Assembly (NCBI GenBank): GCA_034440375.1 | Contig: JAWXBZ010000058.1 | Span: 1-28,926, forward strand | Direction: 5' to 3' | Length of the DNA stretch: 28,926 nucleotides | From: Candidatus Eiseniibacteriota bacterium | GTDB lineage: Bacteria; Eisenbacteria; RBG-16-71-46; JABDJR01; JAWXBZ01 | In this document: positions 1 through 28,926 of the stretch, in pieces | How the letters are laid out: each line of letters opens with the position of its first letter | How positions within the stretch are numbered: the first letter of the stretch is position 1 | The notes under the pieces: generated by a model | Seen by the model: only the letters and a program-made list of their open reading frames with translations | The model's database searches: none | What the model was told of the DNA's origin: nothing | Program-made: the position numbers and the translations under genes

Positions 1-2
1 CA

Positions 3-104
3 GCGGCACTCGGTGCGAGGCCGCTGGTGAACAATCGCTACAAGGTGGACCTGGTGGCGGGGTTGGTGACGAGGGCGTTGACGCTATTGGCACTCCGTGA
101 ATGA
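3..104 (+). CDS. C-terminal end (partial, begins before the window) of a xanthine/CO-dehydrogenase-family FAD-binding subunit
   Basis: Frame from nt 3 reads ALGARPLVNNRYKVDLVAGLVTRALTLLALRE*. The A.PL..N.YKV.L...LV.RAL pattern is typical of the C-terminus of YagS/PaoB-like flavoprotein subunits. Not in the ORF track. Confidence 0.7.
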   Translation, partial: AALGARPLVNNRYKVDLVAGLVTRALTLLALRE

Positions 105-208
105 AAGACCCTGGTTGACCGGCAAGTGAACTCGACGATCGCCTTCGGTCTCCGTCGTTGGGCGGCGGGGCCTGTATGGTTTCAGCGCATCGCAGCCAGG
201 AGATAGCC

Positions 209-634
209 ATGCACGAGCAACTGAAGGCGAAACTGGATCGGTCATTCACACTCACGCACGACCTCGTAGTCCATCTCGATGAGGAATCCCTGGGCCTGGA
301 TTTGCCACACCTGCCGGCCAACCGAATCTCGGGTCAGCTCTGGTGCATCGTCGGAGCGCGCGAAAGCTACACCAGTGCGATCGAGATGGGCGGCTGGAAG
401 GGCTTTTCGTGCAGCCTCACGACGCCGCGCGTGAAGCAATCGGTGCTTGCCGCCTTGGTATCGACGCATGAGCGCCTGGGCCAAATCGACTTCGCGGACT
501 TGACCGATGCGCAGGTTGAACTTGCGTTCGGACTTCTTGAACACGAGGTCCAGCACCACGGGCAACTCATTCGCTTTGTCTACGGGAACAGGCTTACCTT
601 CCCGGACAGTTGGAACAAGCGGTACACGGTGTAG
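209..634 (+). CDS. DinB/YfiT-like four-helix-bundle protein
   Basis: ATG at 209 follows a CAGGAG RBS. C-terminal LLEHEVQHHGQL motif is typical of the DinB superfamily. 141 aa. Confidence 0.75.
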   Translation: MHEQLKAKLDRSFTLTHDLVVHLDEESLGLDLPHLPANRISGQLWCIVGARESYTSAIEMGGWKGFSCSLTTPRVKQSVLAALVSTHERLGQIDFADLTDAQVELAFGLLEHEVQHHGQLIRFVYGNRLTFPDSWNKRYTV

Positions 635-713
635 CTTGAAGCATGCCTTTCGGTCTTTGCGCTGGCTGAGGGCGACATCGATTGAGAAGGGCGGACACAC
701 TCCAGCAGCCACA

Positions 714-786
714 GGTTCGCCGTACTGGTTTCGTGCGACATTACAATGTTGCAGGCGACCCCGGCAGGTGAGTTCGGTCGTTTGGC
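714..786 (+). repeat. Imperfect intergenic hairpin, attC-like remnant
   Basis: GGTTCGCC (714-721) pairs with GGCGACCC (754-761). Inner GCGACATT-AC-AATGTTGC (735-752). Ends in GGCAGGTGAGTTCGGTC-GTTTGGC, an imperfect R' core. Confidence 0.35.
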
Positions 787-883
787 ATGAGACCAACACA
801 TATCGGAATCGCCCTCTACCCTCTCCCTCGGTGAGATTGTCTCCCTCACCCCGTACCTGGAAGGAACCAAGCCCCAGGAGAGC

Positions 884-1066
884 ATGACCCTGTCCGAGGC
901 CGTCACGATGACGCCGATCATCGTCAGGTTCCGGGATGCCTTCACCGCCGAGGTCGCCAGCCTGTCGGTCGGCGATGTCGTCCGGGTGACCTCTTACATG
1001 ACACGAAACGATAAGAACCGCTTCCCCTACCCCGAGCTGGCCAGCGGCGGCGGCGCGGCGGTGTAA
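884..1066 (+). CDS. Small hypothetical protein (60 aa), possibly a gene remnant
   Basis: CAGGAG RBS just before the ATG, GC3-rich codons, and a 'LSVGDVVRVT' beta-strand motif reminiscent of OB folds. Confidence 0.4.
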   Translation: MTLSEAVTMTPIIVRFRDAFTAEVASLSVGDVVRVTSYMTRNDKNRFPYPELASGGGAAV

Positions 1067-1100
1067 TGAACCAGCGGGATGAGTCGATGACCTGATACCT

Positions 1101-1177
1101 CGAACCAGTCACTCGAAACAGGCGGCGCCGGGCCAGGAGGGCCGGCGCCGCTTTCGACTATTGATCCCCGGTTCGCC
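1101..1177 (+). repeat. Nested inverted repeat (attC-like or terminator hairpin)
   Basis: CGAACC (1101-1106)/GGTTCG (1170-1175); TCGAAA (1113-1118)/TTTCGA (1152-1157); GCGGCGCCGG (1122-1131)/CCGGCGCCGC (1142-1151). Confidence 0.5.
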
Positions 1178-1224
1178 TTCCGGCACGCTCCACCGATGAC
1201 GTCAAACGCACCGGCGCGCGAAAC

Positions 1225-2004
1225 ATGACGGACATCGTCACTTCCTTCGACGGTAATCACATCGCGTATGAAGCGGCGGGTGAAGGAACGCCGGCCCTCG
1301 TCTTCGTCCACGGCTGGTCCTGTGACCGAGGCTACTGGGAGGGACAATTACAACCGTTCTCCCGCCAGTTCAAGGTCGTAGCCGTCGATCTTGCCGGGCA
1401 TGGCGAATCCGGTTTCGGACGCGAGGCGTGGACGATGGCCGCGTTCGGCGGCGACGTTGCGGCCGTCGTGAGACAGCTTGGCCTCGAACGTATCATCCTT
1501 GTCGGCCACTCCATGGGAGGCGACGTGATCGTGGAGGCGGCGCGCCGGCTGTCGGGCCGCGTGGCAGGCCTGGTCTGGATCGACACCTATAAACAACTCC
1601 GGACACCCCGCACTCCCGAACAGCTTCAGGCATTCCTGGCGCCGTTCCGCGCCAATTTCGTGGAAACGACCCGCGCCTTCGTTCGGAGCATGTTTCCTCC
1701 CGGTTCCGATCCGTCCCTGGTCGAGCGAGTGGCGGCGGACATGTCGGCGGCCCCTTCCGCCGTCGCCCTCGGGGCGATGGAGTCCGTGATCAGCTTCGAA
1801 CGCGAGATACCCCAAGCTTTGCAGGACTTAGGACTGCTGGTGGTCGCCATCAATCCCGATTGTCCACCGACCGACATCGCATCCATGGAGCAATGCGGTG
1901 TCGAGGTCGTTTTCATGCCGGGGACTGGCCACTTCCTGATGCTGGAGGATCACGAGCGTTTCAATCGCCTCCTCAGGACGGTGCTGGACAGGTTCGTACG
2001 ATGA
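1225..2004 (+). CDS. Alpha/beta fold hydrolase
   Basis: VFVHGW, DLAGHGES, nucleophile elbow GHSMGG, and C-terminal GTGHFLMLE catalytic His. Confidence 0.92.
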   Translation: MTDIVTSFDGNHIAYEAAGEGTPALVFVHGWSCDRGYWEGQLQPFSRQFKVVAVDLAGHGESGFGREAWTMAAFGGDVAAVVRQLGLERIILVGHSMGGDVIVEAARRLSGRVAGLVWIDTYKQLRTPRTPEQLQAFLAPFRANFVETTRAFVRSMFPPGSDPSLVERVAADMSAAPSAVALGAMESVISFEREIPQALQDLGLLVVAINPDCPPTDIASMEQCGVEVVFMPGTGHFLMLEDHERFNRLLRTVLDRFVR

Positions 2005-2101
2005 GGGTGGTCGGGGCGTCCGACATACCGTTGGCGCGGAACGCCCGCCGGCGCCGCCTTCCACGGTTGATTCCGGATCAGCCTTCCAGCAGTCTTCCCC
2101 G

Positions 2102-3046
2102 ATGACACCAAAGCACACCGACAACCAACGAATCGAATTCTGGCGGGATGGCCGGGCGACGCTGGTCGGGCTCATCGTGCTCATCGTGATTGTGGCCGTT
2201 GTTCTGGAACGCCGCGAAACCGCCCGCCGTCCGGCCACCCCCTCCGACACGACCGCCAGCGCCTCCGCCATCATCGACCTCGACCACGACGGCACCGCCG
2301 ACCCCCTCCCCGTCCGCCGCCTCGGCGACAACCCGGCCGCACAACCCGCCCTCGACGCCCTAAACGCCGCCGGTGGCTACGGCTTGTGGGGCGCCGGGCC
2401 CGCGCTGGCCGCCGACATGGATGAAATCTATTTCGATGACCGCGGCCTCATTCGCGAGACACGCCGCACACATCTCGTCATGACCCGAATCGGGTTACCG
2501 CGACTCGGGGTCACGTCGGAGGATGGCCGATGGAAAATGGGGATCGGCGGTGGCGGGCCCTGGGCCTCCGGCAAGGGGAGCAACGGGCTCTGGAGCGACG
2601 ACATCGGCCCCGGCTCGCTGCCGGTGCCTGACCGCGATCGCCTGGCGCTTCGGACCGCCTGGGTGCACCGCCTCCCCTACAACCTCGGTGATGTGGACGT
2701 GACTCTGGAGGCGCCGACATCCGATCCCGCCGATTCGCTTGTGCGCCTCGTGGCCATCCGGCCCTCCGCGCCGGGCGATACCACGGCCCGGCGGACACAA
2801 CTTGGCTTCGACCCGGTCAACCGGCATCTGGTCGAGGCGATATTTCTGGGGGTGGAACCGGTCACGGTCGCGCGATTCAGCGACTATCGGGCGGATGCTC
2901 CGGGCACCCCCGTCCGCCCGCATCGCCTCTCATTCCTGGAAGTCGATCCCGAATCGGCTGAACTCCGCCACATCCTTGAGATCCGGCTCGGACCGATCGA
3001 TTGGGATCCGGTGGTCGAGGCCGGAGCGTTCGAACCGCCGTTGTAG
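2102..3046 (+). CDS. Membrane-anchored hypothetical protein (possible LolA-like beta fold)
   Basis: N-terminal hydrophobic helix (TLVGLIVLIVIVAVVL), a DLDHDG DxDxDG motif, and 'AAGG..LW' plus 'FSDYR' segments reminiscent of LolA-like/lipoprotein-sorting-type proteins. Confidence 0.6.
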   Translation: MTPKHTDNQRIEFWRDGRATLVGLIVLIVIVAVVLERRETARRPATPSDTTASASAIIDLDHDGTADPLPVRRLGDNPAAQPALDALNAAGGYGLWGAGPALAADMDEIYFDDRGLIRETRRTHLVMTRIGLPRLGVTSEDGRWKMGIGGGGPWASGKGSNGLWSDDIGPGSLPVPDRDRLALRTAWVHRLPYNLGDVDVTLEAPTSDPADSLVRLVAIRPSAPGDTTARRTQLGFDPVNRHLVEAIFLGVEPVTVARFSDYRADAPGTPVRPHRLSFLEVDPESAELRHILEIRLGPIDWDPVVEAGAFEPPL

Positions 3047-3076
3047 GCAGGCCGCTCGCCCGGCATACTGCGCTTC

Positions 3077-4342
3077 GTGCTCAAATCACTCCACGGTCGG
3101 ATGCTGGTCGGCGGGCTTCTCGGCGTCACGATTGGCGTCGCCGCCCACGTTACGCTTGCCGGGAACCCGGGCCTCGATGCGTTCATCAGGAACGTGTCCC
3201 AGCCGGTCGGGCAGATCTTCCTTCGGCTCCTTTTCATGCTGGTCGTGCCGCTGATCGTGTCCGCGCTCGCGCTTGGCATCGCAGGGCTCAACGACCTGTC
3301 GAGCCTCGGCCGGGTCGGCCTCAAGACGCTGGCGTACACGGTTGTGGTGTCGGCCATCGCCGTCGTCATTGGCATCGGCCTGGTCAATGTCCTCCGCCCC
3401 GGGGATGGCCTGCCGCCGGCCGCCCGCGAGAAACTGCTGGCCGGCGCCGCCGAACGGGCCTCGGGCCTGTCGACCACGGTCACTGCGCCAAAGACCGGGG
3501 TCGATCTCCTGGTACAGATCGTGCCCGACAACCCGATCAAGGCGGCCGCCAACGGCGACATGCTCGGCGTCATGTTCTTTTCGCTGATGCTCGGCATCGG
3601 CCTGGCGATTACGCATACCGAAGGAGCACGACGCTTCCAGGGAGCGCTCGAGGGGCTCTACGACGTCACGATGACACTGATCGGGATCGTCATCCAGCTG
3701 GCCCCGATCGGCGTGGCGGCTCTGCTCTTCACGTTGACCGCGCAGCTCGGCTGGGATGTCCTGGTGCTGCTCGGCCGCTACGTCTTCGTCGTCGTGCTCG
3801 GTCTCGCCATCCACCAGTTCGTCGTCTACTCATTGACCGTGCGCCTTCTTGGCGGCATGAATCCGATCACATTCTTTCGCGGCATCACCGAAGCGATGTT
3901 GACCGCGTTTTCCACCGCCTCCAGCAACGCAACGCTCCCGACCTCGATTCGCGTAGCCGAGGAGAAACTCCATCTCCCCCCTGCCATCAGCCGATTCGTC
4001 CTGACCATCGGATCGACCGCCAACCAGAACGGCACGGCGCTCTTCGAAGGGGTGACCGTCCTCTTTCTGGCCCAATTCTACGGCGTCGAACTTGGCCTCG
4101 GCCAGCAGGCGCTGGTGGTCTTCATCTGCATCCTGGGCGGCATCGGCACGGCCGGCGTCCCCGCCGGATCCCTGCCGGTCATCGCCCTCATCCTCGGGAT
4201 GGTGCATGTCCCGGTCGAAGGAATCGGCATCATCCTCGGCGTCGACCGATTTCTCGACATGTGCCGGACCACGCTCAATGTGACCGGTGATCTGGCGGCA
4301 GCGGTGGTGGTTTCGCGCGGGGAATCACAGCCGGTGGAATGA
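3077..4342 (+). CDS. Dicarboxylate/amino acid:cation symporter (DAACS, GltP/DctA family), intact copy
   Basis: 421 aa polytopic protein with AFSTASSNATLP, GSTANQNGTALF (NMDG-equivalent), GTAGVPAG and GVDRFLDMCRTTLNVTGD motifs. Confidence 0.95.
   Translation: MLKSLHGRMLVGGLLGVTIGVAAHVTLAGNPGLDAFIRNVSQPVGQIFLRLLFMLVVPLIVSALALGIAGLNDLSSLGRVGLKTLAYTVVVSAIAVVIGIGLVNVLRPGDGLPPAAREKLLAGAAERASGLSTTVTAPKTGVDLLVQIVPDNPIKAAANGDMLGVMFFSLMLGIGLAITHTEGARRFQGALEGLYDVTMTLIGIVIQLAPIGVAALLFTLTAQLGWDVLVLLGRYVFVVVLGLAIHQFVVYSLTVRLLGGMNPITFFRGITEAMLTAFSTASSNATLPTSIRVAEEKLHLPPAISRFVLTIGSTANQNGTALFEGVTVLFLAQFYGVELGLGQQALVVFICILGGIGTAGVPAGSLPVIALILGMVHVPVEGIGIILGVDRFLDMCRTTLNVTGDLAAAVVVSRGESQPVE
3629..4342 (+). repeat. 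Direct repeat copy 1 (714 bp, 3' part of the DAACS gene)
   Basis: Aligns without indels to 19482-20195, with about 40 mismatches by hand count. Confidence 0.95.
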
Positions 4343-4459
4343 TTCTGGCGATACTCCGGCCCCCTCCGGGGAAGCGGCAACGGCCCGTCGTTTGGCCGCG
4401 AGACATTTAACGGGTAAAACGGCCATTGACTCCTTCCGCCCGGCGTCCCGCGTAGCCGG

Positions 4460-4472
4460 GTGACATTGTCAC
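4460..4472. promoter_or_regulatory. Perfect 6-1-6 palindrome GTGACA-T-TGTCAC, possible operator
   Basis: Seen directly in the intergenic region upstream of the methionine-synthase remnant. The binding factor is unknown. Confidence 0.3.
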
Positions 4473-4567
4473 TACTATTCTCTGGAACGCGCATTCAAAT
4501 TGGCTGGAGTAAACAACAATAGAGGCGAACCATGGAAAGCATTGTGAAGGCCCACGTGCCGGATCGC

Positions 4568-5046
4568 ATGACCATCCCGACCGAGCCAATCGGCAGTATT
4601 CCGAAAAGGGGCCCACAGCGTTCAAATCGATTTCACCGAGGGGCGGTTGGCGGTAAAGATCGATCCATCCGGGCACCTGCTTCACAGTTTCATCGACTTG
4701 AACAATCTGGCGCTGTCGCGCTTTTCCGCGGAGGACCGCAGACGGATCGGGGTGCACACCTGCCCGGGCGGTGACCGTGATTCGACCCACAGTGGCGATG
4801 TTGACTACGCCGAGCTGTTGCCGAGCCTGTTTGAACTGAATGCCGGGAACTTCTACATCGCACTGGCGGGGGAGAAAGATCCTGTCCGCGTCCTGAAGAT
4901 CATCCGCCAATACATGAGGTCGGACCGACGCGTGTTCGTCGGCGTGGTGGCACCGATCGATCCGCGTGTCGAGACACCGGGAGAAGTTCGAGACCGCACC
5001 CTCGAAGCTGCCAGGCACATTCCCGTCGAGCAACTTGGCACGACGG
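4568..5046 (+). pseudogene. Cobalamin-independent methionine synthase II-family (MetE C-domain-like) pseudogene
   Basis: The family N-terminus MTIPTEPIGSIP (4568) is joined out of frame to GAHSVQIDFTEGRL...IGVHTCPGGD...VETP.EVRDR...IPVEQLGTT. This implies a large internal deletion with frameshift. The expected following DDCGF (third Zn ligand) is missing, so the 3' end is truncated too. Confidence 0.8.
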
Positions 5047-5108
5047 CCGTCTACACCGGCTCTCCTGCACGGACTATGGGTGGTCGATCGACACCGCGTT
5101 GCTGACAA

Positions 5109-5867
5109 TTATCGGTCTGGTTCCATTTCCGACCTGGATTCGGTGACCTCACGCCTCCCCACGGCCCGCGGGAAGAGTATGTTGTTCTCCTTGTGGACAT
5201 GCCGGTGCATGTCGCGCTCCAGATCCGCCAGGCCGGATAGCAGGGCCTGGTGAGTCTGGCAGGCAGATGGCGACGGTGTGAAGTTGTCGGTCAGAACCCG
5301 CATCCGGGCCAGCGCCTCGCCGGCATGCTCATGTTCGGCTTCCATGACCCGGATGGGGCCGCTGACTCCCACGCTGCAACAGGCCGCGCGGTCGGCGGCT
5401 GGTTGGGTGCCCGCCTCGAGCGAGCGGATCAACGGAAAGAGGATTTCCTCTTCTTTCATCATGTGGCTTCCGATTTCGGCCGTGAACGACCTGAGTATTG
5501 TCTGCAATTCCAGCAGGCGCGGGTCACGCGGGCCGTGTTTCTCGGCCACCTTCTCCATCCGCCGCTGCAGGTGCGGCAGTTCATTCCTCAGGAACGTGTG
5601 ATGGGTTCGCTCGATTTGGTCACAGAGCGCCGTCATCGACAATCGCGACGGATCGGGCTCGGCGCCCACGCCCCCGGCATATTCCGCCTCGAGTTGGCTC
5701 ATGACCGTGTCGGCACTCACGCCCGACGATTCACAGGCCGTATCCAGACGCCGCCGGCCTCCACAGCAGTAGTCGATCCCGAGCGACTCGAAGATCCGGG
5801 CCCGCCCGGGTCGTTCCGTGACAAGTTGCCCCACAGTCTGTTCCATCCATTTCTGGGTCGTGTTCAT
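5109..5867 (-). CDS. ric: Iron-sulfur cluster repair di-iron protein (Ric/YtfE/DnrN/ScdA)
   Basis: GIDYCCGG N-domain, plus hemerythrin-like motifs HH.FLR.ELP, HMMKEE.ILFP, MEAEH and HVHKENNILFP. ATG at 5867 follows a GAGGAGG RBS. Confidence 0.93.
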   Translation of the reverse strand: MNTTQKWMEQTVGQLVTERPGRARIFESLGIDYCCGGRRRLDTACESSGVSADTVMSQLEAEYAGGVGAEPDPSRLSMTALCDQIERTHHTFLRNELPHLQRRMEKVAEKHGPRDPRLLELQTILRSFTAEIGSHMMKEEEILFPLIRSLEAGTQPAADRAACCSVGVSGPIRVMEAEHEHAGEALARMRVLTDNFTPSPSACQTHQALLSGLADLERDMHRHVHKENNILFPRAVGRREVTESRSEMEPDR

Positions 5868-5913
5868 CGTGACGCCTCCTCTGGGTGGCTCATTGACGGC
5901 CACCCGATTGTGA

Positions 5914-7236
5914 TCAGGTACTGATATCAAACCGGTGTTTCAGCTCCGGCGTGGCCGCATGCATTATTTTCCACACGACCAGATGGAGCCAGATCAGGCT
6001 GGTTGCGGTGACCAGAAGAAGAATGACGAACGTGGTCTGGGGGATATGGGTGAACTGGTAGGCGTACGCGAACAGCAGCGGCAGGAAGAAGCCGCCGAGC
6101 GCGCCCAGGAGACCTACCAGCCCGCCCACCGCACCGACATCCCGCGGGAAATATTCGGGAATGTACTTGTAGACCGCCGCCTTCCCGATCCCCATGCAGC
6201 ATCCGACGATGAAGATGAGCAGCGTGAAGAGTCCGGGAGACATGACGAAGCGCATCGTGTTCAGCTCGCCGCCGGCCGAAACTCTCTCGGGTACGTACAG
6301 GACGATGTGCCCGTTCGGCGCGGCCAGGAGCAGCAGTGCCGCGGTCATCCCCCCCAGGACCCAGTACATGATGCGCCGCGCGCCGATCCGATCGGACAGC
6401 CAGCCGCCCAGCGGCCGGAGCAGGCTGGCCGGAAAGATGAAGAGCGCGGTCAGCAGGGCCGCCTGGCCGAGCGGCAGGTGAAACACGTCCATGTAGTACT
6501 TCGGCAGCCAGACCGACAGGGCCACGTAGGCACCAAATACCACGACGTAGTAGAGACTGAATCGCCATACGCGCATCTGGCCGAGCGGACGGAGCAAATC
6601 ACGAAGCGGTCGACCCGCTCCGGGCTTGTGATCCTGGCGCGGCGTCAGGAGCCAGATGGCACAGGCCATGACCAGGCACGACACGCCGTAGAGAAACGGC
6701 ACGAATCGCCAGCCTCCTGGAATCCAACTGCCCAGGAATCCCGCCGCAGGCACCGCGACGATGAGCCACGGACCGATGAACTTGGTCACGGAGGCTCCGA
6801 CATTGCCAGCGCCGAAGACGCCAAGTGCGAACCCCTGCCGTTCGCGCGGAAACCAGGCGGAATTCCAGGCAATGCCCACCGAGAAGGCATTGCCGGCCAT
6901 GCCGACAAGAAACGCGCTGAACAGGAGCTGGTTGAAATCGCGGGCCTGGCTGACCATGAACGCGGGGATGGCCGTCAGGCCGACCAGCAGGGTCAGGACG
7001 AGGCGCCCGCCGAAGCGGTCGGTCCAGATGCCGAACAGGAGGCGCCAGATCGATCCATTCAGGATGGCCACCGCCGTGAGCCAACCGAACTGGACATCCG
7101 AAAGCCCGAACTCTTTTCGGATCGGAATGCCCAGCACGCCGAACATCAGCCAGACGGCGAACATCAGGGTGAAGGCCAGTGTGGAAACGGTCAGGATGAC
7201 GTTGCTGTGCGGTGTCGCGTCAGACCTTCCTAGCAT
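5914..7236 (-). CDS. narK: MFS nitrate/nitrite transporter (NarK1-like)
   Basis: 12-TM MFS pattern with nitrate-signature motifs FGAGNVGAS and GAVGGLVGLLGALGGF. ATG at 7236 has a GGAGG RBS and overlaps the upstream stop. Confidence 0.9.
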   Translation of the reverse strand: MLGRSDATPHSNVILTVSTLAFTLMFAVWLMFGVLGIPIRKEFGLSDVQFGWLTAVAILNGSIWRLLFGIWTDRFGGRLVLTLLVGLTAIPAFMVSQARDFNQLLFSAFLVGMAGNAFSVGIAWNSAWFPRERQGFALGVFGAGNVGASVTKFIGPWLIVAVPAAGFLGSWIPGGWRFVPFLYGVSCLVMACAIWLLTPRQDHKPGAGRPLRDLLRPLGQMRVWRFSLYYVVVFGAYVALSVWLPKYYMDVFHLPLGQAALLTALFIFPASLLRPLGGWLSDRIGARRIMYWVLGGMTAALLLLAAPNGHIVLYVPERVSAGGELNTMRFVMSPGLFTLLIFIVGCCMGIGKAAVYKYIPEYFPRDVGAVGGLVGLLGALGGFFLPLLFAYAYQFTHIPQTTFVILLLVTATSLIWLHLVVWKIMHAATPELKHRFDIST

Positions 7237-8597
7237 GGGGCCTCCGCGCGACGGCGATAGTAAAACCACCATGTGAGGCCAAGACAGCTGGCATAGAACG
7301 CCAGGAACCAGGCCAGGGCCGATTGTGGCGTCCCACTCTTGATGGCGTTACCAAAGGCGATGGGAATGATGAACCCGCCGTAAGCGCCAATGGCCGAACT
7401 AAAGCCAAGTATGGCGCTGGCCTCGAGAGTTCCAGCCCGCCGCGCGGCCTCCACCGACGTGCCGGCACGCTGCGCACGGCCCAGACTCTGATTCAGGAAG
7501 ATTACCGGGATCATCTTGAACGTGGAGGCATTCCCGACGCCGGCTGTCATGAAGAGCAGGAGAAAGAGGACCAGGAAGCCACCGAACTCCCGGGTGTTCA
7601 CGAAATGGATGACTCCCCCGGCGGCCCCCATCATGGCCAGAAAATTCCAGAACGTGACCCGGGCCCCACCCCATCGATCGGACATCCACCCGCCAACCGG
7701 GCGGGCCAGTGCGCCGACCAGTGGGCCCAGAAACGCGAACTGGAGGGGATCGACTCCGTCGAAGATCGACTTGATGAGCCGGGGAAACGCGGCCGAGTAG
7801 CCGATGAACGAACCGAAGGTGCCGAGGTAAAGCCAGCACATGATCCAGTTGTGTTTCCGCCGAAAGATGATCGCCTGATGGCGGAAAGAGGCCCGGGCCG
7901 TGTCCAGGTTGTTCATGCCGAACCAGGCCACCACGGTCACGACCAGGATCATCGGCACCCAGACCCATCCGGCGTTTTGAAGCCAGAGGCTTCGGGTTTG
8001 ACCCGACACCACGACTTGTTGCGGTGCGCCACCAATCGCAGAAAAGAGCGGCATGGCGATGGCGATCGGGACAAGAAATTGCATGAAGCTGACGCCCAGG
8101 TTTCCAAGGCCGGCATTCAGGCCAAGACCCATTCCCTTCCGGGCCGCCGGGAAAAACGGATTGATGTTGGCCATGCTCGATGCAAAGTTGGCGCCCCCGA
8201 ATCCGCACAGGAGGGCCAGCAGCACGAACGTTTCGTAGGATGTGGCGGGGTTCTGCACCGCCAGGCCGATGCCGACGGCCGGCACCAGGAGGGAGGCCGT
8301 GCTCAACACGGTCCAGTTGCGGCCCCCGAAGATCGGCACCATGAAGGAGTAGAGGATGCGCATCGTGGCTCCGGTCAGCGCCGGCAGCGCGGCCAGCCAG
8401 AACTCCTGTTGCTCGGTGAAATGGAATCCGATGGCCCGAAGCTTCACGACGATGACGCTCCAGACCATCCAGACCGAAAAGGCCAGCAAAAGGGCCGGAA
8501 TGGATATCCAGAGATTGCGATTGGCGATGCGCTCGCCGGTTTCGCTCCAGAAGGTCGGGTCTTCCGGGCGCCAGTCCTTGATACGGTGCGTTGTCAT
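7230..8597 (-). CDS. narK: MFS nitrate/nitrite transporter (NarK2/NarU-like)
   Basis: W.PED..FW...G..IA.RNLWISIP N-terminus; CGFGGANFASSM, GLNAGLGNLG, YLGTFGSFIGYS, GNASTFKMIP and SAIGAYGGF motifs. Confidence 0.95.
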   Translation of the reverse strand: MTTHRIKDWRPEDPTFWSETGERIANRNLWISIPALLLAFSVWMVWSVIVVKLRAIGFHFTEQQEFWLAALPALTGATMRILYSFMVPIFGGRNWTVLSTASLLVPAVGIGLAVQNPATSYETFVLLALLCGFGGANFASSMANINPFFPAARKGMGLGLNAGLGNLGVSFMQFLVPIAIAMPLFSAIGGAPQQVVVSGQTRSLWLQNAGWVWVPMILVVTVVAWFGMNNLDTARASFRHQAIIFRRKHNWIMCWLYLGTFGSFIGYSAAFPRLIKSIFDGVDPLQFAFLGPLVGALARPVGGWMSDRWGGARVTFWNFLAMMGAAGGVIHFVNTREFGGFLVLFLLLFMTAGVGNASTFKMIPVIFLNQSLGRAQRAGTSVEAARRAGTLEASAILGFSSAIGAYGGFIIPIAFGNAIKSGTPQSALAWFLAFYASCLGLTWWFYYRRRAEAPC

Positions 8598-9241
8598 CGA
8601 TCGTTCTCCCGGTCCGCGTTGTCACCGGTCGCCGAACCGGACGCGAATGCGAACCCATGCAGGAGGTGCTTGAGGCCGTACAGGCCCAGGATCGTGGCCA
8701 GAAGCGTCAGGATCAGTGACGTCCGGTTCTTCCAGAAGTTGTACTGAAACAGCTTCCAGGGGTCTCCATCGGTGTCGAGCAGGGGGTGTGTTCCTGCCCG
8801 ATACTCGTCGCGGTCAGTTATTCCGTCGTGGTCAAGATCGCTGTCGAAAGGGAGGGCCGAAGCCAGCTCCATGGGTACGAGGCGCAGCTCGAGGATTCGC
8901 TTCTTCCCCAATCGATTGAGCAGATGGTTTCCGAACGGATTAAGAATGGGGCTGGTCGCGTGATTGTCGGGCGACAGCGCCGCGCGGGCCTGCCCGAGCT
9001 GGGCCAGTTCGGCGGCGCTCAGGCGGCCGATCTGCCCCGGTGCCGTCCCCTCCGGCCCGTCGGCATGGGCATGACAGAAGGCACAGTTCACGGGCCGGGC
9101 GGTGGTCTTCAGAATGGAACGTTGAAACTCCGGATAGGCGGCCGCAGGCGGTGAATCCAGGGTGCACGCGCCCAGCAGCGCCGCGCACATGGTCACGATG
9201 CGGCAGAAACTCGTCGCGACATCCGACTGGCGTCGCATCAT
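8594..9241 (-). CDS. Membrane-anchored monoheme c-type cytochrome with a DxDxDG Ca-binding repeat
   Basis: Signal peptide (AAA|YPEF), one CAFCH, DSDLDHDGITDRDEY..GTHP, and a C-terminal TM helix. Translationally coupled at both ends. Confidence 0.75.
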   Translation of the reverse strand: MMRRQSDVATSFCRIVTMCAALLGACTLDSPPAAAYPEFQRSILKTTARPVNCAFCHAHADGPEGTAPGQIGRLSAAELAQLGQARAALSPDNHATSPILNPFGNHLLNRLGKKRILELRLVPMELASALPFDSDLDHDGITDRDEYRAGTHPLLDTDGDPWKLFQYNFWKNRTSLILTLLATILGLYGLKHLLHGFAFASGSATGDNADRENDR

Positions 9242-10341
9242 CTCCCCTTTACGAGGTGAACTATCGACTCACCGAAGAAGGTCATCAGGATGAGATAGAG
9301 TCCGCCCGCGAAGGCCAACAGGCGCAACGTCCGCCGGTTCGTGTCGCGGAAGATCCAGGGTGCTCCCGCCATCACCACGCCCAGAACCATCTGGGCCAGC
9401 ATCAGGACCCAGAGCGGGAGGATCTCCAGCGGGTAGTAGATCCAGAAGAAGTACCACTCCGGCTTGATGCCATCGGGAGTCGAACCTTGTGCGATGTAGG
9501 GTTCGAACAGCGGGTAGCTGAACAGCGCCTCGAACGGCAGGCAGAGCCCCAGTGTGAACAGCACCATGAAGGCCACGCCCCACACCTGGAGATCACGGAC
9601 GAAGAAAATCGGGAAGAATTTCTCGCGCCGGCGGGGCGGCTCATCGACGCCGCGGCTCATTCCGTGGAGCTGCACCGACAACAGGTGCAACCCCAGCATT
9701 ATCGCCATGGCAAACGGCAGGATGATGACGTGCAGCGCAAAGAAGCGGCTCAACGTGGCCTGTCCGACCGACGCTTCGCCCTGGATTGTCTCGCGGACCA
9801 GCCGGGGCCACGCTGACATTTCGCCCGGCAGATAGCGGCCAGCCTCCTCGATGGTCTGCAACCCAACCTTCGTGGCGTTGACCGCGATCTGGTGCCACGG
9901 GAGCAGGTACCCGGTGAAACCAAGCACCAGCGTCACGGCAAACAGGCCGAGGCCCGTCAACCAGGTAATCTCGCGCGGCTTCTCGAACGCCTTCATTCCG
10001 AATGTCGTCAGCAGGTGAATGAACACCGAGGCGATCATCATCGAGGAGGACCAGGAATGCATGTTTCGAACAAGACCACCGCCTGGCACATGGGCAGTCA
10101 GATGCTCCACGGAGGCGTGGGCATCACTCACCGTCGGCTGGTAATAAAAGAGCAGCATCAGGCCGGTGACCACCTGGACAAGAAAGAAGAAGAGCGCCAG
10201 CCCCCCCAGGTAATACGCCCAGGAGAGACGGTGCACCGGCACCTCCTTCTTCCGGACCATCGAGTCGAAATTCATCTTCTCGACGGGGAGACGCCCGGTC
10301 AGGAAGTTTCCAAGTTGCCGCAGCGAACCTGTTCGGCTCAT
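9238..10341 (-). CDS. Cytochrome b subunit of a Rieske/cytochrome bc complex (b and subunit IV in one chain)
   Basis: YYLGG, QVVTGLMLLFYY.P, RNMHSW...FIH, REITWLTG, FTGYLLPW, TLSRFFALH...GLH and Qo motif KPEWYF. All four heme-b His are present. Confidence 0.93.
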   Translation of the reverse strand: MSRTGSLRQLGNFLTGRLPVEKMNFDSMVRKKEVPVHRLSWAYYLGGLALFFFLVQVVTGLMLLFYYQPTVSDAHASVEHLTAHVPGGGLVRNMHSWSSSMMIASVFIHLLTTFGMKAFEKPREITWLTGLGLFAVTLVLGFTGYLLPWHQIAVNATKVGLQTIEEAGRYLPGEMSAWPRLVRETIQGEASVGQATLSRFFALHVIILPFAMAIMLGLHLLSVQLHGMSRGVDEPPRRREKFFPIFFVRDLQVWGVAFMVLFTLGLCLPFEALFSYPLFEPYIAQGSTPDGIKPEWYFFWIYYPLEILPLWVLMLAQMVLGVVMAGAPWIFRDTNRRTLRLLAFAGGLYLILMTFFGESIVHLVKGR

Positions 10342-10345
10342 GTCA

Positions 10346-11659
10346 TCACCCTCGATCCGCTGGTTTGGTCAGGAAGAGGGTGCAGCCCGCCAGTGGCATC
10401 GGATCACTCGCTCCCTGGATTGGTTGTCCCGGTTCCTTCCGGGCCATGATCGTCCCGGCCCCGTCCATCAGCGCCCACCCGATCTCGGGTAGCGGCACCG
10501 TGGCCGGCGCCCCGGCGTTCGGCTGGCCGGTTCGGACATCGAAATAGGAAATGTGGCAGGGACAGAGAATCCGTCCCTGGGCGTCGATCTCGCTGCCGAC
10601 CGTGCAGCCGAGATGCGTGCACTTGGCCGAGCGAACGATCGGCCATCCATCGGAACCCTTGAAGGCCAGGCCGGGAGCCATGTCGTAGTCGATAAAGTAG
10701 TGTCCCTTCACTTCCGACAAGTCAGCCTGGCGGGCCACCTGGATGAAAGTGCTCCTCCGCCGTTCCAGCTCGAGGGCCCGCTCCTCCGCCGACAGTTGAA
10801 GGCGGACCAGCTTCTTCTGCAGCAGCATGGCCTCCGCCTCGCCATCCGGTGCCGGCCCCTTGAAGAAGTTCACGGCCTTTTCCGACACGCCGATGGCCAG
10901 AAGGCCGGAGGCTCCGGCGATCCCGAGGCCTCCCTTCAGGAACTCGCGCCGGCTGTCCGCCCTCGCCCTGGCCAGCGCCGGCTGTTCGCCGCGCCGCATC
11001 GTGGTCCAGATGACCAGCTGCGGCGCCCGCCACAGATAGGAAAGCGGCAGCGCCAGCAGGTGAATCAGCCTGGTGAAGGGGAGCAGAAGAATGAGGAGCC
11101 ACGCGCCGATCAGGTGCAGCTTGAAAACCAGCGGCAGATCGGCGACCAGCGTCATGTCCGGATGAATCGTCAAGAGGCTCCAGAGATAAGGGACCGCCGT
11201 GCCCATCCCCCACGCCGCGCCGTAGCGGAGTTGAACGGCCGTGAGGAGTCCGACGGCGACCTGTGCCAGGAGCAGCCCCGCCACGACCAGATCCATCGTG
11301 GTGGTCACCGCCTGCACCCGCCCCGAAGTCACCCGCCGCACGATGAGGAGCGAAAGACCGACGAGCGATAGGACGGCGGCGGCCATCCCCACAATTTCGA
11401 TCGCGACGAGCGCACCGGGCACGGCCAGAATTGCCTTCCAGACGCCGGGAAGCAGAAAGGCCACGATGTGTCCCAGGAGAACGACAAAGATTCCGATGTG
11501 CCACGGTGCGGAGCCGAGCAACAACTGCCGGTGCTCGAGGAACTGGGAGGAACGGGCTGAGTAACTGAAGCGATGCGCCCGGAGGCGCCAGTAGCTGCCG
11601 ACAATTGCCGTGGTGATAGCCAGGTATGGCAGGCCGATGAGCAGGAAGGCGTCAAGCAC
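10346..11659 (-). CDS. narI: Respiratory nitrate reductase gamma subunit fused to a Tat-motif TM helix and a Rieske [2Fe-2S] domain
   Basis: Residues ~1-220 are NarI (SSQFLE, WH.G..VVLLGH, FKLH...LPFTRLIH; 4 heme His). SRREFLK lies at residue 236 (nt 10934-10954), followed by a hydrophobic helix. CTHLGC (10604-10621) and CPCHISYF (10541-10564) are in the same uninterrupted frame. Confidence 0.92.
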   Translation of the reverse strand: MLDAFLLIGLPYLAITTAIVGSYWRLRAHRFSYSARSSQFLEHRQLLLGSAPWHIGIFVVLLGHIVAFLLPGVWKAILAVPGALVAIEIVGMAAAVLSLVGLSLLIVRRVTSGRVQAVTTTMDLVVAGLLLAQVAVGLLTAVQLRYGAAWGMGTAVPYLWSLLTIHPDMTLVADLPLVFKLHLIGAWLLILLLPFTRLIHLLALPLSYLWRAPQLVIWTTMRRGEQPALARARADSRREFLKGGLGIAGASGLLAIGVSEKAVNFFKGPAPDGEAEAMLLQKKLVRLQLSAEERALELERRRSTFIQVARQADLSEVKGHYFIDYDMAPGLAFKGSDGWPIVRSAKCTHLGCTVGSEIDAQGRILCPCHISYFDVRTGQPNAGAPATVPLPEIGWALMDGAGTIMARKEPGQPIQGASDPMPLAGCTLFLTKPADRG

Positions 11660-12323
11660 GGCGCAGGTCCTTCCCGCCGGGAGCGGGGCATCCGCAGGCC
11701 CCGCCGGCGGGTGAACAGGACCCGACCGGGCGGGCCGCCGCAGCCAGCTCTGCGGCGGCGGCCGGGCCGGGATGGAGCTCCTGCAGCGTCGCCTGGATCG
11801 CGCCCACCAGGTCCCGGTAGGGATTGGTCTCCGGCAGGGACGCCATCATCCGCCCCACCGGCCCGAACAACACATGCTCGACCAGCTCGTGCCGTTCGTC
11901 CTCGTCGGCAGCCTCTCCCAGAAAGCGGAGCAGAACCGCCAGGTGATCGGGCAGTTCACCGCCGGTCGAGAAATCGATGGCGGCGAATCGGGCATTCAGC
12001 GCGGCCATGAAGGCGCCCCGCTTGAAGTTTTCCTCACCGAACAGATGGATGGTCACGTACGGAACGCATTGCCGCGACATGTCGAATGTGGCGGCATGAA
12101 GTTCCTCCCGCGAAGCGGACGTCCGGGCCACCATGGCCTTTGCGAATCGATCGAGATGGTGCCCGGCATCAGACAGCCCGGCTTCGTGTAGCGCCGCCCG
12201 TGCCGCCCCAAGCCGGCTGTCCCAATCGTCCGATGGGTACGCAAGGAGCGGCGCGAACGCCTCGTACCGCATGGCCGTCACCGTCACACCTGCCGGACCA
12301 GTCCTGTCGATTCGCGCGGTCAT
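11652..12323 (-). CDS. narJ: Nitrate reductase molybdenum cofactor assembly chaperone
   Basis: LLAYP, TFD, RGAFM..L and ELPDHLAVLLRFL motifs. Positioned between narH and narI. Confidence 0.88.
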   Translation of the reverse strand: MTARIDRTGPAGVTVTAMRYEAFAPLLAYPSDDWDSRLGAARAALHEAGLSDAGHHLDRFAKAMVARTSASREELHAATFDMSRQCVPYVTIHLFGEENFKRGAFMAALNARFAAIDFSTGGELPDHLAVLLRFLGEAADEDERHELVEHVLFGPVGRMMASLPETNPYRDLVGAIQATLQELHPGPAAAAELAAAARPVGSCSPAGGACGCPAPGGKDLRRA

Positions 12324-13828
12324 GAGGCCTCCCCCCCCTTCGAACCCTTGTTCACCGGGTAGTCGTCAAATCCGGCGCATCCTTTGCACACCTCCGGGCT
12401 GCAGGTCGACTCAATCGCCTCCTCCCGTTGCAAGGGAGGCAGCACGTAGCGCTGATACTGGGTCGGGATGGCCGTCATGCGATAGATGGCTTCCGCTTCG
12501 GCTGCCGTTGTGCTCGCCTCCCTCAGGATCCGATGGACATGATCGGCTGGAACATCCTTCACCGATTCAAGACGCTTCAGGTAGCGCACCGCCATCAGCT
12601 TCTTCAGGGAGGCCTCGACGACTTCTGTATTGCCGGCACTGAAGAGGCTGGCCAGGTATCGGATCGGCAATCGCGCCTCATTAAGCCCCGAGAAGAATTC
12701 CTCGCCGGCGTGCCCGTAGGTCCCCTCGCCGATTCGTCCCATGACCGGCAGCAGCGGCGGCACATAAAAGAGCATCGGCATCGTTCGATACTCGACATGA
12801 AGCGGCAGGGCCAGCTTCCACTCCATGACGTACTTCCAGACCGGTGAATTCCGCGCCGCATCCAGGAACTCGTCGCTGATCCCGTTACGTTTCGCCGCCG
12901 CCAGCACCACCGGGTCGTTCGGATCCAGGAGCACGCTTCGCTGTGAGTCGACCAGGGCCCGATCGGGCACCTGCATTGCCGCCGGTATCCGGTCGGCGTC
13001 GTACAGCAGGACGCCCAGGTAACGGATACGGCCGACGCAGGAGTGAAAGCAGGCCGGCGGCTGTCCCGTCTCCAACCGGGGGAAGCAGAGGATGCATTTC
13101 TCCGATTTTCCGGTCTTCCAGTTGTAGTAAATCTTCTTGTACGGACAGGCCGCCACGCAGGCCCGCCAGCCGCGGCACTTGTCCTGGTTGATCAGGACGA
13201 TGCCGTCCTCCCCCCGCTTGTAAATGGCTCCCGACGGACAGGCCGCCACGCAGCTCGGATTGGCGCAGTGATTGCAGATGCGAGGCAGGTAAAACATCGT
13301 CAGCCGCTCGACGTCGAAGAGCATCGCCCGCTCCTCGGAGGTCAGGGCGTCCAGATTGATGTCGTTAGCGGCATGAACCGGAGAGCCCGACAGATCATCG
13401 TCCCAGTTCGGGCCCGAGCGGATCTCCATCGGCTCGCCGGTGATCTGCGAGATGGAAATGGCCGTCGGCTGATCATCACCGGCCGGTGCTGTGAATAGAT
13501 CCTCGTACTTGTAGTTGAACGGTTCGTAATAGTCTTCCAGGGTCGGCTGATTCGGGTTATAGAACAGCTTCAGGAAGGCGTCCGCCCTGTTCTGACACCG
13601 CAACTCCAGCCTGCCGTTCGCCCCCATCTTCCAGCCGCCCTGGTATCGCTCCTGATCCTCCCAGCGATCCGGGTATCCGGTGCCTGGTTTTGTCTCGACG
13701 TTATTCCACCACATGTATTCCGCGCCGGGGCGGTCGGTCCATACGTTCTTGCAGGCAACACTGCAGGTATGGCACCCGATGCACTTGTCGAGATGAAAAA
13801 CCATGGCCACATGGGCGCGGACGTCCAT
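12320..13828 (-). CDS. narH: Respiratory nitrate reductase beta subunit
   Basis: LDKCIGCHTCSVACKNVW, LPRICNHC.NPSCVAACPSG, CRGWRAC...CPYKK ([3Fe-4S] Trp variant) and KSEKCILC...C..SC. Confidence 0.97.
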   Translation of the reverse strand: MDVRAHVAMVFHLDKCIGCHTCSVACKNVWTDRPGAEYMWWNNVETKPGTGYPDRWEDQERYQGGWKMGANGRLELRCQNRADAFLKLFYNPNQPTLEDYYEPFNYKYEDLFTAPAGDDQPTAISISQITGEPMEIRSGPNWDDDLSGSPVHAANDINLDALTSEERAMLFDVERLTMFYLPRICNHCANPSCVAACPSGAIYKRGEDGIVLINQDKCRGWRACVAACPYKKIYYNWKTGKSEKCILCFPRLETGQPPACFHSCVGRIRYLGVLLYDADRIPAAMQVPDRALVDSQRSVLLDPNDPVVLAAAKRNGISDEFLDAARNSPVWKYVMEWKLALPLHVEYRTMPMLFYVPPLLPVMGRIGEGTYGHAGEEFFSGLNEARLPIRYLASLFSAGNTEVVEASLKKLMAVRYLKRLESVKDVPADHVHRILREASTTAAEAEAIYRMTAIPTQYQRYVLPPLQREEAIESTCSPEVCKGCAGFDDYPVNKGSKGGEAS

Positions 13829-16800
13829 CAGAACACCACCTTCGAGAGTTTCTTCACGACGACGAAGGTGTCCCGATTCACGCCGGGAGGCCCCCAGTAA
13901 TTGAAGGCGTAGGTGAACTGCGCATAGCCACCAATCATGAACAGCGGCTTCAGCCGGGTCCGGGTCAGGCTGTTATGCCCGCCGGCGCGGCGGTTCCCGC
14001 GTTCGGGCGATTTTGGCACGCCGATCGTCCGTTCCGGCGCGTGGTACAGCAGGCAGATGCCTGCCGGAATGCGCGCGCTGACGATGACCCGCGTGGCCAC
14101 GACGCCGTGGTCGTTGAACGCCTCGACCCAGTCGTTGTCCACGATCCCGATGCGCTCGGCATCCCGGTCGTTGATCCAGATCGGATAACAGCCACGGGAC
14201 AGCGTCTTCATGCGCAGCGAGTCGCCGAAGGTCGAATGGATATGCCACTTGCCATGCGGCGTCAGGTAGTTGAGCACCAGGCACTCGCCGCTGGATGGCG
14301 TCTGCTCCAGATCGCGTGCCTGGCGCCGATCGGCCCGCGGTTTGAACGTCGGCAGGTGCTCGCCGTAGGCCCGGTACGCCTCGTGATCCAGGTAGAGATG
14401 CTGTCGGCCGGTTTGCGTACGCCAGGGGATCGATTCCTCGACGTTTTGGCAGAAGGCGGCATAGGTCCGCTTGCCGTTGGTGATGCCGGTCCAGAATGGC
14501 GATGTCAGCGTCCGGCGCGGCTGGGCCACCAGGTCATCGAACGTGTAACGGACGCCACGGCTGTCGGCGGCCAGGTGCGCGTGCGAAATCCCGGTCTTGA
14601 TCGACTCCGCGGCAAAGGCCCTGAAGGCCAGCTCGCCGTTGGTTTCGGGGGCGAAGTGCAGGATGACCTCGCAGACGTCCCGGTCATCGCGCAGGCTGGG
14701 ATACGTGCCGCCCCCCCATGTCCGGGTTGGGTGCGTCGTCCGATACGCATCGTACAGATCGTCCACATCGAAGTGAGTGCCGTGCATCGACAGGCCGTTG
14801 TTTCGAAAATTGGGCCCGAGTGATTCGAATCGGTTGAGAAGATTGGCGTAGTCCCGCTGGACGACCTTGATATTCGGCATCGTCTTCCCGGGAATAGCCG
14901 GACACTCCCCCTTGGCCCAGTCCCGGATGGTCAACTGGGCGAGCTCGGCCTTTGTGTCATGCAGAAGCGGCGTCACCACGATGTCCTTTACCGGCCCGTC
15001 AAAGTACTTTGGCGCCAGACGAGCGGTGGCGGCCGCGATGCCGCGGAAAATCTGCCAGTCGCTCTTCGATTCCCAGCAGGGGGGCACGGCGGCCTGCAGC
15101 GGATGGATGAAGCTGTGCAGGTCGGTCGAGTTGAGATCGTCCTTCTCGTAGTAGGTGGCGGCAGGCAGGACGATGTCGGAGTAGAGCGCGGAGGTGTCCA
15201 TTCGGAAGTTCAGGTCAACGACCAGATCCATCTTTCCGGTCTCGATCTTGTCACGCCAGGTGACATCACTGACCTCGCCTTTTGCCACCTCCTCGGCAAT
15301 GCAGTTGTGATGAGTGCCCAGGTAGTGCTTGAGGAAGTATTCGTGCCCCTTGGCCGAGGACATGAGCGCATTACCCCGCCAGATATAGAAGACGCGAGGG
15401 AAGCATTCGGGATCGTCCGGGTCCTCCATCGCGAACTTCAATGTCCGATCCGTCAACTGGCGAACCACGTGATCGACGATCTCCCCGTCTGTTCCGGCAC
15501 CGGCGGCCTCCGCCTCGCGCAAGACCTGAGAATTGCTCCGCGTGAACTGGGGATAGCAGGGGAGCCAGCCAAGCCTCACCGCCATGGCCTGCTTGTCGGC
15601 GGTATGCCCGCCGGCCATCGGATGTTCCGACTGATCGACCGGACAGATTTCCCCGAAGGCACGGTCGTATCGCCATTGGTCCGAGTGGATGTAGTGGAAG
15701 GAGGGGGCGTTTTGTTGCCGGGGCGGGCCGCCCCAGTCGGTTCCGAAAGCGATCGGCGCCCAGGAGGTCTGCGGCGTCAGTTTTTCCTGCCCGACGTAGT
15801 GGTTCCACCCCCCCCCGTTCTTGCCGACGCAACCGCAGAAGATGAGCGCGTTGATCACCGACCGGTAAATCAGGTTGTTGTGATACCAGTGGTTGACTCC
15901 GGCACCGATGATGACGCTGCAACGCCCCCCGGTCTGCTCGGCCGTGGTGGCCCACTGTCGGGCGAAGTTGATCGCCACGTCGGCAGCGACGCCGGTGAAT
16001 CGTTCCTGCCAGGCCGGTGTGAAGGGATGCGTGTCATCGTCATATCCGCCGGGCCACTCGCCGGGTAGTCCCCGGTCGATGCCGTACTGGGCGAAATAGA
16101 GTTCCATGACCGTTGTGATCGCCACCTCGCCATCGACCGTCCTGATCCGCCGGACAGGGACGTGGCGGACATGTGATTGCGTGTTCGTCCCCTTGGAAAA
16201 GTCGACAATTCGAATCGGCAGGGTCTCGGCGGTCGCTCCCTTGAGTTCGAGCTGCGGCCGGATGGGCCGACCATCAACGTCTTCGAGCTTCAGATTCCAC
16301 GCACCCTTGGACTCCTGCCAACGGTGCCCCACGGTCCCCTGGGGCATGACCGGTTCGTCGGTCGCTTCGTCCAGGACAAAGTACTTCCAGTCGGCGTTCT
16401 CAACCGTGCGCGTGGCCTCGAGGCGGCTGGCCCGCAGGAGTGGTCCGGGCCGATAGGTGCCGTCCGGCTGCGGGTCGAGCGTCACCAGGAAAGCCGCATC
16501 GGTGAACTTCTTCATGTAATCATGAAATTCGGGCACACAACGCCCGGCGTAGAACTCCTTCAGGATGACGTGACCGACCGCCATCCAGAAGGCCCCGTCG
16601 CTTCCCTGGTGCAGCGGAATCCATTCGTCGGCGATTTTCGAAGTCTGGCTGAAGTCCGGCGAGAAGACGACGACCTTGGCCCCGGCGTGGCGGGCCTCGA
16701 CCAGGAAATGCGCGTCGGGCGTCCGCGTCATGAGCACATTCGATCCGACCGTGGCGATGAATTTGGAGTGGTACCAGTCGGCGCTTTCGGCCACGTCCGT

Positions 16801-17457
16801 CTGCTCACCCCAGATCTCGGGAGAGGCGGGCGGCAGATCGCAATACCAGTCATAGAACGACAGCGACACGCCTCCCATCAATTGACAGAAGTGCGCGCCG
16901 GCGGCGTAGCTGATCATCGACATGGCCGGAATCGGCGAGAAACCGACGATGCGATCGGGTCCGTAACGGCGGATCGTATGGAGATTGGCCGCCGCCATGA
17001 TCTCGTTGACCTCGTCCCAGCCGGCCCGGCGCAGCCCCCCCTTGCCACGCGCCACCAGGTAGGACTTGCGCGCCGCCGGGTCGTCGACGATCGAAGCCCA
17101 GGCGGCAACCGGATCTTCCGGATGCTGCCGACGCGCCCGGCGCCACAGGTCCAGCAAAACGCCGCGGACATGGGGATACTTCACCCGCAGCGGGCTGTAG
17201 ATGTACCAGGAGTAGGAGATGCCACGCTGGCAGCCACGCGGTTCATAGGGCGGAATCTCGGTATCCAGAATCGGATAATCGAGTGCCTGCAGTTCCCACA
17301 CGACGATGCCGTTCTTGACGAAAATGTCCCAGCTGCACGAGCCGGTGCAGTTCACACCGTGCGTGCTGCGCACCTTGCGATCGTAGGACCAGCGATTCCG
17401 ATAGAAGGACTCCCAGGTCCGATCCTCCGGTGCAAAGACGTCCTTGATCCAGCCCAC
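13828..17457 (-). CDS. narG: Respiratory nitrate reductase alpha subunit (cytoplasmic type, no Tat signal)
   Basis: [15 protein letters not shown]...EPRGCQRG (FS0), [23 protein letters not shown] (Mo-Asp), [10 protein letters not shown] and FNYWGP.G.NRD. 1209 aa, GTG start. Confidence 0.97.
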
Positions 17458-17459
17458 GG

Positions 17460-18212
17460 TCAGCCCCTTCCCTTTTGATCCGCGCCGCGGCGCAACGGTC
17501 GGCGGCGGTCGTAGTAGAGGAATAGCCCGGCGAAGACGATTAACGCGCCACCGCCGCCCAGTGCGAGATGATTCGGCGCCGGTGCCCGTGGAGCCGCGGG
17601 ATCAAGCGTGGCGAAGTACGCGACCAGGTGCGCCGCTTCCTGGCGCGCGATCGGGTGCTGCCGGTAATGAGGCGCCATTACCGGGTAGGCCGCGTTTTCA
17701 ATGCCGGAGCGCAGCGGGGTTTCGCCCAGTCGGACGAAGGCATCCGTCAGGTCCGGCCCCAGGCTTCCCCCTCGGCCACCGGCTGCATGGCAGGCCACGC
17801 AGGCCAGGCCCCGCTTGTCGAGCACCTTTCGGCCGAAGAAGAGTTGTTCGCCGATGGCGGCGTTCGGCGGTGCCAGTTCCAAAGCGAACCGGGCCCGGAC
17901 TCGCTCTTCCTCCCGCTTGAAACGCACAAGGGCGTCCGTCGCCCGGAGGAAGGCCGACAGGCTGTCGAGGTCTTCGAGCCCCAGTGGTCCGACGTGCTTC
18001 TCCATTCGTCCGATCGCGGGCCTCAGGACCTCATTGGACCAGGCCGCCACATGCGTCAATGACGGACCGGTCAGACGGGTGCCGTCCAGGGTGTGGCAGC
18101 CGGCGCAACGGGTGAGGAAGGCGGCCGCCGTCGGGTCGAGCGACTGACACGAAGCCGGCCCGGCCTCGACAAGCGCTGAGAGGAGCGCAAGAATGGCGAG
18201 TGAGTGCCTCAA
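17460..18212 (-). CDS. Membrane-anchored diheme c-type cytochrome (NarC-like, as in Thermus narCGHJI)
   Basis: Signal peptide, CAGCH and CVACH, GPSL/GPDL loops, distal Met candidates, and a C-terminal TM. Directly upstream of narG. TTG start overlaps the rrf2 stop. Confidence 0.85.
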   Translation of the reverse strand: MRHSLAILALLSALVEAGPASCQSLDPTAAAFLTRCAGCHTLDGTRLTGPSLTHVAAWSNEVLRPAIGRMEKHVGPLGLEDLDSLSAFLRATDALVRFKREEERVRARFALELAPPNAAIGEQLFFGRKVLDKRGLACVACHAAGGRGGSLGPDLTDAFVRLGETPLRSGIENAAYPVMAPHYRQHPIARQEAAHLVAYFATLDPAAPRAPAPNHLALGGGGALIVFAGLFLYYDRRRPLRRGADQKGRG

Positions 18213-18694
18213 GGCCTCTCCCCCTTTCGGTTTTCCAACCGGACGGCCCGGGTTACTGGAGCGGTGAGGCAGCCGGGTTCAGGTGAAGCCGTTCCGGATC
18301 TCCCCGGCGTGGAGGCCATTTCGGCCAGTGTCCATCGGGACAGCGCCTCCAGAGTTGCATGGTGGACTTCACGCATGGCCCGGTGGAATCCGCAGGTCCG
18401 GCAACCCGGTGAACGGGGGCGGCAGTAGTCGCCGGTGACGGACCCCTGCAAGGCCTCCACTATCTCCAGAAGCCGGATCTCGGCCGCCGGCCGTGCCATG
18501 GTGACCCCACCTTTCGAGCCCTTGTGTGCCACGAGTACGCCGGCACGTACCAGCTGGCCGGTGACCTTGGAGAGGTAGCTTGCGGACAGTCCGAGAGCGC
18601 CGGCCATCGCCCGGGGCGAGGCCGGTTCGCGACGCCGGCGCATGGCCAGGTAGAGCAGAACCTGAACTCCGGTTTCCGTGGTCCTTGTCAGCAT
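18209..18694 (-). CDS. Rrf2-family transcriptional regulator (Fe-S-type)
   Basis: wHTH YLSKV..QLVRAG...G..GG..(M)ARP..EI.LLEIVEAL; C-x6-C-x2-C-x2-H plus a C-terminal Cys; AGGAG RBS. Confidence 0.9.
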   Translation of the reverse strand: MLTRTTETGVQVLLYLAMRRRREPASPRAMAGALGLSASYLSKVTGQLVRAGVLVAHKGSKGGVTMARPAAEIRLLEIVEALQGSVTGDYCRPRSPGCRTCGFHRAMREVHHATLEALSRWTLAEMASTPGRSGTASPEPGCLTAPVTRAVRLENRKGERP

Positions 18695-18715
18695 GCCCCG
18701 CTCCTGTATATAATC

Positions 18716-18742
18716 TAAATACGATAAAGCTTATCTCCTTTA
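18716..18742. promoter_or_regulatory. Imperfect 12-3-12 inverted repeat, putative Rrf2 operator
   Basis: TAAATACGATAA-AGC-TTATCTCCTTTA (9/12 paired, core GATAA/TTATC). Overlaps the -10 and the expected start site, in an AT-rich gap. Confidence 0.6.
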
Positions 18743-18767
18743 TACACAATAAGGATTAGTCAATCAA
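18739..18767 (-). promoter_or_regulatory. Sigma70-type promoter of the nar operon
   Basis: Minus strand TTGATT (18767-18762), 17 nt spacer, TATAAA (18744-18739). Confidence 0.6.
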
Positions 18768-18795
18768 GAGAAAAATGCAGGGAAAATGATGGAGG

Positions 18796-19263
18796 TCAGG
18801 CTCCGGTTTGAACCCGGTCTTTGAGGCAGCTCATCAGGCACCGGCCGGCCTTTTTTCCGACCCGGACGCCGATCGGCCGGGCGGCCAGATCGGCCAGCGT
18901 CCAGCGGGAGAGAACCTCCACCGTGGCCCGATGAACCTCGTGCATCGCCTCATGGAAAGCGCAGATGCTCGCCACGCCGGTGGTGTCCTCGCAATAGCGT
19001 CCGACGATACGCCCCTGGAGCGCCTCAACCACCTCGATCAGCCGGATCTTGCCCGCCGGCCGGCTGAGCGTGACACCGCCGCGGGCGCCCCGGTGGGCCC
19101 GAAGAATGTCGGCCCGGACGAGTTGGCCGGTCACCTTGCTCAGATAGCTGGGAGACATCCCGGTGGCTTCCGCGATGACCCGCGGTGACAGGGGCTCGCC
19201 GCCCTTCCCCAGGGCCAGGTAAACGAGGGCCTGAATGCCGGCTTCGGTGGTTTTGGTCAGCAT
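18796..19263 (-). CDS. Second Rrf2-family regulator (paralog of 18209-18694)
   Basis: MLTKTTEAGIQALVYLA...YLSKVTGQLVRA...RGARGGVTLSRP...YC-x9-C-x2-H. Start at 19263 was chosen by alignment to the paralog. Confidence 0.88.
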   Translation of the reverse strand: MLTKTTEAGIQALVYLALGKGGEPLSPRVIAEATGMSPSYLSKVTGQLVRADILRAHRGARGGVTLSRPAGKIRLIEVVEALQGRIVGRYCEDTTGVASICAFHEAMHEVHRATVEVLSRWTLADLAARPIGVRVGKKAGRCLMSCLKDRVQTGA

Positions 19264-19319
19264 GGAACGGAAGACTCGCACGGATGAGCTGTGGGGCTCA
19301 ACCCGGAGTGACAGGTTCA

Positions 19320-19483
19320 CTGCCGCATGGCCGGGCCCGATAAGGATCCGCTGTCCGAAGTGCCGCGGGGAGCACCTCCTGGCCTTCTCCTGCCGGACGC
19401 GCAACTTCTGCCCGAGCTGCCAGGCGAAACGGGCCGCCCTGGTGGCCGAGAGGTTACTGAGCGGGATCCTGGCGCCGGTGCCG
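19320..19483 (+). mobile_element. IS91-family (Y2, rolling-circle) transposase zinc-binding domain remnant
   Basis: RIRCPKCRGEHLLAFSCRTRNFCPSCQAKRAAL...ILAPVP matches the IS91 Zn-domain pattern (R.RC..C....LAFSC..R..CPSC). The upstream 'LPHG.AR' is in another frame. It is cut off at the start of the DAACS copy. Confidence 0.8.
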
Positions 19484-20195
19484 ACGCTTCCAGGGGGGCC
19501 TCGAGGGGCTGTATGACGTCACGATGACGCTGATCGGGATCGTCATCCAACTGGCCCCGATCGGCGTGGCGGCATTGCTCTTCACGCTGACCGCGCAGCT
19601 CGGCTGGGATGTCCTGGTGCTGCTCGGCCGATACGTCTTTGTCGTCGTGCTCGGCCTCGCCATCCACCAGTTCGTCGTCTACTCATTGACCGTGCGCCTT
19701 CTTGGCGGCATGAACCCGATCACGTTCTTCCGCGGCATCACCGAAGCGATGCTGACCGCGTTTTCCACCGCCTCCAGCAATGCCACACTTCCCACCTCGA
19801 TTCGCGTGGCCGAGGAGAAACTCCATCTCCCCCCGGCCATCAGCCGATTCGTCCTGACCATCGGATCGACCGCCAACCAGAACGGCACGGCGCTCTTCGA
19901 AGGGGTGACCGTCCTCTTTCTGGCCCAGTTCTACGGCGTCGAACTTGGCCTCGGCCAGCAGGCGCTGGTGGTCTTCATCTGCATTCTGGGCGGCATCGGC
20001 ACGGCCGGCGTCCCGGCCGGATCCCTGCCGGTCATCGCGCTCATCCTCGGCATGGTCCATGTCCCGGTCGAAGGAATCGGCATCATCCTCGCCGTCGACC
20101 GATTTCTCGACATGTGCCGGACAACGCTCAATGTGACCGGCGATCTGGCGGCAGCGGTGGTGGTTTCGCGCGGAGAGACCCGACCGGTGGAGTGA
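19482..20195 (+). pseudogene. 5'-truncated duplicate of the DAACS symporter (direct repeat copy 2)
   Basis: Matches 3629-4342 and lacks the first 184 codons. It begins abruptly at the IS91 remnant. Confidence 0.9.
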
Positions 20196-20198
20196 TCC

Positions 20199-20224
20199 GG
20201 GCGGTGCCTCGGCCCCCACCGCTC
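20199..20224. terminator. Possible terminator hairpin after the truncated DAACS copy
   Basis: GCGGTG...CACCGC stem just after the stop codon, without a clear U-tract. Confidence 0.25.
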
Positions 20225-20549
20225 AGTTAATACCCGTCGGCGGCAACCTGAATCGTGTGGCTGTCGAGAACGTGCTGAGTCGGCGATGCGGCTCCGGCGA
20301 TGTTCAGCGTCCACTCGGTTCTGTTTCCGGGTGTCGTTAGAATTTCGGCACGGATCGTCCCAGCCGGCGCATAAGGCTCCCCCCGCCAGATTTTCTCCTC
20401 GAACGTCATGTCGAGATGGAGACGGGCGCGCAGATCCCGGAGCGTCGGCGGAGCAGGACCGTGGAATCGGTGGGCAATTGCGGCGAAAAGACAAATTCCA
20501 CCCCGCCGGCCGGAACCGGCAACCGCCCGTTCGTGTTAGCGTAGCCCGC

Positions 20550-21017
20550 ATGGATTTCGAAAAGCTGCTGGCACTTCTGCGCGAACTGGAACGGCACGGC
20601 GTCGACTACATGGTGGTCGGCGGCATTGCCTTGACCTTGCATGGCATCGTTCGCGCCACGGAAGACATTGATCTCTTCGTTCGAGCTGAAGCGACGAATG
20701 TCGAAAAGCTGAAGGATGCCCTTCGTGCCGTCTGGCCGGACCCTGAGATCGACCAGATCCGGGTTGCCGACCTGTCGGGTGACTACCCTACCGTTCGCTA
20801 CGTGCCGCCTGATGGAGGCCCCGTCGTCGATATCCTGGCGCGGTTGGGGACCGCTTTTTCGTTTGACGATCTTGAATCGGAAACGGCGAAGCTGGAAGGG
20901 ATCACGGTTCGCGTTGCCACGCCGGAAACGCTGTACCGAATGAAAAAGGACACGCTCCGTCTCATCGACAAGGCCGATGCCGAGGCGCTTCGCAAGAAAT
21001 TCGGACTGGAGAGCTGA
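20550..21017 (+). CDS. Nucleotidyltransferase-fold protein (AbiEii/MNT-like)
   Basis: V.Y.VVGG.AL.LHG..RATEDIDLFV and V.VATPE.L..MK....R..DKAD...L motifs. Confidence 0.82.
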   Translation: MDFEKLLALLRELERHGVDYMVVGGIALTLHGIVRATEDIDLFVRAEATNVEKLKDALRAVWPDPEIDQIRVADLSGDYPTVRYVPPDGGPVVDILARLGTAFSFDDLESETAKLEGITVRVATPETLYRMKKDTLRLIDKADAEALRKKFGLES

Positions 21018-21018
21018 G

Positions 21019-21210
21019 ATGCCCGTGTACCGCTTTCGATCACACGACGAGGCGCGACAGGCACTTTGGATCCCGACCGGGTCACCCGATCTGGCGAATC
21101 GGCTTCGCCGCTTCTGGGCGTTCATCGATCGTTTCCCGCGCCCGCGGCCTCTGCCTGGAGTGACACGCTTCCGGTCGATAGATGATCCCGACCGGCAGCG
21201 CCACGGCTGA
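21019..21210 (+). CDS. Small hypothetical partner protein (63 aa)
   Basis: ATG 1 nt after the NTase stop. Internal repeat PVYRFRSHDE / GVTRFRSIDD. Confidence 0.65.
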   Translation: MPVYRFRSHDEARQALWIPTGSPDLANRLRRFWAFIDRFPRPRPLPGVTRFRSIDDPDRQRHG

Positions 21211-21279
21211 ACGACCCGGCAGCGCCATGACCGAATGGTCCGCCACACTTGTTCCGGAACGAGTTGGTGGCCCCGTCCG

Positions 21280-22401
21280 TTACCCCAACAGAGCCGCCGG
21301 ATTGAGTGGTTTCAATTCATCCACCACGAACAACCCATCCTTGCGAACCAGCACGTCATCGAACCAGATTTCGCCGCCGCCGTATTCCGGGGTCTGGATC
21401 AGGACCATGTCCCAGTGGATCTGGCTGCGGTTGCCGTTGTCGGCGATCTCGTAGGCCTGGCCTGGCGTGAAGTGGATGGAGCCGGCGATCTTCTCGTCGA
21501 ACAGGATGTCCTTCATCGGCCTGGTAATGTAGGGGTTGAAGCCGATGGCGAATTCGCCGATATAGCGGGCGCCCTCGTCGGTGTCGAGGAATTCGTTGAG
21601 GCGCTCGGTGTCCGAACTCGTGGCTTTCACGATCTTGCCGTCCTTGAACTCGAGACGGATGTCGTCGAACGGCACCCCCTGGTAGATCGTCGGCGTGTTG
21701 TACGAGATGATGCCATTCACTGAATTCCGGACGGGGCTGGTGTAAACCTCCCCGTCGGGGATGTTCCGGAGGCCATCGCACTTGATGGCTGGAATCCCCT
21801 TGATTGAAAATGACAGGTCGGTGTCCTTCGCCACGAGCCGGACCCGGTCGGTGGCCATCATTCGTTTCTGCAGTGGTGTCATGGCCTCCGACATCCGCGA
21901 ATAGTCGAGATTGGCGCACACATCGAAGAAAAAGTCCTCGAATGCCTCCGTGCTCATGTTGGCCTGCTGCGCCATGGAGGGGGTCGGGTAGCGTAGAACC
22001 ACCCAGCGGGTGTGGTTGACCCGCCGCTGGCTGTGCACCGGGTTCCACCAGAGCTTCTGGTACAGGTTCATCCTGGCCTGGGGCACATCGGACAGCTCGG
22101 TGCTGTTTTCCGCGCCGCGAACCCCGATGTAGGCCTGCATCCGCTCCATCCAGTGCCGTTCCAGCTCCCCGGCCAGCCTCATGGAAGCCTCGTCGCCGAG
22201 CCGGTAGATCTCGCGGAGGATGCGGTTGTCCTTCAAGAGGACCACGGGGTTGGCACCGACCTCACGGGCCTCCCGGACCAGGGCCTGGACAAAATCGGCG
22301 GGTACATCGAATGCCTCGATCAACACGTTTTCGCCGGCCTTCAACCTGGTCGAGTAGCGAATCAGGTTGCGCGCGAGCTTTTCGATTCGAACATCCTTCA
22401 C
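21280..22401 (-). CDS. M29-family aminopeptidase (AmpS/AmpT/PepS-like)
   Basis: NIPDGEVYTSP, LDTDEGARYIGEFAIG, ILFDEKIAGSIHFTPG and N.SQIHWDMV motifs; GGAGG RBS. Confidence 0.93.
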   Translation of the reverse strand: MKDVRIEKLARNLIRYSTRLKAGENVLIEAFDVPADFVQALVREAREVGANPVVLLKDNRILREIYRLGDEASMRLAGELERHWMERMQAYIGVRGAENSTELSDVPQARMNLYQKLWWNPVHSQRRVNHTRWVVLRYPTPSMAQQANMSTEAFEDFFFDVCANLDYSRMSEAMTPLQKRMMATDRVRLVAKDTDLSFSIKGIPAIKCDGLRNIPDGEVYTSPVRNSVNGIISYNTPTIYQGVPFDDIRLEFKDGKIVKATSSDTERLNEFLDTDEGARYIGEFAIGFNPYITRPMKDILFDEKIAGSIHFTPGQAYEIADNGNRSQIHWDMVLIQTPEYGGGEIWFDDVLVRKDGLFVVDELKPLNPAALLG

Positions 22402-22692
22402 AAAGGACCTCCCAGGTTCAGAAGCCGGCGGCCGCAGGAGGCGACCACGCTTTCAGGCGACAATGAATTGCTTCCAAATGTTAAAGGATGGGGGAAATGA
22501 CCACCAGATGGCGTATTGATCAGTTTGTGCTGGAATTTTCAAGCAGCTGCACGCATCATCTGCCGCTAATCAGGGACAGCGACACTTCATCCTGACTCCA
22601 CATCATGTGTCCTGATCGCCACCTCGACGGACCGCGCCGAAGAGGCCGAACGACCGCCTGTATTCACAGCCCCCGCTGGCGAGGAGTCGAGC

Positions 22693-25600
22693 ATGAAGTG
22701 CGCAATTGCGCGGATTTTTTCCGTTGTCATGGTCAGTGTCAGTGTTCTAACCGGTGTCCCGTCGGCTGAGGCGGCCCCGGGTGCCGTCAAAACCTTCAAT
22801 CTGTACCTGCGCAATTACTTCGAGGCCGGCGATGCCCAGCGCCTCTCCCGGTATGATGCCATCGCCCTCGATGTGGACGCCCCCGCTTCGGTCCTGACAG
22901 AAATTAAATCGTTCAATCCCAACATCAAGATTTTGGCCTATATCCCGATCAACGGCACCTACGACAACGCCAACGTCTTTCCGGTCGGAAGTAAATGGCG
23001 CTCGGTTTGGGAGGCAGCCGAAACGAACAACTGGTGGCTGCGCGACACGCAGGGCGGCCTCATCTATGACCACCCCGGCAAGCGGACCACGAACTGCACG
23101 TTCTTCTGTCCGGTCAACGGGCAGGGTCAGAGCTATCTCGACTGGTTTCCCCAGTTCATCGCCGGGACGGTTCTTCAGAATGGCGCCGCGCCATGGGATG
23201 GCGTTCTCCTCGATGACGTCTGGATCGGTATCTGGTTCGTCGGCAACAACCGCGACCTGAACGCCTTTCCAATCGACGCCGACCGCGACGGGACAGGGGA
23301 CGACCAGCCCACCCTCGACGGCTTGTGGAAGGCGGGCAATGACTCGCTGGCGGCCCGGATCCGGCGATTGATGCCGGCTGCCGACATCATGATCGGCAAC
23401 GGCGGCAACTCGTTCGAACAGATGAACGGCTCCTACATCGAGTCATTTCCCTACAACGGCGCCATCGACCCGGGACACCCCCTGGGCTACTCGTGGACGG
23501 ACAAGATGTGGGGCGGCTACGGCTACTTTCCCAACGAGTCGATCTACAGCAACCAGCCACTGCGCATGAATGTCCTCAACGCCAAGTGGAGCCTGGGAGA
23601 TCGGATCGCTCCGATCACTTCACCAACGTTCGAGCGGCACAAACGGTTCTGCATGGCCTCGGCACTGCTGGGTGACGGCTACTCGTCCATGGAGCGCCAC
23701 GCATCTGACGGCGCCCACGACTCCATGTGGTGGTTCCCCGAGTACGACAAGCCGATCGGCACGCCAACCGGTCCGGCTTTCCAGGTCAGCTACAACGGCA
23801 CGACACTCTGGCGCCGGAACTATACGAACGGTGTCGTCCTGATCAATCCCAACTACACGACATTCACCGGCTCGACGGCCAACGCTATCCCCCCGATCGG
23901 ATGGGTCGATGCGCGCGTCCTCCTGACCAGCGAGATGTGGCAGGCAGAGAGCGTGCCGCCGGCGCCCCTCACCGACCTGGAAATCATCCGGACATGGAAC
24001 AACGCGGCGGAGGTGGGCTGGACCAACGTAGGCGACGACGGACTGAACGGCCAGGCGGTGCAGGTTGAGGTGCGCTACTCCTCGAACGTGATAACCGCCT
24101 CGAACTGGGCCCAGGCCACGGTGGCTACCGGTTCGCCGATCCCGGAGCTGCCGGGCGTCACCCAGAAGCACATCGTAGGAAATCTTCTTTCGGGACAATC
24201 CTGGTACTTCGCATCCAAGACGCGCGATCTGTCGGGCAACTGGGGTGCGATTTCCAATGTGATTTCCGGTGTCACCGTTCCGGGCGACATCGTGGCCCCG
24301 GCCGCGATCACCAACCTCGTCGTCACCACCACGAGCCCCACGACTGCGACGATCCAGTGGACTTCCACCGGCGACGATGACTTGATCGGCGCTCCTTCGA
24401 GCTTCGATGTGCGATATCGCGCCGGTTCGCTTTCGGAGTCGAACTGGGGCCAGGCGCTTCAGGTCGTCGGCGAGCCCGTGCCGGGAGTGGCCGGCACGAT
24501 CCACGAACTCACGCTGTACGGCATGTCCCCCTCCACCAGTTACCAGATCGGCATCAAGGTGTCCGACGAGATGCCCAACACCTCGGCCCTGTCGAATATC
24601 GCAACGGCGCTGACACAGGCGGGAGACTCCACTCCCCCCGCAGCCATCGCCGACTTCCGGATCATCGGCATCGGCACGAACACGATATCACTGGCCTGGA
24701 CCGCTCCCGGGGATGACGGGATAACGGGTCGGGCCAACCAGTACGACATGCGCTGGTCGAAAAACCCGATCAGCGCCGCCAACTTTGATCTGGCTGGCTA
24801 CTTTACGAGTGAACCGGGGCCGGCCCTGCCCGGATCCACTCAGACACTGACCGTCGGTATGGGAATCGGGTACACCTATTACTTCGCCTTGAAGACGATT
24901 GACGACTGGGGAAACGTCTCGGCCATCTCCAACATCCCCATTGGCACAACCAACACCACGGACACCGTGGCGCCGAACGCCATTTCGACGCTTGCAATCA
25001 CCGGCACCTCACTCACCACCGTAACGTTGGCCTGGACAGCCACGGGCGACGATGGCGGCACCGGGACGGCCTCCAGTTACGAATTGCGGTGGTCGAATCA
25101 GTTGATTACTCCCGCCAACTTCTCCTCCGCAACGCCGGTGCCCTGGATGCCGCTGCCAGCCGCGCCGGGGACGCAACAGTCCAAGGTGATCGATGGGCTG
25201 ACGTCCGGGCTCAATCATCACTTTGCCCTGCGCATTGCCGATGAACGCTCCAGCTGGTCAGCCATTTCCAATGTCGTCAATGCGACGACCGGCCCGGGTA
25301 TCGATTCTACGCCGCCGTCAACCATCACCGATTTTCGGGTCACGAACGTCACCATCAACAGTGCCACGGTGGCCTGGACGGTGCCGGGTGACGACGGAGG
25401 AACCGGGCAGGCGGCCTCCTACGACATGCGCTGGGCCTCGGCGCTCATTACAGAGGCCAATTTCGCCTCGCGCGGCTACATCACCACGGAGCCGGCGCCC
25501 GCCGCTTCGGGAACCACGCAGAGTATGACAGTCAACGGTTTTGGGCCCGGACGCACCTACTTCCTGGCATTGAAGACCTCCGACGAGCGGCCGAATTGGT

Positions 25601-26286
25601 CGGGCATGTCCAATGTCCTGGTGTTTACGACCCCGGTAGATGGTACGGCGCCCGCGGCCATCGCCAATCTCGACGGATTTCTGACCGCCGGAACTGAATT
25701 CAAGTCGACGTGGATCGCTCCCGGAGATGACGGCCTTGCCGGTACCGCCACGACTTACGACATGAGGTTGTCCACCCTGCCGATATCCGTGGCCGACTTC
25801 GACGCGGCGCCGGCGTTGGTCGGTGAGCCAGCACCGGCACTTGCAGGCACTCCCCAGAACTTTTCCATCGAGGATCTGGCCCTGGCCACAACCTACTGGC
25901 TGGCCATGCAGACCGTGGACGAAGCAGGCAATCGATCGCCGGTCAGCAACATCCTCTCGTTTACCACGCCATCCCAGGCGGGTATCGCAGGCCTTGGCCC
26001 GAGGGCAGTGGGCCTCCATCTTCGATCACCGAATCCGATGCGCGCCCATGCGCTGTTCGAACTGGTACTGCCGGTTGACACAACGGCGGAGGTGAGCATC
26101 GAGGTCTTCGACGTGCTGGGACGCGTTCGGCGGCAGTTTGCCCCCGCAGCCGCAGCGGCAGCTTCGCTGTCGATCGACTGGGACGGGTCCGACGACGCCG
26201 GTCGACATCTGCCCGACGGCATCTATTTTGTCAGCGCGGCGGCCGGAAACTTCAAGCGGGTCATCCGGGTGGTCATCGCCCGCTAG
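22693..26286 (+). CDS. Secreted putative glycoside hydrolase (GHL15-like TIM barrel) with 6 FN3-like repeats and a C-terminal FlgD-Ig/T9SS-like sorting domain
   Basis: Signal peptide (AEA|A). WDGVLLDD, IGNGG, NG..IE.F and IG.P.G...LWRR.Y.NG.VLINP motifs. Six repeats carry GDDG/GDDD. The C-terminal domain reads PNP...IEVFDVLGR...WDG.DD.GR.LP.GIYF. GAGGAG RBS. Confidence 0.8.
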   Translation: MKCAIARIFSVVMVSVSVLTGVPSAEAAPGAVKTFNLYLRNYFEAGDAQRLSRYDAIALDVDAPASVLTEIKSFNPNIKILAYIPINGTYDNANVFPVGSKWRSVWEAAETNNWWLRDTQGGLIYDHPGKRTTNCTFFCPVNGQGQSYLDWFPQFIAGTVLQNGAAPWDGVLLDDVWIGIWFVGNNRDLNAFPIDADRDGTGDDQPTLDGLWKAGNDSLAARIRRLMPAADIMIGNGGNSFEQMNGSYIESFPYNGAIDPGHPLGYSWTDKMWGGYGYFPNESIYSNQPLRMNVLNAKWSLGDRIAPITSPTFERHKRFCMASALLGDGYSSMERHASDGAHDSMWWFPEYDKPIGTPTGPAFQVSYNGTTLWRRNYTNGVVLINPNYTTFTGSTANAIPPIGWVDARVLLTSEMWQAESVPPAPLTDLEIIRTWNNAAEVGWTNVGDDGLNGQAVQVEVRYSSNVITASNWAQATVATGSPIPELPGVTQKHIVGNLLSGQSWYFASKTRDLSGNWGAISNVISGVTVPGDIVAPAAITNLVVTTTSPTTATIQWTSTGDDDLIGAPSSFDVRYRAGSLSESNWGQALQVVGEPVPGVAGTIHELTLYGMSPSTSYQIGIKVSDEMPNTSALSNIATALTQAGDSTPPAAIADFRIIGIGTNTISLAWTAPGDDGITGRANQYDMRWSKNPISAANFDLAGYFTSEPGPALPGSTQTLTVGMGIGYTYYFALKTIDDWGNVSAISNIPIGTTNTTDTVAPNAISTLAITGTSLTTVTLAWTATGDDGGTGTASSYELRWSNQLITPANFSSATPVPWMPLPAAPGTQQSKVIDGLTSGLNHHFALRIADERSSWSAISNVVNATTGPGIDSTPPSTITDFRVTNVTINSATVAWTVPGDDGGTGQAASYDMRWASALITEANFASRGYITTEPAPAASGTTQSMTVNGFGPGRTYFLALKTSDERPNWSGMSNVLVFTTPVDGTAPAAIANLDGFLTAGTEFKSTWIAPGDDGLAGTATTYDMRLSTLPISVADFDAAPALVGEPAPALAGTPQNFSIEDLALATTYWLAMQTVDEAGNRSPVSNILSFTTPSQAGIAGLGPRAVGLHLRSPNPMRAHALFELVLPVDTTAEVSIEVFDVLGRVRRQFAPAAAAAASLSIDWDGSDDAGRHLPDGIYFVSAAAGNFKRVIRVVIAR
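23947..25970 (+). repeat. Six tandem ~110-aa FN3-like repeats
   Basis: Approximate consensus D..(P/A)P..I..(L/F)...W.(A)(P/T)GDDG..G.A..Y(D/E).R.S...I...N(F/W)..A......P.P...G.....Y.FA....D...N.S..SN. Confidence 0.85.
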
Positions 26287-26444
26287 TCACTCCGCCCTCC
26301 GAGCCATTTCACCCACTCGCCGCGCACTCTGCACGACCATCGTGCAATCCCCGCACGGTGGCCGCAAGCTGCCTTGCCGGCCCACGGGATCAAATGGCCC
26401 CGTGATGCGGCGTAACTGTCGCCGCCCACGCATGTTCAAGAATC

Positions 26445-26461
26445 TGGCAAACCTGTTGCCA
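26445..26461 (+). promoter_or_regulatory. Sigma54-type -24/-12 promoter candidate (also palindromic)
   Basis: TGGCAAACCTGTTGC has GG (26446-47) and GC (26458-59) at canonical spacing, about 75 nt before the start at 26537. Confidence 0.5.
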
Positions 26462-26536
26462 TAAGAGTTACGACTGGCCCCGCTCTTGCCGTTGACTTCA
26501 TGGGTCTGGACGTCAACCCGGCAAAGGAGCCAGTGA

Positions 26537-28926
26537 ATGATTGGCATGGGGATGGGCCGCCACCTGGCGGCGTTTACGATTTTGCTCGGAATGATCGTCG
26601 TCCTCGGTGCCGCGCAGCCGGCTGGAGCCGTCGGCGAAACGCCTCGGACTTTCAACCTGTACATCCGCAACTACTACGAACCAGGCGACGCGGCGATCCT
26701 GGCCCAGTATGACGCGCTCGGCCTCGACGTCGATACGCCTCTCGCGACGCTCAACGCGATCAAATCGCTGAACCCCGCCATCAAGCTGCTGGCCTACATC
26801 CCGATCAACGGCACCTATCAATCGAGCCCACTGCTTCCGGCCGGCAGCAAGTGGCGCGAGATGTACGAGGCGGCCGAGGCAAACGGGTGGTGGCTGCGGA
26901 ACACGCAGGGTGGCCACATCTACGATCACGCCGGCAAGTACACGATCAACATCTCGACGGTCTGCCCGGAGAACGCTTCAGGCCAGACGATGCTCGACTG
27001 GTATCCCGAATTCATCGTGAACAGCGTGCTGCAGAACGGCGCCTCACCCTGGGACGGCGTCATCCTGGATGACGTCTGGGTGGGCATCTGGTTCATCAAC
27101 ACCAACACGGCGCTGAACCCGTTGCCGATTGACGCGGATCAGAACGGCCTGCAGGACGATCAACCGACGCTTGATCAACGCTGGAAGGACGGCAACGAGC
27201 TGATCACCCAGCGGATTCGAACGATGATGCCTGCGGGCGAAATCGTGATTGGGAACGGCGGCAACCAGTTTTATCACATGAACGGGGCGATGATCGAGAA
27301 CTTTCCGTTCCGCGGCGCGCCGGATGCCGGGCATCCGCTTGGCTATACCTGGACCGACAAGATGTTCGGGACACTGGGCTACTTCAACAACGAGACGAAC
27401 TACTCACCCACACCGCAGCGCATCGACGTCGTCAATGCCAAGTGGCCATCGGGTAGTCGGTACAGTGCCGACCACACGCCCGACTACGGCCGGCATCTTC
27501 GATTCTGCCTGGCCTCGTCGATGTTGGGCGACGGCTACTTCTCGATTGACTTCGAGGAGGCGACCGCGGGTCATCACTCGCTCTGGTGGGAGCCCGAATT
27601 CGACAAGCCGATCGGCACACCGACCGGCGCCCCCTATCAGGTCACTTACGGGGGCACGACTCTCTGGCGGCGTGATTACACGAACGGCGCCGTGATCCTG
27701 AACAAAAATTACACTACCTTCCTCGGCTCCACCGCAGATGGCATCCCGCCGATCGGCTGGGTCGACGCACGAGTCCTGCTCAGCAATGAGATGTGGGCCC
27801 CCGAGACAAACCCTCCCGGTGCCGTTGACGACCTGACGATCACCCGCACGTGGACCAACCAGATCGAGATCAAGTGGACCAACGTAGGCGACGATGGTGA
27901 ACAGGGACAGGCCATCGACCTTCAGGCTCGCTATTCCGCAGCCCCGATCACGGAGGGAAACTGGGCCAGCGCCCTGATCGCGCCCGGCACGGTCATCCCG
28001 GAACTCCCGGGAATCATGCAGACCCGGCTGATCACGGGTCTTGCCCAGAACAACCTCTATTACGTCGCCGTCAAGACCAGGGACCTGGCGGGCAACTGGT
28101 CGCCCCTCTCCAATGTGGCGTCGGCCACCACGGTCATCAGCGACATTACCGCACCGACCGCCGTAACCAATCTCACCGTTCTCTCGACGACATCGACGGG
28201 TGCCACCGTCCGGTGGACCGCCACGGGCGACGACGGCAACAGCGGTACTGCAAGCGTGTTCGATCTGCGCTACGCCACGTTTCCACTGAACAGCTCGAAC
28301 TTCGCCAGCGGTGCCCAGGTGATCGGCGAACCGACGCCCGGATCGCCCGGTACGGTCCACTCCATGCCGCTTTACGGTATGACGCCCTTCACGACCTACT
28401 ATTTCGCCATCAAGGTCGGCGATGAAATGCCCAACTGGTCGAACCTGTCAAACGTGCCATCCGCCTCCACGCTGGCCGGTGATGTAACGCCACCCGCCAA
28501 CATCAGCGACCTTCAGGTAATCGCAGTCGGCCCCACTTGGGTCACGCTGCAATGGACGGCACCCGGGGATGACGGCAGCACGGGCCTGGCCACCAGCTAT
28601 GACCTCCGCTTCTCGCCAAATCCGATGACGCCCCAGAATTTCACCAGCACCAATTTCGTCTCCAATGAGCCGGGTCCCCAGAGTGCCGGCACCGTCCAGA
28701 CAATGACCATTTCGGGATTCGGCACTGACCGAACCTACTGGTTTGGTATCAGGACAGCAGATGAATTTCCAAATTGGTCGGCGCCGTCAAACATCGTTTC
28801 GACGACGACGAATCAACCCCTCCCCGGCGACACCACCCCACCCGCAGCCATCGCCAACCTGGCCCTCGGCTCCTGGACCCAGACGTCCGCCCTCGTCACC
28901 TGGACATCACCCGGCGATGACAATGC
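26537..28926 (+). CDS. Tandem paralog of the GHL15-like/FN3 protein (partial, runs off the window end)
   Basis: AAGGAG RBS, then MIGMGMGRHLAAFTILLGMIVVLGAAQPAGAVGETPRTFNLYIRNYYEPGDA...LLAYIPINGTY... The same frame is still coding at the end (...LVTWTSPGDDN). Not in the ORF track. Confidence 0.88.
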   Translation, partial: MIGMGMGRHLAAFTILLGMIVVLGAAQPAGAVGETPRTFNLYIRNYYEPGDAAILAQYDALGLDVDTPLATLNAIKSLNPAIKLLAYIPINGTYQSSPLLPAGSKWREMYEAAEANGWWLRNTQGGHIYDHAGKYTINISTVCPENASGQTMLDWYPEFIVNSVLQNGASPWDGVILDDVWVGIWFINTNTALNPLPIDADQNGLQDDQPTLDQRWKDGNELITQRIRTMMPAGEIVIGNGGNQFYHMNGAMIENFPFRGAPDAGHPLGYTWTDKMFGTLGYFNNETNYSPTPQRIDVVNAKWPSGSRYSADHTPDYGRHLRFCLASSMLGDGYFSIDFEEATAGHHSLWWEPEFDKPIGTPTGAPYQVTYGGTTLWRRDYTNGAVILNKNYTTFLGSTADGIPPIGWVDARVLLSNEMWAPETNPPGAVDDLTITRTWTNQIEIKWTNVGDDGEQGQAIDLQARYSAAPITEGNWASALIAPGTVIPELPGIMQTRLITGLAQNNLYYVAVKTRDLAGNWSPLSNVASATTVISDITAPTAVTNLTVLSTTSTGATVRWTATGDDGNSGTASVFDLRYATFPLNSSNFASGAQVIGEPTPGSPGTVHSMPLYGMTPFTTYYFAIKVGDEMPNWSNLSNVPSASTLAGDVTPPANISDLQVIAVGPTWVTLQWTAPGDDGSTGLATSYDLRFSPNPMTPQNFTSTNFVSNEPGPQSAGTVQTMTISGFGTDRTYWFGIRTADEFPNWSAPSNIVSTTTNQPLPGDTTPPAAIANLALGSWTQTSALVTWTSPGDDN

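Follow-up and report, generated by a model that had tools for sequence, protein, structure and literature searches.

The window analysed here, a 28,926-nucleotide stretch of DNA from a Candidatus Eiseniibacteriota bacterium, encodes a cytoplasm-facing nitrate reductase whose NarI subunit is fused, in one polypeptide, to a Rieske iron–sulfur domain. Genes for a cytochrome b and a monohaem cytochrome c follow. The first-pass annotation had suspected that Nar is tied here to a Rieske/cytochrome b module, and the gene fusion, in an order kept in 11 other loci, bears this out. We give about an even chance to a mechanism in which menaquinol would give up its electrons at the Qo site of the bc module and nowhere else, and electrons would pass through c-type cytochromes and the NarI haems to NarGH, for a yield of four charges per two electrons rather than two. 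We found no description of a NarI::Rieske protein in the literature; the mechanism was proposed in 2021, in the available text of PMC7931247, for Nar1 of Streptomyces.

The genes and domains concerned, all on the minus strand, are as follows, in order of transcription.

18796..19404, minus: Rrf2-family regulator, NsrR/IscR-like (PF02082, 99.9 bits; TIGR00738, 87.5 bits)
18209..18694, minus: second Rrf2-family regulator (PF02082, 91.7 bits)
17460..18212, minus: NarC, membrane-anchored periplasmic dihaem cytochrome c (two CxxCH, signal peptide, C-terminal anchor)
13828..17457, minus: NarG, catalytic Mo-bisMGD subunit, cytoplasmic type (TIGR01580, 1518.5 bits; cut-off 1084)
12320..13828, minus: NarH, iron–sulfur subunit (TIGR01660, 633.1 bits; cut-off 524)
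11652..12323, minus: NarJ, assembly chaperone (PF02613, 30 bits against 22.2)
10346..11659, minus: NarI::Rieske fusion (PF02665 at residues 4–218, PF00355 at residues 307–391)
11000..11659, minus: NarI domain of the fusion, residues 1 to ~220, dihaem b membrane anchor (TIGR00351, 130.9 bits; cut-off 105.55)
10886..10954, minus: internal twin-arginine motif SRREFLKG and mildly hydrophobic helix, residues 236–258 (from the sequence)
10487..10741, minus: Rieske [2Fe-2S] domain of the fusion, bc type, residues 307–391 (PF00355, 29.4 bits)
9238..10341, minus: cytochrome b, with a b6-like N-terminal half and a subunit-IV-like C-terminal half (PF00033, 135 bits; PF13631; PF00032; PEWY)
8594..9241, minus: membrane-anchored monohaem cytochrome c (one CxxCH, CAFCH)
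7230..8597, minus: NarK2/NarU-like nitrate/nitrite transporter (TIGR00886, 322.6 bits, cut-off 311.7; NF011608, 491 bits)
5914..7272, minus: second NarK-family MFS transporter (TIGR00886, 208 bits, under the cut-off; PF07690, 159.6 bits)
5109..5930, minus: RIC/YtfE di-iron protein for iron–sulfur cluster repair (TIGR03652, 229.6 bits; cut-off 204.7)

All seven genes that the annotation had placed in a tightly coupled run at 8594–18212 (narC, narG, narH, narJ, NarI::Rieske, cytochrome b and monohaem c) are present. They are separated by 2 nt (narC/narG) and 4 nt (fusion/cytochrome b) or overlap by 1 nt (narG/narH) or 4 nt (narH/narJ; cytochrome b/cytochrome c), so that gaps and overlaps are at most 4 nt apart from the 8-nt overlap of narJ with narI. 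The unit extends beyond that run. Upstream, the operon probably opens with the regulator gene at 18209–18694, which shares 4 nt with the start of narC; downstream, the stop of the cytochrome c gene and the start of the narK2/narU-like gene have 4 nt in common, and the second narK-type gene and the RIC/YtfE gene follow. As the domain in the 202-aa product of the outer regulator's longest open reading frame (18796..19404) does not begin until residue 49, translation probably starts further downstream. NarC ends in a hydrophobic helix (residues 216–234), and NarJ scores slightly below the cut-off of TIGR00684 (56 bits; cut-off 59.35). The N-terminus of NarG carries the HGVNCTGSC motif and, as had been claimed, no twin-arginine signal.

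The arrangement is not due to chance, because the same gene order recurs in 11 loci from 10 other assemblies, all of them MAGs and mostly labelled Verrucomicrobiota; conservation of this kind had been proposed as a check. NarC lies upstream of narG in 7/7 loci that extend that far, cytochrome b and then monohaem c follow the fusion in all nine nar loci that reach them, and narK is found downstream in 8/9. The fusion itself is carried by at least 120 protein clusters whose annotation reads no more than "nitrate reductase gamma". All 120 relatives listed (422–441 aa, 57–100% identity) match both PF02665 and PF00355.

Both halves of the fusion retain their cofactor ligands. The NarI haem histidines, which the annotation had counted as four, align with His56, His66, His187 and His205 of E. 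coli NarI and are kept in 119/119 fused relatives. They are invariant in 40/40 aligned fused sequences, together with the twin arginines R237 and R238 and the Rieske residues C347, H349, C352, C366, C368 and H369. Among solved structures, the Rieske domain best matches the Thermus and bc1 Rieske proteins. Helix 236–258, with its twin arginines, is the Rieske signal-anchor, positioned after NarI helix 5. Because the NarI domain is homologous to E. coli NarI, whose N-terminus we take to lie outside and whose C-terminus inside (PDB 1Q16), this helix would return the Rieske domain to the outer face. A match to the Rieske TAT-signal family (PF10399) is seen in one distant fused relative. Actinobacterial polytopic Rieske proteins (QcrA/Sco2149), which are inserted by Sec and Tat jointly, likewise have an internal twin-arginine motif before the last helix, which takes the folded Rieske domain outward. 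Their preceding helices are their own, whereas SRREFLKG follows five NarI helices, those of another enzyme's haem-binding anchor.

The cytochrome b residues H95, H109, H204 and H219 and the motif P294-E-W-Y297 are invariant in 10/10 sequences, and its best solved-structure matches are cytochromes b6 (E 1.7e-43). Cytochrome b shares 32% identity with the genome's other cytochrome b, and the operon Rieske 34% with that of the genome's other Rieske/cytochrome b pair; judged by sequence, the bc module is dedicated to the nar operon. The monohaem c, which has no match in Pfam or NCBIfam and whose 274 relatives are, every one, unnamed or ‘hypothetical’, falls outside the described families. It provides the operon's bc module with its c subunit, and it also follows cytochrome b in four stand-alone modules.

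Canonical NarI of E. coli is itself a quinol oxidase, with Lys86 forming part of the site (the role of this residue was reportedly addressed by Bertero in 2005). K86A variant chains (1y5i, 1y5n) are among the solved-structure matches of the NarI domain. In the window, Ala83 occupies the Lys86 column. This equivalence is a loop alignment, in which the columns agree in three alignments and are gapped apart in another, and on it none of 119 fused relatives has a basic residue (Lys, Arg or His) at this position (A69, V27, I8, M8, L4, T2, G1). Canonical NarI has Lys in 31/34 cases; Arg is present in Thermus NarI and in 25/33 close unfused NarI. An Arg lies one position further on in 2/40 fused sequences. 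A tree of 88 NarI domains places the window in a clade of 12 leaves (local support 0.80) in which 0/12 are basic at this column, against 50/76 outside. The annotation had envisaged two quinol-oxidising sites in one assembly; the lack of a basic residue in all 119 relatives does not support this, and because of it NarI in the fused clade resembles a wire, not another site of quinol oxidation.

Arg is kept by two of seven distant fused representatives (P0346, P0366), so loss of the basic residue is no automatic consequence of fusion. It is kept, too, by all three NarI proteins that are naturally fused to c-type cytochromes (cyt c::NarI in P0355 and P0369, NarI::c7 in P0444); a further natural fusion is cyt c::Rieske (P0333). 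The existence of such fusions counts in favour of the mechanism that we prefer. Since three fused representatives lie outside the main clade of the NarI tree, fusions of the NarI::Rieske type seem to have arisen more than once. Such repetition argues against the idea that the fusion and NarC serve only assembly, stability or co-localisation, the two enzymes being independent and exchanging no electrons directly. A scaffold of this sort would also leave unexplained why 119/119 fused relatives have lost the basic quinol-site residue and why every locus that reaches them has two membrane-anchored c cytochromes. In its favour, Thermus NarC is required for NarG maturation and membrane attachment (PMC7694296, in the text available), and stabilisation is offered as an alternative by the Streptomyces authors in the accessible part of PMC7931247. 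We regard a scaffold alone as unlikely.

Under the mechanism that we prefer, the operon would form one membrane assembly, with NarGH sitting on the NarI domain and facing inward, and with the NarI::Rieske polypeptide as the covalent tie to a quinol oxidase of its own, of the Rieske/cytochrome b6-like kind. The Qo site of cytochrome b would be the sole place of menaquinol oxidation. One electron would enter a Q-cycle, reaching the Qi site by way of haems bL and bH, and the other would travel along the outer face from the Rieske cluster to the monohaem c and the two NarC haems. It would then enter NarI at the distal haem, cross the membrane through the two NarI haems—NarI being a transmembrane wire and not a quinol oxidase—and continue to NarH and NarG, where nitrate would be reduced with cytoplasmic protons. 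The expected yield of four charges per two electrons compares with two for canonical NarGHI; if this is true, nitrate respiration would probably conserve about twice the usual energy. We infer which way electrons flow, in what order they visit the c haems, and the proton yield. Transfer from the c haems to NarI haem bD might be energetically unfavourable. The quinone is likely menaquinone, because there are three matches to the futalosine pathway (PF02621) and a search for MenA found none.

The closest precedent in mechanism is Streptomyces coelicolor, where, in the available text of PMC7931247, the inward-facing NarGHI of Nar1 depends on the bcc complex of the bcc-aa3 system and co-purifies with QcrA and QcrB. 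Its authors propose the same route and gain, from a dihaem c to NarI haems bD and bP, with a potential difference of ~505 mV and 4 H+ instead of 2. There, as far as that text goes, neither linkage nor fusion joins the genes, the enzymes associate non-covalently and perhaps only transiently, and the housekeeping bcc complex is shared with the aa3 oxidase, whereas the window has a separate paralogue and a single-polypeptide link. In haloarchaea, according to the portion of PMC3509893 available, a Rieske gene, a cytochrome b gene and a hypothetical one precede narG and narH, in that order, in a single cluster, and nitrate reduction is proposed to draw its electrons from a Q-cycle. That enzyme is outward-facing and has no NarI, a b-type cytochrome connecting to NarH; the contrast drawn in the annotation was correct, since the window has a NarG without a Tat signal, a NarI with four haem histidines, and NarK transporters. 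The complex III (bc1) genes of Thermogutta terrifontis (Planctomycetota) adjoin narGHI, and its authors suggest a part in nitrate respiration. This is a genome-annotation remark, with neither a fusion nor a NarC in the accessible text of PMC5673643. With E. coli nitrate reductase A (NarGHI, PDB 1Q16), the likeness is in the enzyme itself: NarG, NarH and NarI of the window score above the equivalog cut-offs, and NarI aligns over residues 3–216. The E. coli operon differs in having no NarC, Rieske protein, cytochrome b or cytochrome c, and its NarI has Lys86 where the window has Ala.

Thermus thermophilus NarCGHI, encoded by the narCGHJIK/T operon of the nitrate-respiration element, resembles the window in other respects. 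Immediately upstream of narG lies the gene for a dihaem membrane-anchored NarC (31% identity over 209 residues, E 2e-16), NarG faces inward, and a transporter gene is found downstream. In Thermus, however, NarI is unfused (229 aa) with Arg at the quinol-site column, genes for a Rieske protein, cytochrome b and monohaem c are missing from the operon, and electrons are thought to exit via NarC. NarC and NarI interact there in two-hybrid assays (PMC7694296, in the part available). A similar branch point is conceivable here, though we think it considerably less probable than the wire: NarI would oxidise menaquinol at a modified site and reduce nitrate as usual, while the bc module and the two c cytochromes would deliver electrons outward, to enzymes such as cytochrome c oxidase, NosZ or NirK, or would switch between inward and outward with nitrate supply. 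Thermus is the only studied NarC system, and without NarC it fails to grow on nitrite or NO under complex III repression (PMC7694296, same text). The Arg of the two distant fusions also fits, as do the stand-alone homologous Rieske/cytochrome b/monohaem c modules, which have no nar genes within 6 kb, so that such a module can serve acceptors other than Nar.

The 12 genomes that carry the operon bear on this branch point in both directions. Five have no second cytochrome b (seven do), and NosZ and NirK are each encoded in one. Yet ActD of ACIII is present in nine, including all five without a second cytochrome b, so each of the 12 has another quinol:cytochrome c route. Full-length NirS occurs in 0/12 (best match 33 bits over 130 of 368 positions), NrfA in 8/12, and in the source genome nrfH adjoins nrfA, giving NrfA its own NrfH. 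The bc module, moreover, is placed within the nar operon, between narJ/narI and narK, and the fused relatives lack the basic quinol-site residue. The annotation had offered either a Q-cycle into NarI or a feed to periplasmic nitrite, NO and N2O reductases. These data favour the former, and with so little NirS, NirK and NosZ the latter fits poorly.

The remaining alternative is reverse operation: nitrite oxidation as in the inward-facing NXR of Nitrobacter, in which the NarI haems and NarC would carry electrons away and the bc module would reduce quinone by running in reverse. The nxr cluster of Nitrobacter is described as closely resembling the narC cluster of Thermus, with electrons exiting via NarI/NarC homologues (PMC7694296, in the text available). 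The models used here do not separate NarG-type from NXR enzymes. We nevertheless consider this highly improbable: we know of no nitrite oxidiser in the source lineage, the eight genomes with NrfA have an enzyme that consumes nitrite, and the operon comes with two NarK-family transporters, two NsrR-like regulators and a RIC repair protein.

The minus strand of the window carries a densely packed run of genes from 5109 to 18694. Gene calls, domain matches and junctions bear out the first-pass annotation, which had described 8594-18212 as one tightly coupled run of a dihaem cytochrome c gene, narG, narH, narJ, a narI::Rieske fusion, cytochrome b and a monohaem cytochrome c. Junctions inside this stretch are overlaps of 1, 4, 8 and 4 nt and gaps of 2 and 4 nt, and the operon extends past it at both ends.

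Genes of the operon, from its head
18796-19404, minus strand: second tandem Rrf2-family regulator (NsrR/IscR-like), at the operon head
18209-18694, minus strand: Rrf2-family regulator (NsrR/IscR-like), 4-nt overlap with narC
17460-18212, minus strand: narC, with two CxxCH motifs, a signal peptide and a C-terminal anchor
13828-17457, minus strand: narG (TIGR01580, 1518.5 bits against a cut-off of 1084)
12320-13828, minus strand: narH (TIGR01660, 633.1 bits against a cut-off of 524)
11652-12323, minus strand: narJ (PF02613, 30 against 22.2; TIGR00684, 56, slightly below 59.35)
10346-11659, minus strand: NarI::Rieske, 437 aa (PF02665, residues 4-218; PF00355, residues 307-391)
9238-10341, minus strand: cytochrome b, 367 aa
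8594-9241, minus strand: monohaem cytochrome c, 215 aa, no family match
within 5109-18694, minus strand: two NarK-family transporters and a RIC/YtfE gene

NarG, NarH and NarI all score above their equivalog cut-offs (130.9 against 105.55 for the NarI domain, TIGR00351). The N-terminus of NarG is without a twin-arginine signal and the operon includes two NarK-family genes, as for an enzyme with a cytoplasmic active site. The same genes could be read as working in reverse, as a nitrite oxidoreductase, a reading to which we give almost no weight. The two Rrf2 genes at the head and the RIC gene at the tail suggest control by nitric oxide or by iron-sulfur status. A promoter and terminator scan of 4000-19800 returned 2 promoter-like sites where 2.4 are expected, and 0 on the coding strand. 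The listed occurrences are DNA from microbial-mat and sediment metagenomes, with no RNA data set among them.

NarI::Rieske is a single polypeptide in which the NarI membrane anchor is joined to a Rieske domain. Residues 3-216 align with E. coli NarI, and the four haem histidines, which match E. coli His56, His66, His187 and His205, are kept in 119/119 fused relatives (proteins with both parts). There follow, in order, a short basic linker, the sequence SRREFLKG, a Gly/Ala-rich helix (residues 236-258), a long helical spacer and a Rieske domain of bc type, whose boxes read CTHLGC and CPCH, disulfide cysteines included. Across 40 aligned fused proteins, C347, H349, C352, C366, C368 and H369 of the Rieske domain, the four NarI haem histidines and both arginines of SRREFLKG are invariant. 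A link between the two parts that is purely structural seems to us improbable. A Rieske domain has to sit on the outer face of the membrane, and actinobacterial Rieske proteins, which the layout of the fusion resembles, need both Sec and Tat for insertion. E. coli NarI presumably ends in the cytoplasm (PDB 1Q16), so the twin-arginine helix would be rightly positioned to bring the chain back to the outer face.

The fusion is not peculiar to the window. A word-indexed search returned 543 matches; the best 120 of these (57-100% identity, 422-441 aa) all have both PF02665 and PF00355 domains, and those among them that are named bear only the name 'nitrate reductase gamma subunit'. The fusion is encoded at 11 loci in 10 MAGs; nine of these MAGs are labelled Verrucomicrobiota or a subgroup of it and one Melainabacteria. 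The first-pass annotation had suggested looking for a conserved gene order, and one is present: narC precedes narG in 7/7 loci long enough to include it, cytochrome b and monohaem c lie 3' of the fusion in 9/9, and narK comes next in 8/9. Within the window's own phylum, NarI is above cut-off in 4 of 206 sampled genomes, three of which have open frames of at least 440 aa, consistent with the fusion. An exhaustive search of 50%-identity representatives gave 64 matches at E up to 1e-30; among the 150 representatives listed, seven are fused by motif and five of those seven also by Pfam. The same list holds stand-alone Rieske homologues and other fusions of NarI or Rieske (P0355, P0369, P0444, P0333, P0364 and P0410), namely cyt c::NarI, NarI::cytochrome c7, cyt c::Rieske, NarI::MFS and NarI::SLAC1. 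Full-text literature searches, with most subscription journals outside their coverage, turned up no account of a NarI-Rieske fusion or of this operon.

In work attributed to Bertero in 2005, E. coli NarI is said to bind quinol near haem bD with Lys86, and the K86A variant chains of E. coli NarI, 1y5i and 1y5n, are among the solved matches; a literature search on the site itself yielded no paper. The window has Ala83 in this column. Canonical unfused NarI have Lys there in 31 of 34 sequences and close unfused NarI have Arg in 25 of 33, as does Thermus NarI; the fused relatives have Lys, Arg or His in 0/119 (A69, V27, I8, M8, L4, T2, G1), counts to be read with the uncertainty of the loop alignment, since a profile alignment reproduces the column and another MAFFT run gaps the E. 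coli-type loop apart from the shorter one. Two of 40 fused sequences have Arg one position after the column. In a FastTree tree of 88 NarI domains the window is one of 12 leaves in a clade with a local support of 0.80. The column is basic in 0/12 leaves of this clade versus 50/76 outside it. Besides the window, the clade takes in four of the seven fused representatives and also unfused NarI (P0326, P0327, P0328 and P0341). Of the three fused representatives that lie elsewhere, two keep Arg, as do the c-cytochrome-fused NarI. As far as alignment and tree can tell, loss of the basic residue is a property of the window's clade and not of every NarI::Rieske fusion, and the three representatives outside the clade indicate that the fusion may have more than one origin. 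The clade-wide loss argues that the window's NarI no longer oxidises quinol.

This bears on what the first-pass annotation had thought possible for the operon: two quinol-oxidising sites in one assembly, with a Q-cycle running into NarI or, in the alternative, a bc branch feeding periplasmic nitrite, NO and N2O reductases. The non-basic Lys86 column of the window and of 119/119 fused relatives argues against two such sites, and the bc branch fits poorly with the partners available to it. In the 12 genomes that carry the operon, which are incomplete MAGs and in part related rather than independent samples, full-length NirS occurs in 0/12 (best 33 bits over 130 of 368 positions), and NirK and NosZ are each above cut-off in 1/12. 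Strong NrfA occurs in 8/12. The window's own genome, 93.7% complete, has two A-type cytochrome c oxidases and nrfH-nrfA, and neither NirS nor NirK was found in it. A second cytochrome b is present in seven of the 12 genomes and the ACIII subunit ActD in nine; ActD is present in all five that lack a second cytochrome b, so that 12/12 have another quinol:cytochrome c route, and the nar-linked bc module (Rieske, b6-like cytochrome b and monohaem c) therefore looks dedicated. In the own genome, ActD (contig C25, 18928-19434) has a pair of caa3-type oxidase genes nearby (C25, about 12900-15540; locus L014 and beyond). This looks like an ACIII-oxidase cluster for aerobic respiration, independent of either bc module.

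The cytochrome b of the operon is closest, among solved chains, to cytochrome b6 (E 1.7e-43). Its helix-D spacing is of the b6 type, with Tyr at the aligned position of the b6 Cys that, we take it, binds haem ci, and PEWY sits in a fused, subunit-IV-like C-terminal half. H95, H109, H204, H219 and P294-Y297 (PEWY) are invariant in 10/10 orthologues. The protein is 32% identical to the other cytochrome b of the same genome, which adjoins an ordinary 173-aa Rieske gene on a different contig.

The monohaem c adjoins cytochrome b on its 3' side in every locus that extends that far. It has 274 detected relatives, all unnamed or 'hypothetical', and matches no model in Pfam or NCBIfam; against solved chains, neither the single sequence nor a profile found anything below E 0.05, and the profile listed no cytochrome f. 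The predicted mature protein begins YPEFQ, directly past an Ala-x-Ala-type cleavage site, with a single CxxCH 16 residues later. The alignment of relatives has no conserved Met or further His in the soluble part. This N-terminal arrangement recalls cytochrome f, whose N-terminal amino group presumably ligates the haem. There are also a DxDxDG calcium-loop-like motif and a C-terminal anchor helix with a near-invariant His close to its end. An LGAC lipobox in the signal peptide was considered and dropped, as it is not conserved in the relatives. A model of the whole mature protein (pLDDT 88) gave a best Foldseek E against the PDB of 4.3 and a best VIA wide-search Z of 4.8, for the C-terminal helix only; a model of the soluble domain (pLDDT 80, falling to 60-66 across the haem-binding first 30 residues) gave 2.7 and 2.3, respectively. 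No known fold was matched, and because the models are haem-free, they do not show the fold to be new. The ESM Atlas places the protein in an unnamed cluster of its own with 280 members, mainly Verrucomicrobiota, and a weak Temptin_C lead (score 0.90).

Homologues of the Rieske protein (45% identity), cytochrome b (58%) and monohaem c (43%) also stand together as trios with no nar genes within 6 kb; four metagenome loci have such a trio, and a fifth locus ends inside cytochrome b. These trios indicate that the monohaem c is the bc module's own c subunit and not specific to Nar. Examples of such modules are L022:3815-8356 and those of loci L026 and L028; ahead of the first lie genes for two small CxxCH proteins and for a 466-aa protein with an outer-membrane-barrel-like end. 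Complex prediction for NarI::Rieske and cytochrome b with the mature monohaem c as partner scored 0.69. With the partner replaced the score was 0.00 in both controls; with chain 1 replaced and the partner kept it was 0.55, so the score lacks specificity for chain 1 and speaks neither for nor against binding.

NarC, the membrane-anchored dihaem c, has kin in Thermus. A tblastn search of a plasmid collection found 13 Thermus plasmids as its only matches; in Thermus thermophilus SG0.5JP17-16 the matching gene is followed immediately by narG, then by narH, narJ, an unfused narI and a transporter gene. The two NarC proteins show 31% identity across 209 aligned residues (E 2e-16), and their two haem motifs line up. 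In Thermus, NarC has been studied as a fourth subunit, which interacts with NarI and has been proposed to carry electrons outward (PMC7694296). The window likewise has its dihaem narC upstream of narG, and differs from Thermus NarCGHI, with its free NarI and no bc genes, in that NarI is fused to Rieske and followed by the cytochrome b and c genes. A Thermus-like outward branch, or a switch, is a rival reading of the operon that we think unlikely.

The reading that we prefer, and to which we give about an even chance, makes NarI a wire. Menaquinol (the likely quinone, judging from futalosine-pathway genes) would be oxidised at the Qo site. One electron would pass from the Rieske cluster to monohaem c, NarC, the NarI haems, NarH and finally NarG, and so to nitrate, while the other would drive a Q-cycle, for a yield of 4 charges per 2 electrons instead of 2. 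The direction in which electrons run, the order of the haems and the yield are inferences. A scheme of this kind was set out by Falke et al. for Streptomyces Nar1, which needs the bcc complex and co-purifies with it; they give about 505 mV for the potential difference and 4 H+ in place of 2 (PMC7931247).

Taken further, the operon may encode a hard-wired Nar-bc supercomplex in which NarI does not oxidise quinol and has the sole role of transmembrane wire, fed from a Q-cycle through NarC and a c-type cytochrome of undescribed fold (possibly with cytochrome-f-like N-terminal amino ligation). Such a complex would conserve twice the canonical energy per electron, and would be widespread in uncultured, Verrucomicrobiota-like nitrate-to-ammonium reducers, where annotation would miss it, since the fusion goes under the plain label 'NarI'. 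We think this fuller picture somewhat less likely than not.

The closest known systems include haloarchaeal outward-facing Nar with Rieske and cytochrome b (PMC3509893), bc1 genes adjoining narGHI in Thermogutta (PMC5673643) and Campylobacter Nap and Tor, which are reportedly fed by Qcr (PMC6195509). Haloarchaeal Nar is described as having a Tat-exported NarG and no NarI, whereas in the window NarG has no Tat signal and NarI is present. The fusion is absent from all of these, and from Thermus NarCGHI and Streptomyces Nar1/bcc-aa3. What is known already, then, is the parts and the idea; what is new is the covalent wiring, the dedicated module, the apparent clade-wide loss of a quinol-site residue and the unnamed c subunit.

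Textbook bacterial NarGHI moves 2 charges per electron pair, with electron donation bypassing the bc complex (PMC3509893). A Q-cycle-coupled, inward-facing Nar would, if true, double that yield; the evidence for one has so far been indirect, from Streptomyces spores (PMC7931247). A single-polypeptide link, conserved over at least 120 protein clusters, makes the strongest genetic case for Nar-bc coupling, and the fusion is a defined target for structural and biochemical study. The coupling would be relevant to nitrogen-cycle models as well. The operon mostly accompanies NrfA (8 of 12 genomes), which keeps nitrogen as ammonium. If the coupling is real, present figures would underestimate how much growth on nitrate yields in these bacteria, which are abundant in soil, sediment and mats. 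Present annotation calls the fusion 'nitrate reductase gamma subunit' and leaves the c subunit a 'hypothetical protein'.

A direct repeat of 740 nt, 93.6% identical as DNA and 98.7% as protein, flanks the nar block, and other genes lie beyond it.

Flanking repeats and other genes of the window
3629-4368: repeat copy 1, from the 3' part of the SDF dicarboxylate symporter gene at 3077-4342, which is intact
19482-20221: repeat copy 2, a 5'-truncated symporter copy (ORF 19524-20195)
19235-19516, plus strand: remnant of an IS91-type transposase zinc-binding domain at the right junction (PF14319, E 3.3e-9)
20286-21017, plus strand: ORF with an AbiEii-type nucleotidyltransferase domain (PF08843, E 2.6e-7), adjoining the truncated symporter copy
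22693-26286 (1197 aa) and 26537-28924 (at least 796 aa, leaving the window), plus strand: two large tandem paralogues with GHL15 glycosyl-hydrolase-like and fibronectin type III domains

The repeat and the IS91-type remnant point to possible acquisition or rearrangement of the whole block of about 15 kb in one piece, reminiscent of the mobile nitrate-respiration element of Thermus. AbiEii is the toxin of a type IV toxin-antitoxin pair.

Follow-up and report, generated by a model that had tools for sequence, protein, structure and literature searches.

The window (the whole stretch of DNA analysed, 28,926 nucleotides) carries an open reading frame in which a nitrate reductase subunit, NarI, runs on in the same frame into a Rieske iron-sulphur protein. 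This locus raises the question of whether such a fusion is real and, if so, what it means for the relation between a respiratory nitrate reductase (Nar) and a bc-type quinol-oxidising module. A further question is the route by which electrons would then reach nitrate.

Gene structure and reading frame

The fusion gene (10346..11659, minus strand, 437 amino acids) was recognised as an open reading frame, by Pfam, by an NCBIfam narI score above cut-off and from an AF2 model with a mean pLDDT of 83.7. It starts with a GTG codon and overlaps the end of narJ by 8 nucleotides. The product had been described beforehand as about twice as long as a normal NarI (~225 amino acids), and this agrees with E. 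coli NarI, residues 5-221 of which are aligned to residues 3-216 of the fusion protein. Pfam places Nitrate_red_gam (PF02665) at residues 4-218 (E = 1.8e-61, 208 bits against a cut-off of 22.9) and Rieske (PF00355) at residues 307-391 (E = 7.8e-7, 29.4 bits against a cut-off of 20.3). The NCBIfam model narI (TIGR00351) scores 130.9 bits, the cut-off being 105.55. The Pfam domains, together with the cluster boxes as read in the DNA, bear out the preliminary description of a complete NarI followed in frame by a transmembrane (TM) helix and a Rieske domain with both boxes. The order along the protein is di-haem NarI, cytoplasmic linker, twin-arginine motif, sixth TM helix and periplasmic Rieske domain. 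In the database the protein is named just 'respiratory nitrate reductase subunit gamma'; as this name does not mention the Rieske part, annotation-based surveys miss the bc link.

Contigs from three other sequencing runs span the junction (10406-11572, 10574-11110 and 10602-11036) with no differing letter, gap, stop codon or frameshift; none of these runs is marked as a possible source, and they possibly belong to one shared sampling campaign. Both Pfam domains are present in 120 of 120 homologues (422-441 amino acids) among the matches listed, which is the domain architecture that the preliminary description had proposed to search for. Nor are the two parts always encoded separately, since the frame stays open across the junction at 78 of 80 loci of other species (72 with a single in-frame match over both domains, 5 truncated at contig ends, and locus L078). 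The sole frameshift at the junction is found in locus L088, from a long-read assembly, where the NarI frame continues without a stop. Among the 44 matching plasmid records none covers at least 80% of the fusion protein, and the top matches are unfused narI genes of Thermus. Given the exact junction contigs from other runs, the two-domain homologues and the in-frame loci, the NarI-Rieske fusion is real and not an assembly artefact.

These data also bear on the explanation that no functional fusion protein exists, the product being split by proteolysis in the linker or by an internal start (an ATG at Met221, 16 codons before the twin-arginine motif), or the gene being an assembly error. Met221 is indeed present in this sequence, and there are free-standing Rieske relatives that carry a Tat signal at the N-terminus. 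Against it, Met221 is not conserved (T, A, P or V in other members), no AxA cleavage site follows the sixth helix, the junction is the same in the three other runs and in frame nearly throughout, and the one frameshift comes from the long-read assembly. We consider a split or absent product very improbable.

The NarI domain

Residues 1-218 (11006..11659, minus strand) form the NarI domain, with five TM helices and the haem ligands H54, H64, H182 and H200. The four histidines are invariant in 67 sequences and are aligned to H56, H66, H187 and H205 of E. coli. Using Foldseek, this part matches 3ir5_C with a TMt of 0.81. The fused protein has thus kept the four haem ligands and the full NarI fold.

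The quinol site was compared as well. Lys86 of E. coli falls within a two-residue insertion that most sampled NarIs lack, in a loop where the alignment is uncertain. Where TM3 begins on the periplasmic side, an Arg is found in 0 of 15 fused sequences vs 37 of 74 other NarIs, a count again subject to the uncertain loop alignment, and three independently fused NarIs have Arg or Gln at this position.

NarI has also been joined to other partners. Independent fusions (our NarI tree is a quick tree) link it to three unrelated Rieske types, to an N-terminal cytochrome c and to a multihaem c. A metagenome scan for one unrelated NarI-Rieske type, P0266, returned 2 short loci, both of which end inside the gene.

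Twin-arginine motif and membrane topology

The NarI domain is followed by an Arg-rich cytoplasmic linker, residues 219-242 (10934..11005, minus strand), ending in the twin-arginine motif S236-R-R-E-F-L-K242 (10934-10954). R237 and R238 are invariant in 67 sequences and F240 is nearly so; the pLDDT is below 50 at residues 217-225. The sixth TM helix, TM6, covers residues 243-260 (10880..10933, minus strand), is Gly/Ala-rich and weakly hydrophobic, and serves as the membrane anchor of the Rieske part. Its Kyte-Doolittle maximum over 19 residues is 1.55 vs 1.93-2.62 for TM1, 3, 4 and 5, the lowest among the scored peaks on what is a rough scale (a delta-G predictor was used by Tooke 2017). K261, just after TM6, is invariant in 20 sequences. 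The AF2 model has a helix at residues 226-266 with a pLDDT of just 50-66; such low values in a monomer model are as expected if TM6 packs on a partner.

The features of the dual Sec/Tat class are thus found together, namely a conserved RR motif immediately ahead of a last TM helix that is weakly hydrophobic and followed by a positive charge, and a cofactor domain on its far side. Sequence and model are consistent with a topology in which the C-terminus of NarI is cytoplasmic and is followed by the RR motif, TM6 and a periplasmic Rieske domain. TM1-5 would then enter the membrane through Sec/YidC, and Tat would insert TM6 together with the folded Rieske domain, the route taken by polytopic Rieske proteins of actinobacteria. 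These dual Sec/Tat substrates (Keller 2012; Tooke 2017, PMC5449189) share the internal RR motif, the weakly hydrophobic last TM helix and the extracytoplasmic cofactor domain. They differ in that they have 3 or 5 helices, which are not a subunit of another enzyme, whereas here the five Sec-type helices are a complete haem-binding NarI; the word 'NarI' occurs 0 times in the main text of Tooke 2017.

The Rieske domain

Between the anchor and the Rieske fold lies a conserved periplasmic helix, residues 273-302 (10754..10843, minus strand), with a pLDDT of ~90 and invariant E299 and R300, which is also found in free-standing Rieske relatives. In these relatives the twin-arginine motif is N-terminal, whereas it is internal in the fusion. 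The Rieske [2Fe-2S] domain itself, residues 305-431 (10367..10747, minus strand), was recognised from Pfam, invariant columns and a Foldseek match to 8hn2_A, the Rieske protein of Chlorobaculum (TMt 0.65). Box I, CTHLGC (10604-10621), holds C347, H349 and C352, and box II, CPCH (10553-10564), holds C366, C368 and H369. The six box residues are invariant in 67 aligned homologues, and among them are C352 and C368, the disulfide cysteines of bc-type Rieske proteins, as previously pointed out.

No named equivalog cut-off was reached by the Rieske part (TIGR01416 35.0 vs 97.4; PetC NF045928 24.7 vs 250; QcrA NF050121 37.6 vs 275). Judged by these profile scores it is a separate Rieske clade and is not filed as bc1, b6f or QcrA.

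The operon and the bc-type module

All genes given here with coordinates are on the minus strand. The operon begins with a NarC-like dihaem cytochrome c (17460..18212; CAGCH, CVACH, signal peptide, C-terminal TM helix), recognised by Pfam. It is 41% identical over 108 amino acids (E 5e-17, second haem domain only) to the cytochrome c that Thermus thermophilus JL-18 encodes upstream of narG. Next come narG (13828..17457; TIGR01580, 1518 bits) and narH (12320..13828; TIGR01660, 633 bits), both reaching their equivalog cut-offs, and the narJ chaperone (11652..12323; Pfam Nitrate_red_del, with 56 bits for TIGR00684, under the cut-off of 59.35). NarG is cytoplasm-facing, and its N-terminus has the HxxxCxxxC cluster motif and no twin-arginine signal.

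Downstream of the fusion gene lies a cytochrome b of 367 amino acids (9238..10341), in which b6 and subunit IV form one chain (Pfam Cytochrome_B and Cytochrom_B_C). The haem ligands H95, H109, H204 and H219 are invariant, the PEWY Qo motif is at 294-297, and no Cys occurs at the haem ci position. Then follows c215, a membrane monohaem cytochrome c (8594..9241) with a signal peptide, a CAFCH motif, a TSP3-like Asp-rich motif and a C-terminal TM helix; C53, C56 and H57 are invariant, the AF2 pLDDT is 91.6, and no Pfam family is matched. It is a probable c1-like subunit of the bc module. Its predicted mature N-terminus, YPEFQ...CxxCH, is reminiscent of cytochrome f. A relationship to cytochrome f was considered and dropped, as no match to it came from profile searches of Pfam and PDB, the model, which is confident, consists of helices throughout, and Foldseek found nothing at E <= 0.001, with VIA-align superposing the long C-terminal helix only.

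Two NarK-family nitrate/nitrite transporters come last (7230-8597 and 5914-7272; TIGR00886 322.6 bits, above the cut-off of 311.7, and 208.2 bits, below it). Upstream of the operon are two Rrf2-family (NsrR-like) regulators (18209..19404), recognised by Pfam and NCBIfam. A ScdA/RIC gene flanks the operon.

The contig has one single Rieske match, which confirms the earlier remark that the operon has no separate Rieske gene. Elsewhere in this genome, on contig C72, there is a second pair of a Rieske protein and a b6-like cytochrome b, and each of five other fusion genomes has a second, weaker Rieske match. From these second copies, the bc-type module of the nar operon is a dedicated paralogue, the housekeeping Rieske/cytochrome b pair being located elsewhere. 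The preliminary description had proposed that the fusion tethers complex III to nitrate reductase. Of this, the covalent tether stands and is conserved; its partner is the dedicated Rieske/cytochrome b/cytochrome c module of the nar operon and not the housekeeping complex III.

Distribution and conservation

The gene order NarC-like, NarG, NarH, NarJ, NarI-Rieske, b6-like cytochrome b, monohaem cytochrome c and NarK is conserved in more than ten phyla, in genomes that are all MAGs. The hosts belong to Verrucomicrobiota, Planctomycetota, Acidobacteriota, Hydrogenedentota, Omnitrophota, Sumerlaeota, Melainabacteria and other phyla. Counting only loci with room on the contig, cytochrome b lies downstream of the fusion in 72 of 73 and c215 in 68 of 69, and upstream NarG is present in 53 of 53 and the NarC-like gene in 52 of 52. 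The order narG, narH, narJ and then narI is common to 53 of 53 such loci.

A free-standing trio of Rieske, cytochrome b and c215 without nar genes was found in Melainabacteria, in 7 of 7 short-frame cases examined, and no true NarI was found in 5 of 5 genomes with this trio. Judging by this gene content, the bc module is able to function independently of Nar. In a quick cytochrome b tree the free-standing copies are nested among the nar-linked ones without resolution, and for this reason fusion first and fission first are indistinguishable.

Proposed electron path and alternative explanations

The covalent tether is conserved, and the genes directly downstream encode a cytochrome b and a membrane cytochrome c. 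The straightforward reading of this arrangement is a physical link between Nar and the bc module with NarI and Rieske at 1:1. One polypeptide would serve two enzymes, residues 1-218 anchoring NarGH and the last 200 residues acting as the Rieske subunit of the bc module, and the covalent join would force a Nar-bc supercomplex. That the fusion is real and that such a supercomplex is formed we hold to be highly probable.

The electron path is a separate matter. Quinol would be oxidised at the Qo site of cytochrome b. The first electron would pass from Rieske to c215, on to the NarC-like dihaem cytochrome and into the NarI haems from the periplasmic side, and from there via NarH and NarG to nitrate; the second would be recycled via the b haems in a Q cycle. 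About 4 charges would then be moved per 2 electrons, vs 2 for the classical NarGHI redox loop, an energy gain that presupposes a low-potential quinone. This path, through the c haems and NarI to NarGH, is in our view the most likely one. For the whole statement, comprising fusion, supercomplex and electron path, we estimate a probability of roughly 0.42. A Q-cycle-coupled Nar is not without precedent, having been proposed for haloarchaeal NarB/NarC (PMC2483277).

The periplasmic face of NarI appears to be an electron port, based on the independent fusions of NarI to Rieske types and c cytochromes and on the reported interaction of NarC with NarI in Thermus (PMC7694296). A stronger version, which we put forward only tentatively, holds that the NarI of the fused clade is no longer a quinol oxidase but a transmembrane wire, giving a Q-cycle-driven, cytoplasm-facing Nar with about twice the charge and a new 6-TM Sec+Tat class. 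The argument from the quinol site is weak, since Lys86 lies in a rare insertion, Arg is present in 50% of other NarIs, and Arg or Gln is kept in the three independent fusions. Moreover, with all four haem ligands in place NarI could still oxidise quinol, and the Q cycle would be short-circuited.

This leads to the co-assembly explanation. Here NarI would oxidise quinol itself, and the tethered bc module would be a second quinol oxidase working in parallel, with c haems (c215, NarC) that feed acceptors besides Nar, for example haem-copper oxidases, NrfA, NO reductase or soluble cytochromes. All that the fusion would secure is co-expression, co-localisation and stoichiometry during nitrate respiration, comparable to the way NarC of Thermus branches electrons away from Nar. 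The complete NarI fold with its four haem histidines fits this explanation, and so does the trio found without Nar, which by working in other genomes implies that acceptors besides Nar exist for it. A branching role of NarC has also been proposed in Thermus (PMC7694296).

The survey of other acceptors covered NirS, NirK, NrfA and NosZ in 31 fusion genomes. NrfA occurs in 15 of the 31, which again favours co-assembly, and NosZ in 2; with the incompleteness of MAGs weakening every absence, NirS is found in 0 of 31, NirK in 0 of 31 over the cut-off (2 near it), and none of the four in 14 of 31. Other periplasmic N-oxide acceptors thus seem to be few, and this speaks against co-assembly. In the present genome, moreover, NrfA has its own quinol dehydrogenase, NrfH, and the housekeeping bc pair is available for general use. 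Nor does co-assembly readily explain why NarI should be covalently fused, which has happened with at least three more Rieske types that are unrelated. We regard co-assembly as possible but doubtful.

The short linker of ~24 residues between TM5 of NarI and the Rieske anchor would bring both haem-b bundles close together on the cytoplasmic side. This is the point in favour of a low-potential hand-over, in which the NarI bundle would pack against cytochrome b, the electron of haem bH goes sideways to the NarI haems and nitrate instead of Qi, and the Rieske/c branch serves a second acceptor, making the assembly a bifurcating quinol oxidase. Two acceptors would be needed in step, and the conservation of NarC and c215 noted above would be left unexplained, so that we think such a hand-over unlikely.

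Finally, the enzyme could run in reverse, a NarGH-like enzyme oxidising nitrite as in Nitrobacter-type NXR, with the bc module using the proton-motive force to drive some of the electrons uphill to quinone. Cytoplasm-facing NXR is close to NarG and also occurs with a NarC-like cytochrome (PMC7694296). Several observations speak against this explanation: NarG and NarH reach the narG and narH equivalog cut-offs, two NarK, NsrR-like Rrf2 regulators and a ScdA/RIC gene are beside the operon, NrfHA (nitrite ammonification) is in the genome, and the hosts are many heterotrophic phyla. Reverse operation has very little probability in our estimation.

Relation to known systems

With E. coli-type NarGHI (PDB 1Q16/3IR5) the system has in common the fold, the four haem histidines, the narGHJI order, a cytoplasm-facing NarG and NarK. 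It differs in that the fused NarI has a Rieske domain behind it in the same chain, with a Tat motif and a sixth helix in between, and has no counterpart of Lys86, and in that the operon adds a cytochrome b and two membrane c cytochromes. The NarCGHI system of Thermus thermophilus (narCGHJIKT) also has a membrane-anchored dihaem cytochrome c leading the operon, whereas its narI is unfused (230 amino acids) and its operon is without Rieske, cytochrome b and c215. The haloarchaeal pNar (NarB = Rieske, NarC = cytochrome b) is outward-facing, has no NarI and has a separate Rieske gene; here, in contrast, NarG is without a Tat signal and NarI is present and fused to Rieske.

In Thermogutta terrifontis bc1 genes adjoin narGHI and a role of complex III in nitrate respiration has been suggested (PMC5673643); that organism has separate genes and reportedly no NarC, and the cited passage mentions no fusion. 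Our literature search, which had subscription journals outside its coverage, found no paper describing a NarI-Rieske fusion.

Implications

In the actinobacterial bcc-aa3 supercomplex a menaquinol-oxidising bc module is joined to the terminal reductase by membrane-bound c haems, without a soluble carrier. It differs from NarI-Rieske in having an oxidase as terminal enzyme and in being linked non-covalently. A Nar joined to a bc-type module would, if true, be the nitrate-reducing counterpart of bcc-aa3, made obligatory by gene fusion. The fusion protein also offers a clean test case for the hand-over from Sec to Tat after five Sec-inserted helices.

Membrane-bound nitrate reductase is a textbook example of a redox-loop enzyme, and 2 H+/2e- is the stoichiometry built into models of growth yield and of the nitrogen cycle. 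If the Q-cycle reading is true, the energy yield of nitrate reduction would be underestimated in the uncultured groups in which the operon is widespread. If NarI is a wire, about twice the charge per electron would be moved compared with textbook NarGHI, in hundreds of uncultured species from more than ten phyla. The fusion thus probably couples two respiratory enzymes, and more energy may be conserved in nitrate respiration as a result.

The NarI-Rieske fusion gene

A single ORF of 437 aa at 10346..11659(-), with a GTG start and an 8-nt overlap with the end of narJ, encodes NarI followed by a Rieske domain, as claimed in the preliminary description. Pfam Nitrate_red_gam matches residues 4-218 (E 1.8e-61) and Rieske matches residues 307-391 (29.4 bits, cut-off 20.3); the NCBIfam narI equivalog scores 130.9 against a cut-off of 105.55. 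Both Rieske boxes are found in the DNA, CTHLGC at 10604-10621 and CPCH at 10553-10564, together with the disulfide cysteines C352 and C368. The operon was also said to lack a separate Rieske gene, and a profile search of the contig indeed gave no second Rieske match.

The junction is covered by contigs from three other sequencing runs without mismatches or gaps (X3, 10406-11572; X4, 10574-11110; X5, 10602-11036). These runs are not flagged as possible sources of the assembly; they share year and habitat and perhaps belong to one campaign. A word-indexed protein search with the fusion gave 543 proteins at E <= 0.001, and all of the 120 matches listed hold both Pfam domains (422-441 aa, 57-100% identity). 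Additionally, scanning a single genome per species gave at least 600 matching stretches, at least 478 of which encode relatives, and the best 80 loci were taken on. A single in-frame match spans both domains in 72 of these 80; in five further loci a contig end truncates the gene, with the junction still in frame, and one (L087) is an ordinary unfused NarI without cytochrome b.

Single frameshifts were seen in two loci of long-read MAG assemblies. One lies late in the Rieske part, near the 3' end of the fusion gene (L078:9001-10330). The other lies at the junction (L088:9001-10324), from where the NarI frame runs on free of stops; the Rieske half of this locus is called by gene callers as a 195-aa protein of its own (P0134).

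The database name of the fusion protein is only 'respiratory nitrate reductase subunit gamma', and no description of a NarI-Rieske fusion was found by a full-text search of the literature outside subscription journals.

Organisation and conservation of the operon

All genes of the operon lie on the (-) strand. Two Rrf2 regulators (profile matches) lie 5' of a NarC-like dihaem cytochrome c with a C-terminal anchor (17460..18212(-)), which is followed by NarG, NarH, NarJ and the fusion. Next come a cytochrome b of 367 aa (9238..10341(-)), which combines b6 and subunit IV in one chain with four invariant haem histidines and PEWY, and c215, a C-terminally anchored monohaem cytochrome c of 215 aa (8594-9241(-)). 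Two NarK transporters and a ScdA/RIC gene complete the series. NarG begins with MGWIKDVF, has the HxxxCxxxC motif and carries no twin-arginine signal; hence the enzyme is oriented towards the cytoplasm, and NarH cannot receive electrons directly from the Rieske cluster on the periplasmic side. The dihaem cytochrome shares 41% identity over 108 aa (E 5e-17) with the cytochrome c whose gene stands ahead of narG in Thermus thermophilus JL-18.

The gene set is conserved as a unit. Among those of the best 80 loci with room for the gene in question, cytochrome b is downstream of the fusion in 72 of 73, c215 is present in 68 of 69, NarG lies upstream in 53 of 53 and the dihaem cytochrome is found in 52 of 52. 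Judged by their record titles, the scanned loci are MAGs throughout. Hosts include Verrucomicrobiota, Gemmatimonadota, Eisenbacteria, Sumerlaeota, Melainabacteria/Obscuribacterales and Planctomycetota, as well as Hydrogenedentota, Acidobacteriota, Omnitrophota, Myxococcales, Bacteroidota and others.

c215 has no Pfam family. Its CxxCH is invariant, as are D135, D137, D139 and E146 of an Asp-rich TSP3-like motif, and no invariant Met or His was found in the alignment as a candidate for the sixth haem ligand. The model, although confident (pLDDT 91.6), has no fold match in the PDB. We considered a cytochrome f-like protein, since the predicted mature N-terminus YPEFQ resembles that of cytochrome f, yet the predicted fold is helical.

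Protein anatomy and membrane insertion

Both halves of the fusion are intact and the topology is consistent. In a 67-sequence alignment the NarI haem ligands H54, H64, H182 and H200 (E. coli H56/H66/H187/H205), the arginines R237 and R238 of an internal twin-arginine motif, SRREFLK, and the six Rieske box residues, disulfide cysteines C352/C368 included, are invariant. The AlphaFold2 model (mean pLDDT 83.7) has a confident five-helix NarI, a disordered linker at 217-225, a long helix with a pLDDT of just 50-66 that carries both the Tat motif and TM6 (243-260), and, again with confidence, a periplasmic helix (273-302) and a Rieske sandwich (305-431). By Foldseek the NarI half matches E. coli NarI (3ir5_C, TMt 0.81) and the other half matches Rieske domains, e.g. 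that of Chlorobaculum (8hn2_A, TMt 0.65). The linker before TM6 is Arg-rich and the stretch after it acidic, which fits a cytoplasmic C-terminus of NarI and a Rieske domain outside. The Rieske part is a bc-type Rieske of a separate clade, and falls below every named bc1/b6f/QcrA equivalog cut-off in NCBIfam.

A Rieske domain acquires both its fold and its cluster in the cytoplasm, and Tat then carries it across the membrane. Actinobacterial three-helix Rieske proteins use Sec for the earlier helices and Tat for the last; their signature is an internal RR motif, low hydrophobicity of the last helix and a positive charge after it (Tooke 2017, PMC5449189). The fusion shows all three features. TM6 is Gly/Ala-rich and has the lowest Kyte-Doolittle value (1.55; others 1.93-2.62) of the scored peaks TM1, 3, 4, 5 and 6, the scan having given no peak for TM2, and K261 just after it is invariant in 20 sequences. 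By analogy, TM6 and the Rieske domain would be inserted by Tat after the Sec-inserted helices. 'NarI' does not occur in the main text of PMC5449189, and the fusion would therefore be a further, six-helix class of Sec/Tat proteins.

Origins of the fusion and of the bc module

When the NarI part alone served as query in an exhaustive search without profiles, 1412 representatives matched at E <= 0.001; 24 of these, odd in length, were scanned with Pfam. Eight of the 24 combine NarI with Rieske, two have an N-terminal cytochrome c before NarI, and NarI is joined to a multihaem c, an MFS (NarK-like) transporter and a SLAC1/TehA-type channel in one each. The non-Rieske fusions are P0253, P0270, P0335, P0262 and P0308.

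Three of the NarI-Rieske proteins (P0241, P0255, P0266), each with an internal RR motif and a TM helix, have Rieske parts nearly or wholly dissimilar to that of our fusion (19.5 bits, 13.4 bits and no match). In a quick NarI tree they fall outside the main fused clade (20 rows, 5 of them short sequences; SH-aLRT 94). From the unrelated Rieske types and the separate tree positions, the fusion very probably arose more than once, and its repeated origin speaks for a joint function of NarI and Rieske proteins.

Stand-alone Rieske proteins of the same clade as the Rieske part of the fusion (205-227 aa, 42-50% identity) share its unusual periplasmic helix and carry an N-terminal Tat signal of their own. 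A sample of 201 genomes from the class to which an Obscuribacter MAG belongs contained 29 with a match, at 31 places: 24 fused-length and 7 short frames. All seven short frames (L099-L105, in the Melainabacteria-class genomes G189, G067, G044, G020, G025, G026 and G019) are Rieske-cytochrome b loci; c215 is next in six, and the seventh ends at a contig end. No nar genes were found in the retrieved stretches around any of the seven. G044 and G067 hold this free trio (Rieske, cytochrome b, c215) alongside a nar-fused copy; a true NarI was not found in any of the five free-trio genomes examined, which have 3-4 cytochrome b genes apiece. The trio without nar genes or NarI marks a self-sufficient bc-type complex that became linked to Nar. 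In a quick tree of cytochrome b, the order of free and fused forms did not resolve.

Possible acquisition of the block

In 40 relatives, from the same family to the same class, nothing matched the fusion protein at E <= 1e-20. The nar-bc block of about 15 kb is flanked by a 740-bp direct repeat (3629-4368 and 19482-20221), the 3' half of a sodium:dicarboxylate symporter gene. Together these suggest acquisition by recombination, e.g. through integration of a circular intermediate in a single crossover; the block itself showed no integrase. The repeat copies are 93.6% identical in DNA (47 mismatches, no gaps) and share 220 of 223 amino acids (99%), and the abundance of synonymous differences suggests arrival of one copy with the block from another lineage.

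Just past the right-hand copy, an ORF at 20286-21017 (+) has a weak AbiEii/nucleotidyltransferase (type IV toxin-antitoxin) match. Two large paralogues with GHL15 glycosyl-hydrolase-like and fibronectin type III domains follow at 22693-26286 and 26537-28924 (+), the second extending beyond the window end.

Comparison with known systems

Compared with E. coli NarGHI, the NarI part is a NarI in every tested feature other than the Lys86 site, where the loop alignment is uncertain. Thermus NarCGHI has an extra cytochrome of the same kind, but lacks a bc module and has an unfused narI. The haloarchaeal pNar with NarB/NarC does include a Rieske protein and a cytochrome b; it faces outward and lacks NarI, and the NarI-Rieske enzyme is not a member of that type. 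In Thermogutta terrifontis bc1 genes were noted beside narGHI and a role in nitrate respiration was suggested, but no fusion is described (PMC5673643). Actinobacterial bcc-aa3 is an analogue, non-covalent and with an oxidase.

Proposed electron path and energy conservation

We favour a Q-cycle path, read from the gene content. Quinol would be oxidised at Qo of cytochrome b; the first electron would pass from Rieske via c215, the NarC-like dihaem cytochrome and the NarI haems to NarH and NarG, and the second would be recycled via the b haems. This path gives every conserved gene a role. Furthermore, NarC of Thermus is a binding and electron-exchange partner of NarI (PMC7694296), and a Q-cycle-coupled Nar was proposed for haloarchaeal NarB/NarC (PMC2483277). 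The source genome (93.7% complete, one NarI) already holds a housekeeping bc pair, a PetC-like Rieske of 173 aa adjoining a second cytochrome b6-like gene on contig C72; the bc module of the nar operon is a dedicated one.

The main rival, to which we give about one third, sees only co-assembly of two quinol oxidases, with c haems that pass electrons to other acceptors. Against the Q-cycle path, NarI retains everything else required for quinol oxidation, apart from the TM3 site treated next. Where TM3 begins on the periplasmic side, 37 of 74 unfused NarIs sampled have an Arg, placed five residues ahead of a conserved Glu; all 15 fused-clade sequences have a hydrophobic residue at this position (A83/E88 in the fusion, nt about 11396-11413). 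This difference supports the Q-cycle path weakly, because the loop alignment is uncertain, E. coli Lys86 falls in an insertion that most NarIs lack, and the independently fused P0241, P0255 and P0266 keep Arg or Gln. The scarcity of other periplasmic N-oxide acceptors in 31 fusion genomes, incomplete as MAGs are, speaks for the Q-cycle path: NirS has no real match, NirK none over the cut-off (two at 185-190 bits), NosZ is found in 2 and NrfA in 15, and all four are missing from 14. So does the fact that NrfA of the source genome has its own quinol dehydrogenase, NrfH (above cut-off), in an NrfH-NrfA pair on contig C99:3109-5032 (locus L109).

The organism can probably reduce nitrate to ammonium via Nar and NrfHA, judging from these genes. 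On the usual charge accounting, the NarGHI redox loop yields 2 charges per 2 electrons; a Q cycle with inward transfer to a cytoplasmic proton-consuming site would yield about 4 charges per 2 electrons, assuming a low-potential quinone.
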